A stretch of DNA of 64,000 nt from Candidatus Methylomirabilales bacterium (GTDB taxonomy: Bacteria > Methylomirabilota > Methylomirabilia > Methylomirabilales > CSP1-5): the NCBI GenBank assembly GCA_046758505.1, contig JBHIAH010000003.1:28178-92177 (forward strand), given 5' to 3'. Within the stretch, counting starts at the first letter, position 1. Each line of letters starts with the position of its first letter. The notes beneath the pieces were generated by a model. That model saw nothing but the letters and a program-made list of their open reading frames with translations, did not search any database and was not told the origin of the DNA. Both the position numbers and the translations under genes were made by a program. Below, in pieces: positions 1-64,000 of this stretch.

Positions 1-249
1 TCCCCCATCGGAGAGCTGCTTGGCCTGGAGGTAATTGGCGGCCTTCCGCTCCCGGTCGCGATCCACCCGACCCAGAAAGTGGCGGAGCATGATGTACTCC
101 GAGGTCAGGGTGCTATCCGCCTCCAGTTCGCCAAGCCAGAACCCCTCGGGATGCTGGAGGCTCAGGAGATACTTTTGCGCCCGCCGAATAGCCCCTTCCA
201 GGATCTCAGCCGTGGGACCGACGTCACCCGTCGAAGATGACAAACGCAT
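1..249 (-). CDS. shc: squalene-hopene cyclase, N-terminal fragment (gene continues past window start)
   Basis: Manual reverse translation from ATG at 249-247 gives MRLSSSTGDVGPTAEILEGAIRRAQKYLLSLQHPEGFWLGELEADSTLTSEYIMLRHFLGRVDRDRERKAANYLQAKQLSDGG. This matches the canonical SHC N-terminus (YL...Q..dG.W, RVDRDR, YL...Q..DG). It is absent from the ORF track because the window edge truncates it. Confidence 0.8.
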   Translation of the reverse strand, partial: MRLSSSTGDVGPTAEILEGAIRRAQKYLLSLQHPEGFWLGELEADSTLTSEYIMLRHFLGRVDRDRERKAANYLQAKQLSDGG

Positions 250-288
250 CTCCCTTCCCCGCCGATCGTTGGGGCGGGACCGAATCGA

Positions 289-975
289 TCAGTTGATGAA
301 GAACGAGACCCCGATCATCAACAAGCTGTCGTTAATCCCGTCATTGTCGGAGTGGATCCCGGCGTTCGAGATATGATGGAACCGCCATTCCCCCGTGAAG
401 GCCGTCCGCTCCGAAACGAAGTAATGAAACCCCACTCCCCCCTGGGGGGTAAAATTGAACCCATCTTGCTGCGACTTGAGGCCAATGTCCAAAAAGATGA
501 TGCCTGCCCCGAACTCCACAAAGGGGATGAAATTGCCCCCGCCCTTGGGCAGAAAATTGTACCGGAACATCGCGGTGATCCCACCGGCAAAGCCATCCTC
601 GGGCTCGAAGTTGACGAGAAACGCCCCTTCCCCGAGTAGCTCAAGGTTTCCCCGGTACCAGGCTTTCCCTCCCATGGGGTCACTGATCCCGATCCCCCAG
701 CGCGGAGCCGCATAGAAAAACCGCACATCCTCCAGTTCGCCATTGTCGGTCCCGCCGAGGGGGAGAGCATGCCCGTATCCTACCGAGAGCCCAATTTCCT
801 GTTTGCCCAGCCTGAACAAATCCGCCGGGGATCCCTGGGCTGCCTTCTCCGGCTTCTCGGGAGACTCGGAGCCGGCGCCGGCTGCCCATCCCTCCTTCGG
901 AAGGAGAAGCATCATCACAACCGTCACGGACAGCACCACCCTGTACGGCTGTCTCCTGGGAGCCCCCTTTCTCAC
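289..975 (-). CDS. PagL-like lipid A 3-O-deacylase / acyloxyacyl hydrolase outer-membrane protein
   Basis: 228-aa ORF with an N-terminal signal-like hydrophobic stretch and beta-barrel-like alternating sequence. The C-terminal motif RFHHISNAG matches the His/Ser active-site signature of the PagL family. GTG start at 975. Confidence 0.65.
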   Translation of the reverse strand: MRKGAPRRQPYRVVLSVTVVMMLLLPKEGWAAGAGSESPEKPEKAAQGSPADLFRLGKQEIGLSVGYGHALPLGGTDNGELEDVRFFYAAPRWGIGISDPMGGKAWYRGNLELLGEGAFLVNFEPEDGFAGGITAMFRYNFLPKGGGNFIPFVEFGAGIIFLDIGLKSQQDGFNFTPQGGVGFHYFVSERTAFTGEWRFHHISNAGIHSDNDGINDSLLMIGVSFFIN

Positions 976-994
976 CCTGACCTCGCAGACCCGC

Positions 995-1630
995 TCATTC
1001 TTCGGCCCGCTTGACGCGCATTTTCTTGACCAGCTCGTCGAACGAGGAGGTCCGGATGATCCTGTTGAACTGTGACTGATAATTGGTGACGATGCTCACC
1101 CCGTCGATCACGACATCGAACAGCTCCCATTGCCCGGTGCGGCGCTGCAGTCGATAATCGACCGGCAGGCGATCCCCCCGCTTGTCCACGAGGACCGTCT
1201 GCACGAGGGCCTTGGTCCCATCCACCGATTGTCCTTTATAGATGATCCGCTGCTTCGGCAGTGAATCCAGGACCATTCGGCTGTAGGAGCGCTCGAAGAG
1301 CTCCCCGAACAGGGCCACGAAGTCTTGCCGCTGCTTTCCCGTCAACGTGGCCCAATGGGCATTCAGGGATCGCTCCGCCATCTCCGCATAGTTGAACCGG
1401 GCGGCGATCAGCTTTCGAATCTCCCGTTTCCGCCTCCCTTCCAACTCCGGCCCCTGCAGGGCGGGATCCTTCAGGACGTGCAGGGCCCTCTCCAGGATGT
1501 CCCGGACCCGATCGAGGGGCGCACCTTCGGCTGCCCTGACCGAGACGGGCAAGAGCAGTCCCGGCAAAAGGATTCCGAGCCACAAGATGCGGCATACCCG
1601 AAAGCCGTGCCGCCGCTTGGATCTTCTCAT
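995..1630 (-). CDS. MlaC/Ttg2D-family periplasmic lipid-binding protein (HpnM-like), paralog 1
   Basis: 211 aa with a signal peptide. The toluene-tolerance Ttg2D/MlaC-like core is present (FNYAEMAERSLNAHW, DVVIDGVSIVTNYQSQFNRII). The start codon overlaps the hpnN stop (ATGA at 1627-1630). Confidence 0.8.
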   Translation of the reverse strand: MRRSKRRHGFRVCRILWLGILLPGLLLPVSVRAAEGAPLDRVRDILERALHVLKDPALQGPELEGRRKREIRKLIAARFNYAEMAERSLNAHWATLTGKQRQDFVALFGELFERSYSRMVLDSLPKQRIIYKGQSVDGTKALVQTVLVDKRGDRLPVDYRLQRRTGQWELFDVVIDGVSIVTNYQSQFNRIIRTSSFDELVKKMRVKRAEE

Positions 1631-4401
1631 CTCAAAGGCCTCCGCTCTAGTGGCCGCTCGTGGTCCCTCTCCCCGTGCGGCAGTTGCCAGGACCCTTGGG
1701 CGTATCGACCCGCGTGCGGAGCCTCCCCCACCGGTTCCACCTTCCTCGCACCGTAGAGGACCCAGAGGAAGGCCGGGAGAACCGTCAGTGAGGCCAGGAG
1801 GATGCTCCCCACCCCGACGGACAAGAGGAAGCCAAGACTAAAGATTCCTCGGTGGCTGGCGACCATCAGGCTGCCAAACCCCACCATGGTGGTGGACGCA
1901 GAGAGAAAGACCGCCCGGCCCGTGCTATTGGCGATGATGGAGCCCTTGCCTTCCTCCTGCAGACACCGCTTCACGATGTGCAGACCATTCATGATCCCGT
2001 ACCCGGCAATGAGGGGGAGCAGAATGAGGTTGGCCAAATTAAAGTTGATCTTAAACAGTTCCATCAATCCGAGGGTCCAGGCCCCCCCGACCACAAGGGG
2101 GAGCACCGCCAGGAGCAGATGCCCCAGGCTGCCGAAGGACCAGAGGATCACCACAACCATTGCAGCCGCCGCGTACAGCCCGCCGAGCAGATACCCCCTC
2201 TCCATATTGTGGCCGTCTTCCCAGGCGGTCACCGGGTCCCCGATGATATCCGGATCCACCGAATGGACATCCCGCACAAACCTTTGGACGCCCTCGCGGC
2301 CCCAGCTATTCCCCTGCGGAAACACCTTGAGGAGATAGGTCCCCTTCGTGCCGACGAACCGATCCCTGAGCTGTCGCGGCAAGTCCGCCACCGTCATGGG
2401 CCTCGCCTTCAGATTTTTCCGGAGCACGGTGATTTTCTTCTCGAAGTCGGCAAAGAGGCCGGCCTGGATCGTACCCAGCGATCGTCTCCACTGCGCGGCA
2501 TCGCCTTTTTTCAACCGGGCCTTGATGGCGTCCAGGAGCCGCCGCGCCTCCTCCAGCTCCCTATCTGACGCCGAGCTGAAACGCTCCTTATCCCCCAGCT
2601 TGAATCGCATGCGCCCAAGGGTCGCCTGAAGCGCCTTGACGTCCACCGGTTCCAGCCGCCCGAAACGGGGAGCAAGCCCATGCAGGGGGGCACGAAGTGC
2701 CCGAATGATACGTAGCTTGCTGGCTGCATTCTTCGGCAGGAAGGAGAAGACGGTCTGGACGCGATCGACCGACGGGAGCGCTTCCAGGCTGGCCTTTTTG
2801 GTCTGGACTTCCTTCGCCGACCGGGCCAGTCCGATCCCGTACCAGGTCGATGTCCCACCGTCGGCAAGGAGCCGGCGCTCCCACTGTACCGATTCCGTCC
2901 CCTGCGCCTGAAGCTCCAGGAGGTTGAACTCGATCCGAATCTTGCCGAGGGCGGGAAGAGCGGCCACGGCCAGCACGCCCGCCCCGGCGATCATGATTCG
3001 GGGATGATGACTCCACCGTTCCAAGACCCCGAGGAACGACGCCGGCCGGGAGCCAAACCGCGCCCCCTCCGTCTGCTCGCTCACGACCAGCAGCGCCGGA
3101 AGCACGGTAAGGGTTGCCCCAAGGCAGAGGAGCAGGCCACTCCCTGTGATAAAGCCGAGCTCCACGAGACCCTTAAAATTGGTGAGCAGCAGACTGTAGA
3201 AGGCGACCACCGTGGTGATCGCGCCCGTCACGATCGTCACCGCCCGGTGAAAGGTATTCTCGAGCGCGTCAGCGGCATCCCGACCGGCTGCCCGCTCTTC
3301 CTCGTACCGCTCCAACAGATGGATGTTGTAATCAATGCCCAATCCGATGAGGATCGGGATAAACATGGCGCTCAGGATATTGAGGGACCCGACGGTGAGC
3401 GTGATGAACCCCAGGGTCCAGGCAACTCCCATAGCCAGGCTGATGAGGGCCCGGAGCGGGGTGAGGAGGCTTCTCCAGAACAGGAGAAACAGAATGCTCA
3501 CCCCCACGAGCGACAGGATGGTGGCCCTCGTCGCATCCCGTTTCGCGGTCACGATTTCGTCTGATGCCAGGGCATCCGACCCCGTGACCCCCGCTTCGAT
3601 GCCCGGGTAGACTTGACGCAGCTCAGCGATCGCCGTGCGGATCCGCCGGATCGACTCCCGCTTCGGCACCAGGGTGCGCCCGCCTGTACCACGGGCCCTG
3701 GCCAGGAGGAGGAGGTACCTCTTATCCTCGGTGAGGAGATACCCTCCGGAAACCGGCTCCTTCCCGGCACCCAACCACTCTGCCCAGGGGGAAGCAGTGG
3801 TGTGGAGGCCCCTCAATCCGTCATTGACCTGCCGGAGCAGGGCGTTCAGGAAGGTAAGATCCACCTGCCCCGATTTCGCCTTTTCCTCCTCCAAGAAGCC
3901 GGTGAAGAGATGCCCCACCACCGCCTGCCCCATCTCCCGGTTGATTCCGGTAAAGAGGGTGTTGAGCCCTGGCGCGGCGGTGAGTTCCTGGATCAGCACC
4001 CGGTGGTCCTCAATCTTCTGGCGCAATGTCTGGAGCTCGTCCCGGGACAGGTACTGGAGGCCATGCGCTTCGAAGGGGGCATCGTCAACCCGATAGAACA
4101 GCTCCGTGATATGGTCCGGGTCCTTCTGGAGGCGGGTGGCCAGGGCCGAGACGAACTGCTTGGCCCGGCCGAGATCAGAGGCATCTACCACCACCACGAT
4201 ACTGTCTCGGTCCGGGAACTCCCGCTTGTAGGCCTGTTTGAGTGTGAGGAGACGTTTCCCGGTAAAGATCAGCTCCGATCGACTGGGGTGAATCTCTAGC
4301 CACTGCATCGCCGCCAGCAGAGAAGCGAATGCGAGCAGACTCGTCAGCAACAAGACGACCCGGGGATGCCGAAGGATCATACGAGACCACTGCTGGGCCA
4401 T
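1627..4401 (-). CDS. hpnN: hopanoid-associated RND/MMPL transporter HpnN
   Basis: 924 aa with two MMPL-type 6-TM bundles, each preceded by a large periplasmic loop. It sits inside a hopanoid gene cluster flanked by HpnM-like genes. Confidence 0.8.
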   Translation of the reverse strand: MAQQWSRMILRHPRVVLLLTSLLAFASLLAAMQWLEIHPSRSELIFTGKRLLTLKQAYKREFPDRDSIVVVVDASDLGRAKQFVSALATRLQKDPDHITELFYRVDDAPFEAHGLQYLSRDELQTLRQKIEDHRVLIQELTAAPGLNTLFTGINREMGQAVVGHLFTGFLEEEKAKSGQVDLTFLNALLRQVNDGLRGLHTTASPWAEWLGAGKEPVSGGYLLTEDKRYLLLLARARGTGGRTLVPKRESIRRIRTAIAELRQVYPGIEAGVTGSDALASDEIVTAKRDATRATILSLVGVSILFLLFWRSLLTPLRALISLAMGVAWTLGFITLTVGSLNILSAMFIPILIGLGIDYNIHLLERYEEERAAGRDAADALENTFHRAVTIVTGAITTVVAFYSLLLTNFKGLVELGFITGSGLLLCLGATLTVLPALLVVSEQTEGARFGSRPASFLGVLERWSHHPRIMIAGAGVLAVAALPALGKIRIEFNLLELQAQGTESVQWERRLLADGGTSTWYGIGLARSAKEVQTKKASLEALPSVDRVQTVFSFLPKNAASKLRIIRALRAPLHGLAPRFGRLEPVDVKALQATLGRMRFKLGDKERFSSASDRELEEARRLLDAIKARLKKGDAAQWRRSLGTIQAGLFADFEKKITVLRKNLKARPMTVADLPRQLRDRFVGTKGTYLLKVFPQGNSWGREGVQRFVRDVHSVDPDIIGDPVTAWEDGHNMERGYLLGGLYAAAAMVVVILWSFGSLGHLLLAVLPLVVGGAWTLGLMELFKINFNLANLILLPLIAGYGIMNGLHIVKRCLQEEGKGSIIANSTGRAVFLSASTTMVGFGSLMVASHRGIFSLGFLLSVGVGSILLASLTVLPAFLWVLYGARKVEPVGEAPHAGRYAQGSWQLPHGERDHERPLERRPLR

Positions 4402-4431
4402 GACCGGTTTTGCCCCTCCTGCGGATCCCGA

Positions 4432-5070
4432 TTATCGCTTGCGGGTGGGAACAGTGCTCAGCGCTTCGGCTTCCTGCTTGACCCGCATCTTTCGGAGAAG
4501 GTTAGCATACGAGGAGGTCTGGATGATGCGGTTGAACTGGGTTCGGTAGTTACTCACCAGGCTGACGCCTTCGACCACCACATCGTAGACCTTCCACTGG
4601 CCGGTGCGGCGGATGACTTTGTAATCAATGGGGATATCAATATGCTCCTTCTCGCTGACGATCTTGGTCCGGACGACCCCATACCTTTTATCCGCCTGCT
4701 CCTTGGTATAGAGGATTTCTTGATCCGTGTACGATTCGAGCTTCTTGTGATACGACCGCTCCAAGAGATCGGCAAAAAGGTCCACGAACTCTTTTCGCTC
4801 CTTGGGTGTCCGCTTGCGCCAATGTATGCCGAGGGAGCGCCTCGCCATTTCCGCGAAGTCGAACCGGGTAAAGATGACGGCTCTCAGCTGCGTCCGCCGC
4901 ACCTCCTCCTTCTCGGGGGCCTTCAGTGCCGGGTCCCTCAAGATATCCAGGACCCGGTTAATCGTGGCCTTCACCTGGGCCGTCGGCCCCTCCTGGGCAA
5001 AGGACAAGGTCGAAAAAACCAGGATACCGATCCCGGTAAGGATCAGGGTCTGCCGTGTCACCCTACGCAT
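4432..5070 (-). CDS. MlaC/Ttg2D-family periplasmic lipid-binding protein (HpnM-like), paralog 2
   Basis: 212 aa with a signal peptide. It is clearly paralogous to 995-1630 (FDFAEMARRSLGIHW, DVVVEGVSLVSNYRTQFNRII). A good RBS (AGGGGAGACG) precedes the ATG at 5070. Confidence 0.8.
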   Translation of the reverse strand: MRRVTRQTLILTGIGILVFSTLSFAQEGPTAQVKATINRVLDILRDPALKAPEKEEVRRTQLRAVIFTRFDFAEMARRSLGIHWRKRTPKERKEFVDLFADLLERSYHKKLESYTDQEILYTKEQADKRYGVVRTKIVSEKEHIDIPIDYKVIRRTGQWKVYDVVVEGVSLVSNYRTQFNRIIQTSSYANLLRKMRVKQEAEALSTVPTRKR

Positions 5071-5118
5071 CGTCTCCCCTCCTGAATGGTCTCAAGCCGG
5101 TCCGCCTCCCCGTTCACC

Positions 5119-6522
5119 CTACCGTACCGAGAACCCCCGCACAGCCTCCCCCGTCGCAAAGGCCAGGTTGGCCAGCGCAATCCGTTGATTGTAGATGGCG
5201 CGAAAATTATCCGTCCGCATCTCGGCATAGGTCTTCAGCGCGTCGGCGAGCTCCCTGGCCTCCCCAATCCCCAGGTCGAAGTTCGCCACGGCCGTCACCA
5301 GCCACCGGCGGGCCTCGCGATAGCCCCGTTTGGTTGTCTCCATGTCCTTCTGGGCTTTTTGCAACTCCAGGTGGGCCTTCCGCACTTGGAGGGGGATCCC
5401 GTGATCGGCAAAATCTCGCTTGTGGAGCAGCTTGGTATATTCCGCCTCGGCCTCGTGGATCTTTCCTTTCGTGATCCCGAAGTCGAAGTGCCACTTCAGG
5501 CCGAGGACGACCCCCCCCTGGGCGTGTTGGAGTGGATCGGTGATGATCGGGACCTCACTGAAGTCCCGGTTGGTGCTCTGAGCCACATCGGCTAAGAACG
5601 CCGCATAAAAGACGGGATACTGGTCCGCGGCGGCGGCGTCGACGAGGGCCTTTCGAGCCTTGATCCCCTCCCGCAGCTGCACGAACTCGGGGCGGTGCTC
5701 CTTGGCCGTTTCGATATAGCTCTCGACGCCCCTGGCTTCTGCCTTGACCGGCACCAGGGTCTTGTCCGCCAATTCGAACTCGACCCTTTCATCAAGCTGG
5801 AGGACCATGCGCAGCGCACCCTTGGCGAGCGTGAGCCCCTCCTCGGCCTCGTCAATGCCCTTGTCCACCTGTGCCCGGAAGGCCCGCAGCTTGTACACGT
5901 CGACCCAGGTGGCCGCGGGGGAGCCGGCCTTCACTTGGCGTTCGGCCTTGTCCAGGGCCTTCTGAAGCTCATCCCGGATCCCATCGACGAACTCCCGAAT
6001 TTCGTGGGCCAGCAGGTACCCGTAGTAGAACTGCTTGACCTGGAGGGCCACCTCGGAGGCCTTCTGATCGACGGCCGCCTCGCTCACGTCGATGCCGCGC
6101 GCTGCCGCCTCGCGGAAGGCGCTGATCTTCCCGAACGTGTACAGGGGCTGGATCAGGGTGATCACGGCCCGGCCGAAGGCGCCGTTGATCACCGGGTCCG
6201 AGGTCTTCGAATTGGACTTGATGGTCCCGTCGCTCCCCCCGGACCTCGCGAGATCCGACTCGGGCGAGGGGCCTCCGAAGATGTTCGCCTCGAGCTGCGC
6301 CCACTTGGCCGCCTCCGCCTGTTGCTGTTTGCTCCGGCTCATATCCACGCCAGCCCGGGCCTCCTTGACTTGGGGGCTCACCTCGAGCGCCCGCTTCACG
6401 GCCTCGTCCAGGCTGATGACCAGCTTCTTCGGTTCACCCGGCGGCTGCCCCTGCGCAGCCGCCGAAAGGGGCGCCAGCACGATCAAGATAAGAGAGATGC
6501 CGGATGCGACAATTGCGGCCAT
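5119..6522 (-). CDS. TolC-like outer-membrane efflux protein
   Basis: 467 aa with a signal peptide (ends LSAAAQG). The body is two repeated long coiled-coil/beta segments typical of the OEP/TolC family. Confidence 0.75.
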   Translation of the reverse strand: MAAIVASGISLILIVLAPLSAAAQGQPPGEPKKLVISLDEAVKRALEVSPQVKEARAGVDMSRSKQQQAEAAKWAQLEANIFGGPSPESDLARSGGSDGTIKSNSKTSDPVINGAFGRAVITLIQPLYTFGKISAFREAAARGIDVSEAAVDQKASEVALQVKQFYYGYLLAHEIREFVDGIRDELQKALDKAERQVKAGSPAATWVDVYKLRAFRAQVDKGIDEAEEGLTLAKGALRMVLQLDERVEFELADKTLVPVKAEARGVESYIETAKEHRPEFVQLREGIKARKALVDAAAADQYPVFYAAFLADVAQSTNRDFSEVPIITDPLQHAQGGVVLGLKWHFDFGITKGKIHEAEAEYTKLLHKRDFADHGIPLQVRKAHLELQKAQKDMETTKRGYREARRWLVTAVANFDLGIGEARELADALKTYAEMRTDNFRAIYNQRIALANLAFATGEAVRGFSVR

Positions 6523-6559
6523 GGCACGCCTCCTCTATGCTATGACGGTTCCTCAGCCC

Positions 6560-7009
6560 TCAGAATTTGCCAAAAATAAAACTGCCGATCAGCTCCTCGA
6601 TATCAATGGGCGGTTCGGTTTCGTGGATTGTGCCTCCGGGGGGGATGAGCTCATCGGACCCCCCGGGACTCAACCGCACATACTTCTCGCCGATGAGTCC
6701 CTTCGTCTTGATAGAGGCGATCGTGTCCTCCTGCAGCTCGACGCCATTGTCGATCCGCAGCGTGACCCGTGCCTGGTAATCGACCAACGCGATGTCCTCG
6801 ACCCGACCGATCTGCACCCCGGCGATCTCCACGGCCGTCCCTTCCTTCAATCCCCCCACGGTGGGGAAGTCGGCGGTCACCGTGTATCCCGAGAGTCCAA
6901 AGACCTGCATCTTGCCCAACCGCACAGAGATATAGGTGAGGGCGAAAATGCCCAGGAGCAGGAACAGACCCACCACCACTTCGAGATCCACCCGTCTCAT
7001 CGTGCGCAC
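6560..7009 (-). CDS. mlaD: MlaD (single MCE-domain) lipid transport protein
   Basis: 149 aa with one N-terminal TM helix followed by an MCE domain (GLKEGTAVEIAGVQIGRVEDI). The ATG at 7000, preceded by GAGGGTG, is an alternative and perhaps better start. Confidence 0.85.
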   Translation of the reverse strand: MRTMRRVDLEVVVGLFLLLGIFALTYISVRLGKMQVFGLSGYTVTADFPTVGGLKEGTAVEIAGVQIGRVEDIALVDYQARVTLRIDNGVELQEDTIASIKTKGLIGEKYVRLSPGGSDELIPPGGTIHETEPPIDIEELIGSFIFGKF

Positions 7010-7011
7010 CC

Positions 7012-7758
7012 TCAGTCCGGCTGGATCGGGCCCTCCGGATCGCCGGTGATGAACTGTCGGACCACGGGAGTGGCGGAAGACTGGATCGCCTCCGGCGGTC
7101 CCACCTCGACCACCACCCCATGGTGGAGCATCGCCACCTGGTCGGCAATGCCAAAGATCTCGGGGATCTCGTGGCTCACCAGGATGGCCGTAAACCCGAT
7201 GCGCCGATGCAGGTCGAGGATCAGCCGGTGAATTGCATTGACCATAATCGGATCGAGGCCGGTTGTCGGTTCGTCAAAGAGCACAATCTCGGGTTCCATG
7301 GTCAGGGCGCGGGCCAGCGCAACCCGTTTCTTCATCCCCCCGCTCACCTCGGCGGGATACTTAGGGCCCATGTCCGCAAGCCCCACCTGCTTCAACAAGG
7401 TTAAGGTCTTCTCCCGGATGGCCTCGTCGGGCAGCCGGGTTTTCTCCCGAAGGGGGAAGGCGACGTTCTCGTGAACGGTCAACGAATCGAAGAGCGCCCC
7501 CCCCTGAAAGACCACGCCGAATCGCTCCCTGAGCCGGTCGAGGGCCCGCCCGCGGATGTGCGTGATCTCCACGCCACCGATAAGAATCTGGCCTGCATCC
7601 GGTTTGAGGAGACCCATCAGATGCTTGAGGAGGACGCTCTTGCCACCGCCACTCCTGCCGATGATGACCAGGATCTCCCCCTGACCGACCTGCAGGTTTA
7701 CTCCCCGAAGAACCTGCTGCCCCCCGAAGGACTTATGCACATTGCGGATCTCGACCAT
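7012..7758 (-). CDS. mlaF: MlaF ABC transporter ATP-binding protein
   Basis: 248 aa with Walker A GRSGGGKS, ABC signature VSGGMKKRVALARAL and Walker B IVLFDEPTTGLD. Confidence 0.9.
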   Translation of the reverse strand: MVEIRNVHKSFGGQQVLRGVNLQVGQGEILVIIGRSGGGKSVLLKHLMGLLKPDAGQILIGGVEITHIRGRALDRLRERFGVVFQGGALFDSLTVHENVAFPLREKTRLPDEAIREKTLTLLKQVGLADMGPKYPAEVSGGMKKRVALARALTMEPEIVLFDEPTTGLDPIMVNAIHRLILDLHRRIGFTAILVSHEIPEIFGIADQVAMLHHGVVVEVGPPEAIQSSATPVVRQFITGDPEGPIQPD

Positions 7759-7770
7759 GGGCCCCCAGGC

Positions 7771-8544
7771 CTATATCACCAACAGCACCGAGCCGAGGAA
7801 GTAATCCCAGACCAGGATCAACACCGAGGAGAGAACCACCGCCTCCGTGGTGGCCCGGCTCACTCCCTCTGCTCCGTAGCTGGTATAAAATCCCTTGTAG
7901 CACGAGACCCACGTCACCAGGAGTCCAAAGCTCACCGATTTGAGGATCCCCTGGGTCACATCCCGAAGGCTCACGTAGGTCTCCATCTGCCCGAAATAGG
8001 TCCCCTCCCCGACGCCCAAGAGCTTCACGCCTACGAGATACCCTCCGTAAATCCCCACCAGATCGAAAATCGCGGTGAGGAGGGGAAACGTGATCAGGCC
8101 GGCCAAGATGGTCGGGACGATCAAGTATCGCATGGGGTTGAGTGCCATCACGGTGAGCGCATCGATCTGTTCGCTGATGCGCATGATCCCGATTTCAGCC
8201 GTCAAAGCCGAGCCAGCCCGCCCCGTGACCATCAGGGCGGAGAGGACCGGTCCTAACTCGCGGATGAGGCTTAGGGCTACCGCCGAGCCCAGGAAGGCCT
8301 CCGAGCCGAACTTCCTCAACGTATAGAACACTTGCAGGCCCAGGACCATTCCGGTAAAAGCCCCGGTGAGCACGATCACCGAGAGGGATTTGGCCCCGAT
8401 GAAGTGGATCCGGGCGACCATGCGCCGCCACTTCAGGGGAGGGACAAAGGCCCAGAAAATGGCGGAGCTCAGAAAGATCACCATTCGTCCGCCGTCCCGG
8501 AGGAATTGCAGGAACCACTGTCCGAGGAGTTCCAGGACCCTCAT
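7771..8544 (-). CDS. mlaE: MlaE ABC transporter permease
   Basis: 257-aa polytopic membrane protein with MlaE/YrbE-type motifs (LGPVLSALMVTGRAGSALTAEIGIMRISEQIDAL). Confidence 0.9.
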   Translation of the reverse strand: MRVLELLGQWFLQFLRDGGRMVIFLSSAIFWAFVPPLKWRRMVARIHFIGAKSLSVIVLTGAFTGMVLGLQVFYTLRKFGSEAFLGSAVALSLIRELGPVLSALMVTGRAGSALTAEIGIMRISEQIDALTVMALNPMRYLIVPTILAGLITFPLLTAIFDLVGIYGGYLVGVKLLGVGEGTYFGQMETYVSLRDVTQGILKSVSFGLLVTWVSCYKGFYTSYGAEGVSRATTEAVVLSSVLILVWDYFLGSVLLVI

Positions 8545-8917
8545 GGCCCTCCTTCACAGAGCATGGAGATTCCGTCGCGCAACGTACCGTAGCGCCAGGC
8601 CAAGACCCCTGATTTTACTCCCCGAGAAATATGGTGGCAAGCATGAAAAACTCCCCCCCACAGCAGGCCAAAGATCACGCCCGTTTTGAAGTCTACTGTA
8701 TAAAGTATAAAAACGACCAAATGTCAAGAATATCCGGGCCTTTCTCGAAGACGCCCCGCCGACCCCTGGCGCTTCGGACCACCCCCCTCCCAGGACAGAT
8801 CCAGGGGGACGGGCCAGACGCGGCCCCTCGTGCCGGGCGATTTTTTTGGTTGCAAAATTGGCGCATCCGCCTTAGGCTGAATGCTCACGTGCGAACCACG
8901 ATCTCGCGAGGAAGTCG

Positions 8918-9838
8918 ATGGATTCGGTCTTCTCGCTGTTGCTCGGGACCCTTGTGCTGCGGCCGTACGTCTTCGCCTTCCTGTTCCTCTATCTCTTCGC
9001 GGCCGTGGCCGACATGGGATGGCGGCGGACCCTCCTCTTCACCCTGGTGGGGTGGGGTGTCGCGTTTACCGCCGAATCCCTCTCCATCCGGGTGGGGATT
9101 CCCTTCGGTCTCTATCATTATCTGCCCACTACCGCCCATCGAGAGCTCTGGATCGCCGGGGTCCCCTTCATGGATTCTCTCTCTTTTATCTTCCTGGCCT
9201 ATGCAAGCTGGAGCCTCGCCTCCCTGGCGCTGCTCCCCCCGTGTAAGGATGGGGAGCGACGGTGGGCCTTCTCGGTCCCGTACCGAGGCCGATTTCGTCC
9301 TCCCGTTCTCCTGCTCACCGTCCTCTTCTTTGTCCTCATCGACATCGTGGTAGACCCCATCGCCGTCCGGGGGGACCGCTGGTTTCTCGGCCAGATCTTT
9401 TACTACCCCGAGCCCGGTGCCTACTTTGGGGTCCCGGTCTCCAATTTCATCGGCTGGGGGGTGGTGGGGAGCACAATCATGGCCCTCTTTACGCTCCTCG
9501 AGCGACGGATCGATCGCGGCCCGCCGGCCTGGGCGGTAGAGCTTCCCCTGCGCCCCCTGTATGGACCGGCGCTCTACTACCTCGTCCTGGCGTTTTCCCT
9601 CACCGTCACCTGGCTGATCGGGGAGCAGACACTGCTCCTCGTCGGGCTCTTCATCTACGGCCCCCTCACCACCCTCCTGGCGGTGACGATCGCCGCCCGG
9701 TGGCGGGAGGGACAGCAGGCGGCCATAGGGAATCTCAAGCCACGGCAAGGCGTTCTCTCCTCAGGGAACATCCCCTCGAACGGCCGGGGATCGCTCCCCG
9801 TGGAGGTCATGTGGAAGGAGGACCAGCACCTCGAATAG
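8918..9838 (+). CDS. carotenoid-biosynthesis-protein-like integral membrane protein (DUF422-type)
   Basis: 306-aa polytopic protein. Motifs GIPFGLYHY, VPFMDSLSF and VDPIAVRGDRW resemble the Caroten_synth/DUF422 family as I recall it. RBS GAGGAAG lies before the ATG. Confidence 0.5.
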   Translation: MDSVFSLLLGTLVLRPYVFAFLFLYLFAAVADMGWRRTLLFTLVGWGVAFTAESLSIRVGIPFGLYHYLPTTAHRELWIAGVPFMDSLSFIFLAYASWSLASLALLPPCKDGERRWAFSVPYRGRFRPPVLLLTVLFFVLIDIVVDPIAVRGDRWFLGQIFYYPEPGAYFGVPVSNFIGWGVVGSTIMALFTLLERRIDRGPPAWAVELPLRPLYGPALYYLVLAFSLTVTWLIGEQTLLLVGLFIYGPLTTLLAVTIAARWREGQQAAIGNLKPRQGVLSSGNIPSNGRGSLPVEVMWKEDQHLE

Positions 9839-9903
9839 GCAGACATCCTGACCGGTGCCGACCCAGCACACGCGCACGATCGGTCTGAAGGAGGCCATAC
9901 ACG

Positions 9904-10926
9904 ATGGCAGTTCCGATATCGCAAGCGTTCACCGTTGCCCGCTACGTCCTCCGTCAAAAGATACGAGGGAATAAGCACTATCCCCTCGTGCTCATGCTCG
10001 AGCCCCTCTTTCGCTGCAACCTGGCCTGTGCCGGGTGCGGCAAGATCCAATACCCCGAGCACGTGCTGGCCCGACGCCTGACGCCGGAAGAGTGCTGGGC
10101 AGCCGCCGAAGAATGCGGGGCACCGATTGTGAGTATTCCCGGCGGAGAGCCTCTCATCCATCCCGAACTGCCCGAGATCGTTCGGGGATTGATCGAGCGG
10201 AAGAAGTACGTGTACCTCTGCACCAATGCCCTGCTCATGGAACGAAAGCTTCCCGAGTACACGCCGTCCAAATATCTCACCTTCAGCGTCCACATGGACG
10301 GCCTCAAGGAAGACCACGACATCGCCGTGTGCCGGGACGGGGTGTACGATATCGCGGTCCGCGCGATCAAGGCCGCCCTGGGGCGCGGCTTCCGCGTGAC
10401 GACCAACACCACCCTCTTCGAAGGCGCGAACCCGCCACGGGTCCGGCAATTCTTCGACTCCATGATGGAGTTAGGCGTCGAGGGGATGACGATCTCGCCG
10501 GGCTATAGCTACCAGAAGGCCCCCGATCAAGAGCACTTCCTGCGGCGCCACCGCACCACGCAGCTCTTCGCGGCCATCCTCGGCAATCCGAAGCGGCATT
10601 GGGCCTTTAACCAGTCCCCCCTGTTCCTCGAATTCCTCATGGGGAAGCGAGACTACCAGTGCACGCCCTGGGGAAACCCCACCTACAACATCTTCGGCTG
10701 GCAGCGCCCCTGCTACCTGTTGCAGGACGGCTATGCACCGACCTTCAAGGAACTGATAGAAACCACCCACTGGGACCGGTACGGGACCGGCAGAAACGAC
10801 AAGTGCGCCGACTGCATGGTGCACTGCGGCTACGAGGCCAGCGCGGTGGATGATACGTTCAGTTCATGGGCAGCGTTCGCCCGGACGGTCCAATTGACCC
10901 TTCGGCCGAATTCATCAAAGGGATGA
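9904..10926 (+). CDS. hpnH: adenosylhopane synthase HpnH (radical SAM)
   Basis: 340 aa with the radical-SAM cluster CNLACAGC. It matches remembered HpnH sequences closely along the whole length (YPLVLMLEPLFRCNLACAGCGKI, GWQRPCYL, KCADCMVHCGYE). Confidence 0.9.
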   Translation: MAVPISQAFTVARYVLRQKIRGNKHYPLVLMLEPLFRCNLACAGCGKIQYPEHVLARRLTPEECWAAAEECGAPIVSIPGGEPLIHPELPEIVRGLIERKKYVYLCTNALLMERKLPEYTPSKYLTFSVHMDGLKEDHDIAVCRDGVYDIAVRAIKAALGRGFRVTTNTTLFEGANPPRVRQFFDSMMELGVEGMTISPGYSYQKAPDQEHFLRRHRTTQLFAAILGNPKRHWAFNQSPLFLEFLMGKRDYQCTPWGNPTYNIFGWQRPCYLLQDGYAPTFKELIETTHWDRYGTGRNDKCADCMVHCGYEASAVDDTFSSWAAFARTVQLTLRPNSSKG

Positions 10927-10933
10927 ACGATCC

Positions 10934-11326
10934 ATGCCCCAGGAAACAAAGAGGGACGGATCCGAACGGCCGCGGTGGGAGGGGCGCTCTTTCCGCCTCG
11001 AGAATCACGCGGAGCTCTACGAGGTGATCGAGGCGGCCTTCGACTATCGGGGCGACGTGACCCTCGAGCTCCGGGACCGGTCGCGAATCGAAGGGTACGT
11101 CTCCAACCGCAACACGGAAGGGACCGAGCCGTACATCCACCTTTTTCCCAAGGACCAGCCCGGGACCATAACGATACCGTACGCGGATATTATGGCCATC
11201 GAGTTCTCGGGGGAAGACACCGCCTTTGGAAAATCCTGGGACGCCTGGATGACCAAAAGCGAGGCGTTGCGCAATGCCGAAGACGAAAGAGTTCGCGCCG
11301 AGGCCCAGGCCCGCGGGGACCTCTAG
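10934..11326 (+). CDS. hypothetical protein, co-oriented with hpnH
   Basis: 130-aa ORF starting 8 nt after the hpnH stop. Its composition looks coding and I recognise no domain. Confidence 0.45.
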   Translation: MPQETKRDGSERPRWEGRSFRLENHAELYEVIEAAFDYRGDVTLELRDRSRIEGYVSNRNTEGTEPYIHLFPKDQPGTITIPYADIMAIEFSGEDTAFGKSWDAWMTKSEALRNAEDERVRAEAQARGDL

Positions 11327-11628
11327 GGCCGCACTCCCTACTGCGCGATGACCGGTGACCGCTATCCGATGACCGTAAGGAACCACGGCGTCCTTTTTCG
11401 GTCGTCGGTTCAGACTCACTACCGGGAGGGCAGGTCCCCCTGCGGCGCTCGGCGGTGGCCTCGCCGGGCACGCCCCTGGTTGTATCGTGTGAATCTGGGG
11501 AGAGGTGAGTTGGAGGGGCCCGAGGAACGACGCCACCCCGGTCTGGAATTCCTCGCTCGAGCGTCCTAAGTGATGTACGGGGTTTCGGGGAGGCCACCGG
11601 GGGCCTTGATCGCTCGGAACACGGTGAG

Positions 11629-12378
11629 GTGAGGATTTCTCGATTGGCTCCCGGCCCGGCGGCCATCGTGGTGGCCCTCTCTCGGGAGGCCGCCCCCATA
11701 GCCAGGCATCTGGGTCTCCGCAGGCACGGGGTGCAGAGGGGCGTGACGCAGTACCGCGGTGGGGACGAGCGCATCCACCTCCTGCAAGTGGGGATGGGCC
11801 CCCGCGGAGCTGCCCGGGCCCTTGGTTGCCTGGAAGAGAAACAGCCCGCCCTGCTTCTGTCGGCAGGCTTCTGTGGAGGGGTTGGGACCGAGGTGAGCCT
11901 GGGGGACATGCTTGTCGCGTCCCAGGTGGTCCGACATACCGGGTCCTTTCCCGCCGACCCCCTTCTTCTCAAGACCGCAAGCCGCGTGCTCAAGACGATC
12001 GGGCTTTCCTTCCATGTGGGCACCATCCTCACGGTCGATGAGGTCGTCGCCCCAGGTGAAGGGATGCGCGAAATGGGGGACCTGCAAATCCAGGCCGTGG
12101 ACATGGAGAGTGCGTATCTGGCCGAAGGGGCGAGGCAACAGGGGATCCCCTTCCTGGCAATGAGAGTCGTCTCGGATACCCCGGCCGAGCCCTGGGCGGC
12201 CGAAGGGAAGCTCTTCGTGGAACCGGACGGCCGCCTCAAGCCGGTGTCGCTCGCGGCCTCCCTCCTCCGCCATCCCGTGTGGATCCCCCAGTTGCTCCGT
12301 GTCGGGTCCACGCTCCGACGGGCCACGCGTCGGCTCGCCCGGGGGATCGAAGCCCTCCTGAAGGAGCTGAACGCGTGA
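11629..12378 (+). CDS. hpnG: hopanoid-associated phosphorylase/nucleosidase HpnG
   Basis: 249 aa of PNP/UDP phosphorylase family type (LLSAGFCGGV, VDMESAYLAEGA). GTG start with RBS GGTGAGG. Hopanoid cluster context. Confidence 0.7.
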   Translation: MRISRLAPGPAAIVVALSREAAPIARHLGLRRHGVQRGVTQYRGGDERIHLLQVGMGPRGAARALGCLEEKQPALLLSAGFCGGVGTEVSLGDMLVASQVVRHTGSFPADPLLLKTASRVLKTIGLSFHVGTILTVDEVVAPGEGMREMGDLQIQAVDMESAYLAEGARQQGIPFLAMRVVSDTPAEPWAAEGKLFVEPDGRLKPVSLAASLLRHPVWIPQLLRVGSTLRRATRRLARGIEALLKELNA

Positions 12379-12649
12379 GGGCGCTCGTTCTCCGGCCCCG
12401 CGAAGAAGACCCTCCTTCAGGACCTCACCGAGGCCGCCGGATTCCAGGGGGTGGAACGGACAACCAGCAGGGAGGAGCCCCCGGCGGTTGGGTCGTGACT
12501 CCCCGGGGGGACGGGGTCCGCCTTTCCGCTGACTTGAACCGGGACGGGGGATCGGGACGAGAAGGTTCCCCGGGCTTCACGCTCCCCCCGAGGCCATCAC
12601 CCTGCGCCTCCGGCGGGCGGCAGTGAGAATTGACTGAGGAGAGGGAGTC

Positions 12650-13645
12650 GTGAAGAGGCCCTGGGGCAAGATAGCAGCGCTCTGTCTCGGCCTCTTCCTC
12701 TTCCTGTGGATCCTCGGACGGGTCGGACTCGCTGAGACGCTCGCTCTGATCCGTCAGGTCGGCTGGAGTTTTCCGCCCCTCCTCCTCCCGTCCGTGTTGA
12801 TGTGGGCCCTTTTTTCCCTGGGCTGGTGGTGGACCCTCCCCTCGGGGGTGCCCTTCCCTCACCTCCTCCTGATCCGAGCGGCGGGTGAGGCGGTCAACAC
12901 CATTACGCCCCTGGCGTACGTGGGGGGTGAACCGCTCAAGGCCTCGCTGCTCTGCCGCCTCGGCATTCCCCTCACCGACGGTCTCGCCTCGGTTGTGGTC
13001 ACGAAAACCATCGCCGCCTCGGCGTATTGTCTCTTTATCTTCGCGGGGCTCGCCACTGCCCTCATCGGCACCAGGAATTCCACGTCCGCCCTCGTGGGGG
13101 GGGCCGGCGCGGGACTCTTCCTCGCCATTGCGGTCGTCGTTCTGTACTACAGCCAGCGGCGGGGGCTCTTTTCGCTCCTCCACCGCCTGGTCTATCGGCT
13201 CGGCGTCAGGGGCGAGGCCTGGATGGCCAAACGCGAAGTGCTCGAGAGCCTGGACGCCAAGATCGTGACCCTCTACCAAAGCCGGAAGCGCCTCTCGGGC
13301 TGCCTGGTTTTTTCTCTGCTTGGCTGGTTCGTGAGCCCCATCGAGACCTACTTCTTTCTCTGGGCCCTGGGAACGCCCGTGGACCTCATTACCGTGATCG
13401 TAATCCAGGCGCTGGTGCTCGGCGTCAAGGCCGCCAGCTTCTTCATTCCGGGCAGCCTGGGGGCCCAGGAGGGGGGAAACGTTTTGATCTTCGTCGGCCT
13501 CGGCATGGGCGCGGACATCGCCATGGCCTACAGTCTGTTGCGCAGGGCCCGGGAGGTCGCCTGGATCCTCCTCGGCGCCGTGGTCCTCACACGATTCGGG
13601 TGGGGGGAACTCAAGGCGCTGCCCGAGACGGAGCCAGGATCATGA
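12650..13645 (+). CDS. HpnL-like membrane protein (lysylphosphatidylglycerol-synthase TM-region family)
   Basis: 331-aa polytopic protein with the conserved GGEPLKA motif and a C-terminal GSLGAQEGG motif typical of the LPG_synthase_TM/HpnL family. GTG start with RBS GGAGAGGGAG. Confidence 0.6.
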   Translation: MKRPWGKIAALCLGLFLFLWILGRVGLAETLALIRQVGWSFPPLLLPSVLMWALFSLGWWWTLPSGVPFPHLLLIRAAGEAVNTITPLAYVGGEPLKASLLCRLGIPLTDGLASVVVTKTIAASAYCLFIFAGLATALIGTRNSTSALVGGAGAGLFLAIAVVVLYYSQRRGLFSLLHRLVYRLGVRGEAWMAKREVLESLDAKIVTLYQSRKRLSGCLVFSLLGWFVSPIETYFFLWALGTPVDLITVIVIQALVLGVKAASFFIPGSLGAQEGGNVLIFVGLGMGADIAMAYSLLRRAREVAWILLGAVVLTRFGWGELKALPETEPGS

Positions 13646-14643
13646 AGGCGCTGGTGACCGGAGCGACCGGCTTCGTCGGGGCAAACCTCATCCGGGAGCT
13701 TCTCAAAGACGGCACAGCCGTGCGAGCCCTGGTGCGCGCCGGAAGTCCACGCACCACCCTCGAGGGGCTCGACATCGAAACGGTCAATGGAGACCTCCAG
13801 GACCGGGACAGCCTGCGGGATGCACTCAAGGGGTGCCGGGTTCTGTACCACGTGGCCGCCCGCTACAGCCTTGCCTCAAGGGATGCGGCCGAGATGTACC
13901 GGGCCAATGTGGAGGGGACCCGAAACATCCTGGAGGTTGCGTTGGAGCTCGGCGTCGAGCGGGCCGTCTATACCAGCACGGTGGGGGCCCTGGGGATCCC
14001 CAAGGATCACCGCCCCGGAACCGAGGAGACTCCGGTGACCCTAGCAGAGATGGTCGGCTCCTACAAGCGGTCCAAGTTCCTGGCCGAGCGGGAGGCGGAG
14101 CGGATCGGAGGCCTGGGGCTGCCGGTGGTCATCGTCAATCCCTCCACGCCGGTGGGGCCCTGGGATGTCAAGCCGACCCCGACCGGCCGGATGATCGTGG
14201 ATTACCTCAAGGGGCGGATGTTCGGGTACATCCATACCGGTCTCAATCTGGTCCACGTCCGGGATGTGGCGCGGGGCCACATCCTGGCAGCCCGGAAAGG
14301 GCGGGTCGGGGAAAAGTATATCCTGGGAAACCAGAATCTCACGCTGCGCGAGATCTTTAGGATGCTCGAGCAGATCTCCGGAGTCCCCGCCCCGCGCTTC
14401 AGGATCCCCTATCCGGTTGCCCTCGTGGCCGCGGGCGCCTCCGAGGGGTACGCCCGGTTGCGCCGGCAGGAACCGCAGATCCCATGGACTGGGGTCCGCA
14501 TGGCGCGCAAGATGATGTTCTTTAACCCTGCGAAGGCCGTCCGCGAACTGCAGTTCCCCCAGACGCCGGTCGCCGAGGCGCTCCGAGAGGCCGTCGACTG
14601 GTACTGGGCCCGCGGATACGCTCCCCGCCCGAAGGGGGCCTAG
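13642..14643 (+). CDS. hpnA: hopanoid-associated NAD-dependent sugar epimerase/dehydratase HpnA
   Basis: The true start is the internal ATG at 13642 (MKALVTGATGFVGANL is a Rossmann GxxGxxG), overlapping the stop of the upstream gene (ATGA). The 205-codon N-terminal extension in the ORF track overlaps the hpnL-like gene and is spurious. Confidence 0.8.
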   Translation: MKALVTGATGFVGANLIRELLKDGTAVRALVRAGSPRTTLEGLDIETVNGDLQDRDSLRDALKGCRVLYHVAARYSLASRDAAEMYRANVEGTRNILEVALELGVERAVYTSTVGALGIPKDHRPGTEETPVTLAEMVGSYKRSKFLAEREAERIGGLGLPVVIVNPSTPVGPWDVKPTPTGRMIVDYLKGRMFGYIHTGLNLVHVRDVARGHILAARKGRVGEKYILGNQNLTLREIFRMLEQISGVPAPRFRIPYPVALVAAGASEGYARLRRQEPQIPWTGVRMARKMMFFNPAKAVRELQFPQTPVAEALREAVDWYWARGYAPRPKGA

Positions 14644-14722
14644 CCTTGCAAGAACAAGAAGAGGCTTGGTAGAGTGCCAAAGGCCGCCTATAATCCAAGC
14701 GATCAACCATGAGGGGGGAGAC

Positions 14723-15613
14723 GTGGACCTGAAGGCGTATCTCGAAGAGCGACGGGCCGTGGTAGAGGCCGGCCTGAAGCGCTACATCCCGGGGGAGGAA
14801 ACGATGCCCCCCGAGCTTCACCGGGCCATGCACTACAGCTTGTTCGCCGGGGGGAAGCGCCTGCGGCCGACCCTGACGATCGCCGCCGCGGAGGCGGTCG
14901 GCGGGGTCGCCGAAGCGGTGCTGCCCGTCGCGTGCGCCTTCGAATACATCCACACCTACTCCCTGGTTCACGACGACCTCCCGGCCATGGATGATGACGA
15001 TCTGCGGCGGGGTCGCCCCACCTGTCACAAGGTCTTTGGCGAGGCCATGGCCATCCTGGCAGGCGATGCCCTCCTCACGGAGGCCTTTGTGCTCCTCGCG
15101 AATCCCGCGCACGTCGGCCACCTCGATCCGAGGCTCCTCCGGACGGTGATCCACGAGATCGCCCATGCCGCCGGGTCGCAGGGCATGGTGGGGGGACAGG
15201 CGGTGGACATCCTCTCCGAGGGGAAGGCCGTCGAGCTGTCCCTCCTGCATTACATCCATACCCACAAGACCGGGGCCCTGATCCTGTGTGCCCTGCGGGC
15301 GGGAGCCCACCTAGGCGGTGCCACCGCGGAAGCACTCGACGCCGTCACGCGATACGGGAAGGCGGCCGGACTCGCCTTTCAGATCGCCGACGACATCCTG
15401 GACATCGAAGGCGAAGAGGCGCTGCGGGGAAAGAAGGTGGGCGGCGATGCGAGCCGCGGCAAGGCCACCTATCCGGCGCTGGTGGGACTTGCGGAGGCCA
15501 AACGGGAAGCGCAGCGGCTCGTCCGCGAGGCACTGGACGCCATCGCCTCGTTCGATCACCACGCCGATCCCCTCCGGGAGATTGCCCGCTTTATCATCTC
15601 GCGAAAGGCGTAA
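14723..15613 (+). CDS. polyprenyl diphosphate synthase (FPP/GGPP synthase family)
   Basis: Both Asp-rich motifs are present (LVHDDLPAMDDDDLRRG and FQIADDILD). I prefer the GTG at 14723, preceded by GAGGGGGGA; the ORF-track TTG at 14666 is an alternative. Confidence 0.85.
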   Translation: MDLKAYLEERRAVVEAGLKRYIPGEETMPPELHRAMHYSLFAGGKRLRPTLTIAAAEAVGGVAEAVLPVACAFEYIHTYSLVHDDLPAMDDDDLRRGRPTCHKVFGEAMAILAGDALLTEAFVLLANPAHVGHLDPRLLRTVIHEIAHAAGSQGMVGGQAVDILSEGKAVELSLLHYIHTHKTGALILCALRAGAHLGGATAEALDAVTRYGKAAGLAFQIADDILDIEGEEALRGKKVGGDASRGKATYPALVGLAEAKREAQRLVREALDAIASFDHHADPLREIARFIISRKA

Positions 15614-15616
15614 GGC

Positions 15617-16483
15617 ATGCCCGAGGCCGTGGCCACCCTGGTCAAGAAGAGTCAATCCAGCTTCTACTACTCCTTTCTGTTTCTGCCCCGGCCGAAGCGA
15701 GAGGCGATCTATGCCGTGTACGCGCTCTCCCGCTCGGTAGACGATATCGCCGACGACCCCGGTGATGTGGCGGAAAAAGCCGAGCGCCTGAAGGCCTGGC
15801 GAGAGGAGCTGGACCGGTGCTACGCGGGACGGCCAACGCATCCCATCACCACACAGCTCCGGGACTGTCTCGACCGCTACCCGGTCCCCCAGCGCTACTT
15901 CGAGGAGCTGCTCGCCGGGGTGGAGATGGACCTCACCATCTCTCGATACTCCACCTTCGCCGACCTCCACCGCTACTGCTATCGCGTGGCCTCCGTCGTG
16001 GGACTGATCTGCATCGAGATATTCGGCTACCGCCACGAGACGACGAAGGCGTACGCGGTCAACCTCGGTCTGGCCCTGCAGCTCACCAACATCCTCCGGG
16101 ATCTGAAAACGGACGGCCGGCGTGGGCGCATCTACCTCCCCCAGGAAGATCTCCAGCGCTTCGAATACCGCGAGGACGATCTCCTGAACGGCCGGTATAC
16201 TCCCGCCTTCTTCTCCCTCATGCGCTTTGAGGCGGACCGCGCCCGCGAGTCGTTCCGACAGGCAGCAGCGAGTCTGCACCCGGAGGACCGGAAAAACATG
16301 GTGGCCGCCGAGATTATGGGACGGATCTACCGGGAGACCCTAGAGGCCATCGAGCGGAAGAACTACCGGGTCTTCGGGGACCGGATCGCCCTGTCCACGG
16401 CCCGGAAGCTCCAGCTCGCCCTCACGACCTGGACCCAGCACCGGTTCACGGTTCAGGGTTCAGGGTTCAGGGTCAAGGGCTGA
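15617..16483 (+). CDS. hpnD: squalene/phytoene synthase family protein, HpnD-like (presqualene diphosphate synthase)
   Basis: 288 aa with SFYYSFLFLP, YALSRSVDDIADD, YCYRVASVVG and NILRDLKTD motifs. The last ~12 codons (FTVQGSGFRVKG) are encoded by a GGTTCA-type intergenic repeat. Confidence 0.8.
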   Translation: MPEAVATLVKKSQSSFYYSFLFLPRPKREAIYAVYALSRSVDDIADDPGDVAEKAERLKAWREELDRCYAGRPTHPITTQLRDCLDRYPVPQRYFEELLAGVEMDLTISRYSTFADLHRYCYRVASVVGLICIEIFGYRHETTKAYAVNLGLALQLTNILRDLKTDGRRGRIYLPQEDLQRFEYREDDLLNGRYTPAFFSLMRFEADRARESFRQAAASLHPEDRKNMVAAEIMGRIYRETLEAIERKNYRVFGDRIALSTARKLQLALTTWTQHRFTVQGSGFRVKG

Positions 16484-16547
16484 GGTTCAAAACCTAAAAA
16501 TGGCGGCCGGCTTCTTACCATGAACTACGAACTATGAACCCTGAACC
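16443..16547. repeat. inverted pair of GGTTCA/TGAACC-word repeat modules (mosaic intergenic repeat family, module A)
   Basis: GGTTCACGGTTCAGGGTTCAGGGTTCAGGG at 16443-16472 faces TGAACTACGAACTATGAACCCTGAACCG at 16521-16548. CGGTTCAGGGTTCA has a perfect reverse complement, TGAACCCTGAACCG. Confidence 0.8.
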
Positions 16548-16671
16548 GAGCCGGCGGTCATCGGTCGTCGGACTTAGGCGAGCTCCCTTCGGGGCTGAGC
16601 CTCAGGGTCGAAGACAGTCGAGCCGTCATCGGTCACCTTGGAAGGCGGACATCGTGAGCCGGATACCAAAA

Positions 16672-17703
16672 ATGATGCAGGGGGCGGTCTATCGGGGGAA
16701 TGGGCAGATTCGCCTGGAATCGCTCCCCGTCCCGACGATCGGCCCTGGGGAGCTCCTGGTCAGGGTCACGGGGTGCGGACTGTGCGCGACCGACGTGGGC
16801 AAGGTCGATCACGCCCTGGTCACGCCGCCCGCCGTCCTCGGACACGAGGTCGCAGGCACAGTGGCGGCCCTGGGCGACGGGGTACAGGGACGGACGATCG
16901 GCGAGCGGGTGGTGGTCTCCCACCATGTCCCCTGCTACGCCTGCCATTACTGCAAACATGGCAATTTTTCCATGTGCCGCACCTTCAAAGCCTCCCATAT
17001 CGACCCGGGAGGCTTCGCCGAGTACATTCGGGTCCCGGCCCTGAATGTCCAATACGCCACCTTTCCGATCCCGCCCCATCTCGAGGACGAAGAGGCGGCC
17101 TTCACCGAACCCCTCGCCTGCTGCCTCCGGGCGGTCAAGCGGCTGTCTCCCCTTCTCCACGACACGGTCCTCCTGTTCGGATTGGGCTCGATCGGCCTCA
17201 TGCTCCTCCAGGTCCTGAAGCTCTATCGGGCCCGGGTCATCGGCCTGGATCTTCTGCCGGATCGCCTGGAGGCTGCGAACACCCTGGGGGCGGACCTGAC
17301 CCTCAACCCGGGACGGGCAGATGTGGCCCAGGCGGCGCGGGATGTCACCGACGGCCGTGGTGCCGATGGGGCCATCTTGACGGCGGGGGGGCCGCGGGCC
17401 TTTGCACAGGCGATCGAGGCCCTCAGGGATGGCGGTGTCCTCATGCTGTTTGCCTCGGACCCGAGCCGCCCCGTGGTGGATCTGGATACCCACCGGCTCT
17501 TTCACCGGGAACTTAGCATTGTGAGCAGCTACTCCCCTTCCAGCATCGAGCTTCGGGAGGCCCTCACCCTTCTCGGCGACCGATCCGTCTTGGTCAAGGC
17601 CCTGCTCACCCATCGGGTGCCTCTTGCCGAGCTCGAGCGCGGCATGCGTTTGTTCCGGGAGAGGGAAGCCCTCAAGGTCTTCGTCGCGATGGAGAAAGAA
17701 TGA
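16672..17703 (+). CDS. zinc-dependent alcohol/threonine-type dehydrogenase (MDR family)
   Basis: Catalytic-zinc motif GHEVAG and structural-zinc cysteines CYACHYCKHGNFSMC are present, with a GLGSIG Rossmann motif. The start is set at MMQGAVY; the upstream 46 codons of the ORF are encoded by repeat modules. Confidence 0.75.
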   Translation: MMQGAVYRGNGQIRLESLPVPTIGPGELLVRVTGCGLCATDVGKVDHALVTPPAVLGHEVAGTVAALGDGVQGRTIGERVVVSHHVPCYACHYCKHGNFSMCRTFKASHIDPGGFAEYIRVPALNVQYATFPIPPHLEDEEAAFTEPLACCLRAVKRLSPLLHDTVLLFGLGSIGLMLLQVLKLYRARVIGLDLLPDRLEAANTLGADLTLNPGRADVAQAARDVTDGRGADGAILTAGGPRAFAQAIEALRDGGVLMLFASDPSRPVVDLDTHRLFHRELSIVSSYSPSSIELREALTLLGDRSVLVKALLTHRVPLAELERGMRLFREREALKVFVAMEKE

Positions 17704-18728
17704 AGGCGGTCATGTTCTACCGCCCCGGGGATATCCGGGTTGAGGACGTTGCCACGCCGACGCCCGCACCCGGAGAGGTCCTGGTCCGGATCGGGGCAGC
17801 ACTGACCTGCGGAACGGACCTCAAGACGTATCGCCGGGGCCACCCCGTGATGATCAAGAAGACCCCCGCGCTCTTCGGCCACGAGTGGGCCGGGACGGTC
17901 GAGGCGGTGGGGGAGGGAGTCGCGCACGTGCAGGTGGGGGATCGGGTGGTCGGGGCCAACTCCGCCCCGTGCCACCGCTGCTTTCCCTGCCGGATCGGAC
18001 GGCTCAACCTCTGTGAGGACCTTCAATTCTTGAACGGCGCCTATGCCGAGTACCTCCGCGTCCCGAGCCGCATCGTCGAGCAGAATCTCCTCCCCCTCCC
18101 GGCGCATCTCGGCTTCGCCCAGGCCGCCCTCCTCGAGCCGTTAGCCTGCGCCCTTTACGGGATCGAGCGCTCCGGAGTCAGGCTCGGGCAGACCCTCTGC
18201 ATCTTCGGGACCGGACCGATGGGCTTGCTCCTTACCCAGTTGGCGAAGAGGCAGGGGGTCAGGGTCATCATGGTCGGGAAGGGGGAGTTTCGGTTGGGCA
18301 AAGCCGCCGAGGCGGGTGCCGATGCAATCCTCGATGCGGCCCGGGGCGAGAAGGTGATCGCCGAGGTCCGGCGTTTAAGCCCCGAGGGCCGTGGTGCCGA
18401 CGTCACCATCGAGGCCACGGGGAGACCCGAGGTGTGGGAACAGGCCGTCGAGGCGACGCGCAAGGCGGGAACCGTGGTCCTCTTCGGGGGCTGCGAGCCG
18501 GGGACGAGCTTTCGGGTGGATACGCGGCGGATGCACTACGAGGAGCTCGTGCTCCTCGGCGTCTTTCACCACACCCCCCGGCACATCCGCGAGGCCCTGA
18601 GCCTCCTTGACCAGGGGTTGGTGGATGCTCCCCTGTTGCTGACGCACCAGATGGCCCTCTCTTCGCTCCCCGAGGCCTTCGAGCTCCTGGCCCGGGGAGA
18701 GGCCATCAAGGTCATCCTAACACCTTGA
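17700..18728 (+). CDS. zinc-dependent alcohol dehydrogenase (MDR family), second copy
   Basis: 342 aa with GHEWAG, CHRCFPCRIGRLNLC and GTGPMG motifs. The start overlaps the previous stop (ATGA). Confidence 0.75.
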   Translation: MKAVMFYRPGDIRVEDVATPTPAPGEVLVRIGAALTCGTDLKTYRRGHPVMIKKTPALFGHEWAGTVEAVGEGVAHVQVGDRVVGANSAPCHRCFPCRIGRLNLCEDLQFLNGAYAEYLRVPSRIVEQNLLPLPAHLGFAQAALLEPLACALYGIERSGVRLGQTLCIFGTGPMGLLLTQLAKRQGVRVIMVGKGEFRLGKAAEAGADAILDAARGEKVIAEVRRLSPEGRGADVTIEATGRPEVWEQAVEATRKAGTVVLFGGCEPGTSFRVDTRRMHYEELVLLGVFHHTPRHIREALSLLDQGLVDAPLLLTHQMALSSLPEAFELLARGEAIKVILTP

Positions 18729-19692
18729 GGGATCGAGCGCCCCTGCTCTCTTCCGGAAGATCCCGCTGAATCTCGGGCGGCAGGGCAAAGACCACATCCT
18801 CCCTGATGCCGTCCAGCTCCTTCACCCCGCTCACACCCATCCGGTGGAAATAGTCGACCGCTTCCCGAACCAGATGCTCGGGGGCCGAGGCGCCCGCCGT
18901 AATGCCCACCGTCTGGACGCCCTCGAGCCACCCGGGTTCGATTTGGGAGACATCATCGATGAGATAAGCCCGCACCCCCACCGCCTCGGCCACCTCGACG
19001 AGCCGGTTCGAGTTCGAGCTGTTGGTCGAGCCGATGACGAGGAGCAGATCCACCACGCCGGTCATCTCTTTGACGGCCATCTGGCGATTCTGGGTGGCGT
19101 AGCAGATGTCATCCTTGGGCGGAAAGACGGCGGTCGGGAAACGCCGCCTTAGCACCGCGATGACCTCTCGCGTGTCGTCGATGCTCAACGTGGTCTGGGT
19201 GATGACCGCAACCCGATCCGGCTCCGGGATCTGCACCGCTTCCGCCTCCTCCACCGAACCGACCAGGAGCATCCGACCGGGGACATGGCCCATGGTGCCG
19301 ATCACCTCGTCGTGGCCGGCATGTCCCACCAGAATAATCCATCGCCCCTGTCGGGCAAATTTCAGGGCCTCGTGATGGACCTTGGTGACCAGCGGGCACG
19401 TGGCGTCGATGACCTGCAGTTGCTTGGCTGCCGCCTGGGCCCGGACCGCCGGGGAAATCCCGTGTGCACTGAAGATGACCCGGGCACCATCGGGCACCTC
19501 TTCCAGGTCATCCACAAACACCGCCCCGCGGCCGCGCAGCTCCTCGACCACGTGGGCGTTATGGACGATCTCCTTCCGGACATACACCGGGGTGCCGTAC
19601 AGCTCCAAGGCGAGATTCACGATATCGATTGCCCGGTCCACACCCGCGCAGAACCCGCGCGGCGCCGCCAAGATCACTCGTGTGAGACCCAT
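18712..19692 (-). CDS. ispH: 4-hydroxy-3-methylbut-2-enyl diphosphate reductase IspH/LytB
   Basis: The sequence from MGLTRVILAAPRGFCAGVDRAI onward matches IspH, with conserved Cys in FCAGV, ATCPLV and ICYATQNRQ. The start is set at the internal ATG 19692 to avoid overlapping the pfpI-like gene. Confidence 0.9.
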   Translation of the reverse strand: MGLTRVILAAPRGFCAGVDRAIDIVNLALELYGTPVYVRKEIVHNAHVVEELRGRGAVFVDDLEEVPDGARVIFSAHGISPAVRAQAAAKQLQVIDATCPLVTKVHHEALKFARQGRWIILVGHAGHDEVIGTMGHVPGRMLLVGSVEEAEAVQIPEPDRVAVITQTTLSIDDTREVIAVLRRRFPTAVFPPKDDICYATQNRQMAVKEMTGVVDLLLVIGSTNSSNSNRLVEVAEAVGVRAYLIDDVSQIEPGWLEGVQTVGITAGASAPEHLVREAVDYFHRMGVSGVKELDGIREDVVFALPPEIQRDLPEESRGARSLKVLG

Positions 19693-19711
19693 ACATCCCC
19701 CCGTGATATGG

Positions 19712-20239
19712 TCAGCCCGCCTTCTCCAGGGCCTTGACCAGCTCCCGGCAGAACGCGGGAAGATCGTCTGGCTTTCGAGAGGTGATGAGGTTGCCATCCA
19801 CCACCACCTCCTGGTCTACAAAGCGCGCCCCGGCATTCACCATATCGTCCCTGATGGAGAAAAAGCCGGTGACCGTCTTACCCCGGAGGATCCCCGCCGA
19901 GCAGAGGACCCAGCCGGCATGACAGATGGCCGCCACCACCCTGCCCGCCTCAAAGGCCTCCCTGACCAGGCGGACCATGGCCGCCGAACGTCGCATCAGG
20001 TCGGGCGCATAGCCTCCGGGAATGACCAGCGCATCAAAATCGGTCCCCGTGACCTCGTCGGCGGGCGCATCCACCGTGACCGGATAGCCATGTTTGCTGG
20101 TGACCGTCTTTGCCGCTGCTGTCCCGATGATCCTGACCGTCCCCCCTTCTTCCGTGAGCCGATAGTAGGGGACCCACAGCTCCATCTCCTGATAGAGGTT
20201 TTCGGCCAGGATCGCAATCCGCTTGCCCTGGAGCCGCAT
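19712..20239 (-). CDS. DJ-1/PfpI family protease/deglycase
   Basis: 175 aa with the nucleophile-elbow motif AAICHAGWVL and the ALVIPGG motif. A strong RBS (GGGGGGAGGAAAG) is present. Confidence 0.85.
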   Translation of the reverse strand: MRLQGKRIAILAENLYQEMELWVPYYRLTEEGGTVRIIGTAAAKTVTSKHGYPVTVDAPADEVTGTDFDALVIPGGYAPDLMRRSAAMVRLVREAFEAGRVVAAICHAGWVLCSAGILRGKTVTGFFSIRDDMVNAGARFVDQEVVVDGNLITSRKPDDLPAFCRELVKALEKAG

Positions 20240-20313
20240 TCTCGCTTTCCTCCCCCCCAGGAATCTGCTACGTATGTTAGACTGAGTCTAGCCGAGCCCC
20301 CCGGCAACGTCAA

Positions 20314-20655
20314 GTGCTTTCGGGGAGGGGCCTTAGACCCTGCGTCGCACAGGAGAGGACCGTGGACGTTGGCTTTCTCCGAGCGTCAGAGGGCTTATCC
20401 CGTATCCGGGTCTTCGGGTTCTGGCCGGCGGCCCAGGACCCCTTTGCCGATCACTTCACCATCTGGGTTCACGAGTTTCTCGGCGATGATCTCGAGGGAG
20501 AATCCCGCTTCCGCGCCGTCCCCATGGCCGGGCTCAAGCCGGCCAACCTGGAGTTTCACGGGGAAGGTCGAACGCTTGAAGAGGCGCTGGCCAAGGCGAT
20601 TAGCCCGATGCGGGGCAAATCGATGAAAGAGATCTTCTTCCCGCCGGCGGAGTGA
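20314..20655 (+). CDS. hypothetical protein
   Basis: 113-aa ORF with a GTG start and no competing ORF of better quality. No domain recognised and the start is uncertain. Confidence 0.3.
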   Translation: MLSGRGLRPCVAQERTVDVGFLRASEGLSRIRVFGFWPAAQDPFADHFTIWVHEFLGDDLEGESRFRAVPMAGLKPANLEFHGEGRTLEEALAKAISPMRGKSMKEIFFPPAE

Positions 20656-20850
20656 CCCGCCGCCATCCAACGGCTGGAGCCGGCAGCCGTGCCTCGCTGA
20701 CCGATGAAGGCAAGAACGACGGTGTCTTTGCGGTCATCGGTCGGCGGTCGTCGGTCCCACCCCACGCTGTATGCCCCGGGTCGTGCGTTCTTCGGCGTCA
20801 TCCACGCGTACAACCGTTCCGTATCTTCCCGCCGACCGCTTCCTCTCTTC

Positions 20851-21345
20851 CTAGTCCGCTCCCCGTGCGCCCAACTGCTTATCCAACATCAACAGCGCGG
20901 CGGGCTGGTCTCCGATCATCGTTAGCTGCTCCACAATGTCGCCGGCCGTTCGCTCTTCCTCGACCTGCTCGGTGATGAACCACTGGAGCATCACCTGGGT
21001 CGCGTAGTCATTCTCTTTGGCCGCCAGCTCGTACAGGTGGTGGATCATGCCGGTCACCTTCCGCTCGTGCTCCAACGCCTGCTGGAACACATCCACCGCC
21101 GACTTGAACTGTGCAGGCGGTTGCTCCACGGCCTGGAGGACGACGCGGGCCCCCCGCCCTTGGATAAAGTCGAACAGCTTCATCGCGTGCGACGCTTCCT
21201 CCTCGCTCTGCACGCGCATCCACCGCGCACAGCCCTGCAGGTGAACCGTCTCGAAGTGGGCCGCCATCGAGAGGTACAGATACGCGGAGTAAAACTCATG
21301 CTTGATCTGGGTATTGATCGCATCCTGGAGCGCCTTGCTCAACAT
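20851..21345 (-). CDS. ferritin (non-heme, Ftn-type)
   Basis: 164 aa with ferroxidase-centre residues in context (KHEFYSAYLYLSMAAHF, SEEEASHAMKLFDF, ALEHERKVT, QWFITEQVEEE). RBS AAAGGAGAGGAA. Confidence 0.85.
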   Translation of the reverse strand: MLSKALQDAINTQIKHEFYSAYLYLSMAAHFETVHLQGCARWMRVQSEEEASHAMKLFDFIQGRGARVVLQAVEQPPAQFKSAVDVFQQALEHERKVTGMIHHLYELAAKENDYATQVMLQWFITEQVEEERTAGDIVEQLTMIGDQPAALLMLDKQLGARGAD

Positions 21346-21420
21346 GGGTATTCCTCTCCTTTCCGTGAAAGAGGTTTCGTGCGTCCTGGCTAGGTCCGCT
21401 GTCGGGTGCGCCGTCCCCTC

Positions 21421-21528
21421 ATTTCAAATTTTCGATGTCGGATTTCGAATTGAAAGCCAGCCGTACTCTTGCCCAATCCTAAATGCGCAATCCCCGATCC
21501 GAAATTCGCGGAGCTGATTGCTAACAGC
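21421..21528 (+). repeat. mosaic intergenic repeat, module C-D element, copy 1
   Basis: TCGGATTTCGAATT...AATCC.AAAT.CGCAAT.CCC.A.T.CGAAATTCG.GG.GCTGAT.GCT.ACAGC. By hand alignment it is about 77% identical to 37816-37904. It lies between two tandem minus-strand genes. Confidence 0.75.
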
Positions 21529-21541
21529 TTCCCCCGCCGAC

Positions 21542-22432
21542 CTACGAGGGGGGAACCACCTGCAACAGCAGAAAGGCCTGGGCCTCCTTGGAGAGAGGGT
21601 ACGGCACCAGTCCCACGGGACCTAGCCACGTGTTGTACAAGGCAATATACTTCCGACTCTCGATCGCCTCCATCAAGGTGTGATTCACGAGATCCCGAAA
21701 TCGCGAGTCATTTTCCCGCATGGCAAAGGCGTAAGGCTCATAGCTGATGGGGTCGCCCACGATCCGCCAGGCGGCCGGATCCCCCGCGGTGACCTTTAGG
21801 CCGGCCAGGACAACCCCGTCGTTGGTATAGGCATCGATCGTGCCGGCCTGGAGCGCCTGGAACCCCCGGGAGGCACTATCGTACAACACCAGGCGCGCCC
21901 GAGGCTCCAGCTTCTGAATGGTGTCCGCATTTGTCGTCCCTCGGTCCGCGCCCACTCGCTTTCCCACCAGATTCGCATGGCTCTGAATCCGGCTGTCGCC
22001 CCGGACCAGCAGTTGTTGGCCCGTGACGAACACCGTGATGGAAAAATCCACCAGTCGGTCGCGCTCACGGGTATTGGTCATGACTTCCGCGATCATGTCC
22101 ACCGTCCCGTCCCGGAGCCGGGGAATCCGCGTGGCAGGGGTGACCCGGACGAACTTTAACTCGACCAGGTGCCCCAGCTCCCGCTCCACCCGCTGGCGGA
22201 CCATCCGGGCCAGGGCGACCGAAAATCCCTGCCACTCGCCCCGATTATTCCGAACGGAAAAGGGAATGGCATCCGGCTGGGTGCCGACCGTGAAAACGCC
22301 CGTTCGTGCAATCCTTGTCAGGGTCGGCTCGTCGCGAGACGACCGTGGCTCTTCCCCGCCAGGCCTGGCACTGGCACACGAGGAGAGTCCCAGCGCCACG
22401 CCTACCGCCAAGACCCATGTCCATCGCCACAT
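21542..22432 (-). CDS. periplasmic amino-acid ABC substrate-binding protein (family 3)
   Basis: 296 aa with a lipoprotein-like signal (LGLSSCAS) and SBP_bac_3-like sequence (FTVGTQPDAIPFS, DMIAEVMTNTRERDRLVDFS). Confidence 0.75.
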   Translation of the reverse strand: MWRWTWVLAVGVALGLSSCASARPGGEEPRSSRDEPTLTRIARTGVFTVGTQPDAIPFSVRNNRGEWQGFSVALARMVRQRVERELGHLVELKFVRVTPATRIPRLRDGTVDMIAEVMTNTRERDRLVDFSITVFVTGQQLLVRGDSRIQSHANLVGKRVGADRGTTNADTIQKLEPRARLVLYDSASRGFQALQAGTIDAYTNDGVVLAGLKVTAGDPAAWRIVGDPISYEPYAFAMRENDSRFRDLVNHTLMEAIESRKYIALYNTWLGPVGLVPYPLSKEAQAFLLLQVVPPS

Positions 22433-23082
22433 GATTTCCTCCTACCCTTCTTCTGTCACTGCGCAGAAGTTGGACCCCACGGGGGCCGCCAAGGGATGAC
22501 GAGTTCCTTATAACCCTACCTCCCCGAGCGGGAACAGGCCAGCACTAAATTCAATCGCATTCTGCCTCGCGAGCTGAACTTATCGCGCCTTCTCCCACAC
22601 CTTTCACTCTTCAAAGCCTGCCATTTGAAGCCTGTGGCCATCAACGGGGGGCTTGGAACGCCCACCCCTCGGCTGAAGGATCATGAGTAAGCGCCGAAGG
22701 CCTCCCTTGCTCAATTTTCAATGGCCAAAAGCCCCTATCGGGCATGCCGGACTGATCCCGGGTCAGCGCACCCGTCGGTGGCCAGTCCGCTCAGGCCCAG
22801 GGAGGATTTGGAGCTCCACCACGGTAATTGACCGAGACAACGCTTTGATACAACTTCCGCGGTACGGCAGCCAGGAAATCACACGGACACGCCAATGATC
22901 TTGCTTCAGGGGACTCGTAACATTCCTCGATCCCAGATCAACCTATACCAATCAGTACCGAAAAGTTCTTCGGCCCCCCCGTAGGATCTGCGGGGGGTCG
23001 GAAGAGGGCTGGTCGGCGGCAAGGGCTTTCTGCAAGATTGCAATGAGGGAGAGTAAAATGCGACCACCGGCAAAACGATACA

Positions 23083-23304
23083 CTAGAGCGAGACGAGGCG
23101 GTGCTTGATGGCATACCGGATCAATGCGGCGTTGGTGCGGAGGTCCAGGTCCGCCATCAGCCGGTACTTGTGATATTCCACCGTTCGGGGGGATATCTTC
23201 AGCAGGGCGCCGATCTCCCTGGCGGAGCGCCCCTCGGCCACCAACCGCAGCACCTCCCGTTGCCGGGGCGTGAGCTTCAGAGCTGTCTTCTGCCTTGCGC
23301 TCAT
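23083..23304 (-). CDS. stand-alone LuxR/NarL-type HTH domain protein (no receiver domain)
   Basis: 73 aa. LTPRQREVLRLVAEGRSAREIGALLKISPRTVEYHKYRLMADLDLRTNAALIRYAIKH closely parallels the C-terminal HTH of the full-length regulator at 27315-27956. RBS GGTGGAG. Confidence 0.75.
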   Translation of the reverse strand: MSARQKTALKLTPRQREVLRLVAEGRSAREIGALLKISPRTVEYHKYRLMADLDLRTNAALIRYAIKHRLVSL

Positions 23305-23438
23305 TGTCTACTCCACCAAAGCAGGTCGGATCACACCATGCCGTCTGCACCCTCTCGTGATTCTGGCGCGGAAGGGCGACTGACGCTTAAGCCGGCACGC
23401 CCAGCTCCCCACCCGCAACTCTTGCCCTGTACGCCCGT

Positions 23439-23675
23439 TTATTCGAGCTCGTCAATGCTGTATGCGATGGGGGTCCCCCACCATCCTTCACTTTTGGCCT
23501 GCTTCATTTCCGCTTGGGTCAACGCAGGTTTCTCCCCACCGCGCAGGGAATACTGCGCATGGGTCCACGAGGCAAAGTGGGGGCCGCCTGGCGGAATCCC
23601 GGTGCTGTTCGCACAGGCGCTGACACCTCCGGCCATGATGAGTCCCAGTATCACGAAGCCAACTTTCTTCCGCAT
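23439..23675 (-). CDS. small putative lipoprotein
   Basis: The start is set at the internal ATG 23675 (MRKKVGFVILGLIMAGGVSACANS is a signal peptide plus lipobox-like GVSAC), preceded by GGAGGGGGAT. 78 aa. Confidence 0.5.
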   Translation of the reverse strand: MRKKVGFVILGLIMAGGVSACANSTGIPPGGPHFASWTHAQYSLRGGEKPALTQAEMKQAKSEGWWGTPIAYSIDELE

Positions 23676-23763
23676 GATCCCCCTCCTCTGTCGATCCTCC
23701 TGCGCCCTTGGGTTCGTGCAATCCCACACGACCTCAGGCTAGCTCTGGCACATCGCCCGCAGC

Positions 23764-23805
23764 AACTCGTAGAATTACGAGTTTTTTGGAAATCACTTAC
23801 GAGGG
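23764..23805 (-). promoter_or_regulatory. conserved 42-bp motif, copy 1 (CCTCGTAA-N15-C.CGTA.-N5-CG.GTT), 88 nt upstream of the lipoprotein gene
   Basis: The minus-strand reading is CCCTCGTAAGTGATTTCCAAAAAACTCGTAATTCTACGAGTT. It matches copy 2 at 32/42 positions, and 23/42 positions are invariant across all three copies. Confidence 0.5.
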
Positions 23806-23854
23806 CCTGGAAGACCCGTGAGGCCGGGCGGGCCTGGTAGGCCAAATGAGGAAC

Positions 23855-24268
23855 CTACGGCGTTCGCCCCTCGTGATCCCTCACGGCCGGGGAGACGTAC
23901 GTGCGGCCTTGGAGGACCTCGCGGACCGCCGGGATCAAATCGGTAGCCACGGACCGCTTGAGGACAAAACCCACAGCGCCTGAGGCCAGGGCCTCCTTCA
24001 CTACCGCCGGTTCGTCATAAACGCTCAGCAGGATGACTTTGAGTTCTGGGTTGCGGCTCTTGAGGCGACGCGCAATGTTGCCATCCTTGGAGACCGGGAG
24101 TGAGAGATCCACCACGGCGAGGCCCGGATTGAACATATCTACGGACTCAAACAGCGATTCGTCGTCGGTGACCATCACCACCACCGGAAACATGGTTTCC
24201 AATAGATCCCTGATCCCTTCGAGCATGTTCCGGTGGCGATCTGCGACGAGCACGCGGCCCGGTTTCAT
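23855..24268 (-). CDS. stand-alone response-regulator receiver (REC-only) protein, NarL-family type
   Basis: 137 aa. It aligns with the receiver of 27315-27956 (RVLVADRHRNMLEG vs RVLLADDHRIVVEG; phospho-acceptor context AVVDLSLP; LQGRTYVSP vs LRGRTYVTP) and ends where the linker/HTH should begin. Confidence 0.8.
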   Translation of the reverse strand: MKPGRVLVADRHRNMLEGIRDLLETMFPVVVMVTDDESLFESVDMFNPGLAVVDLSLPVSKDGNIARRLKSRNPELKVILLSVYDEPAVVKEALASGAVGFVLKRSVATDLIPAVREVLQGRTYVSPAVRDHEGRTP

Positions 24269-24317
24269 CGTTGTCCCCGTTTTTTTTGATCGGGCGTCGG
24301 ACAGACCCAGGGTGACG

Positions 24318-24503
24318 TCACCGAAGCGCCGTGGCCCGTCGGGATGAACTCGCGAAGGCGTGATGCTTAGGAGTTCCCTCGCGCGGCAAGTTCCGCCTCC
24401 GCTTACACCGAGGACAGATCCACACCGGTACTATGGTTCGGGAATGCGGGCCGAGGACCATGTAGGTCCGCCGGCATCGCGAACAGCTTGCCAAAAGAGG
24501 CAT
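24318..24503 (-). CDS. small CxxC...CxxC zinc-ribbon protein (hypothetical)
   Basis: This is the 61-aa sub-ORF MPLLASCSRCRRTYMVLGPHSRTIVPVWICPRCKRRRN... A strong SD (GGGAGGGGGG) sits 5 nt upstream of the ATG at 24503, and the ORF lies 143 nt downstream of motif copy 2. No homology evidence. Confidence 0.3.
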   Translation of the reverse strand: MPLLASCSRCRRTYMVLGPHSRTIVPVWICPRCKRRRNLPREGTPKHHAFASSSRRATALR

Positions 24504-24646
24504 CCGTTCCCCCCTCCCTTCTCTGGATGACAACGACCAACGGGCAATATCATGGTCTCCCAGGGGGTCCCCAACCCTGCGACTCCTCGAAGCCGGACAT
24601 CGGGGCGGGGTGCAATAGGACGATACGCAAGAGGGACGCCCCTCAC

Positions 24647-24688
24647 AACTCGTGAATGTACGGGTTTTTTGAAGATTATTTACGAGGT
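24647..24688 (-). promoter_or_regulatory. conserved 42-bp motif, copy 2
   Basis: The minus-strand reading is ACCTCGTAAATAATCTTCAAAAAACCCGTACATTCACGAGTT. It has the same orientation relative to its downstream minus-strand ORFs as copy 1. Confidence 0.5.
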
Positions 24689-25124
24689 CCCAGACCATCC
24701 CGGAAGGTCGGAGCGTCCTCGGAGGCGATTGTAATGTAATCGGTAAGAATCCTGCGTGGCTGACCGTACAACGGTTCAGCCGCCTGCCTGAAGGTACAAG
24801 TCCTCCGCCACTTGACAACTGGATTGGCCTCTGGTAATGAATCTCCCGCCGGATGCCGCCCCTACGAGACATTGGCAGTCAGAGAACGCCCATACAGAGG
24901 TCGGTCGCGGAGAGGTGACAACTTCTCGCCGCTCTCCCACGGCGTGGGGACCGGTTTCCTCGGAATCGGGGTCGCGCTTCCCATTGTGACCGGATGTGTG
25001 GGCTCGCCGCTCGGGCATCGGTGTGTAAATACATCCAGCCAAGGGTTCCGGTCCGGCGAAGGGTCTGTGGAGCCGACCGGGCGTTGCGTTCGTTTGTGGA
25101 CCGCGCCCTCTATGCGAGGAGCGA

Positions 25125-25970
25125 ATGATGCATTTAAGGTTCGATCCTGTCGCCCGGGTCGACAATATCAGTCGGGCTGACTTCCAGCGCGGATTCCTCG
25201 AGCCCCATCGTCCGGTGGTCATCAGGGATCTCGCCGCGTCATGGCCCGCCCTGAAAAAATGGTCCCCCCACTATTTCAAAGAACAATACGGCCAGACACG
25301 GGTCAGGGTGTACGATGCCAGCTTTATAGAACCGGGCCAAACTTACATGTCCAATGTGCAATACCTCTCGCTCGAACATTATCTCGATCTCGTCCTCACC
25401 ACATCCATGGACCTGCGGATGTTTTTGTACAACATTATGAGTGAGATTCCAGAACTCAAGGACGACATCATTTTCCCTCCGATTGCAACGGGCTTTTCCA
25501 GGAGATTCATCTTCATGTTCTTCGGCTGTCGGGGATCAGTCACGCCCATGCATTATGACATCGACATGGCCCATGTATTTCACACGCCGATCTACGGGAA
25601 GAAAAGGGTGATGCTCTTCCCGCATGGCGAATCGAAAAATCTGTACCGGCATCCGTTCACCACACGCAGTTACGTCGACGTGGATAAGCCCGATTTTCAC
25701 ACATTCCCGAGATTGAAAAATGTCAAGGGCTCGCAGGTCCTCCTGGAACCTGGCGAAACGCTATTCATCCCGAGTGGCTACTGGCATCACATCGTGTACG
25801 AAGAAGGGGGGTACGCGGTATCCCTGCGCTCTCCTCACCAGTCCCTGGCAAAGCGGATGGAAGGCGTCTTGAATCTTGGCGTCATGTCCCCGATCGACAG
25901 AATCATGAACACGATCCTCTCCGACGCGTGGTTTCGTTGGAAGGAGCGAAAAGCTCGCGAAGCAGCCTGA
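25125..25970 (+). CDS. JmjC/cupin-like (Cupin_8) putative 2-oxoglutarate/Fe(II) oxygenase
   Basis: 281 aa with the N-terminal FxxxFLxPxxPVVIRDLAxxWPALxKW signature of bacterial JmjC-like cupins and HYD...H metal ligand candidates (TPMHYDIDMAHVFH, GYWHHIV). GC is visibly lower than in the flanks. Confidence 0.7.
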   Translation: MMHLRFDPVARVDNISRADFQRGFLEPHRPVVIRDLAASWPALKKWSPHYFKEQYGQTRVRVYDASFIEPGQTYMSNVQYLSLEHYLDLVLTTSMDLRMFLYNIMSEIPELKDDIIFPPIATGFSRRFIFMFFGCRGSVTPMHYDIDMAHVFHTPIYGKKRVMLFPHGESKNLYRHPFTTRSYVDVDKPDFHTFPRLKNVKGSQVLLEPGETLFIPSGYWHHIVYEEGGYAVSLRSPHQSLAKRMEGVLNLGVMSPIDRIMNTILSDAWFRWKERKAREAA

Positions 25971-26021
25971 AGATCACCCGTCCACCACCCCCGGGTGCCA
26001 GATCCCTACCGATCTCTGAAC

Positions 26022-26063
26022 ACCTCGTAAATTTTACATAGAATGCCCGTAATGGTGCGGGTT
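26022..26063 (+). promoter_or_regulatory. conserved 42-bp motif, copy 3 (plus-strand orientation, upstream of hydrolase gene)
   Basis: ACCTCGTAAATTTTACATAGAATGCCCGTAATGGTGCGGGTT. It matches copy 2 at 26/42 positions, with the cores CCTCGTAA and CCCGTAA 22 bp apart. Confidence 0.45.
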
Positions 26064-26425
26064 ACCGCTGTTCCCCCCCTGCACTAGGGGCACCAGGCGT
26101 CTGCCCCGAGAAGTGGGCCATGGTTACGATCCCGGAGACCTCAGACGCCCAGAGAACTGATGTCTCGCGGTTTTCTCACCAAGTCCGGCCATTCCCCCTA
26201 TCGGCAAGTAGGCGAAAACGTGCTTGTTCGACAGCCCCTTGGCACGAAACTCGCACTTTACCAGGGCACGTTCCGACGTCTCGTATCCAAAACAGACTGG
26301 CACTACCATACGTCCTGCCCGTCCACCAGACCAGCCCCCCTCAAACGGTGTGGGCAGGGATAGGGCAAGGACACGGGTCTCTTGATAGAACATCACCGGC
26401 GGCATCTCGATCGGGGAGCTGTTCG

Positions 26426-27241
26426 ATGAAGAAGACGAAAGGCGAGATCAATGAGGGCCGCTTCACGGTCCCGTATAGAATCTATGGGGACGCCGAGAAG
26501 AGCATCGTCTGTGTCAGTGGCGCCCAGCAAACCATGGCCATATGGCGGTCCTTCGTATTACACTTCTCCAGGGACTATCGTGTCGTCGTTTTCGATCCTC
26601 CGGGGCAGGGGCACGCACGGATTCTGTCCGGCCCCACCGCTATATCTTTAGACGAACAGGTCGAGGTGCTCCGTAAGATCGTGTTCGCAACGCATCGTGA
26701 TGATCCGGTGATCCTCGCGGCGGCTTCCTGGGGAACCATTGTGGCGGCCGGGTTTACGGCGCGATACCCTGGGATGGTCCGCAAACTTCTGCTCGGCAGC
26801 TTCGGGATCAAACCGAATAAGAAGATGCTCGATATCATCAAAGAAGGGCAAACGTTGCATGAACAGAAGCGAGGTCATCAGATCGCTCAATTGATTGTAG
26901 AAAATTTCGGACACCGATTGAATGATACTTACAAGAACAGAATACTTGACCAGTTCCTCCGCATGGACCAGGAGCAGTTTGGGTCATTTTACGCAATGTC
27001 TGAGCTCATAGAAAATGCAAGGGACATCAACGATCACGTGCCATTACACAATATTACAGCACAGACCTTGGTCATCAACGGTGAATACGATGACATTATT
27101 GATCTGGAGGATGCTGACATTGTGGCCACTCGCATCCCCGATTGCGAAGTCAGAATTGTGCAAGGGGCCGGACATTTTTTACATCATGAACGCGAACGGG
27201 ACGACATTCTGCAGATGTACGGTGAGTTCTTTTCTCGATGA
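26426..27241 (+). CDS. alpha/beta hydrolase of the RhlA/PhaG-like subfamily (3-hydroxyacyl-ACP transacylase / HAA synthase-like)
   Basis: The start is set at MKKTKGEINEGRF (RBS GGGGAG). It has the nucleophile motif AASWGT instead of the canonical GxSxG, as in RhlA (SASWGG, from memory). Other RhlA-like matches are VVFDPPGQGHAR, NKKMLDIIKEGQTL and INGEYDDIIDLEDA...IPDCEVRIVQGAGHFLHHE. The in-frame upstream ATG at 26120 is an alternative start. Confidence 0.65.
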   Translation: MKKTKGEINEGRFTVPYRIYGDAEKSIVCVSGAQQTMAIWRSFVLHFSRDYRVVVFDPPGQGHARILSGPTAISLDEQVEVLRKIVFATHRDDPVILAAASWGTIVAAGFTARYPGMVRKLLLGSFGIKPNKKMLDIIKEGQTLHEQKRGHQIAQLIVENFGHRLNDTYKNRILDQFLRMDQEQFGSFYAMSELIENARDINDHVPLHNITAQTLVINGEYDDIIDLEDADIVATRIPDCEVRIVQGAGHFLHHERERDDILQMYGEFFSR

Positions 27242-27314
27242 CGCTCCCCGTTGCGGGAGGTGGTGCGGCGTGTCGTGCCCCAACATGTGACCGAGCCGGG
27301 CAGCGACGGGGCCG

Positions 27315-27956
27315 TCACACCGAGGAGATACCGTGCTTGGCTGCAAACTGGATCAATTCCGCATTCGTGCGCAGTCCGAGATCTTCCATCATGCGGTACT
27401 TGTGAAATTCCACCGTCCTGGGAGATATATTCAGATGAGAGGCGATTTCCTTTGCGGACCAACCTTCGGCGATCAACTGGAGCACCTCGCGCTGCCGAAG
27501 TGTCAGTTTGTGAAGGGGATCGTCGCGTTGGCGGGATCGATCCATGAAAGACTGGAGCACATCTTTCGCAATCATGGGGGTCACATACGTCCGGCCCCTC
27601 AGGGCTTCACGAATCGCCGCGATCAGTTCGGAGGGTGCCGAGTGTTTCAAGACGTAACCCGATGCGCCGGCTTCAAAGGCCCGCGTCGCATACGTCACAT
27701 CAGGGTGCATGGTTAAAAAGATGACCTTCGCCCGCGAGTCGGCCTTCTTGAGTTGTCGGGCGGCTTCGATGCCGTTGAGCAACGGCATGGAAATGTCCGC
27801 CACGATCACATCCGGATCCAGCTCCTTTGCCGCCCCCACCAGCGCCCGGCCGTCTTCTACGGTCCCTACGAGCTCGAACTCCGGTTCCAGAAGACTTCGG
27901 AGTCCCTCGACGACGATCCTGTGATCATCGGCCAGAAGCACGCGCGGCCGTTTCAT
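27315..27956 (-). CDS. NarL/FixJ-family response regulator (REC + LuxR HTH)
   Basis: 213 aa with LLADDH, the phospho-acceptor context IVADISMP, and a C-terminal LuxR HTH. The start overlaps the kinase stop (ATGA). Confidence 0.9.
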   Translation of the reverse strand: MKRPRVLLADDHRIVVEGLRSLLEPEFELVGTVEDGRALVGAAKELDPDVIVADISMPLLNGIEAARQLKKADSRAKVIFLTMHPDVTYATRAFEAGASGYVLKHSAPSELIAAIREALRGRTYVTPMIAKDVLQSFMDRSRQRDDPLHKLTLRQREVLQLIAEGWSAKEIASHLNISPRTVEFHKYRMMEDLGLRTNAELIQFAAKHGISSV

Positions 27957-29968
27957 ACCTCCCTCCTCGTCAAAGGTACGCGGACCTCGATCGCTGTCCC
28001 TTGTCCCGGCCGAGACTGCACGAACAGTTCGCCCTCAACCAGCCGGGCTCGCTCTTCCATGCTGGCCAAGCCCAGCCCCGCTTTCCCGCGCACGTGCGCG
28101 GGATCGAACCCGACGCCAGCATCCTCGATGGAGAGAAGGATATCGCTGCCGTTTCCCGCCAGGCTGATATGAGCCTTCTTCGTTTGAGCATGTTTTGCGA
28201 TGTTCCTCAGACCTTCTTGTGCAATGCGATATAAACAGAGGGCCACATCCCGGGGAAGGCCCGGGGGGACATCCTGTGGCTCATACTTGACCGAGATACC
28301 TTCCCGCTGCGAAAAGCTGCTGCACTCGGCCTCGATCGCGTTGACCAATCCCAGATCATCGAGGATCGAGGGGTGAAGCTGGCGAGAGATGACATGGACA
28401 TCCGCAGATAGCTTCACCACTTGCTCTTTCATTTTCCGAAGCTTCCCAACGATGGGATCTCCTGATGACTCCAGATGTTGTTCGAGCTTCCCGGCTTCGA
28501 TGGCAAGCACGGCCAATCTTTGGGTCAAATCGTCGTGGAGCTCGCGGGCCAACCGCCGACGCTCCTCTTCCTGGGCGGACAGCAGTTTCCCCGTGAGCAT
28601 GTGGAGACCCTTTTCGCTCTTTCGAAGGGCCGCCTCGCTCTCCCGGAGCGCCTCGTCAGCCCGCTTGCGCTCGGTGATGTCCCGCCAGACCGACCGGCTT
28701 TGGACAATCCTCCCTTCCTCGTCCCGGACCGCAGAGACGCTCAAGCTCACTCCAAGCTTACTCCCATCTTTCCGTCTCAATTGAAGTTCCCTGTCACGCA
28801 CCTCCCCGGCCTCCTGGAATTCCTGGAATGTTTCCTTTGCGTCCTCCAGGCAATCGAGGTGGTACATCTCAAAGATGTGGCGACTGAGAATCTCTTCCTT
28901 CGCGTATCCCGTCTTGGCCACCAACATCCGGTTGCACCGCGCGATTGCCCCCGTTGCTGCATCCACCGAACAAAACATGTCTGGCGCGTTCTCGTAAAGA
29001 TCTCGATATTGTTCTTCGGACACCCGCAGTGCCTGCTCCGCCCGCTTGCGATGCACAATTTCAGCCTCAAGGTCTCGACTGGTTTCTGTGAGTTCCTGGG
29101 TGCGAAACTCCACTTCTCGGCGAAGGACGGCCGGCTGTCGGACGAGGTAATAGATGAGACCCGCAACCGCACTGCTCGCCAGGACCACCAGGACGATCTC
29201 TCCCGGCAGCGACGATGAGTAGGGCCATCCGCCCCGGGGCGCGACCGCCAACGTCCATCTTCCATTCGGTACTTCGATCTCAAACGGAATGGCGTCCCGG
29301 AGGTCCGCCTTGGCCGACCGCGCAAATACGACCCGCGCTCTTCTGTCCGGGTCAATGCGCGAGAGTTCATAGTCGTAGCCCCGCTCAACCAGGCGGTTCA
29401 GCTTGCTTACCTCAAGCAAGTCGGCCAGGTGAATCAGGGCGATCGTGAAGCCCCAGAATCGGTCGCCCCCAGTTTCATCGGGGACAAAAACTGGCAAGCG
29501 GCCGATGACAGCCACGCCACCCTGAATCAAGGTGAATGGTCCGGCCAGCGTCAATGTGCGCGATTCAATCGCCTTCCAGGCCTCGGTCCGCCGCCGGGGG
29601 TCGTTCAAGAGGTCATGGCCGATCGCCGCTTCGTTGCCCGCCAACGGATATATCTGCGTGACCACGCTGTTGGGTGCCAGCTGTAAGCTATTGATCCCTC
29701 CATAGCTTTTGATGATCTCGGCCGCGAGGGCGTCGAAGTTATCGATCCTTCCGCTCTGGTGCACAATCGAGGCGAGGGCAAACGTCGATGACAGCGAGCG
29801 GTCGAGTTGCCGCTCCAGCAGATGGGCGTGGGCACTGCCGATCTCCCTGGTCATGTGGTGGTATGCATCGGCATGGCGACGCTCGGCGACATTGGTAAAG
29901 GCGCCTCCGGCCGCCAGTACCACGAAAAACGCGATGGCCGACAGAAATACCGGGTGAAGTTTAGTCAC
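27953..29968 (-). CDS. sensor histidine kinase with periplasmic CHASE-like domain, PAS domain and HisKA_3/HATPase_c
   Basis: 671 aa. There are two TM helices around a CHASE-like periplasmic region (AIGHDLLNDPRRRTEAWKAIE...LTLAGPFTLIQGG) and a PAS domain (YRDLYENAPDMFCSVD). The H-box is ELHDDLTQRLA and the G-boxes are DAGVGFD and GLGLASMEERA. Confidence 0.85.
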   Translation of the reverse strand: MTKLHPVFLSAIAFFVVLAAGGAFTNVAERRHADAYHHMTREIGSAHAHLLERQLDRSLSSTFALASIVHQSGRIDNFDALAAEIIKSYGGINSLQLAPNSVVTQIYPLAGNEAAIGHDLLNDPRRRTEAWKAIESRTLTLAGPFTLIQGGVAVIGRLPVFVPDETGGDRFWGFTIALIHLADLLEVSKLNRLVERGYDYELSRIDPDRRARVVFARSAKADLRDAIPFEIEVPNGRWTLAVAPRGGWPYSSSLPGEIVLVVLASSAVAGLIYYLVRQPAVLRREVEFRTQELTETSRDLEAEIVHRKRAEQALRVSEEQYRDLYENAPDMFCSVDAATGAIARCNRMLVAKTGYAKEEILSRHIFEMYHLDCLEDAKETFQEFQEAGEVRDRELQLRRKDGSKLGVSLSVSAVRDEEGRIVQSRSVWRDITERKRADEALRESEAALRKSEKGLHMLTGKLLSAQEEERRRLARELHDDLTQRLAVLAIEAGKLEQHLESSGDPIVGKLRKMKEQVVKLSADVHVISRQLHPSILDDLGLVNAIEAECSSFSQREGISVKYEPQDVPPGLPRDVALCLYRIAQEGLRNIAKHAQTKKAHISLAGNGSDILLSIEDAGVGFDPAHVRGKAGLGLASMEERARLVEGELFVQSRPGQGTAIEVRVPLTRREV

Positions 29969-30161
29969 AATGAAGGTCCGGTCAGACGTTGGCTTGGTAT
30001 CCCACGTCCTCGGTACTCGATCCGGGCCCGCCGCGTCCCATACATCCGGACGGCGCGCCCTGGATCGACGACGACTTTTGCATACCCCCCCTTTCCGGGA
30101 GGAGATTCAGTATGCCCGGCGGGGCAACGAGTGTCAAGGCATGTCCCCATTCGTGTTGAGC

Positions 30162-30566
30162 TCATCTGCCGGAGCGCCTTCGACCTAGGAAAATTCCCAG
30201 GAACAACCCGATGATCAAGGCCCCGGCCCATTTCCTCTCGTCCCCAATCGCTACGAACCGGGTGCCTTCCGACGTCACCTCCACGACCCCGACGGGGCTG
30301 GCGGTCAACCCTGCCCCTCCGCCCTCCTCAGCCCCCTCGTTCTGTGCCTTGCTTTCACCCTTCTTCTTTTTGTTTCTGGAACACCCACAGAAGCCATACG
30401 CCACGCGAGCCACAGGAACAATGGTCTTGCCCTCAGCCACCATGGGTTCTCCATACACGGTCTTGACATTGGCACTCTTCTGCAAACGCTCCCCGAGGGA
30501 CTGGAAAAACTGTTGGATGCTCACGACATCGCTCCTCATGACAGAAGGTTTTGCCAGCACGCTCAT
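30162..30566 (-). CDS. GerW/YtfJ-family protein
   Basis: 134 aa. The pattern VYGEPMVAEGKTIVPVARVAYGF, then a Gly/Lys-rich linker, then PVGVVEVTSEGTRF is typical of the sporulation-protein YtfJ/GerW family. A C-terminal TM helix follows. Confidence 0.6.
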   Translation of the reverse strand: MSVLAKPSVMRSDVVSIQQFFQSLGERLQKSANVKTVYGEPMVAEGKTIVPVARVAYGFCGCSRNKKKKGESKAQNEGAEEGGGAGLTASPVGVVEVTSEGTRFVAIGDERKWAGALIIGLFLGIFLGRRRSGR

Positions 30567-30769
30567 GGCTCCTCATTGCAGAACCCCTGATCGGGCGGGC
30601 GTCCGTTTCTCAGGGGATTCTTCGGGAGATTTTCCGCCGCTCCCGAAAGCCATGCCCGTCCTCCCCCCTCGCGATCCTCAACCCGCCTTTCCCCGGTGTC
30701 TCCGTGGGGCGGCCATTATACACCAAGACCCCGCTATTCTTCTCAGGTCCCCCACGGCGCCCACTGTCG

Positions 30770-32149
30770 CTAGGCAGAGCGCGGATCCAGCGTCACCAAG
30801 ACACCATGCCGCGGCCGGAGGGCGATCATCGGGTGCGGCTCGACCGGGTGGCCAGGGACGGGGGCCAGCCGGTAAATCTGAGCCACCATCGCCACAATCA
30901 GCTGGGCTTCCATCAGGGCAAAGTGCATGCCCATGCACATGCGCGGCCCGCCCCCAAAGGGAAAATAGGCGTACCGCGGGCGCGACGCGACCCGCTCTGG
31001 CGTAAAGCGCTCCGGGTCGAAGGCCTCGGGATCCTCCCAGAAGGCCGGGTGGCGGTGCATCACATACGGGCTGAGCAGGACCACGGAGTCTGCGGGGATA
31101 TGATAGCCGCCGATCTCATCATCTTCGATCGGGCTGCGCGCGGTGAGCCAAGTCGGGGGGTAGAGCCGCATCGCCTCCTCGATCACCATCCGGACGTACG
31201 GAAGGTGGGCAAGGTCGTGAAAGGCCGGGGCCCCCCCGCCCAGGACCGCGGCGAGTTTCCCGTGAAGCCGGCGTTGCATGTGGGGGTACATGGTAAGCAA
31301 GTGCCAGGTCCACGCCAGCGCATTGGCCGTCGGTTCGTGTCCAGCGATAAAGAGTGTCATCACCTGGTCACGGACTTCCGCATCGCTCAGCCCCTCACCC
31401 GTCTCCGCGTCGCGCGCGGACAGCAGCATGGAAAGGAGGTCGCCGGTCTCGTGCGCGCTTTTGCGGCGGGCGGCGATCATGCGGTACGCGATCCGGTCCA
31501 GGGTGCGCAGGGCATGCCGAAACTGCCGGTTGCGGGGCGTGGGCATGTGCTCGCCCAGATCGCAAAAGGCCCATGCCCGATCGTTGACATACTCCAGGGC
31601 AATTGTCAGGGCGCGGCGCACCGCGTCCACCTCCCCCTCTACGTCGGTACTGAAGAGCGTTTTGACGGCGATGCCCTGGGTTAGACGCATCATCTCAGCC
31701 GCAATATCGAGCGCCTCGCCCCGCGCCGCGACGGCCCGCCAACGCTCCAGCATCGTCGCCGTGGCGTCGGTCATAACCCGAGCCAGCGCCGCGATCCGCT
31801 GCGGAGAAAAGGCCGGTTCCATCAGGTGCCGTTGGCGACGCCAGAGGTCGCCCTCGCTCACGGTCACCCCCTCGCCGAAGAGGACCTTGACCTTTTCGAC
31901 GCGCGTCGGTTTGCGGTAGTTGCGGTAATGGTCCTGCAGAACGTATTTCACGTGGTCGGGGTGGTTTAGCAGGTAGACCCGGTGAAACCCCAGACGCAGG
32001 GAGACCACATCGCCATACTGCCGCGCAGCACCGAGGAAGAACTCGAGCGGGTTCTTCCACGCCTGGGGCAGCACACCCAGAAGGGGGAAGCCGCGGGGGC
32101 CGGGGGCAGCCTTGAGCGCGGGGACACCGGGTGAGAGAACGCTGCTCAT
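30770..32149 (-). CDS. cytochrome P450
   Basis: 459 aa with the heme-binding loop FPFGGGPRMCMGMHFA, the ExxR motif (EEAMRLYPP) and the I-helix motif FIAGHEPT. Confidence 0.9.
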   Translation of the reverse strand: MSSVLSPGVPALKAAPGPRGFPLLGVLPQAWKNPLEFFLGAARQYGDVVSLRLGFHRVYLLNHPDHVKYVLQDHYRNYRKPTRVEKVKVLFGEGVTVSEGDLWRRQRHLMEPAFSPQRIAALARVMTDATATMLERWRAVAARGEALDIAAEMMRLTQGIAVKTLFSTDVEGEVDAVRRALTIALEYVNDRAWAFCDLGEHMPTPRNRQFRHALRTLDRIAYRMIAARRKSAHETGDLLSMLLSARDAETGEGLSDAEVRDQVMTLFIAGHEPTANALAWTWHLLTMYPHMQRRLHGKLAAVLGGGAPAFHDLAHLPYVRMVIEEAMRLYPPTWLTARSPIEDDEIGGYHIPADSVVLLSPYVMHRHPAFWEDPEAFDPERFTPERVASRPRYAYFPFGGGPRMCMGMHFALMEAQLIVAMVAQIYRLAPVPGHPVEPHPMIALRPRHGVLVTLDPRSA

Positions 32150-32178
32150 TATCTTCTCTCTACTCTATCCGGCAAACG

Positions 32179-33042
32179 CTACGTTCTATCCAGAGCCATC
32201 TCGATCCGCGCGTGGTGGGCACGGATCGGATCAAGGAATCCCACCCTTGCCGGATCGTTGGTACGGAGCCTCAGGGCATACGGGCCCTCTCCCCGGTCGT
32301 TCAGGGCGTCACAAAGAGGACCCCCTTTCCCCGGCGGCTCGGCCAGGGAAAGGGAGGTAGAGCCGAGGACAAAGTCCACCGTGGGCACGTCCCGCCATCG
32401 CGGGGCAGCGTCCCGCGAAGGGCCCACACCGAGCAGCGTGTGATACCGGGATACACTGATATCACGGTTAACCACCAGTACTAAGACGTCTGTAATCCCC
32501 GTCACGCCGCTCCCGTGCCGCCGGGCGGCGCCACCGGGGACACGCAACGACCTCGGCGTCACATCGGCACACAGAAAGGGCAGATCGTAGGTGTCGGGAA
32601 TGCCGAACTGCCAGGAGACCTGCTGCCCATCCGGCCGCGATCGGCCTCCGGACAGGGGGCCCTCAACGGCAAGCCCGCGACCCCGCGCTTCGGCGACCGC
32701 CGCCTCGATCGCCGACGGGAGCAGCGCAAAGTCCACCAACCCCTCCCCGGCACTTTGCCACGGTCGCACGCGGCGCTCGGCGGGTGACACCGGAAGGGTG
32801 CTTAATTCATGCGCGCGGATCTGTTTCGGGACTCTGCGATCCGGAGAGGCGGGCCGGTCTGTGAAGGCGATCAACTCCAGGTAGCTACCGTCCGCAAAGG
32901 CGATCAGTGCGTTATGGCTTCCCCGGCCCGTATGCTCACCCCCCGCGACGACGGAAAAGCCGAGACCAGCGTAGTCCTCGGTCGCGACGGCAAGGTCGTC
33001 AACCAGGATGACGACATGGTCGAGGCGAAACGTGACTCCCAT
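32179..33042 (-). CDS. glyoxalase-like (VOC superfamily) domain protein
   Basis: 287 aa. The N-terminus LDHVVILVDDLAVATEDYAGLGFSVVAGGEHTGRGSHNALIAFADGSYLELI fits the Glyoxalase-like fold. Confidence 0.55.
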   Translation of the reverse strand: MGVTFRLDHVVILVDDLAVATEDYAGLGFSVVAGGEHTGRGSHNALIAFADGSYLELIAFTDRPASPDRRVPKQIRAHELSTLPVSPAERRVRPWQSAGEGLVDFALLPSAIEAAVAEARGRGLAVEGPLSGGRSRPDGQQVSWQFGIPDTYDLPFLCADVTPRSLRVPGGAARRHGSGVTGITDVLVLVVNRDISVSRYHTLLGVGPSRDAAPRWRDVPTVDFVLGSTSLSLAEPPGKGGPLCDALNDRGEGPYALRLRTNDPARVGFLDPIRAHHARIEMALDRT

Positions 33043-33165
33043 TCCAGCTCACATGCGTTTGCGTTGCAGGTTACAGATTGGCACCGATGCCGGAACCCTC
33101 GCCGCTCACGTGCCGCCCCGGCGATGCGGACCGTCTGGCCCAAAGGCGAGCCTCGCTGGTTCGGC

Positions 33166-34173
33166 TCACTTTCGCAAACGATCGACCGTCACCGCGTTGG
33201 GGCACGCACGCCCCTGTTCACAGTCACTCAGATTGGCGAGGGTCGTCTCGGCAATACTTCGAAGGGCCTGTTCCGTAAAAAAGGCCTGATGGCCGGTGAT
33301 AATGACGTTTGGAAAGGTGAGCAGGCGCGCAAAGACATCATCCTGGATCACCCGACCGGACAGATCCTCGAAGAACAGATCCGCTTCTTCCTCGTAGACG
33401 TCCAGACCAAGATACCCGATTTGCCCCGACTTCAGGGCGTCAATGACCGCCCCAGTGTCAATGACGGCGCCGCGGCTCGTATTGATCAACATGACGCCGG
33501 GTTTCATCTGGCCCAGCACTGCAGGATTGATCAGATGATGCGTGTCAGGCGTCAGCGGGCAGTGCAGGGTCACGATATCCGATCTGGCGAGAAGCTCCGA
33601 GAGCGACACGTAATGCACGCCCAGCGCCTCACACTCGGGATTGCGGAAGGGATCGTGCGCCTGCAACTGACACCCAAATCCTTTCATGATTCGCGCAATG
33701 ACGGCGCCGATCTTCCCCGTGCCCACGATTCCGACCGTCCGGCCGCAGAGGTCGAATCCCAGGAGCCCCTCGAGGGCAAAGTTGCCTTCTCGAACCCGGG
33801 CATGGGCTCGATGAATCTTTCGGTTAAGCGCCAGGATCAAGGCCACCGCGTGTTCGGCCACCGCGTGGGGTGAATAGGCGGGGACGCGCACAACGCTCAG
33901 TCCCAGGTCGGCGGCGGCTGCCAGATCCACGTTATTGAATCCGGCACAGCGCAGGGCAATCACGCGAGTCCCCTGGCGGGCAAGCGCCCCCAACACGCTC
34001 GCATCCAGCCGATCGTTCACGAACACGCACACCGCCGGGAATCCCGCCGCGAGCGTGCTCGTCTCGTGCGTCAGATGCGGCTCGAAAAAGACAAGGCCGT
34101 GGCCGTGTGCCGCATTGGCGGCCTCCAGAAAGGTTCGATCGTAGGGCTTCGTGCTAAAGACTGCGACCTTCAT
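33166..34173 (-). CDS. D-lactate / D-2-hydroxyacid dehydrogenase
   Basis: The start is set at [12 protein letters not shown] (ATG 34173). NAD motif [11 protein letters not shown] and the catalytic Arg/Glu/His context ([22 protein letters not shown]) are present. The upstream 36 codons are unsupported. Confidence 0.85.
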
Positions 34174-34373
34174 AGCGTCTCCCGTATCCCCTCCCGCCCT
34201 ACTTCGTCCAACGAGGGTAGCCCATTCTCCGTTCCCCGGTCCGCCTGCAGCCATTCGACCCCTCGAATCGTTCAGCGCCACAAGGAATAATGGATCGCCG
34301 TTCCACTGCCGACTTTCTCCCTTCCCTGCCAGGTGTTCCGGATGCTCAGGAAAGGACGTGCCGGATCGTTCAC

Positions 34374-35339
34374 TTAGATATTGATCTCGATCACGGTCGG
34401 GCAGTGGTCGGATGCCTTGGGATCATTTTGGCCAACCCCGTCGAACCTCGGACCCGTATATCGCGTCGCGCGCCTGGGCATGCCCCGCCGCTCGATCGCC
34501 GGGACCGCCTTCGGATTCGCACGCGCTAAGGCCTTTGAGAGCAAGAGGTAGTCGAGTTGCCTGTATTCACGCCTACCGTCATAGTAGTGTGTCCATCGCT
34601 CGTGCTCCGGCAAGCGCCCGACGACGTTCTCCACCCATGGCTGCCCCAAGAGCGGCTCGAGGCCTGCCGAGGGGAGGTAGTCGTTGAGATCACCCAGCAC
34701 CACCCACGCCGCCGTTCCCGGGTCGTTTCCAAACCGATCCTGCAGAATCCGACGGACCGCCTCGGCCTGCACCTTCCGCCGCGCCATCGTCCGGGCCCGC
34801 CCGCCGACCATGGATTTGAAGTGGTTCACGAACACCGGCAAGACGGTATGCCGGGAGAGCTGGATTCCCACCTCCAGGCAGTCCCGCGAGAACACAAAGC
34901 TCCTCCCCCCGCGGGTTCGCTCGAACTGGTGCGTGCGGATGTAGGCCAAAGGATACGTGCTCAAGAGCGCCACGTCGATGAGCCGCGGGTCGTTGCCGTC
35001 AATGAGCGCCTTGTACGTGTACCCGTGCCGCCCCAGAAACGCGCTGATAAATCGCTTCAGCGTGTCCATCCCCTCGATTTCTTGGAGACCGAGAATGTCC
35101 GCCTTGATCGCCTTCATGGCCTGCGCGGTGAGCTGCCGGTTTTGCTCCCTAAACGGCTTGAACCTGGTCTTATCAACCGTCCAGCCGTCCTTCACCACGT
35201 CCTGGAGCTCCTGCGGGCTGTACGGCCGATAGCGGTAGCCCCGCCTGCCGTCAGGCTTTTGGTATCGCTCCCGCACCCCCTTGAACCGAAAACGGGCAAA
35301 CAGGTTCTCCGCGTTGAACGTCCCGATGCGAACTTTCAT
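34374..35339 (-). CDS. endonuclease/exonuclease/phosphatase (EEP) family protein
   Basis: 321 aa with EEP-like motifs: N-terminal [24 protein letters not shown] and C-terminal [23 protein letters not shown]. Confidence 0.7.
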
Positions 35340-35372
35340 GGGTCTCCCTCTCGTTCCCCCTTCTGGACCATC

Positions 35373-35879
35373 TTACTCGGTGTCGCAAGGCGGGTTTTTG
35401 ACCTTCAGGCTCTCGAGCGTCTGGGAGGTGAGGGCCGTCTCCAGTTTCCAGTGCGGATCCGCCTGGGCGTCCCCCTTCTTCATCAAGAGCCATTCCTTCC
35501 CTGTCCCCCGCCCCTTCATGAACGCCAAGGCGAAGGCGCCCTTGAGTTTTTTTCCCCGAAGTTCAAAGGCGAGCTTCCCGGCCTTGATTCCTTCGAGGGG
35601 ATCCCTCTCGAGCGGGACATAGGTCCCCTCGTCCCAGATGACCACAGGCCCCGCCCCATAGCTCCCCTCGGGGATGATCCCCTCAAAGTCGGCATACACC
35701 AGGGGATGGTCCGCCACCATCACCGCCAGCCGCTTCTCCGCCGGATTCATGGACGGGCCCTTGGGGACCGCCCACGACTTGAGGACCCCCCCCATCTCCA
35801 GCCGGAAATCGTAATGGAGTCGGGTGGCCTGGTGCTCGTGCACCACGAATTTCAGCGCCCGACTCGTTCTCCCACCCAT
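35373..35879 (-). CDS. stand-alone LigD-type 3-phosphoesterase (PE) domain protein
   Basis: 168 aa. KFVVHEHQATRLHYDFRLEMGGVLKSWAVPKGPS...HPLVYADFEGIIPEGSYGAG is the hallmark of the DNA ligase D phosphoesterase domain. No ligase or polymerase domain is attached. Confidence 0.8.
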   Translation of the reverse strand: MGGRTSRALKFVVHEHQATRLHYDFRLEMGGVLKSWAVPKGPSMNPAEKRLAVMVADHPLVYADFEGIIPEGSYGAGPVVIWDEGTYVPLERDPLEGIKAGKLAFELRGKKLKGAFALAFMKGRGTGKEWLLMKKGDAQADPHWKLETALTSQTLESLKVKNPPCDTE

Positions 35880-35959
35880 GAACTACTCCTTGGTCGAGGA
35901 CCGACGACCGGTAACCGTTAGTTGATGAGTGACGACGGAGGACCGTGAACAATGGGGAC

Positions 35960-36062
35960 GTCGAATTTCGGATTGCGAATTTCGAGTTTCTACGAACCGA
36001 GAACTACGAATCACCAATCACCGACCACTACCCACCAACCACGGTTTGTGAACCATGAACCC
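35960..36062. repeat. 103-bp inverted repeat, left arm
   Basis: This is the reverse complement of 41639-41741 with a single mismatch (AACTACGAA vs AACTGCGAA), compared base by base. It is built from concatenated mosaic-repeat modules. Confidence 0.95.
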
Positions 36063-36067
36063 CGATT

Positions 36068-36541
36068 TCACGCGTGCCACGCGAACAGGAACAAGGCAAT
36101 CAGCCCGAGCAAGAGGACGCCACCATTGAGAAGCACGGAGCGGCGGTGGAGCCTCTGGAAACGTTCCCGGAGTGCGGGGTCCGTTCCTGACGCCTCGATG
36201 TTTTCCACCTGAGCCCTCACCGTGACAATCTGGGGCCGCAGGATTCGGCCCATGTACAGAAACGTCCCGGTCATGACGGCAAGCACCAGGGCGACCACTC
36301 CCTGGCCCGATGCCCCCAGAAGGCTCAGGAGGAGGGCGGCGACGGTTCCCGCCGCGCCAGCGCCGTAGCCCAGCAGATAGTACTTGGGGAAGATATCCCG
36401 AACCACCTTCCCCCCGCCTGCGGTCCCGAGGACGGCAAAGATACTTGGCGAGGCGATGAAGGAGAAAAACGCGATCCCGCCAACCCACAGCGTCAGGCTG
36501 AGCAGTTCGATATAGCGCACGAGTCCCTCAAGAAGAGGCAT
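36068..36541 (-). CDS. DUF4149-like integral membrane protein
   Basis: 157 aa with four predicted TM helices. The N-terminal motif LSLTLWVGGIAFFSFIASPSIF resembles the DUF4149 family as I recall it. Confidence 0.55.
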   Translation of the reverse strand: MPLLEGLVRYIELLSLTLWVGGIAFFSFIASPSIFAVLGTAGGGKVVRDIFPKYYLLGYGAGAAGTVAALLLSLLGASGQGVVALVLAVMTGTFLYMGRILRPQIVTVRAQVENIEASGTDPALRERFQRLHRRSVLLNGGVLLLGLIALFLFAWHA

Positions 36542-36894
36542 GGTCTGATTCCGGCTCCGCTTCCTCTCGGGCTTCCCGGCGGAGACGCTCCCTCTCCCGC
36601 CTGCGCCGATACCCCGTCTTCGGCTCGTGTGGCCGGGACGGCGGCGCGACCGGCAACCGGACGGACGGTCGCTTTTTTCTCTTCTCGACTTTCTTCTTCC
36701 CGGGCACCCGAAGGTCCTCCCAACGTCCGGGGGCCACCCCTACTATAACAGAACCTCGCGGGGCCTCGGCAAGATCCTCGCGTTGCCCGGCGAGACCCCC
36801 CGCATCGGTCGGGGAAGTTGGAGACGCTCACTCTTGCACATCAGGAGGAGAGCTTCCTCCCCTCTTCCCGCACCGGCGAAAGGGAAGACGCCGG

Positions 36895-37719
36895 TCATCC
36901 GCGGCTCCTCGGGTCCCACAGGTCCCTGAGGCCATCGCCGAGGAAGTTGAATCCCATGACGGTCACCACGATCGCGAGCCCGGGGAAGAGGGTCAAGTGG
37001 GGGGCGACCAAGAGATACTGTCTGGCCTCATTGAGCATCCCTCCCCAACTGGGCGTGGGAGGCTGGGCGCCCAGCCCGAGGAAGCTCAGGCTCGCCTCGG
37101 CGACGATGACCGACGCGAATCCAAAACTGGCCTCTACCAGGATGGGGCCAAGGATATTGGGGAGCACATGCCGGAGGATCACCCGCAGGTCCCTCCCCCC
37201 CAACGCCTTCGCCGCCGCCACGAACTCCATCTCCCGGACCACAAGGGTCTGACCCCGGGTGAGCCGGGCATATCCCACCCAGCCGATGAGCGACAGGGCA
37301 ATGACCACATTGGTGATGCTTGGACCCAGGATGGCCGCAAAGGCAATGGCAAGGAGAATTCCGGGAAAGGCCTGCAAGATATCCACGAGACGCATCAGGA
37401 GTTCGTCCATCCACCCGCCAAAGTGCCCTGCGGCCGTCCCGACCAAGAGCCCGATCCCCAACGAGATACTGATCGCCACCGTGGCCACCCAGAAGGAGAT
37501 CCTGGCCCCGTACAGCATCCGGGAGAGGAGGTCCCGGCCCAGGCGATCCTGGCCGAAGGGGTGCGTCACACTTGGCCCCTTGAGCCCCTCGGCCAAGACC
37601 TGCTCGGTGGGAGAATAGGGGGCCAGAACCGGTGCGAGGAATGCACACAGCATCACGCCAACGACGATTATCAGCCCCACGGACGATACCCTTTTCTTCC
37701 GCACCCGCCCCGTCCTCAT
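36895..37719 (-). CDS. peptide/nickel ABC transporter permease (DppC/OppC-like)
   Basis: 274 aa with the BPD_transp_1 EAA-loop region (EFVAAAKALGGRDLRVILRHVLPN). Confidence 0.85.
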   Translation of the reverse strand: MRTGRVRKKRVSSVGLIIVVGVMLCAFLAPVLAPYSPTEQVLAEGLKGPSVTHPFGQDRLGRDLLSRMLYGARISFWVATVAISISLGIGLLVGTAAGHFGGWMDELLMRLVDILQAFPGILLAIAFAAILGPSITNVVIALSLIGWVGYARLTRGQTLVVREMEFVAAAKALGGRDLRVILRHVLPNILGPILVEASFGFASVIVAEASLSFLGLGAQPPTPSWGGMLNEARQYLLVAPHLTLFPGLAIVVTVMGFNFLGDGLRDLWDPRSRG

Positions 37720-37815
37720 AATAAGAAGTTGTCAGCCGCCAGCAACACCCCGTTGACTGATGACTGATGACCGTCACACCGCTGCCAGCAGCCGGCCATC
37801 CGCTAGCTCGCAATT

Positions 37816-37904
37816 TCGGATTTCGAATTAAAAATCAACCGATTTTCCTCAATCCCAAATTCGCAATTCCCAATTCGAAATTCGTGGCGCTGATAGCTGA
37901 CAGC
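37816..37904 (+). repeat. mosaic intergenic repeat, module C-D element, copy 2
   Basis: Homologous to 21438-21528; the 54-bp right half has 45/54 identical positions by hand alignment. It lies between dppC-like and dppB-like genes and abuts the dppB-like stop. Confidence 0.75.
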
Positions 37905-37906
37905 CT

Positions 37907-38836
37907 TTATTCATACCGGATCCGGGGGTCCGCGTAGGCGTAGGCGAGATCCGTCGCCGTATTGACCAACACGTACCCAAAACTGATGGCCAGGACACAC
38001 CCCTGCACCAGGGGATAATCCCGGGCCTGGATCGCCTGGAGCGTGAGCCGTCCCAACCCCGGCCACGCAAAGATCGTCTCGGTGATGATCGTCCCGGCGA
38101 GCAACGCCCCGAACTGGAGCCCCACGATCGTGATGACGGGAATCAGGGCAGCCGTCAAGCCGTGACGGAGGATCACCTGCCGTTCCGAAAGCCCCTTGGC
38201 CCGAGCCGCCCGGATGTACTCCTGGCCCAGGACCTCGAGCAGGCTCGCCCGGACCATCCGGGAGAGGATCCCAGCCATGGCCATTCCCAAGGTCAGGGCC
38301 GGCAGAAGGAGGTGATCGAGGCCGCCGCGGCCCGACACCGGCAGCCAGTTGATCTCGATGGCAAAGGCGAGGATCAAGAGCGGCCCGAGCACAAAATTGG
38401 GCACCGAAACCCCCAGGAGGGCTACGAATCGGCTCCCCCGATCGAGTCCAGAGCCCTGCTTCACCGCGGCCAGGACTCCCAGCGGGAGCGCAAGGATCAG
38501 GGCCACGACGAGGCCCGCCACCGCGAGCTCGACGGTCGCTGGAAGCGCCTTCAGGACCCTGGCAAAAACCGGCTCGCGGGAGAAGAGAGAGATGCCGAGA
38601 TCTCCGGTCACGAGCCCCTGAAGGAACTGCAGGTACTGCTCTGGAAGCGGCCGGTCCAGCCGGAGGCTGTGGCGGAGCGCCTCCCGCGCGGCGGGCAGGG
38701 CGGTTTCGCCCAACATTACGTCCACCGGATCCCCCGGGGTCAGGTGGACCAGGAGAAAGACCAGTGTCGAGACCCCCCAGGCCACCGGCAGAAGAAGACA
38801 GAGCCGTCTCAGGAGATAGCGCGCCATCGCTCTCAC
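37907..38836 (-). CDS. peptide/nickel ABC transporter permease (DppB/OppB-like)
   Basis: 309 aa with the N-terminal YLLRRL motif and the EAA loop (EYIRAARAKGLSERQVILRHGL). GTG at 38836 or ATG at 38827. Confidence 0.85.
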   Translation of the reverse strand: MRAMARYLLRRLCLLLPVAWGVSTLVFLLVHLTPGDPVDVMLGETALPAAREALRHSLRLDRPLPEQYLQFLQGLVTGDLGISLFSREPVFARVLKALPATVELAVAGLVVALILALPLGVLAAVKQGSGLDRGSRFVALLGVSVPNFVLGPLLILAFAIEINWLPVSGRGGLDHLLLPALTLGMAMAGILSRMVRASLLEVLGQEYIRAARAKGLSERQVILRHGLTAALIPVITIVGLQFGALLAGTIITETIFAWPGLGRLTLQAIQARDYPLVQGCVLAISFGYVLVNTATDLAYAYADPRIRYE

Positions 38837-38842
38837 TCACGC

Positions 38843-38928
38843 GGGTTCATAGTTCATGGTTCATGGCAAAAATGAATTCCTAGATCTCTGAGCTCTGAAC
38901 CCTGGACTCTGAACCGTGAACCGTGAAC
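38843..38928. repeat. inverted pair of GGTTCA/TGAACC-word modules (module A)
   Basis: GGGTTCATAGTTCATGGTTCATGG ... CTGAACCCTGGACTCTGAACCGTGAACCGTGAAC forms an imperfect palindrome filling the gap between two permease-operon genes. Confidence 0.75.
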
Positions 38929-38932
38929 GTTT

Positions 38933-40450
38933 TCATCGGCTTGCCAGCCACGCGTCTTTCAAGGTGGTAAAGTCGCCCCCCGGCATGATGGAAAACCCCC
39001 GGATCCGCGACCGGTAGGCCGCCCACCGAAGCTCGTGCCAGAGACTGACATAGGGAAGCTCTGCGGCCAAGATCTGCTGGATCCGGCCGTAGGCTGCCTT
39101 GCGTTCAGCGATGTCTGATGTCTGCCGGCCGATTTGGAGGAGACGGTCCACGTCGGGATTCTGATAGTACCCACGGTTGGCCCCTCGCGGAGGAACAGAA
39201 GCCGAGTGGAAGATGTACTGATAATAATCGGGATCGGTGATGCCCACCCACGTGAGGACGTAGAGCTGGAAATTTCCCGATCGGATATCGGCGTAAAACG
39301 TTCCCCACTCGTAACTCCGAATCCGGAGTTGAATCCCCACCTGCGAAAGCTGAAATTGGATCGCCTCGGCGATCGCCCGACTGAGCTCGCTGGTGGTCGC
39401 CTTGAAGGTGAGGGTAAACCGCACCCCATTTTTCACCGGATACCCCGCCTCGTCCAAGAGGCGCCTGGCCGTTTCCAGGTTGAAGGGAAAGGTCTTCACG
39501 TGAGATTCGTAGGCCCAGTGATGAGGAAACAGGAGGCCGGTAGCCGGGATCGCCTGCCGCCGGAGCAAATGGGTGGTGAGCCCCTCCCGGTCGATGGCGT
39601 GGGCGATGGCCCGACGGACGCGGAGGTCACGGAGGATCGGATCCCGAAGGTTGAAGCCCAGGTACGTGTAGTTGCTGGAGGGGACGGTGGCCACCTGGAC
39701 CCCCGGCAGTGCCTCCACGAGCGGCAGGACCTCCGGGGGGAGCGATCCGAGGAGGAGATCGATCGTCCCCTTCTTCAACTCGAGGAAGCGGATGGTGGCG
39801 TCCGGGATGATCCGAAGCCTGAGCCGCCCGATCCGGGGCCTGCCGTCAAAATAATCGGCAAAGGCCTCCAACTCCACCCGGTCATTCTGCACCCACCGTT
39901 TGAACCGAAATGGCCCCGTCCCCACCGGTGCTTGGCCAAACCCCTCCGCACGTGCGAGCTCCGCCGGAACGATCCCCACCGTGAGATGAAAGAGGATGGG
40001 GGCAAAGGGGCGCTTCAAGTGAAAGGCCACTCGATACCGATCCAGAACCTGGACCCGTTGAATCTCCTCCAGCAGGGCAGTCTGCGCCGAGCCGACCGTC
40101 CGGAGGGATTCGTAGGTAAACCGGACGTCGGCGGCGGTGAGCTCCCGTCCGTGGTGAAACCGCACACCCCGACGGAGATGAAAGATGTAGGTTCGCGGGT
40201 CGGGGCGCTCCCACCTCTCGGCCAGATCCGGGACGATCTGGAAGTGGGCATCCGTGCGGACGAGACCGTTGAAGAGCAGTCCGACGACATGAAGGGAGAG
40301 GGCATCGGTCGCGACGCGAGGATCGAGGCTGACGGGGTTGGTCTCGATAGCGGCCGTCACCACATCGGGGGAGCGCCCTTCCCCCGGGCGACACGCCCCG
40401 AGGCCGATGACCAGCACGGCAACCGCGAGGGGGAGCAGGCCGCGCCTCAT
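38933..40450 (-). CDS. peptide ABC transporter substrate-binding protein (family 5)
   Basis: The start is set at MRRGLLPLAVAVLVIGLGAC (lipoprotein-type signal), overlapping the aminotransferase stop (ATGA at 40447-40450). The SBP_bac_5-like body includes LVRTD and the LAERWE motif. Confidence 0.85.
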   Translation of the reverse strand: MRRGLLPLAVAVLVIGLGACRPGEGRSPDVVTAAIETNPVSLDPRVATDALSLHVVGLLFNGLVRTDAHFQIVPDLAERWERPDPRTYIFHLRRGVRFHHGRELTAADVRFTYESLRTVGSAQTALLEEIQRVQVLDRYRVAFHLKRPFAPILFHLTVGIVPAELARAEGFGQAPVGTGPFRFKRWVQNDRVELEAFADYFDGRPRIGRLRLRIIPDATIRFLELKKGTIDLLLGSLPPEVLPLVEALPGVQVATVPSSNYTYLGFNLRDPILRDLRVRRAIAHAIDREGLTTHLLRRQAIPATGLLFPHHWAYESHVKTFPFNLETARRLLDEAGYPVKNGVRFTLTFKATTSELSRAIAEAIQFQLSQVGIQLRIRSYEWGTFYADIRSGNFQLYVLTWVGITDPDYYQYIFHSASVPPRGANRGYYQNPDVDRLLQIGRQTSDIAERKAAYGRIQQILAAELPYVSLWHELRWAAYRSRIRGFSIMPGGDFTTLKDAWLASR

Positions 40451-41646
40451 GGGCCAAGCCGCCCCATAGCGGTGGCCATCCGGGACAGGGCCTCCTCGAG
40501 ATCGGTGTCGGCGGCGGCATAGGAGAGGCGCAGGTAGCCCTCGCCGCCGGGCCCAAATGCGGTCCCCGGGAGACAAGCCACCCCCCCGTCCTCCAACAGA
40601 TGATCCGCAACGGCCTTGGCAGGTCGGCGAAGGCCCGCCACGTTGGGAAAAGCGTAAAAGGCCCCCGCCGGACGCAGACATCGGATGCCGGGGATCCGGT
40701 TGAGTCCCGTCACCAGCAGGTCACGCCGCCGGTGAAAGGCCTCGACCATCCGGCGAGACGGAGACTGATCCCCCGTCAGCGCCACCACCCCCGCCTTCTG
40801 CACAAAGGTGGCGGTGCACGAGTTGGAGTTGACCATCAGCTTGGCGACCTGCTCTGCCAGGGGGACGGGCATCACCCCGTACCCGAGGCGCCAGCCGGTC
40901 ATCGCATAGCTCTTCGAGAAGCCGTCCAGGAGGATCGTGCGGGGTTTCATCCCCGGCAGGGAGAGGATGCTGGAGGCTTCCCCCTCGTAACAGAACAGGC
41001 GGTAGACCTCGTCCGAGAGGACCCAGAAGTCGAAACGGTCGCTGAGCTCGGCAATGCGCGCGAGGCCTTCTTTTTCGATGATGCCACCGGTCGGATTCTG
41101 AGGAGAGTTGAGGATCAGGAGCCGGGTCCGGGGGGTGACCAGCCGCTCCAGGACGCCGAGGTCGAAACTGAACCCCTTCTCCTCCGTGAGCGGAAGCGGG
41201 ATGGGGGTCCCGCCGGTGAAGCGAATCACTGAGGCGTAGATGGGGAAGCCGGGATCGGGGTAGATTACCTCGTCCCCCGGCTCCACGAGGGCGAGCAGGG
41301 CAAAGAACATGATCGGCTTGGCCCCGGGGGTAATCACCACCTCGGCAGGGTCGACCGGGACCCCCCGGCTCTCGGTGACGAGATGCGCGACCGCCTCGCG
41401 GAGCTCCGGAAGACCCGCCGCCGGACCGTACTTCGTGAACCCCGCATCCAGCGCCCCCTTGGCCGCCTCCACGATGTGGGCCGGGGTGGGAAAGTCCGGC
41501 TCGCCAATCTCGAGGTGGACGATCCGCTGTCCCGCCCGCTCGAGTGCGGACGCCCGGACGAGGACCTCGAAGGCCCCCTCGACCTCGACCCCATCCATCC
41601 GTGCCGCGAATTCTCTCATCCGGCCCGTGTCGCGTTCAGGGTTCAT
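40447..41646 (-). CDS. pyridoxal-phosphate-dependent aminotransferase (class I/II, aspartate aminotransferase-like)
   Basis: 399 aa with PLP-lysine context DGFSKSYAMTGWRLGY and the NSPQNPTG motif. The first 8 nt of the ORF lie inside the right arm of the 103-bp inverted repeat; the ATG at 41619 is an alternative start. Confidence 0.85.
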   Translation of the reverse strand: MNPERDTGRMREFAARMDGVEVEGAFEVLVRASALERAGQRIVHLEIGEPDFPTPAHIVEAAKGALDAGFTKYGPAAGLPELREAVAHLVTESRGVPVDPAEVVITPGAKPIMFFALLALVEPGDEVIYPDPGFPIYASVIRFTGGTPIPLPLTEEKGFSFDLGVLERLVTPRTRLLILNSPQNPTGGIIEKEGLARIAELSDRFDFWVLSDEVYRLFCYEGEASSILSLPGMKPRTILLDGFSKSYAMTGWRLGYGVMPVPLAEQVAKLMVNSNSCTATFVQKAGVVALTGDQSPSRRMVEAFHRRRDLLVTGLNRIPGIRCLRPAGAFYAFPNVAGLRRPAKAVADHLLEDGGVACLPGTAFGPGGEGYLRLSYAAADTDLEEALSRMATAMGRLGP

Positions 41647-41741
41647 GGTTCACAAACCGTGGTTGGTGGGTAGTGGTCGGTGATTGGTGATTCGCAGTTC
41701 TCGGTTCGTAGAAACTCGAAATTCGCAATCCGAAATTCGAC
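41639..41741. repeat. 103-bp inverted repeat, right arm
   Basis: See 35960-36062. There are 102/103 matches in inverted orientation, and the arms are 5.6 kb apart. Confidence 0.95.
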
Positions 41742-41805
41742 ATTACTATTGTCCCCGGTCTCCGGTCATCGTACCGTGAACCGTAAACTCTGAACTGTGA
41801 ACCGG

Positions 41806-42387
41806 CTAGGGCGTGTTCAGGAAGGCTTTCAGTTGTAAGACATCCGCAAAGAGGACCACCACCCTGGAAAGGAATGGCTTCTTGATTCGTGGTTGCTGCT
41901 CCTCGTAATAGAAGACGACTGGCCCGTGGCGAGCCAACGGGGCCGTTCGAGGGTCCTTCAACAGCATCGAGTCGAGCTTGATCAGCACCACGCGGTTATC
42001 CGCAGTGAAGGTCCGCCTCCCCTGTGTCTCCCGGAGGGTAATCTCGAACTGATTTCGATCGGGAAGGAAGACCAGGCGTTCCAGAATCCCCTGCCCCTCG
42101 CGGACCTCCTGCGCTGCGCCGGGCGTGCCCACCATCAGAGGGACCAGGGCGAAGTAGAGGACCGCCACCCCTGTGGCGATCGACGGTCCGGTTCTCTTCC
42201 GTCGTGCGAGATGCCTGCTTCGGGGACCGTCCTCTATTTGCCGCGCCACTGCTCTACCCGGTGCAGGAGGCGGGCCGCGCCGCGTCCCACAGCCTCCGCT
42301 CGCTCCCGCCACACGTCTGCCGAGGGACTGCCCGCCTCGCCCACGGCACCCGCCGCACGTTCTTTCCGTGCCTCGGACGCATTGCAC
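41806..42387 (-). CDS. hypothetical exported protein (start uncertain)
   Basis: The C-terminal ~130 aa look coding and follow a hydrophobic signal-like segment (VAVLYFALVPLMVGTPGAAQ). The Arg/Gly-rich N-terminal ~60 codons overlap ORF 42234-42470 and are probably not translated. No canonical start was found near the signal segment. Confidence 0.3.
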   Translation of the reverse strand: MQCVRGTERTCGGCRGRGGQSLGRRVAGASGGCGTRRGPPPAPGRAVARQIEDGPRSRHLARRKRTGPSIATGVAVLYFALVPLMVGTPGAAQEVREGQGILERLVFLPDRNQFEITLRETQGRRTFTADNRVVLIKLDSMLLKDPRTAPLARHGPVVFYYEEQQPRIKKPFLSRVVVLFADVLQLKAFLNTP

Positions 42388-42470
42388 GCGGGACAGCGGT
42401 AGCGCAGGTTGATGGGATCATAGCGCAGCTCGTGCTGACAGTGAAGACATCTGGCTGGAACGGCACCCAT
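42234..42470 (-). CDS. small zinc-ribbon protein (hypothetical)
   Basis: 78 aa beginning 4 nt after the comM stop. CLHCQHELRYDPINLRYRCPACN is a CxxC-N17-CxxC knuckle pair. No homology evidence. Confidence 0.3.
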   Translation of the reverse strand: MGAVPARCLHCQHELRYDPINLRYRCPACNASEARKERAAGAVGEAGSPSADVWRERAEAVGRGAARLLHRVEQWRGK

Positions 42471-42473
42471 GGC

Positions 42474-43986
<1,513 letters not shown>

Positions 43987-44009
<23 letters not shown>

Positions 44010-44206
44010 GACTTTCTCTCACGGCAGGCATCTAACCGCACATGGCTGGTGACATACACTTACCCGATTCTGCCGTCCCTCGCAAGCGGAAACGGGAACC
44101 TGTGTAGAGTGCGTGTACTTAGAGGATAAAGGAGGAAAGGACTAAAGGGAGATGCCTTAAGTGATCCATTGGTTTGTGTTCGTTGGTTTGTGTCAGGCAT
44201 GTATTT
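43987..44206. repeat. 220-bp perfect direct repeat, left copy (contains comM start codon, first 8 codons and ~197 bp upstream)
   Basis: Identical base for base to 48637-48856 (offset exactly 4650 bp). Identity breaks at 43986/48636 and at 44207/48857. Confidence 0.95.
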
Positions 44207-44252
44207 CTGGTTCGTGTCCATGGTTCGTGTGGTTCGGAGCAGATGAGCACAC

Positions 44253-44279
44253 ATGAGGGTCAGGTCTTGCAATCACACA
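44253..44279 (+). repeat. REP-like 27-bp repeat, copy 1 (ATGAGGGTCAGGTCTTGCAATCACACA)
   Basis: Identical to 44315-44341. Its 19-bp core AGGGTCAGGTCTTGCAATC is the exact reverse complement of 45202-45220. Confidence 0.9.
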
Positions 44280-44314
44280 AGCACACATGAGAGACACATG
44301 AGGGTCAGAGACAG

Positions 44315-44341
44315 ATGAGGGTCAGGTCTTGCAATCACACA
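44315..44341 (+). repeat. REP-like 27-bp repeat, copy 2 (overlaps transposase stop codon)
   Basis: Identical to 44253-44279. A partial third copy (CATGAGGGTCAGAG) lies at 44297-44310. Confidence 0.9.
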
Positions 44342-45174
44342 TGCTTCCTCTTCCCCGTCTCTTGCACCCTGAGCTTCCGACTCACTGTAGCATAGTGCAC
44401 CCCCAGATGTTCCGCAATCTCTCGCAGTCGATACCCGTACTCCCGATAGGCCGCTCCTATAGCCCTCTCGCCCCGTTGGCGAAAGAGCTGCGCTAAGGTT
44501 GGCCTCACCGGTCTCCACTGCACCCGGGGGATCTCCGGCATCCTCGCCCCCCTCTTGGTGTGTCGCTGGATAAAGGTCGCACTCCCCAGATATATCTGCC
44601 CCTGCAGTTGCTGCCACGGTTGCCGGCCGAGCCCCTCGTGAACAAAGGCCCGATACCGGGTTTGGGCACCGCTCCTCCGTTGCCCAAACTGGCCCAGGAC
44701 CCACGCGACCGTCAAAAATCCAGGCGCCGATGCTAACCCCGCGGTGGCTCGATAACTGCTCCACTTCCATGCGGCCACACTCCGCTTTGCCCCTGCCCGC
44801 ACGGGATTCAACACGACATAGCGACACAGCTCCAACAAGTGCGCTTGCTTTTCTACGACTATTGCCTTATAGCGCCCTTGAAACAGATGGCCCACCCGGC
44901 TGTGCCTCCGATTGAAGGCCTGGGTGTAGACCCCGTTGAGCTGGCGCATCCCCCGAGACAGGGTGGGCTTCAGGGTTTCGATCAGCAGGTGGTAGTGATT
45001 ATCCATGAGGCAATAGGCATGGCAGAGCCACTCGTAGCGAGCGATCACCTCGCCAAGAATGTCGAGAAATGCCTGGCGATCCGTGGCGTCCCGGAAGATG
45101 TTTTGCCGGGCGTTCCCGCGGGCCGTGAGGTGATAGACTGCGCTCGGATATTCAATGCGGAGGGGGCGACTCAT
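44335..45174 (-). CDS. RAYT / IS200-like Y1 (HUH) transposase with C-terminal HTH
   Basis: 279 aa with N-terminal YHLTARGN, the HUH motif DNHYHLLIE, the GHLFQGRYK motif and the catalytic Tyr region CRYVVLNPVRAG. The C-terminal HTH is LREIAEHLGVHYATVSRKL. This architecture fits the REP-associated tyrosine transposase group. Confidence 0.8.
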   Translation of the reverse strand: MSRPLRIEYPSAVYHLTARGNARQNIFRDATDRQAFLDILGEVIARYEWLCHAYCLMDNHYHLLIETLKPTLSRGMRQLNGVYTQAFNRRHSRVGHLFQGRYKAIVVEKQAHLLELCRYVVLNPVRAGAKRSVAAWKWSSYRATAGLASAPGFLTVAWVLGQFGQRRSGAQTRYRAFVHEGLGRQPWQQLQGQIYLGSATFIQRHTKRGARMPEIPRVQWRPVRPTLAQLFRQRGERAIGAAYREYGYRLREIAEHLGVHYATVSRKLRVQETGKRKHV

Positions 45175-45201
45175 GCCAGGAGGGTACCAGGGGATCTGTA
45201 G

Positions 45202-45220
45202 GATTGCAAGACCTGACCCT
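45202..45220 (-). repeat. REP-like core in inverted orientation on the other side of the transposase gene
   Basis: GATTGCAAGACCTGACCCT is the reverse complement of AGGGTCAGGTCTTGCAATC (44256-44274 and 44318-44336). Confidence 0.9.
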
Positions 45221-45271
45221 AAACCTTCTCTAAACCTTCTAAACCTTTGACCCTAAACCTTCCTAAACCTT
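45219..45271 (+). repeat. short tandem array, five copies of (C)TAAACCTT
   Basis: AAACCTT occurs at 45221, 45232, 45241, 45255 and 45265, with 2-7 nt spacers, directly abutting the inverted REP-like core. Confidence 0.8.
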
Positions 45272-45299
45272 CGCCTTCGCGGGGCAGGCGCGGAGGGCG

Positions 45300-46592
45300 T
45301 CAGGATCTATCGAGAAGCGGCGCGAGCAGTGCACGCAGTTGCCGGACGCGCTCCGCGGCTGCCCCCTTTGTCTGCAGCGTCGCCCGAACCACTGGCCGGG
45401 CGATCTCCCACCCATCATAGTGGGAGCAGAGCTCGAGGAGTCGGGCCGCGGCGATCTCCGGATCGGTTGCGACCAACGTCGTCGTTGCCGCGACATCGAT
45501 CGCCGATGCCAGGTCCCCTCCTTTCGCGAGCACGTAGGTCAGGTTCCTGAGGGCGAAGTGGTTGTCCGGATCGGCGTTCACCACCTGCCTGAAGTGCTCC
45601 GCGGCGACTTCGTTCTCACCGCGCCGCATCAACACGTTGCCGAGGTTGTAGCGGGCGCCGGCGTGTGCGGGATCACAAGCCAACGACCTGCGATAGCAGT
45701 GTTCGGCCCTCTCCTCGTCGTCGAGCTCGGTGAAGCTCCGGCCGAGGGAGAAGAAGGCACCGGCGAGCAGCCGCGGCGGATGCAGTTCGGCGTCGTACTG
45801 CTGCAGCGTCTGCAGCGTCATTTTGATCACGTCGACTTCGATCTGGGGGAGGACGGCTCCTCGCTTCTGGCCCCGCATGAGCTCGTCGTAGCCCTCGCGG
45901 ATCTCATCGAGCAGCTCGGCCGGCGGGAGCGGAGGGAGTTGCGCCTCCCGCTGAGCCTGCGTCCGGCTGCTCTCTCCCTCGTCCTTGCCACACCAGCGCT
46001 GCACATCTCGGACCAGCTCTGCTCCCTTTTCCTCGGAGAGAGCCGCGAGCCACGTCTGGACCATGAGCATCCACTGCTCGAGAATGCCCGACGTCATCTC
46101 GCCGAGAGGCGCACAGCGGACCAGTTGCCAGGTCTCGTTGAAAGCCGCCTCGGACGATTGACGATCGACGAAGACTTGCGCCGCGAGGTTCAAGACGGCC
46201 GCGTCCGCCAGATCGGCGGGGCGGGTGAAGGGAAAGCGCTGGTAGAGTCCGAGGGCGCGCGCAGTGGTCTTCGACGCGTCTGGGTGATCGGTGTTGAGCA
46301 GCAGCATACCGGCACCGAAGCAAGCGTGCGCCGCCTCGAGTATGGCCTCCCCGGGGAAGGCCTCCAGGAGCGATGCGGCTCTGAGGTAGGCTTTGATCGC
46401 CTCTTCGGTGTCGCCGGCCTGCCTGAGAAAGTGTGCGAGCGTGATGGTCAGGCGGCCCCGATCCTCGTGATCGTCTGGCTCCATCGATTCGATGAGCTCG
46501 CGTAGGACCGAGGCGCCACGAGCGGGATCTCCGCCGGCTGTAAGAGTCTCGGCCTGCTTCAGCAGGTCGCGCTGGTCGTCGTTGAGTGGCAT
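45300..46592 (-). CDS. TPR-repeat protein (island cargo gene 2)
   Basis: 430-aa all-helical protein. Clear TPR units lie near the C-terminus (AEHCYRRSLACDPAHAGARYNLGNVLMRRGENEVAAEHFRQVVNADPDNHFALRNLTYVLAKGG). It starts 9 nt after the stop of the FRG gene. Confidence 0.7.
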   Translation of the reverse strand: MPLNDDQRDLLKQAETLTAGGDPARGASVLRELIESMEPDDHEDRGRLTITLAHFLRQAGDTEEAIKAYLRAASLLEAFPGEAILEAAHACFGAGMLLLNTDHPDASKTTARALGLYQRFPFTRPADLADAAVLNLAAQVFVDRQSSEAAFNETWQLVRCAPLGEMTSGILEQWMLMVQTWLAALSEEKGAELVRDVQRWCGKDEGESSRTQAQREAQLPPLPPAELLDEIREGYDELMRGQKRGAVLPQIEVDVIKMTLQTLQQYDAELHPPRLLAGAFFSLGRSFTELDDEERAEHCYRRSLACDPAHAGARYNLGNVLMRRGENEVAAEHFRQVVNADPDNHFALRNLTYVLAKGGDLASAIDVAATTTLVATDPEIAAARLLELCSHYDGWEIARPVVRATLQTKGAAAERVRQLRALLAPLLDRS

Positions 46593-46601
46593 CGCACAAT
46601 G

Positions 46602-48305
46602 CTACAACGGCCCGGAGCCCGTGACGAAGGCATCGTCATCCAGCCAGTCGGCCAGCGCGGAGGCCTGCCGGCGGACAGTTTCCTCGTACTCGTCATCCGT
46701 GGGAAAAAGGTCCGGATCGAAGGGGAGGAGAGACGGGTCGAGCACGGCGTAGGCGGGAAGGCGATTCGCATCGGCGAGGATCTGCTCGACGCACTCGAGG
46801 CGCCGCCGGATCTCTCCGGACACCCAGCTATGGTCGCTTGTGAGGTTTTCTGCTGCGATAGGCGGCGGTACAGAGAACGCGTCGGGGGGCAGCTCCAGCC
46901 GCATTCCTGTCTTCTCTTCGAAGTCGCGGCAGAACTCGGCCGCCACCGAGCGGCGGGCGCGGCTGAGCTCCTGTGCAGCGAGCATCGCGTGCTGCCTTCG
47001 TCCCTCCAAATTCTCGGGACTATCCATCAGCCGGCTCGCCTCGACTGCCACCGCCGCCTGCGATCGCAGCTCGTCGCCGGCTTCGCCGAGCGATGGCGAG
47101 GTTTTCAGCGACGCGGTGGGAAAGCGGGGGAGCAGACGGAAGCTCTCGCGGGCGATGAGGGCGCCCGCCGCGTCGAGGCCACGTTGGAGCCGTTTGCCGA
47201 GGGCGTCGCGTCGCTTGAAGCCTTCGATCGACAAAGCCTGCGCCGAAGCCAGATCGTCAGGCGAGCCCCAGGAGACGATCGAGAGCAGTGCCGCGACGCT
47301 GAAGAAGGAGCAACCGAGGTCGATGCGGTCCGGGAAGAGCGCTGATTCGCTCACTCCTGTGGCGGCCTCGAGCTGCTCGCCGGCCTGGGAGGGCAACGTC
47401 AGCTCCTCGGCGACTGGAAGTTGACTCATGTCGCTGAAACAAAGCTCCTCAAGCGGGGTCGGTATGGCCGCGCGGGCGGCGCCCGGGAGCCATTCGGGAG
47501 CGAAGGGGTTGCCATCGAAGTAGATCGGGCACGCTAGCGCCCCACGCTGCGCGTGCGGGCGCCGAACGGTCTGGTCCATCGAGGTCAGGTCGATAATACG
47601 GAGTCCTGGCGTCCGGCTCAGGGGAGCGTCTCGCTTGGCCTCTTCGATGCCTTTCTTAAACGCGTCCCGCAGGTCCCCGGCTAGCATCGCATCGACCCAC
47701 GCGTCGGCGGGGTCGGGCCGCCCGGGGTCGTCGATCTCAAGCAGCAACTCCGTTCGGCGTCGTGCCGGCCAGCGGAAAACTCGACCGGGCTCGCCTGAAG
47801 GACGGAAGGATCCGTCGACCCGCTCGTGAGTGGCGAAGAAGGCCGCTACGACGGCGTCGAAGCAGACATCGACATAGAGGGTGGGCAGCCCATAGTGCTG
47901 CGCGAGAGCGGCGGTCGCCTCGGCTTGAGTCGGCGCGAAGTGGAAAGGACCGGCGGCACCACCGATAGTGGCCGATGGGGAGGGGGCGAGGGGCTGTGGC
48001 AGGACGGGCATCTCGCTCCCGAAAAGCTGCGTTGCCGTGAAGCGACTGGTTCGCTCCATGAGGAGGCGGACGAGACTTGTGTCGAGGGAGTGAAGCCGGT
48101 TTCCGAAGAACTTCCGGTGCGTTGGCCGCAGGTAGCCAGGGAGCACGGTAGGGAACTTCGCCGCCTGGCCCCGGTAGATCCAGGCGTCGCATGGGCAGGG
48201 CTCGTCGGCCCAGGCCAGGAGCTCCTCCAACCATCCCGGGCGCTTCGTCGCGCCGCCTGCCGCATCGTCGTCAGCTCGGCGCAGGCTGCATCGGTTCATC
48301 GTCAT
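46602..48305 (-). CDS. FRG-domain protein with ~300-aa uncharacterised C-terminal region (island cargo gene 1)
   Basis: FRG-domain signatures are present: WIYRGQ...VLPGYLR, ALAQHYGLPTLYVDVCFD..VVAAFFAT and RRPHAQRGAL. The start is set at ATG 48305 (MTMNRCS...); the ORF-track start at 48410 and the ATG at 48299 are alternatives. Confidence 0.7.
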   Translation of the reverse strand: MTMNRCSLRRADDDAAGGATKRPGWLEELLAWADEPCPCDAWIYRGQAAKFPTVLPGYLRPTHRKFFGNRLHSLDTSLVRLLMERTSRFTATQLFGSEMPVLPQPLAPSPSATIGGAAGPFHFAPTQAEATAALAQHYGLPTLYVDVCFDAVVAAFFATHERVDGSFRPSGEPGRVFRWPARRRTELLLEIDDPGRPDPADAWVDAMLAGDLRDAFKKGIEEAKRDAPLSRTPGLRIIDLTSMDQTVRRPHAQRGALACPIYFDGNPFAPEWLPGAARAAIPTPLEELCFSDMSQLPVAEELTLPSQAGEQLEAATGVSESALFPDRIDLGCSFFSVAALLSIVSWGSPDDLASAQALSIEGFKRRDALGKRLQRGLDAAGALIARESFRLLPRFPTASLKTSPSLGEAGDELRSQAAVAVEASRLMDSPENLEGRRQHAMLAAQELSRARRSVAAEFCRDFEEKTGMRLELPPDAFSVPPPIAAENLTSDHSWVSGEIRRRLECVEQILADANRLPAYAVLDPSLLPFDPDLFPTDDEYEETVRRQASALADWLDDDAFVTGSGPL

Positions 48306-48366
48306 TCGCCTTGCCGAGGGAATGCGTGTGATAATGTGTGATAAGAATTCCCTTTTGCGTGAGAGC

Positions 48367-48395
48367 AATCTAACGAGACAGGTGCTTGGTGTCAA
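48367..48395 (-). promoter_or_regulatory. sigma70-like promoter candidate for the FRG-TPR operon
   Basis: The minus strand reads TTGACA (48395-48390), a 17-nt spacer, then TAGATT (48372-48367), about 60 nt upstream of the FRG start. A doubled word GTGTGATAA-T-GTGTGATAA (48327-48345) lies between the promoter and the start. Confidence 0.4.
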
Positions 48396-48636
48396 GGAAA
48401 ATGATACCAAAAGATACGGCGGTTAGGGGAAAAGTACCCCGAGACATGGAGGGTGGGTAGCAGGCGGGCGTTCGGAGGATTATAGGAGCCGTGAGTGGTT
48501 AGGAGCTGGGGTGTGTGGCACCGGACGGGCAAGTTTGACCCCCACCGGCTCATCGAGGCCTTGGAGGGCTTAGGAGTCATGAGGAGGAGTACGGCCAAGC
48601 CGGGGAAGGTAAAGCGTGGAGAAAGTAGGAAGGTTG

Positions 48637-48856
48637 CTACTGAGGACCTTGGCGAGCATGACTTTCTCTCACGGCAGGCATCTAACCGCACATGGCTGGT
48701 GACATACACTTACCCGATTCTGCCGTCCCTCGCAAGCGGAAACGGGAACCTGTGTAGAGTGCGTGTACTTAGAGGATAAAGGAGGAAAGGACTAAAGGGA
48801 GATGCCTTAAGTGATCCATTGGTTTGTGTTCGTTGGTTTGTGTCAGGCATGTATTT
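48637..48856. repeat. 220-bp perfect direct repeat, right copy (orphan comM 5' stub)
   Basis: Identical to 43987-44206. It carries an orphan ATG at 48659 whose reading frame runs into island DNA and stops after 29 codons ([29 protein letters not shown]). Confidence 0.95.
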
Positions 48857-49172
48857 TGGGTAATTTTTGCCTTGCGGCCATCGGCGTGGGGACCTGTCCA
48901 ACGCGTCGGGGTGGCCGATCCATATCCTAGAGGGTAGCCCGGGGGGCGTCAAATAGTCACTATCGCACGCTTGGCACCGAACTTGCTTTTTACCGAGCCT
49001 GTTCCCGCGGGGCCGGCGAACCAGTTGACTTTTACACGGCTCTCGGGTACCGTTTCCCCCGTTCGACAGGTCCTGAGAGGCACCGAGCACGGTGCTGTGA
49101 TCCCGGAGGTTCCATTTCCTTCTGACGACGACACCAGGCCACTCTCATTCAGGATAAAACAGGGAAGTGTCC

Positions 49173-49757
49173 ATGATTCACGTCGGGTCTCGGCTGTGCG
49201 TCGCGTCATACCGTGATCCTGTCTTATCTGCCGACGATATCCTTGTCCTGATTCGCCCCAGTACCGCGTTCGGCGATGGAAACCACGCGACCACGCAGAT
49301 GTGCCTGGAAATGCTCGAATGCGAGATAGGCGGGGGAGAACTCGTATTAGATCTCGGAACCGGATCCGGGGTGCTGGCCATCGCCGCGGCCAGGCTCGGG
49401 GCGCGGAAAGTCATCGCGGTTGATACCGCGCGGCATGCGTGCAAGGCCGCCTCCGTGAACATCCCCACAAACGATGTGGAACAAACGGTTCATGTATTGC
49501 ACGGGTCCGTAGAGGCACTACACCCCGACAAGATATTTGACGTGATCGTCACCAATCTCTACAACGCGGAGCAAGTCAGGGCGGTTTTGCCTGAAATAGC
49601 CCGGAGAGTCCGTGGGCGGGGCATGCTTATTTGTGGGGGAATCTGGATGCGTCGCGACGAAGAAATGATTCGCCTTCTCGCCGATGAACATTTCGCGGTC
49701 CGGACGCGGCGAACCATGGACGATTATGTCACGATTGCCGCGGTGAAAGAGGCCTAA
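49173..49757 (+). CDS. SAM-dependent methyltransferase, PrmA-like (short form)
   Basis: FGDGNHATTQMCLEML and VLDLGTGSGVLAIAAARLGA resemble the ribosomal protein L11 methyltransferase core, but the PrmA N-terminal domain is absent. ATG at 49173 (RBS CAGGGAAG); GTG at 49167 is an alternative. Confidence 0.65.
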   Translation: MIHVGSRLCVASYRDPVLSADDILVLIRPSTAFGDGNHATTQMCLEMLECEIGGGELVLDLGTGSGVLAIAAARLGARKVIAVDTARHACKAASVNIPTNDVEQTVHVLHGSVEALHPDKIFDVIVTNLYNAEQVRAVLPEIARRVRGRGMLICGGIWMRRDEEMIRLLADEHFAVRTRRTMDDYVTIAAVKEA

Positions 49758-49795
49758 ACGCACGATGAGTGAGAAGGACCGGGCGGACAGAGCGG

Positions 49796-50446
49796 TTATC
49801 TGATCGACACGATGTAGTTGAGTTGGGCCGAGTCGACGTCGACGAGGGCTTTCAGTCGCTCGACCAAGATCGGGGTGAGCGCCTTCAGATCAATGTGCAG
49901 CAACACGCCCGCTTCCCCTGTCACCTCTCCCGTGAGGGGGAGGCCGAGGTCTCTTTCCAGCCCGCGCACCAGTCGGGCAAAGCGCACGTCGCCGGGATCC
50001 GCGCGCCCTTGCGCAGCCGCTTCGGACTCCGGGCTGCCCGGCACATACGTAATAACAAGCGGTTTCGGCAACGAGACGCCCACAGGGGCTTTGGGTCTGT
50101 CCGGGTTCACGCGGACCCTCGCCACGTTATCCCGCGTGCGGAGTCGCCTCGCGAGTCTGGCGGTCAGCTTTTCACCATCGACGGACAACAGAACCCAGTT
50201 GCCCCCCGTTACCTGCTTCGCCTTCATGGGGATACCGGTCTTCCCCGCCACCCGGGTGACCACCGGGGCCAAGGCCCCGAGATCCGGTGGATAGACCTGG
50301 CTGGCTCGGGCGACCGCTGCACTCCCCTCCGTTCCGGGGGCAAACTTGATGAGCGCCTCTCCCGGGACAAAGCGGGGGGATGGTACCGGTGCAGCACCGA
50401 GGAGGAGGGTTGAAAGAGCGAGACCGACGATTGCAGACACAATCAC
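49796..50446 (-). CDS. secreted protein bracketed by subtilase-propeptide-like motifs
   Basis: 216 aa with a hydrophobic N-terminus. It opens with FVPGEALIKFAPG and ends with VDVDSAQLNYIVSIR. These mirror the propeptide of the divergent subtilase (FVPGEVIVKMKPT ... PDVAYAQANYILHIA). Confidence 0.5.
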   Translation of the reverse strand: MIVSAIVGLALSTLLLGAAPVPSPRFVPGEALIKFAPGTEGSAAVARASQVYPPDLGALAPVVTRVAGKTGIPMKAKQVTGGNWVLLSVDGEKLTARLARRLRTRDNVARVRVNPDRPKAPVGVSLPKPLVITYVPGSPESEAAAQGRADPGDVRFARLVRGLERDLGLPLTGEVTGEAGVLLHIDLKALTPILVERLKALVDVDSAQLNYIVSIR

Positions 50447-50518
50447 ATCCTCATGGGTTGCGGGATCTGCACGTTCCCTGGATACCTAACAGTATACGAA
50501 GACTGGGGGGAGGAAACA

Positions 50519-52318
50519 ATGAAGACCTCTGCACTCGTAGTTCTGGGGGCCTTTGGAAGCCTGGTGCTCGGCCAGCTGCCTGTACAGGCACAGCCGCGCA
50601 CGCCCGAAGAGGTCCAACGGCTGTTCGAGTTCACGCGCCCCGCCGAGGCGCAGTTCGTTCCCGGGGAAGTGATCGTGAAGATGAAGCCGACCCGGCGCCT
50701 CAAGAGAAGCGAGGTTTCGCAATTAAAGCTCCAGGCGGTCAGGACGACGTCCGGCGGCGAGATGATCTATCGCATTCCGCCGTCGATCACCAGAACGCTC
50801 TCACCAACCGAGGCGCGCGATCGGACGTTGGCCGTCATCCGTTCGCTCAGCGCGCGACCCGACGTCGCATACGCACAGGCGAACTACATCCTCCACATTG
50901 CCGACAGAACTCCGAACGATCCCCGCTTCCCCGAGCAGTGGCACTACTTCAACAATGGGACCGGTCCCGGGGCGTCCCCGGGAGGGATCAGCCTGCCGAG
51001 GGCCTGGGACACAAGCATCGGAAGCAGTAGCGTCGTCGTCGCAGTCATCGACACCGGCATTCTGCCAAACCACCAGGATATCGCCGGCTCGCCGAACCCG
51101 ATCGCCGGCTTCGACATGATTAGCGATGCGACCATCGCAAACGATGGAAACGGTCGCGACACCGATCCCACGGACCCCGGCGACGCCGTCGCCGCCAACG
51201 AGTGCTTTCCGGGGAGCCCCGCCCTCCCGGATAGCTGGCACGGCACCCATGTGGCCGGGACCGTCGGCGTCGGCAGGACCAACAACGGCGTCGGGGTCGC
51301 CGGCATCAACTGGAACGTGAGGGTCCAGCCGGTGCGCGTGCTGGGCAAGTGCGGGGGGACCATCGCGGACATCAACGACGGCATCCGCTGGGCTGCGGGC
51401 CTCCCCGTGCCCGGCGTGCCGACCAACACGACCCCGGCCCGGGTGATCAACATGAGTCTCGGAGGGACGGGGGCCTGCTCGTTGTCCCCCTCCACACAGG
51501 CGGCGATCAATGACGCGGTGGGGTCGGGGACCGCGGTGGTCGTGGCCGCGGGGAACGAGGCCTCGGACGCGTCAGGTTTTCTCCCCGCAAGCTGCAATAA
51601 CGTGATCACCGTGGCGGCAAGCGACTACCGCGGCCACCTGGTGACCCGCTACTCGAACTTTGGATCCACCGTCGAGATCATGGCGCCCGGCGGTGACGTC
51701 CAGCGAGACGACAATGGGGACGGCAATCCCGACGGGGTCCTCAGCATGGTCCAGGGCGGCTTCGCGTATTACAACGGCACGTCGATGGCGACCCCACACG
51801 TGGCGGGTGTGGCCGCCCTCTGGCTCGCCCAGGACCCCGGGCTGACGCCGGCACAGCTCCTCGCCGCGCTCCAGGGCAACGCGCTGCCCAGGACGGCGAG
51901 CCAATGCCCCCAGCCCTGTGGCGCGGGCCTGCTGAGCGCGCTGCGAGGCCAGTTGCTGGTGAGCCTGGTACTCGATCCCGATAAGACCCTCGATCAGGGC
52001 GAAACGACCACCGCCCGAGCCACGGTTACCATGGCCGGGGCCCCGCAGCCGGGCAAAACGGTGATGTTCAGCACAGCAGACCCCAGCGTTGCCTCCGTCT
52101 CGCCGGCATCCGCCGTGACCGACCCGACCGGTCAGACCCAGGCCACCGTGCGGGGCGAATCAAATGGGGAGACAACGGTGACCGCCGTGGTCAATGGTGC
52201 CAGCGCGTCGACCCCCGTGAAGGTCCCCGACGTGTCTGTGATCGGGGTCATCATCCTCGCACTCGGCGTGGGACTCGCTGCGCTTTTGCGAAAGCGACGC
52301 GCGTCCGCACGACGATAA
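50519..52318 (+). CDS. subtilisin-family (S8) serine protease with Ig-like domain and exosortase-type C-terminal sorting signal
   Basis: The start is set at MKTSALVVLGAFG (RBS GGGGGGAGGAAAC). The catalytic triad contexts are VAVIDTGI, HGTHVAGTVG and GTSMATPHVAG. A Big-like domain precedes the tail VPDVSVIGVIILALGVGLAALLRKRRASARR (motif, TM helix, basic cluster). Confidence 0.85.
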   Translation: MKTSALVVLGAFGSLVLGQLPVQAQPRTPEEVQRLFEFTRPAEAQFVPGEVIVKMKPTRRLKRSEVSQLKLQAVRTTSGGEMIYRIPPSITRTLSPTEARDRTLAVIRSLSARPDVAYAQANYILHIADRTPNDPRFPEQWHYFNNGTGPGASPGGISLPRAWDTSIGSSSVVVAVIDTGILPNHQDIAGSPNPIAGFDMISDATIANDGNGRDTDPTDPGDAVAANECFPGSPALPDSWHGTHVAGTVGVGRTNNGVGVAGINWNVRVQPVRVLGKCGGTIADINDGIRWAAGLPVPGVPTNTTPARVINMSLGGTGACSLSPSTQAAINDAVGSGTAVVVAAGNEASDASGFLPASCNNVITVAASDYRGHLVTRYSNFGSTVEIMAPGGDVQRDDNGDGNPDGVLSMVQGGFAYYNGTSMATPHVAGVAALWLAQDPGLTPAQLLAALQGNALPRTASQCPQPCGAGLLSALRGQLLVSLVLDPDKTLDQGETTTARATVTMAGAPQPGKTVMFSTADPSVASVSPASAVTDPTGQTQATVRGESNGETTVTAVVNGASASTPVKVPDVSVIGVIILALGVGLAALLRKRRASARR

Positions 52319-52333
52319 TTCCCGGAGGCTTCA

Positions 52334-52945
52334 ATGTCCGTGGGTCGACAACTGAATCTTCGCTTCGCGGCGGTGATGGTCGGATTCGTGGGCGTCGTGC
52401 TGCTCACCTACCGCGAGGACATCCTCGGGCCGATCCTTGCGCCCCTAACAACGTGGACGGCGCAGGCCACGCTCGTGTTGCTTCACTGGGCAGGCATGGA
52501 GGCCGCCCGGGCGGGGACGCTCATCGCCCATCCGGACGGCTTCGTCTACGAGATTTACTACCGCTGCACGGGGTTCCTCCCGGTGGCGTTTCTGACCACG
52601 TCGATCCTGGCTTACCCTGGGCCGTTACGACGCAAGTTCGTCGGGCTTGCCGTGGGAGTGCCACTCCTGATCGCGCTCAATCTGGCCCGGCTGGTCCACC
52701 TGTTTTACATTGGCGTGCATCACCGGGCCGCATTCGATCAGGCGCACGCCATCGTGTGGGAAGGGATCCTCATCCTCACGATCATCGGGCTCTGGCTGGG
52801 ATGGATCCGATGGTCCGACGCCCGGGCTACGCGTAGCAGGAGGCCTAATCACTGGGGCGAGCGTCGACCCCAGCGGCCGCTGGGGGGAGCGGACCCCACT
52901 CCTTCTCATGGTTCAGAGAGGAGGTCCGCTCTGCTCACCCGATAA
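52334..52945 (+). CDS. small exosortase/archaeosortase-family transpeptidase
   Basis: 203-aa polytopic protein with candidate catalytic Cys (YYRCTGFLP), Arg (ALNLARLVH) and His (FDQAHAIVWEG) in the order expected for the exosortase family. It starts 16 nt after the protease stop. RBS CCGGAGG. Confidence 0.6.
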   Translation: MSVGRQLNLRFAAVMVGFVGVVLLTYREDILGPILAPLTTWTAQATLVLLHWAGMEAARAGTLIAHPDGFVYEIYYRCTGFLPVAFLTTSILAYPGPLRRKFVGLAVGVPLLIALNLARLVHLFYIGVHHRAAFDQAHAIVWEGILILTIIGLWLGWIRWSDARATRSRRPNHWGERRPQRPLGGADPTPSHGSERRSALLTR

Positions 52946-53022
52946 GACAGACGCTTCACAAAGACAAGGGCCACCTGGATGGTGACCCTTTTCGTCGGGG
53001 AGAAAACAAACCGCAGTCGGAG

Positions 53023-53277
53023 TTACTTTTTGGCCCGAGCACGACGGCGTCGGGCACTTGTTTTTCGGCGGGGCTGGCGCGTGCCCGTGGCACGTCGGGC
53101 CCGACGGCGCCGACGCCTTGCCGGGGCTGCAGCCTTTGCCGGAACCACTGTATAGCCGATTTTGCGCAGCGCCTTGTTGAGGGTACTGACAAGCCTCTTC
53201 TCGACCCGCTCCACTCTCTTTCGCTCGCCAAGAACGACCCCAACACTCTTGACTAGATTCTCAAGTCTTTTTGCCAC
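53023..53277 (-). CDS. small basic protein with Arg-rich tail (hypothetical)
   Basis: 84 aa: a helical N-terminal half followed by the tail PARRRRRRARRATGTRQPRRKTSARRRRARAKK. No competing ORF; function unknown. Confidence 0.4.
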   Translation of the reverse strand: MAKRLENLVKSVGVVLGERKRVERVEKRLVSTLNKALRKIGYTVVPAKAAAPARRRRRRARRATGTRQPRRKTSARRRRARAKK

Positions 53278-53398
53278 GTCTGCCTCCTCTCAGTGATCTC
53301 GGAAAGCAAAAAAGACGCTACCTAAAAATTCTCTCCGTTTTACCCGACGCATGTCAAGGAAAATCCCCGAATTCGCAAACACATACCGGTTGCATAGC

Positions 53399-53450
53399 AT
53401 TTCGAATTGGGGATTTCGGATTTGGGAGGCGAGGGCTTTTAATTCGAAAG
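53399..53450 (-). repeat. mosaic intergenic repeat, module C element, copy 3 (inverted relative to copies 1-2)
   Basis: ATTTCGAATTGGGGATTTCGGATTTGGGAGG...TTTTAATTCGAAAG aligns with the reverse complement of 37816-37880. Module B (CGGTCGTCGGTCATCGGTCGTCGG, 53501-53525) and a GCTGACAGC word follow. Confidence 0.7.
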
Positions 53451-53551
53451 GGTAAGGTCGCCTTCCAGACACCTCATTGCCGACCGCTGATTGTTCTTTT
53501 CGGTCGTCGGTCATCGGTCGTCGGGCCGTTGCGGACGGCTGACAGCTTGAA

Positions 53552-56500
53552 CTACGGCCGTTCCTCCGCCTCGCGTCCGACCGGCGGGATGACGTGGCGG
53601 CCGGCGACCTCCTCGGTCACGCGCCCCCCGAGCCGCGCCCTCAGGACGGCCTTGGCGTCCACCCAGAGGGAAAAGAGGGTGGGGATGAGGATCAGGGTGA
53701 AAACGCTCGCGACCACCAACCCCCCGAGCACCGCCGCCCCCAAGCCGCGGTACAGTTCTGACCCCGACCCCCGCGCAAAAACGAGGGGGAGCATGCCGAA
53801 GACGGTGGTGGCCGTCGTCATGAAGATCGGACGGATCCGTGTCCGGACGCTTTCCAAAATCGCCTCCTGCGGATGCCATCCCTCCCGCATGTGGTTCAGG
53901 GCTTGGTGCACGATGAGAATAGCGTTGTTGACGACAATCCCAGCCAGGATCACAAATCCCAGCATGGTGATCACATCCATCTTGATGGCCGGCTCCAGGG
54001 CATTGGCGAGTCTGACCGCGAGCACGCCCCCCGTCGCGGCCAACGGGACGGTGAACATGATGATCAGGGGATAGCTCCAGGACTCGAAGAGGGAGCACAT
54101 CAGAAGGTAGATGACCACAAGGGCCAGCAGGAAGGACCACTTGATGGAGTTCCAGGCGACACTGAGGTCCCGGGCCTGACCGGCCACGTCGATGGTCGTC
54201 CCCAGAGGGAGCGCCCTGCGCACCGGGTTCACAACCTGCTCCACCAATTGGATCGCCTTCTCCAGCGGAACCGCACCCTTTACGTTGACGGTAAGCTTGA
54301 TGGCCCGATCGCGGTCGATATGGTCCACCTTGGTGGGACCCGTGTCGAACCGGACGGCCGCGACATCCGAGAGCTTCACCAGCCGTCCGGCCGGTGTGAA
54401 GAAGACGATCTGGTCCAGGTCCTGCGTCCGCCGGATATCCTGCAGCGCGCCCTTGAGGACGAGGTCCAGGTCCTTCCCCCGCTCCCGAAACTCGCCGGCT
54501 TGGGTCCCATGCACCATCGTCTCCACGACGTACCCCACCTCCCGGGCGCTCAGGCCGAGCTGGGATGCCTTGGCGCGATCCACGCGGATCTGGAGCTCCG
54601 GGTTCCCGGCCTCGAAGCTCGTATTGACGAAGTTGATCTGCGGGAGCCGGCGGAGGTCCCCCTGAAGCCGTTCGCTGATGGTCCGGATTTGCTTCAGGCT
54701 GTCTCCCTTGACCTCGACCTCGAGGTTGGTGCCGCCGATGAAGGCCCCCCGCCGCCGGAAGAGGGGGGACTGGGTGATGAAGACCCCTTCCGTCCCCGGG
54801 ACGCCCTTCGCCCGCCGCCGCATCTCGGTGATCACCCGGCGCATCCCGGGCAGGGTATGATACGCCGGCTTGACGATCGCGCCCATGATGGTGTTTTCCA
54901 CCCGGGCCACTGCGAACATGCGGTGGATCTCGGGCAGGGCGAAGCGACGCTCGAACTCCTTCAGGATCGCCTCTCGCTGACCGATATTGAGGCCCGGGGT
55001 GGTTCGAATGAGGACAAAGATCAGATTCCGATTCCCCTGGGGAAGGTAGTCGATGGGGGGCATGAAGAGATAGCTGAGCGACACCGCGGCACAGACGATG
55101 GTGAGGGCCACAACAATTCGCCGCCGGACACCGCGCCGGAGCCAATCCAGGGCCCCCACGGTGGACCGGACGACGGTCGCTCCGAACCGCTCCAGGCCGA
55201 GCATATCGAAGAATCCCCAGAGGGACCGACGGGAGGTGGGGTTGTGCGCCCGCCGGTTCACCGTGAGGAGCCGGGAACTGAGCATCGGGACCACGGTCAG
55301 GGACACGATGAGCGACAACGCCACCGCGGTGGAAATGGCGATGGCGATGTCGCGAAAGAGCTGTCCGGCCTCTTCCTTGACGAAGATGATCGGGACGAAC
55401 ACGAAGATGGTCGTCAAGGTGGAGGCCAACACCGCCCCCCAGACCTCGAGGGCGGCATCATAGGCGGCCTGGACCTTCCCCTTCCCCATCTGGCGGTGGC
55501 GATAGATGTTCTCGAGGATGACGATGGAGTTGTCCACCACCATCCCGGCGGCAAACGCCAGCCCAGCCAGCATGACGATATTCAAGGTCCGGCCCAGGGC
55601 GTCCAAGACCACAAACGTCGCCACCAGGGAGATGGGAATCGCGAAGGCAATGATAAAGATACTCGAGGGACTCCGGAGAAAGAGCAGCAGGACCGCCACC
55701 GCCAGAAAGGCCCCGTAGAAGAGATTCGAGGTCACGAGACCCACCGACTCATAAATGTAATCGGTCTGGTCGTACACCTGGACGAGCTCGATGTCTTTCC
55801 CCCGGTAGAGATCGTTGAGGTACGCAAGCTCTTTCTTGATCCCCTCCATCACTTCGAGGGTGTTGGTCCCGGTCCGGCGGAGCACGCCGAAGCCGATGGT
55901 CGGCTTGCCCCAGACCCGGACCACCCGCTCCTTGTCCTCATAGCCGAACCGGACCCGGGCGATATCTCGGAGATAGACGATTCCCCGGGCATCCTGCCGG
56001 ATGATTACGTTCGGGATCTGCCGGATATCGGTAAATTGCCCGAGGGTTCGGACCACGTACCGCCGCTTGCCCTCATCGATCTTTCCGGCCTTGACGTTCC
56101 GGTTTTCGCCGAGCAGGGCATCCCGAACCTGAGCCACCGAAATCTGCCGGGCGCCCATGGCCTCGGGGTCCAGAATCACGTGAACCTCCCGGTCCTCCCC
56201 GCCAAACATCCAGACCGTTGCGACCCCCGGAACCCGTTCCAGCCGCGGTTCGATGACATCGTCCGCCTCCTCCCACACCTCGTTGATGGGTCGCGTCGTC
56301 TTGACGATGACCCAGGCGATGGGGGTTTCCTCGTCCGTATTGACCGCCCGGATCACGGACTCGTCCGCATCCGGCGGGAGGTCCTTGACGATCCCGAGCT
56401 TTTCCGAGACGTCGAGGCGGGCCACATCCTTGTTGACCCCCCAGTCGAACTTGAGAATAATCCGACTGTCACCCTCGAAGGAGGTAGAGGTCATTTCGGT

Positions 56501-56731
56501 GAGGCTCTCCACCGAGTTGAGCTTCTCCTCGATCCGGTCGGTCACCTCCTGCTCCACCTCGAGGGGGGCCGCCCCCTGGTACTCGGTGCTCACGGTGATC
56601 TGGGGGCGGTCAATGGTGGGGGTCATCTGCCAGGGGAGGCGGAAGAGGGAGATGCTGCCGAAGAGGATGGCCAGCAGGACGCCGACTAAGACAGTGACCG
56701 GGTACTTGATGCAGGCCTCGATCAGCTTCAC
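53552..56731 (-). CDS. RND efflux transporter, AcrB/HAE1-like inner-membrane pump
   Basis: 1059 aa with 12-TM AcrB architecture and two large periplasmic loops. Conserved TM4 region AGMVVDNSIVILENI. Confidence 0.9.
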   Translation of the reverse strand: MKLIEACIKYPVTVLVGVLLAILFGSISLFRLPWQMTPTIDRPQITVSTEYQGAAPLEVEQEVTDRIEEKLNSVESLTEMTSTSFEGDSRIILKFDWGVNKDVARLDVSEKLGIVKDLPPDADESVIRAVNTDEETPIAWVIVKTTRPINEVWEEADDVIEPRLERVPGVATVWMFGGEDREVHVILDPEAMGARQISVAQVRDALLGENRNVKAGKIDEGKRRYVVRTLGQFTDIRQIPNVIIRQDARGIVYLRDIARVRFGYEDKERVVRVWGKPTIGFGVLRRTGTNTLEVMEGIKKELAYLNDLYRGKDIELVQVYDQTDYIYESVGLVTSNLFYGAFLAVAVLLLFLRSPSSIFIIAFAIPISLVATFVVLDALGRTLNIVMLAGLAFAAGMVVDNSIVILENIYRHRQMGKGKVQAAYDAALEVWGAVLASTLTTIFVFVPIIFVKEEAGQLFRDIAIAISTAVALSLIVSLTVVPMLSSRLLTVNRRAHNPTSRRSLWGFFDMLGLERFGATVVRSTVGALDWLRRGVRRRIVVALTIVCAAVSLSYLFMPPIDYLPQGNRNLIFVLIRTTPGLNIGQREAILKEFERRFALPEIHRMFAVARVENTIMGAIVKPAYHTLPGMRRVITEMRRRAKGVPGTEGVFITQSPLFRRRGAFIGGTNLEVEVKGDSLKQIRTISERLQGDLRRLPQINFVNTSFEAGNPELQIRVDRAKASQLGLSAREVGYVVETMVHGTQAGEFRERGKDLDLVLKGALQDIRRTQDLDQIVFFTPAGRLVKLSDVAAVRFDTGPTKVDHIDRDRAIKLTVNVKGAVPLEKAIQLVEQVVNPVRRALPLGTTIDVAGQARDLSVAWNSIKWSFLLALVVIYLLMCSLFESWSYPLIIMFTVPLAATGGVLAVRLANALEPAIKMDVITMLGFVILAGIVVNNAILIVHQALNHMREGWHPQEAILESVRTRIRPIFMTTATTVFGMLPLVFARGSGSELYRGLGAAVLGGLVVASVFTLILIPTLFSLWVDAKAVLRARLGGRVTEEVAGRHVIPPVGREAEERP

Positions 56732-57816
56732 CGCTCACCCTCCTTCACCCGGCGCACCTCGACCGGCGATCCATCTTGGAGGATTTCGTTTCCGGACACC
56801 ACGACCTCTTCCCCCGGCGTGAGATCGCCCTTCACCACCTCGACCATCCCCTCCAGGGCCTGCCCCGTCTCGACCCGGCGCGCCTGGACCCGGGAGGTGT
56901 CGAGGACGAAGACCATCCGGTCCCTTCCCCGGACCACCACCGCATCCTTGGGGATAAAGATACCCCGACGGGACTCGCCGTGCCGGATGCTCACCCGGGC
57001 GAACATTCCAGCCTTCAAGAGATGTTCCCGGGCGTTGTCCACCCGGATCTTGACCGGGAAGTTCCGGCTGCTGAGATCCGCCTGGGGGATGATGTACGCA
57101 ACGCGGCCCTTGAAGGTCCTGCCGGGATAGGTGTCCACGACCACCGTCGCCCTATCTCCCACTCGGATCTTTCCGATCTCCCGTTCGTTGACGGGGATCC
57201 GGACGTAGACGGTGTCAATGTCCACGAGGTCCGCGACCTTCCCTCCTTCCTCGACCCACTGACCAACCTCAACATGCTTTCTCACCATGTACCCGCCGAA
57301 GGGGGCAACGACGGTGGTTCGTCGAAGCTCATCGCTGACCTTCCGAAACGCCTCCGCGGCGGATTCCTCGAGCGCCTTGGCGGCGCGCGCTGCGGCCTTC
57401 GTGCGATCGCGCTCAGCCGCGCTGATGGCCCCCTCGGCGAAGAGGGCCTGGAAGCGGCGGTAATCCTGGTCCGCCCTGGTGAAGAGGGCTTGCCTCTCCT
57501 GAAGTTTTGCCTTCGCCTCCTTGACCGCGATCTCCAGGTCGCTCCGGCGCAGGCGGGTGAGAACCTGTCCCTTTGCCACCCGGTCCCCCTCCCGGAGATC
57601 GAACCGGGCCACGGCGCCAGCCACCTCGGCACTCACCGTGGTGTACAGGTTGGCCTCGACGGTCCCAACCGCCTGAATCTCGCGCGCCACAGCCCGCTCA
57701 ACGACCCGCGCGACCTCGACCGGAACCGGGGGCGGCCCCTGGGCAAAGGACGGCGCAAGGGTCGCCGTCAAGAGCACGGCCCCGACAAGCCCGACAAAAG
57801 CCCCCCCGTATCTCAC
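56728..57816 (-). CDS. RND efflux membrane fusion protein (HlyD/AcrA family)
   Basis: 362 aa with a signal/anchor, a lipoyl-like hairpin and a coiled coil (LEIAVKEAKAKLQERQALF). Its stop overlaps the pump start. Confidence 0.85.
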   Translation of the reverse strand: MRYGGAFVGLVGAVLLTATLAPSFAQGPPPVPVEVARVVERAVAREIQAVGTVEANLYTTVSAEVAGAVARFDLREGDRVAKGQVLTRLRRSDLEIAVKEAKAKLQERQALFTRADQDYRRFQALFAEGAISAAERDRTKAAARAAKALEESAAEAFRKVSDELRRTTVVAPFGGYMVRKHVEVGQWVEEGGKVADLVDIDTVYVRIPVNEREIGKIRVGDRATVVVDTYPGRTFKGRVAYIIPQADLSSRNFPVKIRVDNAREHLLKAGMFARVSIRHGESRRGIFIPKDAVVVRGRDRMVFVLDTSRVQARRVETGQALEGMVEVVKGDLTPGEEVVVSGNEILQDGSPVEVRRVKEGER

Positions 57817-57825
57817 CCCTTCACC

Positions 57826-58404
57826 TCAGACCCGCAAGAGCTCCAGAATGTGGCGACTGAGGGTCTCTACGAGACCCTTCGACGCATGCTTGTGTCCCAG
57901 GACCGCGTCGATCACGTGCCCCCGGTTCAGGTAATAGACCAGGATGGCGATCACACTGAAGGTGGCCTGCGCAACGTCGAGCACTCGGAAGACTCTCCGG
58001 TCCACCCCCTCACTGATCACCCGAGACAGCGCCTGGAATATTCGCCGGAAGTACGTCTGAGCGATGATCTGCACCTCCCGCTCCCGGCGCTCCACCGCCC
58101 GGTGCAGGAGGTGAAACTCATCCGGCCTCTCCCGGAAGAAGTCCAGGAAGGCTGCGACGATCGCCTCGATCCGCTGGAGCGGTGAGCCCGCCCCGCCCGC
58201 GATCCGCTCCACCTCCTCACACAGCGGCGCGACTGCTTTCTCCAGCAGATTCAGGTAGAGATTGCGCTTGTCCTTGAAGTAGTAGTAGAGGACCGGCTTG
58301 GTCACGGACGCCTCGGCGACGATCTGCCGGATCGAGGCCCCGTCAAACCCGTGCCGGGCAAACTCCCGCTTGGCGACCCGCTCGATACGTCCCTTCGTGG
58401 TCAT
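57826..58404 (-). CDS. TetR/AcrR-family transcriptional regulator
   Basis: 192 aa with the N-terminal HTH FARHGFDGASIRQIVAEASVTKPVLYYYFKDK. Confidence 0.85.
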   Translation of the reverse strand: MTTKGRIERVAKREFARHGFDGASIRQIVAEASVTKPVLYYYFKDKRNLYLNLLEKAVAPLCEEVERIAGGAGSPLQRIEAIVAAFLDFFRERPDEFHLLHRAVERREREVQIIAQTYFRRIFQALSRVISEGVDRRVFRVLDVAQATFSVIAILVYYLNRGHVIDAVLGHKHASKGLVETLSRHILELLRV

Positions 58405-58422
58405 TTACCTACCGTTAGGTAA
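58405..58422. promoter_or_regulatory. imperfect palindrome TTACCTAcCGtTAGGTAA, candidate TetR operator
   Basis: 7-bp perfect arms around a 4-bp centre, starting 1 nt upstream of the tetR-like start codon. Confidence 0.4.
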
Positions 58423-58500
58423 GTTCGTCCTCGAAAAAGAAACCCTCTGTTGCGAGGGTGTTTGGAGCATACCACACGGCATGCCCGGCGTCAAATGCGG

Positions 58501-58677
58501 CTACTTCTCCGTCTTCTTGATCACCCGCTTCTCGCTGATTTCCACCTGATCTCCGCACTCGGGGCAGATGTAATTCCCCTTCTTGCTCCTGGGAGGATCC
58601 ACCCCTCTCCCCCCGCAGGCGTGACAGGTATAGGCGATGATCCTGTCGCGTTCCTCCACACCCTCTCCCGTCCCCAT
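58501..58677 (-). CDS. small zinc-ribbon protein (hypothetical)
   Basis: CHACGG...CPECGD pair. The start is set at the internal ATG 58677 to avoid overlapping the yraN stop; the ORF-track start is 58698. Confidence 0.4.
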   Translation of the reverse strand: MGTGEGVEERDRIIAYTCHACGGRGVDPPRSKKGNYICPECGDQVEISEKRVIKKTEK

Positions 58678-58682
58678 CGAGC

Positions 58683-59054
58683 TCACTCCATTCCCCACGC
58701 TGGCCCGCGCCCCTGCACCGCGTTCCGAATCAGCTCGACCTGCGCCTCGGCGCCGTGCGGTGGAAATTGTACGGCCACCACATCGACCCGGCAGGGGACT
58801 CGCAGGCGCCGCTCCCGCATATACGCCTCAGCCACCCGGAGGATCTGCCGCTGCTTTCGCGCGTGAACCGCCTCGGCCGGTGCGCCAAACCGCGTCGAGC
58901 GCCGAGCCTTCACCTCGACGAACACCAGCACCTCCCCCTCCTGGGCGATGACATCGATCTCTCCCAGGGCACAGGTGAAGTTTTCCTCCACAATCCGAAA
59001 CCCGAGCCCTTCCAGGAAGCGCCGGGCCACCGCCTCGCCTTCGATCCCGACCAT
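58683..59054 (-). CDS. yraN: YraN-family (UPF0102) endonuclease-like protein
   Basis: GEAVARRFLEGLGFRIVEENFTCALGEIDVIAQEGEVLVFVEVKAR is the YraN/UPF0102 signature. The start is set at ATG 59054; the long upstream extension overlaps rnhB. Confidence 0.8.
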   Translation of the reverse strand: MVGIEGEAVARRFLEGLGFRIVEENFTCALGEIDVIAQEGEVLVFVEVKARRSTRFGAPAEAVHARKQRQILRVAEAYMRERRLRVPCRVDVVAVQFPPHGAEAQVELIRNAVQGRGPAWGME

Positions 59055-59071
59055 GCGGCGGTCCGGCACAG

Positions 59072-59692
59072 CTACCTCCCCTGCGGGACCAGGGGGAGCC
59101 GTATCTGTCGGAGCGGAGAGAAGGTCTTTCGATGGATGGGACTCGCGCCATGCGCGGCGATGGCCCGAAGATGCGCTCCCGTCCCATATCCCTTGTGTTG
59201 ATCGAAGCCGTACGCCGGATACGCCTGGTGGTAGGTCGCCATGATGCGATCCCGGGTCACCTTGGCGACGATCGAGGCGGCACTGACGGAAGGACACGTG
59301 AGGTCCCCCCGCGGAACGGGAAAGACCGGAAGGGCAATCTGGGGAGCCGCCAATCCATCCACCAGAACCCCGTCGGGGGAGACGCGGAGATCCGCAACGG
59401 CCTGCTCCATGGCGAGCAGGGTGGCCTGCAGAATATTGCGCAGCTCAATGGTGGCGACCTCCACGATCCCCACCGCGACCGCCAGGGCCTCCTCTACAAT
59501 CCGCCGGTACAGGACCTCGCGCCGCTGGTGGCTGACCCGCTTGGAGTCGGTCACGCCGGGGATCGCCCGGCCGCCCCGCAGGATCACCGCCGCCGCCACC
59601 ACCGGCCCGGCCAAGGCCCCTCGCCCAGCCTCGTCCACCCCGGCCAGTCGCACAAACCCTTTCCGCCGGAGCGCCTCCTCGATGCCCCTCAT
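59072..59692 (-). CDS. rnhB: ribonuclease HII
   Basis: 206 aa with GVDEAGRGALAGPVVAAAV, DSKRVS and HKGYGT motifs. Confidence 0.9.
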   Translation of the reverse strand: MRGIEEALRRKGFVRLAGVDEAGRGALAGPVVAAAVILRGGRAIPGVTDSKRVSHQRREVLYRRIVEEALAVAVGIVEVATIELRNILQATLLAMEQAVADLRVSPDGVLVDGLAAPQIALPVFPVPRGDLTCPSVSAASIVAKVTRDRIMATYHQAYPAYGFDQHKGYGTGAHLRAIAAHGASPIHRKTFSPLRQIRLPLVPQGR

Positions 59693-59877
59693 CCCCGCGC
59701 CTCTCTACCTCCCCCGAGCCGGCCCAGGGCTCTGTCGCGGACATCCCGTTATGAACCCCGATCTGGCAGGCCCTGCGCGTCGAAGCAGCCTCCCGCGTGT
59801 CCTTACTCCCCGCCCGGGTTCGGACCGATCAGCGTTCCCTCCGCCGAGCGGCCCATCGCCGCCGGCCGATCGGCCAC

Positions 59878-60246
59878 TCACCCCTTGGTGCCGGAAACCC
59901 GCTTCTCGCGAATCCGCGCGGCCTTCCCGCGCCGCCCCCGCAGGTAGTAGAGTTTGGCCCGGCGCACGCGGCCGGCGCGAAGGCGCTCGATCCGCTCGAT
60001 CACGGGGGAGTGCAGCGGGAACGTGCGCTCGACGCCGACCCCATAGCTGACCTTCCGGACGGTAAAGGTGGACCCGAGGCCCGCCTGCCGCCGCCGGAGG
60101 ACCACGCCCTCGAAGGCCTGGAGCCGCTCCTTCTCTGCCTCCCGTACCTTGACATAGACGCGAACCGCATCCCCAGGCCCAAACCTGGGAAGATCGGCCC
60201 GCAGGTGGCGGGCCTCCACCGACTTCAGATAGTTACCGATATTCAT
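59878..60246 (-). CDS. rplS: 50S ribosomal protein L19
   Basis: 122 aa with [31 protein letters not shown] and SPVIERIE motifs. Confidence 0.9.
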
Positions 60247-60982
60247 GACCTCCTCGCGTGTTGATCCTCTCGCCGTTCTCTTCGAGCCGGATCTCAGAAA
60301 GCAGGAACTGATCCTCGGCGTTCAGTGACGCCCGCGCCACGAGATCCGGGCGGCGAATAAGCGTCCGGCGCAATGCCTCCTTCCGCCGCCAGCGTCGAAT
60401 GTGTTCGTGATCCCCCGAGAGCAAGACTTCGGGAACCTGGAGCCCGCGATACACGGGCGGCCGGGTGTACTGGGGATGATCGAGCAGGCCGCCGGCAAAG
60501 GAATCCTGTTGTGCCGAATCCTGATCCCCCAGCGCGCCCGGGATCAGGCGGGCCACCGCATCGATCAGCACCAGGGCCGGCAGCTCCCCCCCGCTCAAGA
60601 CGTAGTCCCCGATCGAGATCTCGCGGTCTGCCAGGGTCCGCACCCGCTCATCAAAACCCTCGTACCGGCCGCACAACAGGATGAGATGTGTCGCCTCCGC
60701 CAGGCGGCAGGCCATGGCGTGATCGAATCGCTCCCCTTGGGGCGTAAGGAGGAGAACCTGGCTCGCCGGCTCCCGCAGAACATCCACGGCCTCAAAGAAC
60801 GGTTCCGGCTTCAGCACCATCCCCGCCCCGCCGCCGTACGGGACGTCGTCCACCACCCGATGTCGGTCATGGGTCCAGTCCCGGAGGTCGTGCACCCGAA
60901 TGGTTACCAGGCCCTTTTCCTGGACGCGCGCCAGGATGCTCTCGTCGAGGGGCCCGGAGAACATCCCCCGGAAGAGGGTCAC
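60233..60982 (-). CDS. trmD: tRNA (guanine37-N1)-methyltransferase TrmD
   Basis: 249 aa with [30 protein letters not shown] and [12 protein letters not shown] motifs. Confidence 0.9.
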
Positions 60983-60986
60983 GATA

Positions 60987-61511
60987 TCATACCGTCTCAG
61001 CGTCCACCAACCCTTCTATCGGCCGAACGACCATCACGCCTCTCGCCAGGTCGACTCGAAGAATAAAAGCCCGCACGGCGGGAAGGAGCCACTCTCCGCC
61101 GTCCCGTCGGACCACATACACGTCGTGCGCCTCCGATGGCCAGATGTCCACTATCTCGCCGAGCTCCTCTCCCGTCTCCGTCTGCACCTGCAGGCCGAGG
61201 ATATCGTCATGATAGTAGACCGCCTCCGGCAGCGCGGGGGCCGAGGCCCGCGGAATACAGATCTCGTGGCCGCGCACCGCCTCGGCGGCTTCTCGATTGG
61301 CAATGCCTTCAAAGGTGGCCACCAGCAGATGTCGAAGGGGCCGCGTCTCCTTGACGAACACCTCCGACTCGCCCCGGGGCCCCCGAAGAATCACCGATCG
61401 TCCCGGAGCAAGGAGCGTGGGCACATCCGTGAAGGACTTCACCTTCACCGCCCCCCGAAGACCCCAGGCACCCAGCACCCGCCCCAGGATCAATAATCTC
61501 TGAGACGCCAC
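60987..61511 (-). CDS. rimM: 16S rRNA processing protein RimM
   Basis: 174 aa with an N-terminal [16 protein letters not shown] beta-barrel motif and a PRC barrel C-terminus. The operon position is conserved. Confidence 0.85.
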
Positions 61512-61517
61512 CGGATC

Positions 61518-61751
61518 CTACTCGACAATCTCCAATACCGCCCGTCGCCGAGATTTGGCCGCCGTGGCGTGGAGGAGGGTTCGCATCGCCCGGGCGGTCC
61601 GGCCCTGCTTCCCGATCACCCGGCCCAAATCCGATTGGGCCACCTTGAGCCTCAACATCGTTGTTTTCTCGTCCTCGACCGCTTCCACGCTCACCGCATC
61701 GGGGTTGTCCACCAGGGCCCTTGCGACGAACTCGACCAGTTCCTTCAACAC
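61518..61751 (-). CDS. KH-domain RNA-binding protein (YlqC/UPF0109)
   Basis: 77 aa with the GRVIGKQGRTARAMRTLL KH motif. It sits in the typical position between rpsP and rimM. Confidence 0.8.
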   Translation of the reverse strand: MLKELVEFVARALVDNPDAVSVEAVEDEKTTMLRLKVAQSDLGRVIGKQGRTARAMRTLLHATAAKSRRRAVLEIVE

Positions 61752-61844
61752 GTCCGCCTCCTCAGTGCTGTCGCAGCTCTCGGCAGGATGCCCTCAGGGA
61801 GGAGGCCCTTGCTCCCGAGGTTCCGATCGACGAGCCGCTCTGCG

Positions 61845-62126
61845 TCAAGCGGTTTTCCGAGTCCTCCTGAGGCTGGCAAATCGTTCCAAAACCCCCGCGG
61901 TTGAGAGGAGCTCCCGCACCGTCGCCGTCGGCCGTGCACCCTGCTGAAGCCAGGAGAGGGCCTTCTCCTCATCGAGGGTCAACGCTGCCGCTTTCTGAAG
62001 GGGATTATAGACCCCGATGCTCTCGATGACGCGGCCATCCCGGGGCGTGCGTGCATCCGCCACGACAATCCGGAACACCGGCCGCTTCTTTGTTCCGATC
62101 CGCTTTAATCTGAGCCGTACGGCCAC
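61845..62126 (-). CDS. rpsP: 30S ribosomal protein S16
   Basis: [32 protein letters not shown] is the canonical S16 N-terminus. GTG start at 62126; the ORF-track ATG at 62159 adds 11 non-conserved residues. Confidence 0.85.
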
Positions 62127-62161
62127 TCCGTCACCTCCCGTTCCCTCAGACGATTCCACCC

Positions 62162-63487
62162 TTATCCCAGGGGAAAGAGGCCCCGGGTTCCCTCTTTCTT
62201 CCGTGCCTGGAGCACCTGTCGCATCACGCGCTGGGTCTGGTGAAACTGTCGCAAGAGCTGGTTCACCTCGGCCACCGATGTGCCGGATCCCTTGGCGATT
62301 CGCTGACGCCGGCTTCCTGTCAGGATCCCCGGGCTGCGCCGCTCCGCCTTGGTCATGGAATCCAAGATGGCCTCCATGCGGGTGAGGGCCCTGCCGTCAA
62401 CCTGTGGGGTGCCCATCCCCGCCGGGAGGCCCGGCAGCATCCCGATCAACTCCTCGACCGACCCCATCCGGCGGACCTGCGTGAGTTGTGCTCGAAAGTC
62501 CTCCAGCGTGTACGTCTCCCGCTGGATCTTCTGAGCCAGCGCCTCGGCCTGCGCCCGGTCCACCGCGGCTTCCGCCCGCTCCACCAGGGAGAGGACATCC
62601 CCCATCCCGAGGATCCGGGAGGCCATCCGCTCCGGATGAAACGGCTCGAGCGCCTCGAGCTTTTCTCCCACGCCGATGAACTTGATGGGGCGTCCCGTCA
62701 CCGCCCGAAGCGTCAGGGCCGCCCCTCCCCGGGCATCCCCATCCAGCTTGGTGAGGATGAACCCGGTCAGATCCACCGCCCGGTGAAAGGTCGTGGCGAC
62801 GCCGAGCGCGTCCTGACCGGTCATGGCGTCCAGCACCAGGAGGGTTTCCACCGGATGGACCACCTCCTGGATGGCTTGCACCTCTGCCATGAGGGCATCA
62901 TCGATATGGAGCCTGCCCCCCGTGTCCACGAGCACCGGTTCCAGGCCCCGTGCGACGGCGCATCGGGCAGCTTCCCGACACACGTCCACGGCAGAGGTGT
63001 GAGCGTCGCCGAAGACGTCGACCCCGATCTTCCCCCCGAGGACCTCCAGCTGTTTCGCCGCCGCCGGGCGACGCGTATCCGCCGCGACCAAGAGCGGCAA
63101 CCGCCCCCGTCGCTTGAGCAGCGCGGCCAGCTTCGCCGCCGTCGTGGTCTTCCCCGATCCCTGGAGCCCGACCAGCATCACCACCGACGGGGAGTGTGCC
63201 GCCGAGGCCAAACCGCTTCCCGCTCCCCCGAGGAGCAGGGTCAGTTCTTCGAAAACAATCTTGACGACTTGCTGCCCCGGGGTGACGGACTGCAGCACCT
63301 CGCGGCCGATGGCCCGCTCTTGGACGCGGGCCAGAAAATCCTTGACCACCCCGTAGTGAACATCCGCCTCGAGGAGCGCGAGGCGGACCTCCCGCAGGGC
63401 CGTGGCGATCTGCGCTTGGCTGAGCGTTCCGTGGCCCCGTAGCTTTTTGAAAATGCCCTGAAGCCGATCGGATAACCGGTGAAACAT
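62162..63487 (-). CDS. ffh: signal recognition particle protein Ffh
   Basis: The start is set at [18 protein letters not shown] (ATG 63487). GTPase motifs [15 protein letters not shown] and TKLDGD are present, followed by a Met-rich M domain. Confidence 0.9.
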
Positions 63488-63512
63488 AGCTCCGCCGTAA
63501 AGGTAAACACTT

Positions 63513-63541
63513 AAATTATCTGATGTTACACGAATTGTCAA
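63513..63541 (-). promoter_or_regulatory. sigma70-like promoter candidate of the ffh-rpsP-rimM-trmD-rplS operon
   Basis: The minus strand reads TTGACA (63541-63536), a 17-nt spacer, then TAATTT (63518-63513; GATAAT overlaps it). An A-tract lies upstream, and the -10 is 26 nt upstream of the ffh ATG, which has RBS GGCGGAG. Confidence 0.45.
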
Positions 63542-63767
63542 TAAACAATTTTTTTTCTTCAGCGGATGCCAAGGAGGGCACGGCACACCACCCCCCCTCT
63601 CGGCCTCAGGTAGCTCCCCAGCGAGAAATTGGCCTACCCCGAGGGAGGCGTCCATCTGCCCGACGCCATATTACGCGAGAGGTTGTGAAAAGGGAAGTCT
63701 TTTCGGTGCCGCATCCAGATGGAAGGAAAGACCAATAAGGGGACGTCCATAAAATTATAACAATCGC

Positions 63768-64000
63768 TTATGTCTTTAACAGTTTGACCTCCTTCATCTT
63801 GGCGATCTTCTCTCCCCGCCTGACCGCGATACTCACCGCCGGCTGCGAGATGCCGAGCGTTCTCGCCAGAGCTGTGGCACTGGCACCGAGCTCCCGCACC
63901 GCCCAGTAGCAAAAGAGGCTCCGGGCATGTACCAGGGAACGATGCCTTCCCGGGCCATATATCTCTCGCGGCTCCATCTCGAACAGGGTGGCAACCCGCT
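63768..64000 (-). CDS. C-terminal fragment of a second Y1/RAYT-like transposase (DnaA-C-like HTH), 5' part outside window
   Basis: The open frame runs to the window edge. ...HRSLVHARSLFCYWAVRELGASATALARTLGISQPAVSIAVRRGEKI resembles the HTH tail typical of REP-associated Y1 transposases. Confidence 0.5.
   Translation of the reverse strand, partial: RVATLFEMEPREIYGPGRHRSLVHARSLFCYWAVRELGASATALARTLGISQPAVSIAVRRGEKIAKMKEVKLLKT

Follow-up and report, generated by a model that had tools for sequence, protein, structure and literature searches.

An Mla-type cassette with a TolC-like gene shares an operon-like run with hpnN and shc in Methylomirabilales

In a Candidatus Methylomirabilales (NC10) metagenome-assembled genome, genes of Mla-type lipid trafficking stand in line with genes of hopanoid export and synthesis, raising the question of whether such a run serves one lipid or several. 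The first-pass annotation of the window, the whole 64,000-nucleotide stretch analysed here, had read the operon as one dedicated trans-envelope hopanoid route. On such a reading, MlaFED and HpnN would each draw hopanoids out of the membrane and the two MlaC paralogs would carry them, with the TolC-like protein, the PagL-like protein or both as acceptors at the outer membrane. The gene identities and operon-like layout of the annotation stood, while its shared carriers and its start for hpnH had to be given up. The features of the run are as follows:

7771-8544, minus strand: mlaE, permease, first gene of the operon (PF02405, 268 bits; TIGR00056, 265.6 against a cut-off of 212)
7012-7758, minus strand: mlaF-like ABC ATPase (PRK11831, PF00005)
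6560-7009, minus strand: mlaD, short type (TIGR04430, PF02470)
5119-6522, minus strand: OEP/TolC-like gene, fourth of the cassette (PF02321, twice)
4432-5070, minus strand: MlaC2, MlaC-like 2 (PF05494, 172 bits)
1627-4401, minus strand: hpnN-like RND transporter (TIGR03480, 595.7 bits)
995-1630, minus strand: MlaC1, MlaC-like 1 (PF05494, 136 bits)
289-975, minus strand: PagL-like outer-membrane beta-barrel (PF09411, 60.6 bits)
1-249, minus strand: shc, first 83 codons (TIGR01507, PF13249)
8612-8640, minus strand: promoter-like site TTGCCA-17-TAAAAT 5' of mlaE, a consensus match only

Open reading frame calls placed all nine minus-strand genes where the first-pass annotation had them, and Pfam and NCBIfam matches upheld their identities. 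From mlaE to shc, the intergenic gaps were 12, 2, 37, 48, 30, -4, 19 and 39 nt, in agreement with the 0-48 nt reported before; the -4 gap is the ATGA overlap of hpnN and MlaC1, again as reported and checked in the sequence. No terminator-like hairpins were found in the intergenic gaps of the run. The run is real, and its spacing is that of a single operon. The promoter-like site 5' of mlaE lies in a 373-bp divergent intergenic region; two promoter-like sites were found against 1.7 expected.

The best NCBIfam match of the mlaF-like gene was MlaF PRK11831 (212 bits, below the equivalog cut-off), and mlaE and mlaD flank mlaF in all related loci. MlaD, with 149 aa, consists of an N-terminal membrane anchor and a single MCE domain and aligned over its full length with TIGR04430 (150.9, cut-off 135). 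The OEP protein is a TolC-family outer-membrane factor with a signal peptide and without a lipobox cysteine. MlaC2, whose relatives in the PDB include 2QGU and 5UWA, is the periplasmic MlaC-fold carrier of the ABC cassette. An MlaB (STAS) gene is absent from the operon, as is MlaA from the locus.

The RND protein belongs to the HAE3/MMPL-type transporters; its best match was TIGR03480 HpnN, at 595.7 bits against a curated cut-off of 751.85, and it aligned over the full length with the solved HpnN of B. multivorans (5KHN/6WU0, E about 1e-56). Its start is possibly seven codons further downstream, where the NCBI model P0001 (917 aa) places it. For both carriers, the best NCBIfam match was HpnM (TIGR03481), with 94.7 bits and, for MlaC1, 83 bits, both below the cut-off of 160.1. 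MlaC1 is an HpnM-like MlaC-fold carrier, translationally coupled to hpnN by the ATGA overlap. The profile of the PagL-like barrel (A2) matched PagL 2ERV (E = 3e-7); the equivalents of His126 and Ser128 are invariant (H201, S203), and that of Glu140 is Asn215, with Asp in some relatives. All three homologs looked up (52-56% identity) lie apart from hpnN, mlaC and hopanoid genes. The barrel, of the acyloxyacyl hydrolase type, most likely modifies lipid A as an enzyme of the outer membrane and is not a receptor. The start of its gene is uncertain, the NCBI model being 12 codons shorter.

Of shc, only the first 83 codons lie in the window before the gene runs off the end; orthologous loci have a 640-aa SHC in this position, the full protein being encoded at L001. 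The divergent block had been thought to open with hpnH at 8918. The gene there is instead CruF-like, and hpnH follows it:

8918-9838, plus strand: CruF-like (carotenoid hydratase family) membrane protein, first of the divergent block
9904-16483, plus strand: divergent hopanoid biosynthesis block, made up of the following genes
9904-10926, plus strand: hpnH (HpnH, 546 bits, above cut-off)
10934-11326, plus strand: conserved 130-aa open reading frame
11629-12378, plus strand: hpnG-like (below the HpnG cut-off)
12650-13645, plus strand: hpnL-like (below the HpnL cut-off)
about 13642-14643, plus strand: hpnA (HpnA, 455 bits, above cut-off)
14666-15613, plus strand: FPP synthase
15617-16483, plus strand: hpnD (HpnD, 333 bits, above cut-off)

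The CruF-like gene gave weak matches to TIGR03460 and NF045693 and is of the PF04240 type, its L001 ortholog matching PF04240; its adjacency to hpnH is conserved in Methylomirabilota loci.

The full gene order was kept in all eight Methylomirabilales loci spanning it (L001, L002, L004-L006 and L008-L010). About 20 Rokubacteria loci showed the rearranged order shc-mlaE-F-D-(OEP)-mlaC ... hpnL-hpnN, with shc an estimated 20-45 nt upstream of mlaE in nine of them; the OEP gene was missing in about 16 of the roughly 20 cassettes, which weakens the case for OEP as the obligatory outer-membrane terminus. L123/L153 showed a third arrangement with a cassette of unrelated lineage, and the hpnN loci L003 and L083 carry other MlaEFD types, both with a long MlaD. 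The linkage between cassette and hopanoid genes is thus not chance; had it been missing from relatives, the first-pass reading would have been refuted by its own account, but the loci of both orders and L123/L153 have it. Inheritance alone could explain conservation within the phylum, and elsewhere this generic cassette is mostly unlinked, as would be expected if an ancestral neighbour had simply been retained, uncoupled in function and regulation, and if the Mla set were plain housekeeping. We nevertheless consider this improbable: shc adjacency and co-orientation were kept through the rearrangement between Methylomirabilales and Rokubacteria, the third arrangement is independent and involves a different cassette clade, and the gaps are short and free of terminator-like sites. 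Ca. M. oxyfera encodes two MlaE, two MlaD, two MlaC and one MlaA, and relatives have one MlaA beside two to three sets of MlaEFD (PMC10665443, Supplementary Data 1). Housekeeping Mla function is therefore probably not confined to the window's set, and there is room for its specialisation.

The five-gene cassette is common in Nitrospirota and in metagenomes. Outside the phylum, all four OEP homologs looked up (42-45% identity) lie in the order mlaE-F-D-OEP-mlaC, with gaps of 2-12 nt and housekeeping genes as neighbours. Among 80 metagenome loci, mlaD was upstream of OEP in 67 of 67, mlaE was present in 44 of 45, and mlaC lay at most 1.5 kb downstream of OEP in 65 of 70. Hopanoid genes were nearby in 3 of 24 well-flanked metagenome cassettes, the other 21 having none nearby. 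In the literature searched, no description turned up of a cassette in which a TolC-like gene separates mlaD from mlaC. The cassette is generic and self-contained and usually lacks hopanoid neighbours in other lineages; hopanoids may nonetheless be made by those Nitrospirota in which it is unlinked, so that "unlinked" does not prove "not hopanoid". MlaE was 67-71% identical to Rokubacteria against 67-69% to Nitrospirota cassettes without hopanoid genes, and MlaC2 51-55% against 50-57% to unlinked Nitrospirota cassettes. By these identities, mlaE-mlaF-mlaD-OEP-mlaC2 is an ordinary ortholog of the widespread cassette, with no extra divergence at this locus. As the cassette is widespread, self-contained and not additionally diverged, hopanoid specificity of its ABC half is purely conjectural.

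The carriers had been taken for duplicates shared by an ABC and an RND engine. They are paralogous, with 45% identity over 189 aa, but in MlaC trees, built by neighbour joining only with 300 bootstraps, they paired as sisters in 1/300. MlaC2 formed a clade with the MlaC of Rokubacteria cassettes in 274/300, and MlaC1 joined hpnN-adjacent MlaC of other phyla (L003, L019, L024 and L034) in 146/300 (49%, moderate). The trees show two old lineages, MlaC2 bound to the ABC set and MlaC1 to hpnN, each carrier having its own engine. HpnN shared 40-44% identity with L003, Nitrospinota and Binatia and only 36-39% with Rokubacteria, unlike MlaE and MlaD, whose nearest relatives are in Rokubacteria; the differing patterns argue for a separate history of the hpnN module.

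Whether the whole operon could still be one dedicated hopanoid route depends on how these results are balanced. The tie to shc and hpn genes, found in two arrangements within Methylomirabilota, close to shc in Rokubacteria, and arisen independently in L123/L153, would fit a cassette that handles hopanoids itself; other MlaEFD types also occur in hpnN loci (L003, L083), extra MlaEFD sets and MlaA in relatives could cover housekeeping, and HpnM heads the NCBIfam matches of both carriers. Both nevertheless fall under the HpnM cut-off and descend from old lineages positionally bound to one engine each, the cassette proteins diverge no more from unlinked Nitrospirota than from Rokubacteria, and most well-flanked cassettes lie away from hopanoid genes, which makes a dedicated route doubtful. 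Far less likely still, the cassette might carry another locus-specific lipid, neither hopanoid nor bulk phospholipid, such as a putative polar lipid made by neighbouring enzymes. Genes for HpnL-like, CDP-alcohol phosphatidyltransferase, nucleotidyltransferase and inositol-1-phosphate synthase proteins do lie between mlaC and hpnN in Rokubacteria, in L001 the block is likewise bordered by nucleotidyltransferase and CDP-alcohol transferase genes, and the window's divergent block has an HpnL-like gene; the four outside-phylum cassettes, however, lack such genes.

Parts of the locus resemble known systems. Like E. coli Mla (MlaFEDB, MlaC, MlaA-OmpC/F), the window has an MlaE permease, an MlaF-type ATPase, a short single-MCE MlaD and a soluble MlaC, and the order E/F-D-C recalls mlaFEDCB; unlike it, the operon lacks MlaB and the locus MlaA, a TolC-family gene stands between mlaD and mlaC, and the genes are joined in an operon with hpnN and shc. 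Veillonella parvula (Negativicutes) has an operon mlaEFD-tolC-tamB, likewise with a TolC homologue directly after mlaEFD and without MlaB and MlaA, but its MlaD is long, with its own envelope-bridging beta-barrel, and MlaC is absent (Grasekamp et al. 2023, PMC10665443). In the window, by contrast, MlaD is short, MlaC follows the TolC-like gene and there is no tamB. A hopanoid trafficking model of HpnN, HpnM and HpnS/HpnT reportedly stems from Doughty in 2011 and Kumar in 2017. The model is also given in the preprint of Lawrence et al. (10.1101/2025.07.29.667474), whose text and the supplements searched make no mention of MlaE, MlaD or Mce. As in the model, an HpnN-type RND transporter adjoins an HpnM-like MlaC-fold carrier in a hopanoid cluster; unlike in the model, the locus has neither MlaA-like HpnS nor lipocalin-like HpnT, a PagL-like barrel follows the carrier, and a complete MlaEFD-OEP-MlaC cassette lies upstream. 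BstABC, for sterol transport in Methylococcus capsulatus, combines an HpnN-related MMPL-type transporter with periplasmic and outer-membrane partners (PMC11713862). Like the window, it has an MMPL-type inner-membrane transporter, there for a polycyclic triterpenoid, but its periplasmic partner is PhnD-like and not MlaC-like, and the NCBIfam BstA model gave the window's RND protein 291 bits, far below the cut-off of 1400. With the lipid A 3-O-deacylase PagL of P. aeruginosa (PDB 2ERV), the window's barrel shares the Pfam domain, the profile match and the catalytic His and Ser; it differs in the Asn at the Glu140 equivalent, a longer N-terminal region and a gene position between an HpnM-like gene and shc.

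We give about even credence to a composite envelope-lipid operon of three parts with separate histories. The first, mlaE-mlaF-mlaD-OEP-mlaC2, would be the local copy of a self-contained Mla variant with short MlaD, soluble MlaC and no MlaB. Mla elsewhere moves lipids between the two membranes, and by analogy this part would most likely shift bulk membrane lipids (glycerophospholipids) between them, with MlaC2 as the shuttle and the TolC-like protein as the probable outer-membrane partner. The second, hpnN-mlaC1-pagL-like, would be a hopanoid export module, in which HpnN probably removes hopanoids from the inner membrane and passes them on to an HpnM-like MlaC-fold carrier of its own. The third, shc, would end the operon. 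On this composite reading, the Mla cassette probably serves lipids in general and shares its regulation with hopanoid export: a single promoter 5' of mlaE would couple hopanoid synthesis, outer-membrane delivery and general outer-membrane lipid balancing, and displaced phospholipid might be removed while hopanoids are inserted.

All nine co-directional gene calls on the minus strand of the region 1–8544 were verified, in the order mlaE–mlaF–mlaD–OEP–mlaC2–hpnN–mlaC1–pagL-like–shc, where OEP denotes the gene for a TolC-like outer-membrane protein (5119–6522), mlaC2 (4432–5070) and mlaC1 (995–1630) encode MlaC-like carriers on either side of the RND gene hpnN (1627–4401), and the PagL-like gene occupies 289–975. 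Following this order, the genes are spaced by 12, 2, 37, 48 and 30 nt, a 4-nt ATGA overlap, and 19 and 39 nt; no terminator-like hairpin was found in any intergenic gap of the operon, and a promoter-like site was located ahead of mlaE. The gene set, order and close spacing described in the first-pass annotation hold in full, and HMM scans back each assignment. MlaE matched PF02405 (268 bits) and TIGR00056 (265.6 bits, over the cut-off of 212.2), and MlaD, a short-type protein of 149 aa with an N-terminal membrane anchor and a single MCE domain, matched PF02470 and, over its full length, TIGR04430 (150.9 bits, cut-off 135). The top NCBIfam model for the ABC ATPase was MlaF PRK11831 (212 bits, cut-off 441), and the place of the gene between mlaE and mlaD supports this assignment. 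PF05494 was matched by both MlaC2 (172 bits) and MlaC1 (136 bits), each with MlaC relatives in the PDB, and PF02321 by two stretches of the OEP (118 bits). Signal peptides without a lipobox cysteine were read from the sequence at the N-termini of MlaC1, MlaC2, the OEP (no cysteine) and the PagL-like protein. The window edge leaves only the N-terminal 83 residues of shc (TIGR01507, 73 bits); at orthologous loci the same position holds a 640-aa SHC with N- and C-terminal domains. The operon has no gene for a STAS protein of the MlaB type, as gaps of 0–48 nt leave no room for one, and the window proteins scanned gave no STAS match. An MlaA lipoprotein gene was likewise found neither in the operon nor among the window proteins scanned (relatives have a single MlaA at another place in the genome; PMC10665443, Supplementary Data 1), and no adaptor (membrane fusion protein) gene for the OEP was seen in the operon or in related cassettes.

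The RND protein is of the MMPL/HAE3 type, and its sequence matches with 100% identity a protein from a Candidatus Methylomirabilales (NC10) MAG. The HMM assignment supported the families named at first reading, but the HpnN and HpnM scores fell under the curated cut-offs: the RND protein reached 595.7 bits with TIGR03480 (cut-off 751.85) and 364.6 bits with NF052374 (cut-off 1100), HpnN still being its top-scoring family, and the HpnM model TIGR03481 gave 94.7 bits for MlaC2 and 83 bits for MlaC1 (cut-off 160.1). Residues 10–878 of HpnN align with residues 14–859 of the solved Burkholderia HpnN (5KHN/6WU0, E ~1e-56), and the gene shares an operon with shc, with hpnH, hpnG, hpnA and hpnD divergent. 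The two carriers are 45% identical, and the first-pass annotation had taken them for duplicates shared between the ABC and RND engines. When 51 MlaC-like proteins of the surveyed loci were placed in a neighbour-joining tree on modest alignments, the two were sisters in only 1 of 300 bootstraps, which contradicts this sharing and rules out a recent tandem duplication of an MlaC common to both engines. MlaC2 formed one group with the cassette MlaC of Rokubacteria in 274 of the 300 bootstraps, and MlaC1 grouped with the hpnN-adjacent MlaC of other phyla (comparison loci L003, L019, L024 and L034) in 146. The start of mlaC1 overlaps the hpnN stop; mlaC2 is 30 nt upstream of hpnN, yet the phylogeny puts its product with the ABC cassette. 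Each carrier is bound by position to one engine, MlaC2 to the ABC set and MlaC1 to HpnN.

A protein-collection search returned OEP homologs at 42–45% identity, and the four that we looked up (all outside the phylum: one each from Ca. Manganitrophus noduliformans and a Thermodesulfovibrionales MAG, and two more) all lay inside an mlaE–mlaF–mlaD–OEP–mlaC cassette with gaps of 2–12 nt. The neighbours of these cassettes were housekeeping genes (priA, valS, pyrD and Fe–S assembly), and no hopanoid genes occurred within 7 kb of the four; we call such copies unlinked. Just upstream of the first of them (L087, 2095–4678) are genes for a patatin-like lipase, an OmpA-like beta-barrel and a small STAS protein, which may represent an MlaB-like subunit. 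When metagenomes were scanned for this OEP type, more than 567 relatives were recovered, the best 80 of which were analysed: mlaD was upstream in 67 of 67 loci, mlaE was present in 44 of 45, and mlaC followed the OEP within 1.5 kb in 65 of 70. Genes of the SHC, HpnN, HpnH or CruF type were found at 3 of the 24 long-flank loci among these 80, the absence of hopanoid genes nearby being scored inside each locus's flanks only. The TolC-like gene as a partner of HpnN at the window locus is ruled out by its fixed place within mlaD–OEP–mlaC in unlinked lineages. OEP and MlaC without MlaEFD were present at the hpnN loci L011/L085, L024 and L084, and a sister group of OEPs accompanies hpnN and mlaC, again without MlaEFD, at L011, L084, L032 and L039.

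Identity of the window's cassette proteins to those of unlinked cassettes and of Rokubacteria
Protein: unlinked cassettes; Rokubacteria
MlaE: 67–69%; 67–71%
MlaD: 52–55%; 61–63%
OEP: 43–45%; 40%
MlaC2: 50–57%; 51–55%

Judged by sequence, the window's cassette proteins are about equally similar to the unlinked copies and to the hopanoid-linked copies of Rokubacteria, a balance that gives no sequence sign of a re-specialised copy in Methylomirabilota. That the cassette transports a different, locus-specific lipid strikes us as very improbable.

For the neighbourhood survey, a scan with an HpnN alignment, taking one genome per species, yielded 80 loci, which were annotated with the window proteins and, because single-sequence phmmer missed distant members, with profiles derived from these proteins. 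In Methylomirabilales, every locus spanning the region had the complete order mlaE–mlaF–mlaD–OEP–mlaC2–hpnN–mlaC1–pagL–shc, and the same loci retained the divergent CruF-like gene, hpnH and hpnG. Around 20 loci from Rokubacteria and other Methylomirabilota showed the linkage in another arrangement, with an HpnN–cassette order different from that of Methylomirabilales: hpnH and the CruF-like gene divergent, the run shc–mlaE–mlaF–mlaD–(OEP)–mlaC, and hpnL–hpnN several kb on; the HpnN of these loci shares only 35–39% identity with the window's. The shc–mlaE gap in this arrangement was estimated at 20–45 nt (nine loci), and the OEP gene was absent from about 16 of the approximately 20 Rokubacteria cassettes. 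A third arrangement was seen at L123 (1–10076) and L153 (3–9924), with shc divergent, an HpnN-like gene (32% identity to the window's), about 1.8 kb of sequence and mlaE–F–D–OEP–mlaC. In a concatenated neighbour-joining tree of 58 complete cassettes, the hopanoid-linked ones were not monophyletic; L123 and L153 nest inside an otherwise unlinked clade, and the linkage to hopanoid genes has thus arisen at least twice. A purely historical linkage seems to us improbable.

The first-pass annotation had allowed that these might be the organism's only housekeeping Mla genes, placed here by chance and without conserved linkage to shc and hpnN in relatives. In Methylomirabilota the linkage is conserved, and placement of a sole Mla set by chance is not supported, as the linkage is also recurrent and relatives carry more than one Mla set. 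For Ca. M. oxyfera, MlaE, MlaD, MlaF and MlaC are each listed twice and MlaA once, with three MlaEFD sets for M. lanthanidiphila and two for Rokubacteria (PMC10665443, Supplementary Data 1). One accession run of M. oxyfera (MlaE CBE69271, MlaF 69270, MlaD 69269, one unlisted gene and MlaC 69267; PMC10665443) agrees with the cassette order. Its second MlaC (CBE69679) is about 23 genes ahead of the second MlaEFD set (69702–69704; PMC10665443), so the hpnN–mlaC1 placement may differ in the genus.

The window HpnN is 40–44% identical to those of L003, Nitrospinota and Binatia and only 36–39% to those of Rokubacteria, and the Rokubacteria copies are the nearest to the window's MlaE and MlaD. The simplest history is an ancestral shc-linked Mla set, with Methylomirabilales having gained or kept a separate hpnN–mlaC1–pagL unit. 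At two hpnN loci outside the phylum (L003, 4425–7137, and L083, 6004–8542), a different type of MlaEFD with a long MlaD was observed; that of L003 has 380 aa and a weak Pfam match to a helical-needle domain. This long MlaD is of the envelope-bridging kind, unlike the short MlaD paired with a soluble MlaC. In Binatia (L084, 5559–10856, and L012–L042), an MlaC-like gene precedes the HpnN-like gene, accompanied at L084 by a 103-aa ORF and an OEP. Within 8–10 kb of the Binatia HpnN-like genes, hopanoid biosynthesis genes were absent, and these HpnN-like RND transporters, each paired with an MlaC, may have other lipids as cargo.

We give about even credence to a composite operon that joins a hopanoid module of HpnN and MlaC1, a general-lipid Mla cassette and shc under coupled transcription, its substrates, transport directions and OEP role being what we infer. 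HpnN would extract hopanoids and hand them to MlaC1, and the cassette would act as in its unlinked copies, probably by moving glycerophospholipids from one membrane to the other; its partner in the outer membrane would likely be the TolC-like protein. A single promoter would then couple hopanoid synthesis, hopanoid delivery and the balancing of outer-membrane lipids. The first-pass annotation had read the whole operon as one trans-envelope hopanoid path, which the recurrent linkage of cassette and hopanoid genes keeps alive; but the cassette is generic, with 21 of the 24 long-flank loci (among the best 80 of more than 567) free of hopanoid genes, and we consider this path, the chief rival of the composite operon, possible but doubtful.

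The PagL-like protein matched PF09411 with 60.6 bits (cut-off 23), and a profile of nine orthologs matched P. aeruginosa PagL 2ERV (E = 3e-7); the profile was needed, as a single-sequence PDB search gave nothing useful. The catalytic triad of 2ERV we take to be His126, Ser128 and Glu140. The equivalents of the first two, H201 and S203, are invariant in nine of nine sequences, and the Glu position is held by Asn215 here and by Asp in some relatives, making enzyme activity of the window protein (289–975, minus strand) uncertain. Outside Methylomirabilales, PagL-like genes near hpnN occurred only at L003 and L043, and three homologs with 52–56% identity from other lineages sit in unrelated gene contexts, which weakens the case for the barrel as a dedicated HpnM receptor. 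The protein is best read as an ordinary outer-membrane enzyme of the PagL family that would be co-expressed here, with no dedicated receptor role.

The divergent block with hpnH, hpnG and further hopanoid genes is present as first annotated, but the gene starting at 8918 is CruF-like, and hpnH is the next one (9904–10926). The following features were noted in the island and the rest of the window.

8918–9838, plus strand: CruF-like membrane protein (carotenoid 1',2'-hydratase family, PF04240), beside hpnH
10934–11326, plus strand: 130-aa ORF between hpnH and hpnG, without a Pfam or NCBIfam match; also called at the Methylomirabilales locus L001 (1888–2280)
18712–19797, minus strand, and 16534–18728, plus strand: ispH (LytB) and two zinc-type alcohol dehydrogenases, at the end of the hopanoid/isoprenoid island
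30770–32149, minus strand: cytochrome P450
44335–45174, minus strand: IS200-type transposase
50453–52945, plus strand: subtilase, then an exosortase-like fragment
53552–56731, minus strand: AcrB-type RND pump

CruF-like genes were also found at L001 (3424–4320) and about 19 other Methylomirabilota loci, adjoining hpnH and divergent from mlaE or shc, and the substrate might be a hopanoid or squalene instead of a carotenoid. Between the cassette mlaC and hpnN in Rokubacteria (L064, 4692–9931), we observed genes for a TPP-dependent enzyme, a nucleotidyltransferase, a CDP-alcohol phosphatidyltransferase, an HpnL-like protein and myo-inositol-1-phosphate synthase; this five-gene stretch looks like an inositol-phosphate head-group pathway within the hopanoid cluster. 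A nucleotidyltransferase and a CDP-alcohol transferase flank the Methylomirabilales block too (L001, 1–1044). Neither hpnC nor hpnE was seen in the window, and the ORF at 56776–58185, adjoining the AcrB-type pump, had no Pfam match. The stretch 24001–28000 has a G+C content of 0.56–0.57 against 0.61–0.67 elsewhere in the window; its region contains family-less ORFs (23101–23742 and 24318–24872), a cupin and an alpha/beta hydrolase, and the low-G+C stretch may be acquired DNA.

The nearest known systems are the E. coli Mla system and the mlaEFD–tolC–tamB operon of Negativicutes (PMC10665443), with BstABC (PMC11713862) as a more distant comparison. The proposed HpnN–HpnM–HpnS/HpnT system (Lawrence et al., preprint 10.1101/2025.07.29.667474) has a similar handover from HpnN to an HpnM-type protein, whereas the window locus is without the MlaA-like HpnS; MlaE, MlaD and Mce are nowhere named in that preprint's text or in the supplement portions searched. 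The literature searched contained no description of the mlaEFD–OEP–mlaC cassette and no report of an MlaFED set within hopanoid clusters, and mlaE–mlaF–mlaD–OEP–mlaC is possibly a new Mla architecture. To our knowledge, HpnN alone has been tested experimentally in the delivery of hopanoids to the outer membrane. HpnM, HpnS and HpnT are recent predictions, and the NC10 bacteria are slow-growing organisms of enrichments. We regard it as rather unlikely that the cassette is a widespread Mla architecture in which a soluble MlaC serves a TolC-family outer-membrane terminus in place of MlaA, and that it was recruited to hopanoids in Methylomirabilota and, independently, in the lineage of L123 and L153, beside HpnN and HpnM; if so, one operon would provide both ATP-driven and proton-driven hopanoid routes. 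Should the TolC-like protein prove to be MlaC's partner at the outer membrane in bacteria without MlaA, our view of how Mla systems evolved would broaden. The locus is a natural experiment in which a complete Mla-type system is joined to hpnN and shc, phylum-wide and assembled more than once, and it opens the testable question of whether its MlaC-fold carriers differ in the lipids that they bind.

Follow-up and report, generated by a model that had tools for sequence, protein, structure and literature searches.

A perfect 220-bp direct repeat of the comM 5′ region around an FRG-TPR module and a RAYT-like unit in Candidatus Methylomirabilales: a possible in situ duplication

Introduction

The 5′ end of comM (yifB) occurs twice in a contig of a Candidatus Methylomirabilales bacterium (JBHIAH010000003.1), once at the start of the intact gene and once ahead of unrelated genes, and the locus raises the question of how the second copy came to be there. 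The initial annotation regarded the DNA between the copies as an insertion at the 5′ end of comM, brought about by integration of a circular element or by a duplication-insertion event. The present analysis covers a stretch of 64,000 nt of this contig, referred to as the window, and all positions are given in window coordinates (Table 1). The copy at the start of the intact gene is called proximal and the other one distal.

Results

The repeat and its joints

Extension of the match in both directions showed that positions 43987–44206 and 48637–48856 are identical at 220 of 220 positions (offset 4650), that the bases just outside the match differ at both sides, and that the pair is the sole long direct repeat in the window. 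Each copy comprises 197 nt of DNA upstream of comM and the first 23 nt of the gene, which encode MLAKVLSS with an incomplete eighth codon; the GC content of the repeat is 50%, while that of the DNA between the copies is 63.8% and that of the window is 63.0%. The gap between the copies (44207–48636, 4430 bp) contains three genes with the same orientation as comM. The proximal copy continues into a gene whose product is 100% identical to NCBI MFQ5846359.1, a protein from a Candidatus Methylomirabilales MAG, and in this copy a stretch of about 95 nt ahead of the ATG is conserved in relatives. The promoter-like TTGCGA-N17-TAAGTG block located there may be the comM promoter, and an identical block is present at 48707–48735.

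On the side of the distal copy, no similarity to comM beyond nt 23 was found in 48327–48636, nor did the searches reveal homology beyond either edge of this copy, and both of its edges appear to be novel joints. The joints at the repeat are blunt, without microhomology and without a target duplication; such illegitimate joints point to recombination or repair rather than to transposase or integrase chemistry. Pfam and NCBIfam searches with the three enclosed genes revealed no tyrosine or serine integrase and no tns genes, nor did Pfam reveal an integrase in ten ORFs at 21.5–34.3 kb or in five flanking ORFs (38.9–42.4 and 49.2–52.3 kb). These results bear out the initial annotation as regards the perfect repeat with its sharp edges, the content of the copies (the comM start and about 197 bp upstream), the orphan stub of 29 codons, as translated, the presence of Y1, TPR and FRG genes in the comM orientation, as recognised by Pfam, and the lack of tns or integrase genes in Pfam scans. 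The window contains a second case of a promoter duplicated together with the first codons of its gene: 35931–36065 recurs in inverted orientation at 41636–41770 and also ends inside these codons; this pair encloses a gene order collinear with relatives, without foreign cargo.

Table 1. Features of the comM locus and their window coordinates.
Feature	Position	Strand	Basis or remark
comM/yifB, intact, 511 aa	42474..44009	-	Pfam ChlI, Mg_chelatase, Mg_chelatase_C
Proximal (L) repeat copy	43987..44206	-	native comM 5′ region; perfect match
Promoter-like TTGCGA-N17-TAAGTG upstream of comM	44057..44085	-	conserved block (five related lineages)
Remnant (3′ end and downstream spacer) of conserved non-coding element	44126..44175	-	nhmmer E = 0.24, weak
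A/C-rich tract, six [AC]C[GA]AAC[CA] motifs, straddling the upstream edge of the proximal copy (44206/44207)	44171..44237	-	motif scan
Two direct copies of REP-like terminal motif GGGTCAGGTCTTGCAATC, downstream of Y1 gene	44249..44344	+	family consensus
Y1 (HUH) transposase-like gene, C-terminal HTH	44335..45174	-	Pfam Y1_Tnp, E = 1.5e-14
Inverted REP-like motif copy upstream of Y1 gene	45197..45237	-	delimits Y1 unit together with the 44319-44336 copy
FRG-TPR two-gene module	45283..48326	-	L091/L092 match exactly this span with 86% nt identity
TPR protein gene	45300-46592	-	in DNA between repeat copies
FRG-domain protein gene	46602-48299; to 48410 with upstream TTG start	-	
Unique 310-bp stretch between distal copy and FRG-TPR module	48327..48636	-	no homolog in fetched loci
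Predicted sigma-70-like promoter TTGACA-17-TAGATT ahead of FRG	48367..48395	-	consensus scan, 10/12 positions
Orphan stub ORF: MLAKVLSS, 21 unrelated codons, stop (29 codons)	48570..48659	-	translation
Distal (R) repeat copy	48637..48856	-	presumed derived copy
PrmA-like methyltransferase without N-terminal domain, divergent neighbour of distal copy	49167..49757	+	Pfam PrmA, profile positions 109-295 only

Modular composition of the enclosed DNA

The FRG-TPR pair is kept in loci L091–L094, four further contexts in which neither Y1 nor comM accompanies it, and its homology borders are sharp (48326 and 45283). Its tetranucleotide distance is 0.323, compared with a window mean of 0.194 (sd 0.036). 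Assignment of the FRG protein to the PDC-S15 defence system was rejected, since the PADLOC match covers about 30–40 residues of the FRG core only (best E = 1.3e-8), which leaves most of the model unmatched and amounts to a domain-level similarity. The module is probably a horizontally acquired, defence-like (anti-phage) gene pair. The longest independent Logan contig encoding an identical FRG protein is 4428 bp long, against 4430 bp for the unique segment between the repeat copies.

The Y1 protein scores 77.8 bits against the NCBIfam model of REP-associated tyrosine transposases (NF047646, cut-off 80). REP-like motifs were found at 44257 and 44319 (plus strand) and at 45202 (minus strand), only beside this gene in the 64 kb; the homology to 80 metagenomic Y1 loci stops at approximately 45219–45222 and 44314–44319, and a conserved 24-nt inverted motif bounds the unit upstream in 68 and downstream in 62 of these 80 loci, some of which have extra REP-like motif copies in their flanks. 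The flanking of the gene by inverted REP-like motifs, seen in the window and across the Y1 family, suggests a self-contained RAYT-like unit with a domesticated transposase, separate from the FRG-TPR module. An IS200/IS605-type transposon with cargo was considered and rejected: a Y1 gene is present, but the terminal motif brackets only 45237..44314 and not 44207/48636, and such a cargo unit does not recur elsewhere, the FRG-TPR loci having no Y1 gene and none of the 80 related Y1 loci (0/80) having ComM, FRG or TPR beside Y1. The view of the initial annotation that the 4.43 kb represents one element was consequently abandoned in favour of two modules with their own borders.

Related comM loci

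The nearest ComM relatives are 87–89% identical at the protein level, and the closest DNA is only about 80% identical. The uninterrupted comM, or empty site, for which a comparison with relatives had been proposed was not seen, all seven lineages examined carrying different DNA upstream of comM; likewise, no precursor with the PrmA-like gene joined to the 310-bp segment and lacking the distal copy was present among the relatives examined, and the PrmA-like gene is absent from all related comM loci compared. Searches of genome and metagenome collections yielded no close strain, and no second occurrence of the repeat with the 4.43-kb unit was found. A RAYT unit is also located upstream of comM in L081, L082 and L084.

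One related locus, L086, contains a comM stub (3865–3912) that is 85% identical to the 5′ end of its own comM, with the homology ending at nt 20–23; the stub adjoins the ancestral upstream neighbour and has different, unrelated cargo behind it. This stub is older and looks more like the trace of an insertion into comM; it hints that the site may be a preferred one, which random local duplication would not predict. L086 clusters with L081 in the ComM tree, and since L081 lacks a stub, the two cases probably arose independently. Stub joints are confined to two cases among 95 comM loci, the window lineage and L086 have unrelated sequences past the joint, and the chance of the shared boundary at nt 20–23 is roughly 0.03–0.13.

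Direction of copying

The motif [AC]C[GA]AAC[CA] has 67 matches on both strands of the window and forms clusters only at the upstream edge of the proximal copy (six matches) and at 48821–48835 (three matches). The six motifs of the first cluster (44171–44231) run across the repeat edge, while the distal copy holds only the three in-repeat ones, ending at 48856/48857; three matches in the 42-nt flank on the Y1 side would be expected by chance with a probability of about 1e-6 at the window rate and of about 1e-3 given the local base composition. Since the tract crosses the edge of the proximal copy and is cut at the edge of the distal one, the proximal copy and the Y1-side flank would have been old, contiguous chromosomal DNA before the duplication, and the upstream, distal copy would be the derived one. 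This direction of copying is suggested by one short tract.

The remnant of a conserved non-coding element, a weak nhmmer match, is found in the same form at 48776–48825; visual comparison pairs CCAATGGATCACTTAAGGCA with CCAATGGGTCACTTGGGGCA. L081, L084, L085, L086 and L175 have the complete element upstream of comM. Both repeat copies contain the same truncated remnant and 31 nt of the tract, which implies that the duplication took place later than a lineage-specific rearrangement of the native locus. Like the tract, the shared remnant points to an old, chromosomal origin of the proximal copy with its Y1-side flank.

Discussion

Proposed history of the locus

The reading that we favour, with a probability of roughly 45%, is that a recent in situ duplication put a second comM promoter and leader before the FRG-TPR operon, and that neither a transposon nor an integrase-driven island left this feature. 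The native order would have been PrmA-like gene ... FRG-TPR – RAYT unit – motif tract – comM, where FRG-TPR had arrived earlier by horizontal transfer and the RAYT unit lay upstream of comM, like a different RAYT in one related lineage. A 220-bp copy that begins midway through the tract and ends at nt 23 of comM would then have been placed 4.4 kb upstream, before the FRG-TPR operon, either as a fragment captured at a DNA break or by tandem duplication of a 4.65-kb unit followed by loss of the redundant first copy. Of the earlier proposals, the "duplication-insertion event" comes close to such a local duplication, though not as the insertion of a single element; insertion of the 4.43 kb into an intact PrmA-like gene – repeat – comM site conflicts with the tract, which makes the proximal copy and the Y1-side flank old and the upstream copy derived. 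The event is recent, and the copies are well suited as substrates for homologous excision, as had been supposed.

comM is intact and keeps its own promoter. If the favoured history is true, the FRG-TPR(-Y1) genes have gained a second, comM-type promoter and a leader ORF of 29 codons, placed ahead of the promoter that belongs to FRG itself. The two perfect 220-bp repeats could allow RecA-type recombination to delete the 4.43 kb as a 4.65-kb circle or to amplify it in tandem.

Alternative explanations

Instead of local copying, and along the lines of the initial annotation, a circular 4.65-kb element that itself carried the comM 5′ region could have entered a PrmA-like gene – repeat – comM site by a Campbell-type single crossover, having gained the 220 bp earlier through imprecise excision from the chromosome upstream of comM. 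The topology is exactly that of a single-crossover insertion-duplication, the perfect identity fits a conspecific origin, the variation upstream of comM in all seven lineages examined marks a hot spot and the FRG-TPR region is compositionally atypical; the continuity of the tract fits as well if the element carried tract and repeat internally. However, at least three events are needed (a recipient with the tract cut exactly at the repeat edge, imprecise excision and integration), the enclosed DNA is composite and contains no replication, transfer or recombination gene besides the RAYT bounded by its own ends, and neither an empty site nor a second copy of the unit was found. This course of events seems unlikely.

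The arrangement might also be an effect of assembly, with a single-repeat chromosome and a 4.65-kb circle or strain variant sharing the 220 bp threaded into one contig. A perfect repeat of this length loops in a de Bruijn graph and the four junctions fit both topologies; the sequence comes from a metagenome-assembled genome, and independent assemblies seem to break at the repeat, judging from the close agreement in length between the Logan contig and the unique segment. That agreement is perhaps a coincidence, as other Logan contigs of the organism are similarly short (e.g., 4813 bp). Whichever topology is true, real molecules must contain the junction of comM nt 23 with the 310-bp stretch, so that a unit with a copy of the comM 5′ end would stand; furthermore, the tract links the flank on the Y1 side with the chromosomal surroundings of comM, and the 4.65-kb circle would have no recognisable replication gene. 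Such an artefact seems quite doubtful.

Improbable, and slightly more so, is site-specific integration at comM nt 20–23 by a recombinase or nickase acting in trans, with islands that bring a surrogate promoter and first codons, the window and L086 being two integrase-less (CIME-like) remnants. The homology of the L086 stub ends at the same point as in the window, this stub adjoins the ancestral neighbour with unrelated cargo behind, the grouping of L086 with L081 makes two independent events likely, and an outer stub with a restored gene matches the dusA islands (PMC4482086). Yet there is no integrase in either insert or nearby, the perfect repeat, at 220 bp, greatly exceeds the 21-bp semi-conserved dusA att in length, the post-joint sequences are unrelated and only two of the 95 loci show such joints; the coincidence of boundaries is not very rare by the above estimate, the inverted duplication in the window likewise ending in the first codons of its gene, and the tract argues for a native, not an island-borne, gene-proximal copy.

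A long target-site duplication, with nicks 220 bp apart on opposite strands of an intact PrmA-like gene – repeat – comM site, end-joining of a linear 4.43-kb fragment and filling of the overhangs, would agree with the blunt joints lacking microhomology, with a gene for a LigD-type 3′-phosphoesterase domain in the window (35373–35879) and with an inverted 105–135-nt duplication around the neighbouring operon that resembles a staggered-break inversion footprint, but it is very improbable, as the proximal joint would be new and the tract nevertheless crosses it (chance about 1e-6, or about 1e-3 with local composition).

Comparison with known systems

RAYT/REPIN systems (Bertels and Rainey 2011, PMC3116915, PMC3337134) share with the locus a single-copy Y1 gene, inverted flanking motifs and, here, a near-threshold NCBIfam match; they differ in that the motif of the window is not obviously palindromic, its copies occur only by the gene in 64 kb and the protein has a C-terminal HTH. 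This comparison explains the Y1 unit and not the 220-bp repeat. In Acinetobacter, the same gene family is a hot spot of accessory DNA, occupied by the Tn7-like AbaR/Tn6022 elements. A Tn7-like comM-targeting transposon was rejected for the locus, where neither tnsABCDE-type genes nor Tn7 ends are present and the flanks are the 220-bp repeat instead of a 5-bp target duplication; moreover, the DNA lies upstream of or at nt 23 of comM, not in the gene body, and comM is intact.

The dusA islands (Farrugia et al. 2015, PMC4482086) have a tyrosine integrase beside the target and 21-bp semi-conserved att repeats. The resemblance consists in accessory DNA at the 5′ end of a housekeeping gene, with an outer stub and a second 5′ end keeping the gene functional; the outer stub is present here as well, while the gene-proximal copy looks native by tract continuity. 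Neither an integrase nor short imperfect att repeats (about 20 bp) were found, the repeat being 220 bp and perfect, and an integrase island of this type is improbable. Campbell-type integrants show the same succession of promoter with truncated stub, foreign DNA and promoter with intact gene, the duplication being the homologous fragment; unlike them, the locus contains no identifiable vector-like circular element, the DNA between the copies is pieced together from resident modules, and the continuity of the tract speaks for an in situ origin.

Duplicated promoters before unrelated genes are a documented phenomenon (PMC3488235). Putative mobile promoters, or cases of promoter propagation, are defined as upstream stretches of at least 50–100 nt that are at least 80% identical and precede non-homologous CDSs in one genome, and Matus-Garcia, Nijveen and van Passel (2012, PMC3488235) explained two-copy families within one genome by duplication through recombination, homologous or non-homologous. 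The 197 nt upstream and 23 nt of coding sequence that stand, 100% identical, ahead of both comM and FRG fit this definition, the likeness being a highly similar promoter-containing 5′ region before two non-homologous genes. The present case differs from mobile promoters in the length and perfect identity of the copy (220 nt, 100%), in the inclusion of the start codon and 7–8 codons, and in its position 4.4 kb from the source in direct orientation, which would turn the intervening DNA into an excisable or amplifiable unit.

The 220-bp direct repeat and the DNA it encloses

The two copies of the repeat adjoining comM are identical at 220 of 220 positions, and exact extension met mismatches directly outside both sides, so the observation of the initial annotation is borne out; the window has no other long direct repeat. 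Since comM starts inside the proximal copy, each copy comprises 23 nt of coding sequence and 197 nt of upstream DNA, and the upstream (distal) copy runs on into an orphan ORF of 29 codons that ends at 48570. The 4430 bp between the copies contain three genes in the same orientation as comM, which encode a Y1_Tnp and HTH domain protein, a TPR protein and an FRG-domain protein. Exact-protein look-ups with the window ComM and FRG gave no match; in NCBI, the two proteins are 100% identical to MFQ5846359.1 and MFQ5846362.1, respectively, encoded on the same 120,235-bp contig of a Candidatus Methylomirabilales MAG. Scans for tRNAs and Rfam families were negative both for the repeat region and for the full window, which means that the repeat is no att site of the tRNA or known sRNA kind. 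A PrmA N-terminal remnant, sought in the flank of the distal copy, was not detected. Neither the enclosed DNA nor the neighbouring ORFs scanned yielded an integrase, resolvase or tns gene, in agreement with the earlier statement on tns and integrase genes.

The FRG protein has only six relatives in 5.8 billion proteins, and in every fetched relative the TPR gene lies immediately 3' of FRG, making FRG-TPR a conserved two-gene module. The closest counterparts (L091/L092) share 86% DNA identity over exactly 48326..45283 and are unrelated outside that span; one other module (L093) lies beside IS21 and Mu-type transposase genes, another (L094) beside ordinary genes, and no Y1 gene or comM adjoins the module in the other fetched loci. 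A 3-kb window over FRG-TPR has a tetranucleotide distance of 0.323, the most deviant in the window (mean 0.194, sd 0.036). FRG is assigned to the ADP-ribosyltransferase superfamily and is a predicted anti-viral NADase-type effector (PMC9503650); PADLOC matches PDC-S15 at domain level only. The gene pair is probably horizontally acquired and anti-phage. FRG also has a predicted sigma-70-like promoter of its own. In L091, a 93-nt inverted repeat (75% complementary) surrounds the module ~310-330 nt outside its borders, and the contigs stop soon after.

The Y1 protein is RAYT-like, scoring 77.8 bits against the NCBIfam REP-associated tyrosine transposase model (cut-off 80). Its Y1+HTH family is widespread (at least 551 tblastn-confirmed stretches). 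In the best 80 metagenomic loci, which were kept (50-76% identical), homology to the window ends at ~45219 and ~44316, an inverted motif that hardly varies, GGGGTCAGGTCTTGCAAT, stands on either side of the gene, and no ComM, FRG or TPR was found. The bracketing motif GGGGTCAGGTCTTGCAATCAcACA (~24 nt; L095-L174, window 44249-45237) is near-invariant even at 50-65% protein identity; many contigs of the family end right at it, which suggests that it is repeated in those genomes. The Y1 as the agent of the duplication was rejected, since its conserved ends have nothing but its own gene between them, and the outside flanks have no GTAG-type conserved site.

The comM neighbourhood in related genomes

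A ComM search of the contigs of GTDB representative genomes found relatives only at 63% identity or less, and an exact 32-mer from the repeat was absent from JGI metagenomes. The nearest ComM proteins in a large protein collection are 84-89% identical (~80% in DNA). The order of genes 3' of comM is for the most part conserved, with an aminotransferase, a peptide-binding protein, permeases, a LigD-type domain and an endonuclease/exonuclease/phosphatase (EEP)-family protein; the aminotransferase is absent in L175, L176 and L180, and L176 has other genes inserted there. The DNA 5' of comM is different in each lineage (see the table), which makes it a hot spot. A defence-like cluster 3' of comM in L176 (4751-8028; Uma2 endonuclease, nucleotidyltransferase/HEPN pair, N6/N4 DNA methylase) makes both sides of comM variable in the clade. 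The Y1 gene that precedes comM in L081 shares only 41-44% identity with that of the window and is thus a separate arrival; with ComM at 87%, a vertically inherited orthologous Y1 beside comM was rejected.

The model of the initial annotation predicts an empty site (prmA-like gene, single repeat, comM); it was seen in none of the fetched related comM lineages. The prmA-like gene and orf216 have no homologs at any fetched related comM locus, and the subtilase is represented only by a distant paralog (35%), 3' of comM in L081-L083. In the window, the subtilase adjoins an exosortase H-like gene, and its C-terminus resembles a PEP-CTERM-type sorting signal; L081/L082 keep the exosortase without the subtilase, orf216 or the prmA-like gene.

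Locations of features in the window and at related loci (L081-L090, L175, L176 and L180, comM loci; L091, FRG-TPR locus)
Feature	Location	Strand	Remarks
comM	42474-44009	minus	511 aa; Pfam ChlI, Mg_chelatase, Mg_chelatase_C
220-bp repeat	43987-44206; 48637-48856		proximal; upstream (distal)
Promoter-like block of comM	44085-44057		TTGCGA-N17-TAAGTG
Remnant of non-coding element	44126-44175; 48776-48825		~50 nt, one in each copy
Motif clusters	44171-44231; 48821-48835		six copies; three copies
FRG promoter (predicted)	48395-48367		sigma-70-like
Exosortase H-like gene adjoining subtilase	50453-52318 + 52334-52945		NCBIfam XrtH, 91 bits
Inverted duplication	35931-36065; 41636-41770
Non-coding element	L085:196-355; L081:8121-8280; L084:~568-727; L175:113-270
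Non-coding element	L086:3664-3822		partial second copy 4461-4650
comM stub and its source	L086:3865-3912; L086:6766-6813
Inverted repeat around FRG-TPR	L091:21-113; L091:3806-3898
Heptamer-like arrays	L175:3816-3840/4792-4816; L081:15540-15573/16641-16674; window 41700-41760
Upstream of comM	L081/L082/L084		frameshifted Y1 gene
Upstream of comM	L086-L090		DUF6789 + methyltransferase
Upstream of comM	L176		MTHFR
Upstream of comM	L180		PilZ
Upstream of comM	L085/L175		conserved non-coding element directly adjoining

Which copy is native

Upstream of comM, relatives have a conserved non-coding element of ~158 nt with a predicted promoter and a rod-like hairpin fold; its abutment on comM, as in L085 and L175, is probably the ancestral state. 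The element has its own predicted promoter (TTGACA-N17-TAnnnT), a hairpin closed by GCCCCAAGUG/CACUUGGGGC and a U-rich tail. Nothing in Rfam matches it even at E <= 10, and it may be an undescribed (6S-like?) RNA. Both copies in the window keep a remnant of it (3' end and downstream spacer), recognised by a weak nhmmer match (E = 0.24) together with a clear match by eye, and an identical 31 nt precede the remnant in each. Therefore, the native comM locus underwent a lineage-specific rearrangement before the duplication took place.

These 31 nt are part of an A/C-rich tract built from the motif [AC]C[GA]AAC[CA], which has 67 occurrences in the window, both strands counted, and clusters only at the repeats. 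The six-copy cluster spans the distal edge of the proximal copy, with three motifs inside the repeat and three in a 42-nt flank leading to REP motifs and the Y1 gene; at the upstream copy, the tract stops at the repeat edge. The chance of three matches in the flank is ~1e-6 at the window rate and ~1e-3 allowing for base composition. From the tract and the element remnant, we infer that the proximal copy and its Y1-side flank were contiguous before the duplication and that the upstream copy is derived, so that the novel joints would be the edges of the latter, 48856/48857 and 48636/48637. The earlier reading of a mobile element integrated into comM is thus upheld in part only: the enclosed DNA is a mosaic, and the proximal copy appears native.

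No microhomology or extended similarity was found at either joint, and the hairpins predicted for the DNA at the four repeat edges did not surpass those of shuffled sequences, with one marginal exception, a quasi-palindrome across the proximal joint of the distal copy (z = -1.9; 12/13 inverted match, p ~0.03). Here, the first 22 nt past the joint hold ACTTTCTC-CACG (window 48612-48666, minus), which in inverted form matches the nearby upstream ribosome-binding region of comM at 12/13 positions; the quasi-palindrome, centred near the joint, may have been left by fold-back synthesis or may be due to chance.

Origin of the duplication

If the proximal copy is the native one, local histories are the simplest. 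A recent in-situ duplication of the comM promoter-leader, bracketing resident accessory genes, is the most likely explanation, at a probability somewhat below one half (about 0.45). It could have proceeded in one event, in which a break somewhere between the FRG promoter region and the prmA-like gene would have taken up a 220-bp copy, or in two, in which a 4.65-kb unit would have been duplicated in tandem with the joint at comM nt 23 and the redundant first unit then deleted. The precursor would have had the junction GCAAAAATTACCCA|CAACCTTCCTAC, with the prmA-like flank straight onto the 310-bp segment (48327-48636) and a single repeat at comM.

A second, inverted duplication (135 nt at 91%, of which ~105 nt are near-perfect with two mismatches) copies the upstream region of the aminotransferase and the first 8-11 nt of the gene to the far end of its operon. 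This pair shows that a promoter plus first codons can be duplicated in this genome without cargo, in keeping with a local duplication process. The enclosed genes stand in the same order in relatives, which have no such repeat; the repeat could allow inversion of the operon without promoter loss. The inverted copy includes ATGAACCC and sits in the DUF4149/LigD_N gap, 5.57 kb away. Heptamer-like low-complexity intergenic arrays (CGAAATT, CAGCGAT and ACGAACC types) often form inverted pairs around single genes.

Campbell or att-type integration, the initial proposal of a circular element carrying a comM 5' copy, ranks second and is unlikely: it needs more steps, namely a recipient tract cut exactly at the repeat edge, imprecise excision capturing 220 bp, and integration. 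Distinctly less probable is an assembly effect, in which a 4.65-kb circle or a strain variant would have been joined into the chromosomal contig. Logan assemblies contain the identical FRG, TPR and Y1 proteins. The FRG protein occurs on five Logan contigs, the longest of which, at 4428 bp, is 2 bp under the 4430-bp unique segment and hints at a break at the repeat in independent assemblies as well; as other Logan contigs of the organism are similar in length, this match is suggestive only. Another of its Logan contigs (4813 bp) does not match the spacing of the inverted repeat.

Lower still, and doubtful, stands a site-specific process at comM nt 20-23, which is kept alive by a coincidence of breakpoints (roughly p = 0.03-0.13) with L086, the only one of 95 comM loci with a second comM 5' copy. 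The L086 stub (48 nt, 85%) ends at the same point as the window repeat, with similarity stopping at comM nt 20-23; it directly follows the ancestral non-coding element and precedes 2.9 kb of unrelated cargo, in which no recombinase was found. This orphan stub is older and decayed. Two more duplications lie at the locus, one pairing 3504-3586 with 5973-6055 and the other involving parts of the non-coding element. By ComM, L086 groups with L081, which has no stub, and the sequences that follow the joint in L086 and in the window lack homology (p = 0.14 and 0.82), so two independent events are likely. A single ancient duplication shared with L086 was rejected on the same non-homology and because the window repeat includes the lineage-specific truncation of the non-coding element. 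It is improbable that comM nt 20-23 is a recurrent, enzyme- or structure-defined breakpoint of Methylomirabilales at which accessory DNA of the defence type is placed without an element-encoded integrase and the gene is rescued by a duplicated promoter-leader. Candidate agents would be a host recombinase or, at promoter DNA that has become unwound, the RAYT-type HUH nickase encoded next door, and the process might also generate the inverted duplication 6 kb away. A long target duplication from staggered nicks is contradicted by the motif tract.

Consequences and comparison with known systems

The comM gene remains intact behind its conserved promoter-like block, and the duplicated block, judging from the sequence, now appears to stand 243 nt and a 29-codon leader upstream of FRG. 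The 220-bp repeats, 4.43 kb apart, should offer ample substrate for RecA-dependent deletion or tandem amplification; deletion would remove FRG-TPR and Y1 and leave one repeat and an intact comM. If the in-situ duplication is the true history, this would be a very young case of promoter propagation, in which a housekeeping promoter and leader were copied before an acquired gene pair, and FRG-TPR would become a cassette that the cell can lose or amplify by homologous recombination. The locus also warns that a repeat-flanked block beside a transposase gene is not always a mobile element. The interest lies mainly in the possible recurrent breakpoint: its apparent reuse in a second lineage, along with two duplications of a promoter plus first codons within 13 kb, is noteworthy and could point to a specific, undescribed rearrangement process in the phylum.

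The structure is neither a Tn7-like comM insertion nor an IS200/IS605 transposon carrying cargo. It resembles dusA-type islands (PMC4482086) in its outer 5' stub and in a gene with a complete 5' end, although the proximal copy here is probably native rather than island-borne. Those islands have an integrase and a 21-bp att; here, no integrase was found in the enclosed DNA or the neighbouring ORFs scanned, and the repeat is perfect over 220 bp. Its topology is that of a laboratory insertion-duplication, and the repeats qualify as a putative mobile promoter pair as defined in PMC3488235.

Follow-up and report, generated by a model that had tools for sequence, protein, structure and literature searches.

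A probable dedicated XrtH-type sorting module for an S8 protease, with a divergent prodomain-like partner protein

Exosortases are widespread, and most of their systems serve dozens of substrates and are located in polysaccharide loci; to our knowledge, the chemistry of the bacterial enzymes (cleavage site, acceptor) has yet to be described. The classical IPTL-CTERM domain has been described chiefly from Proteobacteria, whose genomes each encode several targets. Stand-alone I9-type prodomain-like inhibitors of subtilases are represented by yeast PBI2, Pleurotus POIA1 and plant SPI-1, whose C-terminal residues are thought to occupy the substrate-binding cleft, and subtilase prodomains are both foldases and inhibitors. 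The concept of dedicated sorting systems and the Cys/Arg/His triad were presented in a preprint (Haft 2023, 10.1101/2023.06.07.544157), in which an enzyme and its single target are encoded by consecutive genes across many genomes. VesB of Vibrio cholerae is a secreted serine protease with a GlyGly-CTERM tripartite signal, cut by an intramembrane rhombosortase, after which the protease is held at the surface (PMC6219818).

In the 64-kb window (the whole stretch of DNA analysed) we detected a three-gene locus that can be compared with these systems. The initial annotation had proposed the three-gene set, and the ORF list contains all three genes at the coordinates it gave; its quoted motifs were also located, VPDVSVIG...RKRR (569-594) and FVPGE (26-30) among them, with YRCTG (76-80), NLARL (116-120) and QAHAI (136-140) in the sortase and NYIVSIR (210-216) at the end of the divergent protein. 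The spacing between the protease and sortase genes, given there as 16 nt, is 15 nt. The features are as follows.

49796..50446, minus strand: partner gene, 216 aa, two prodomain-like domains in tandem behind a hydrophobic N-terminus (ORF; exact NCBI match 'hypothetical protein ACE5IQ_01680')
50108..50374, minus strand: partner domain 1, residues 25-113, beginning FVPGEALIKF; beta-alpha-alpha-beta-beta-alpha-beta in the secondary structure of the model
49811..50059, minus strand: partner domain 2, residues 130-212, topology as in domain 1
49799..49819, minus strand: C-terminal heptapeptide NYIVSIR-COOH, aligning with the NYILHIA that ends the protease's own prodomain
50447..50518, no strand: short intergenic stretch common to two divergent units, the protease-sortase operon and the partner gene; 72 nt, or 78 nt with the partner start at 50440
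50519..52318, plus strand: S8 subtilase pre-pro-enzyme, 599 aa (Pfam Peptidase_S8, PF00082, 4.8e-51, 174 bits)
50519..50590, plus strand: predicted Sec signal peptide, residues 1-24 (...VQA), hydrophobic segment 4-22, cleavage site placed by reading the sequence
50591..50905, plus strand: protease prodomain, about residues 25-129, FVPGEVIVKM to NYILHIA (Pfam Fervidolysin_NPro-like at 38-122, 30.5 bits against a cut-off of 21)
51026..51928, plus strand: S8 catalytic domain, residues 170-470 (Pfam profile)
51977..52222, plus strand: Ig-like Big_1/Big_2 domain, residues 487-568 (Pfam profile)
52223..52315, plus strand: C-terminal sorting signal, residues 569-599, made up of VPDVSVIG, a hydrophobic helix (572-590) and RKRR (591-594); the protein ends at 599
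52334..52945, plus strand: XrtH-type exosortase, 203 aa, polytopic, 15 nt past the protease stop (TIGR04177, TIGR04178; NCBI 'exosortase H')
52565..52567, plus strand: codon of Cys78 (YRCTG), which is predicted to be the catalytic nucleophile and is invariant in 29 sequences
52688..52690, plus strand: codon of Arg119 (NLARL), invariant in 29 sequences
52745..52747, plus strand: codon of His138 (QAHAI), invariant in 29 sequences
52966..52990, minus strand: GC-rich terminator-like hairpin between the sortase gene and a convergent small gene

The closest described enzyme is exosortase H (XrtH, TIGR04177), which is likewise small (~160-200 aa) and carries a Cys/Arg/His triad. XrtH is the best subfamily model for the window sortase, passed marginally (91.2 bits against a cut-off of 86), and the top-scoring model for 29/29 members of the sortase clade; no other subfamily model is passed, the next being XrtX (65 against 170) and ArtB (60 against 150). 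The family-level profiles, the exosortase/archaeosortase signature TIGR04178 (50 bits against 23) and Pfam Exosortase_EpsH (PF09721; 33.4 against 25.7), are passed as well, and Cys78, Arg119 and His138 are invariant in the 29-sequence alignment, so that the proposed assignment of the 203-aa protein to the exosortases holds. At least three strongly hydrophobic segments were detected in the sortase, with two weaker candidates picked by eye.

The protease tail has the proposed tripartite layout of the PEP-CTERM class, with the motif directly before a hydrophobic helix and basic residues clustered at the very C-terminus, and it shares this layout and its motif register with IPTLxxWG-CTERM (TIGR04174). 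Conservation among the tails of 28 loci (V28 P28 D26 L23 S24 x I16 G21) places VPDLSxIG in register with IPTLxxWG as [IV]-P-[TD]-L-x-x-[WI]-G, and one distant module has a tail, VPTLVDWA, that bridges the two. The sequence marks the protease tail as a variant, of VPDLSxIG form, of the signal IPTLxxWG used by XrtH. The initial annotation was right about an exosortase paired with a VPD tail, but it missed the known XrtH type and the kinship to IPTLxxWG. The curated IPTL_CTERM model (TIGR04174) is not reached by the window tail (14.3 bits against a cut-off of 20.5); ten other tails gave results from no match up to 21.5 bits, and one of the 11 tested was at or above the cut-off. The system differs from classical XrtH/IPTL-CTERM in this tail, VPDLSxIG, below the curated cut-off, in the sortase score barely above its own cut-off, and in the strict pairing of the sortase clade with one adjacent cargo gene. 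Several tails also match weakly the internal XrtH recognition segment of midcut-by-XrtH (NF033207), and the fusions described below likewise place the signal in mid-protein, but the tails score far under the cut-off (<=22 against 45 bits) and the downstream part in the fusions is the sortase itself.

The protease product is identical to the NCBI protein MFQ5846365.1 ('S8 family serine peptidase'), with the catalytic triad Asp178, His241 and Ser422 within canonical S8 motifs and the end of the prodomain placed by a TPNDP motif at residues 131-135. The Ig-like domain with its tail is a portable cassette: the Big_1-plus-tail region was also detected in an M6 protease and in a distant S8 protease, both adjoining related sortases. 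A search with this cassette for further cargo types retrieved only 10 contig-end fragments.

The pairing of sortase and cargo was found to be strict across genomes. In 33/33 evaluable loci the tail-bearing gene lies immediately upstream of the clade sortase or is fused to it, the cargo being an S8 protease in 24 loci, M4 in 7, M6 in 1 and an Ig-only protein in 1. The clade occurs in MAGs of Methylomirabilota, Nitrospirota, Gemmatimonadota, Thermodesulfobacteriota and Acidobacteriota, the adjacency spans at least six named lineages and three protease classes, and the full set of three genes is found again in numerous uncultured bacteria of soils and sediments. The genes flanking the module vary from locus to locus. 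One NC10 contig bears two complete modules (L012, L013), and three assemblies counted among the 33 (L021, L022, L071) have in-frame protease-sortase fusions with compatible membrane topology. Assembly errors were considered for the fusions and rejected: the three assemblies share the same in-frame junction yet differ at other residues. The tripartite tail is single in the window, on the protease, and among ~40 related loci it is confined to the gene adjoining the sortase. The suggestion of a private sortase is therefore favoured by these comparisons, the enzyme and its target being consecutive or fused genes in every evaluable locus, as expected for a dedicated one-to-one system.

Haft-type dedicated systems, for instance JDVT-CTERM with its adjacent intramembrane protease, have the same consecutive arrangement as the 33 loci here. 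The enzyme here differs from the JDVT-CTERM type in being an exosortase-family cysteine enzyme, with a protease as the cargo (Ig-only in 1/33 loci) and sometimes fused to it; a conserved third partner sets the present system apart from the Haft-type dedicated systems. VesB with GlyGly-CTERM and rhombosortase is similar in joining a secreted serine protease to a C-terminal tripartite signal, but rhombosortase is a rhomboid serine protease unrelated to exosortase, acts one-to-many, is non-adjacent to its substrates and has no prodomain-mimic partner.

The third component, encoded divergently, was analysed with profiles, since BLASTP between partner and protease gave a weak match of 13 residues only (E=0.015). 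In hhalign comparisons, domain 1 aligned with the protease prodomain (probability 96.3%, E 1.5e-9, 59 columns) and with domain 2 (97.8%, E 1.3e-12, 84 columns), and domain 2 aligned with the protease prodomain across the last helix and strand (97.1%, E 7e-11). The partner family HMM matches the prodomain region of 20+ neighbouring proteases (E 1e-5 to 7e-9), and 24/28 partner-family members match PF22148 (Fervidolysin N-terminal prodomain; best 1.4e-8); the window's own partner has no Pfam match, PF22148 included, at E<=1. At 20 loci the partner C-terminus falls within 0-2 residues of the point where the prodomain is expected to be cleaved, and it co-varies with the cognate prodomain sequence. 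As judged from these alignments, the partner consists of two tandem copies of a prodomain of the fervidolysin type, its end coinciding with that expected cleavage point. The initial annotation had the divergent protein copying the boundary motifs of the propeptide; the homology is borne out by the profiles, while the likeness covers the whole duplicated domain and not two motifs only.

The AlphaFold2 model of the partner has pLDDT 87.5 and pTM 0.79, and domain 2 modelled in isolation loses its last strand (pLDDT 76). Neither the full model nor domain 2 by itself had a Foldseek match in the PDB below E 0.001; what the fold searches did yield were generic beta-alpha-beta-beta-alpha-beta folds only, ACT and KH tandems for instance, and the partner profile gave only non-significant matches among PDB sequences. 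The family is not previously described: it comprises 351 clusters at 50% identity, unnamed and all unannotated. Among 33 evaluable loci found via the partner gene, the partner adjoins an S8 protease or sortase in 32. One distant family member adjoins a GspG-like gene. The partner gene is missing from four orthologous S8-sortase modules (L027, L029, L035, L005), so the partner is not essential for sorting. No stand-alone prodomain paralogue was found beside the M4 and M6 modules.

Like PBI2, POIA1 and SPI-1, the partner is a free-standing homologue of a subtilase prodomain, but it is bacterial and tandem, belongs to the fervidolysin-prodomain type (PF22148) and not to PF05922, would be either exported or tethered, and is genetically locked to one protease and one sortase. 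No bacterial stand-alone prodomain-like subtilase inhibitor was found in the literature searched.

Taken together, the locus most likely encodes a dedicated sorting module in which a prodomain mimic acts in trans, a function predicted from these comparisons, and we assign a probability of about 0.6 to a self-contained module by which one envelope protease is made, held in check and sorted. The S8 pre-pro-protease would be exported by Sec and remain held in the cytoplasmic membrane through its C-terminal helix, RKRR facing the cytoplasm. The adjacent XrtH-type exosortase, acting through Cys78, Arg119 and His138, would recognise VPD(L/V)SxIG at the membrane surface, cut off the helix and, by analogy with archaeosortase A and rhombosortase, swap it for a membrane or surface anchor. 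The partner may be exported or membrane-tethered, with a Pro directly after the hydrophobic stretch at its N-terminus, and its free C-terminus NYIVSIR would mimic the cleaved end of the prodomain, filling the active-site cleft as a product-like inhibitor and serving as a periplasmic safety catch until the protease is sorted. The data establish the family assignments, the domain layout, the gene linkage across phyla, the fusions and the prodomain homology; we infer that the motif is where the protein is cut, what kind of anchor it receives, its surface location and its inhibition by the partner.

The role of the partner is where another reading has to be weighed, namely that, with sorting unchanged, the partner helps the protease to fold or mature as a separate chaperone molecule (foldase), perhaps after loss of the protease's own prodomain, and does not inhibit it. 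The same prodomain homology applies to such a protein, subtilase prodomains are known to act as foldases too, and the tight linkage and divergent arrangement are compatible with either function. A point against the inhibitor role itself is that the protease already brings a prodomain, and why it should require another inhibitor is not evident. Against the foldase role, that prodomain is intact, orthologous modules without the partner (L027, L029, L035) show that folding can do without it, and a free C-terminus exactly at the prodomain cleavage register is a hallmark of product-like inhibition, which makes the foldase role unlikely. We consider still less probable that the partner is no protease ligand and is another envelope component with an alpha/beta-sandwich fold, acting in docking, as an adaptor or as the molecule to which the sortase joins the protease, and rate this very low. 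The generic results of the fold searches (ACT, KH tandems) and the GspG-like neighbour of the distant family member are compatible with it, and we know of no identified acceptor of exosortases; yet the likeness is specific to the prodomain of the neighbouring protease, beyond a generic fold, and the partner was never found with the M4 or M6 modules of the same sortase clade.

On the side of the sortase, it may be asked whether the enzyme is a general XrtH for several IPTL-type substrates, such as an S-layer protein, with the adjacency reflecting shared gene-cluster ancestry. The kinship of the protease motif to IPTLxxWG agrees with this, and an IPTL-CTERM tail has been reported on a Methylomirabilis S-layer protein (PMC8671808), so there may be further substrates in this phylum. 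Against it are the adjacency in all 33 loci, with its lineages and protease classes, the duplication of complete modules in one genome, the enzyme-substrate fusions in three assemblies and the lack of any second tail in ~0.5 Mb of sampled locus flanks, and we regard a general enzyme as improbable. Returning to the dedicated module with its prodomain mimic, a more specific proposal is put forward only tentatively and is, in our estimate, somewhat doubtful: that the tandem-prodomain partner is a safety catch coupling protease activation to exosortase processing, and that the one-enzyme/one-cargo pairs and the fusions could give a first simple model of exosortase chemistry.

The module is a new variant of the known XrtH sorting system, and its simplicity, two genes or even one fused gene and one cargo that can be assayed enzymatically, makes it convenient for reconstituting an exosortase. 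If the proposed inhibition is true, the partner family would be a class of bacterial, tandem, stand-alone prodomain-type subtilase inhibitors tied genetically to their target. The locus also marks an annotation gap: the IPTL-CTERM model in its present form does not pick up the VPDLSxIG signal, and NCBI lists the partner as a 'hypothetical protein'.

Regarding expression, no sigma-70 consensus match was found by promoter scan in the intergenic region 50447..50518, and therefore co-regulation of the partner gene and the operon is suggested by the layout alone. The hairpin downstream of the sortase gene may be the end of the module, a weak assignment since terminator-like sites are no more frequent than in shuffled sequences. 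No Rfam families or tRNAs were detected within the window. An upstream ATG (50453) was rejected as the protease start: the Shine-Dalgarno sequence (GGAGG, 5-6 nt ahead of the ATG at 50519) and the NCBI start favour 50519, and the 621-aa form is missing from the protein collection. The NCBI start of the partner is two codons later, at GTG 50440 (214 aa), with better spacing to GAGGA.

The three ORFs of the module are present in the window sequence as the initial annotation had described them. The protease ORF opens with the ATG at 50519, preceded by GGAGG; NCBI lists the identical 599-aa protein as MFQ5846365.1, "S8 family serine peptidase", with a Candidatus Methylomirabilales MAG as its source. 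The downstream gene, encoding a polytopic protein of 203 aa, follows 15 nt after the protease stop, and 72-78 nt separate the protease gene from the divergent partner gene on its upstream side. The features of the module are as follows.

50519-52318, forward strand: S8 protease
Protease residues 38-122: fervidolysin-type N-terminal prodomain (Pfam)
Protease residues 170-470: S8 catalytic domain (Pfam)
Protease residues 487-568: Ig-like Big_1/Big_2 domain (Pfam)
Protease last 31 residues: C-terminal sorting signal (VPDVSVIG, hydrophobic helix, RKRR)
52334-52945, forward strand: XrtH-type exosortase
49796-50446, reverse strand: partner gene

Since its canonical motifs hold Asp178, His241 and Ser422, the protease looks active.

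The proposal that the 203-aa protein is an exosortase was borne out by the NCBIfam models. It scored 91.2 bits against exosortase H (TIGR04177, cut-off 86), also cleared the generic exo/archaeosortase signature, and fell far under the cut-off for every other subfamily model; an identical protein carries the NCBI name "exosortase H". Cys78, Arg119 and His138 are unchanged across 29 aligned relatives, and Cys/Arg/His is the proposed catalytic triad of the enzyme family (10.1101/2023.06.07.544157). XrtH was the top match for all 29 relatives with a best E of 4e-31, and the clade therefore stands at the edge of XrtH, not in its core.

The tail motif over 28 loci is x-V(28)-P(28)-D(26)-L(23)-S(24)-[LVF]-I(16)-G(21), followed by the helix and an Arg/Lys cluster, and it is in register with IPTLxxWG, the signal giving XrtH its name (JGI product names). 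The curated IPTL-CTERM model assigned 14.3 bits to the window tail (cut-off 20.5), and only one of ten further tails cleared the cut-off; NCBIfam release 20 has no dedicated model for the VPDLSxIG variant. One distant module has VPTLVDWA, intermediate between VPDLSxIG and IPTLxxWG; in L075, a locus found through its partner gene, this form reads VPTLVDWA...RKRRR, near the canonical IPTLxxWG. The VPDLSxIG tail represents a variant form of the signal used by XrtH. The sole other window ORF ending in a hydrophobic helix and RRR is at 30162-30572 on the reverse strand (...WAGALIIGLFLGIFLGRRRSGR); it lacks a motif of the VPD or IPTL type, and its C-terminus is probably a simple membrane anchor.

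Sortase homologues came from metagenome contigs and from GTDB species genomes (28 loci); de-duplication left 34 loci, 33 of them with upstream sequence. In 33/33 the adjacent same-strand upstream gene either bears the tail or forms a fusion with the sortase, and the cargo is a protease in 32.

Cargo of the sortase in the 33 loci with upstream sequence
S8 subtilase: 24 loci
Thermolysin-like M4 (Gemmatimonadales): 7 loci
M6: 1 locus
Ig domain only (L028): 1 locus

The Big_1-plus-tail cassette is common to S8 and M6 enzymes. No second tail of this type was found among the other ORFs of the sortase loci or the 64-kb window, and together with the consecutive or fused genes this favours the private sortase-substrate pairing suggested initially. 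A sortase with a broader substrate range is a main alternative; it is raised by M. lanthanidiphila, in which an S-layer protein is reported to bear an IPTL-CTERM tail that is not detected in the mature protein (PMC8671808). NC10 bacterium CSP1-5 has two complete partner-protease-sortase modules (L012 and L013) about 70 kb apart on contig LDXR01000006.1; the duplication covers whole modules, not cargo genes alone.

The M4 loci (L030, L032, L033, L036-L039) have tails GVPDLS... or PLPSDLS..., and the M6 locus (L003/L019) is from a delta-proteobacterial MAG, its protease carrying the Big_1-plus-tail cassette; no stand-alone prodomain paralogue was found near any of these modules. In an Acidobacteriota MAG, the gene preceding the sortase (L028:4913-5344) encodes an Ig domain and the tail (VPDGSVF...) without a catalytic domain, and the partner gene abuts it. 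Either a deletion or an assembly artefact may account for this Ig-only gene.

Two Nitrospirota MAGs and an independent metagenome contig carry the protease and the sortase as one continuous reading frame.

L021:1054-3264: fused protease-exosortase
L022:4255-6567: fused protease-exosortase
L071:1-2067, reverse strand: fused protease-exosortase

The fusions run from the S8 domain through a poly-Pro linker, in place of the Ig domain, to ...TDLAGF-helix-GRRR and directly into the first sortase helix; the motif is degenerate (LTRTDLAGF), and the partner gene is still divergent upstream. The topology is consistent: the tail helix ends on the cytoplasmic side, where the free sortase is also expected to have its N-terminus (MSVGRQLNLRF). 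Haft recognises dedicated sorting systems by consecutive enzyme and target genes (10.1101/2023.06.07.544157); the module shares this arrangement, and the fusions are the strongest form of this link.

The partner-seeded set comprised 39 loci, namely 37 metagenome loci and two contigs of distant members (L040, L041) from the representative search. The S8 gene is adjacent and divergent in 29 of the 39, and on every contig that extends further the sortase comes next. Three loci (L041, L065, L075) are co-directional in the order protease, sortase, partner, a one-strand order found in more distant members, and the others, save L040, are too short for the arrangement to be read. On that contig of only 1 kb, a GspG-like (type II secretion pseudopilin) C-terminal domain (L040:1-279), itself ending in a hydrophobic helix and Arg, precedes a distant partner member with overlapping stop and start. 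Four S8 modules (L005, L027, L029, L035) and every M4 and M6 module lack the partner gene. This makes it an accessory confined to this type of S8 prodomain and dispensable for the sortase.

The partner (locus tag ACE5IQ_01680), labelled hypothetical protein by NCBI, belongs to a family of 351 clusters at E<=1e-3 (profile search, 1.84 billion representatives); nearly all of the best 150 of these are 180-240 aa. Its AlphaFold2 model (28-sequence alignment, pLDDT 87.5, pTM 0.79) has a hydrophobic N-terminal helix and two successive beta-alpha-alpha-beta-beta-alpha-beta units. According to hhalign, the units are homologues of one another (97.8%, E 1.3e-12) and of the prodomains of neighbouring proteases (96.3% and 97.1% for units 1 and 2). 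Matches to the family HMM fall in the prodomains of over 20 neighbouring proteases, and Pfam PF22148 is matched by 24/28 family members. The homology behind the suggested prodomain mimicry is supported at profile level; PF22148 did not match the window's own copy. In a Foldseek search of PDB, the model had two weak prodomain matches, all others being generic alpha/beta sandwiches.

The partner ends in ...NYIVSIR-COOH, which aligns to ...NYILHIA of the protease prodomain. Three residues past NYILHIA comes TPNDP, the motif at which mature thermitase-like subtilases begin. In 20 loci, which are phylogenetically related and not independent observations, the partner ends 0-2 residues from the expected prodomain end point. 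Its last residues track the cognate prodomain (NYIETIR with NYIERTF, NYILRIQ with NYILRIV).

The most economical reading is private-sortase processing of the protease and its inhibition by a tandem prodomain mimic. Sec would export the protease, whose C-terminal helix would hold it until the private XrtH-type exosortase processes it at the VPDLSxIG motif; re-anchoring would probably follow, on the analogy of ArtA and rhombosortase. The mimic would transiently inhibit the protease via its product-like C-terminus. For the partner, the main alternatives are that it is a foldase or that it has a non-ligand role.

The sortase family (this sortase is auto-annotated), tripartite signals, dedicated systems and prodomain-like inhibitors are already known. 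New are the VPDLSxIG variant, which the present signal model misses, the strict pairing of this sortase clade with three catalytic classes of protease, natural fusions of cargo and sortase, and the unannotated tandem-prodomain partner family.

The module is flanked by unrelated housekeeping and transport genes (PrmA-like methyltransferase, FRG-domain protein, TPR protein, RND pump and its membrane-fusion protein). Between the FRG-domain and PrmA-like genes, about 750 nt (48411-49166) hold no convincing ORF, and no Rfam families or tRNAs were found there; G+C is lower around this stretch (0.588, 48001-50000). Convergent with the sortase gene is an 84-aa ORF (53023-53277, reverse strand) without a Pfam match, its C-terminal half extremely Arg/Lys-rich, and a GC-rich hairpin (52966-52990) lies between the two.
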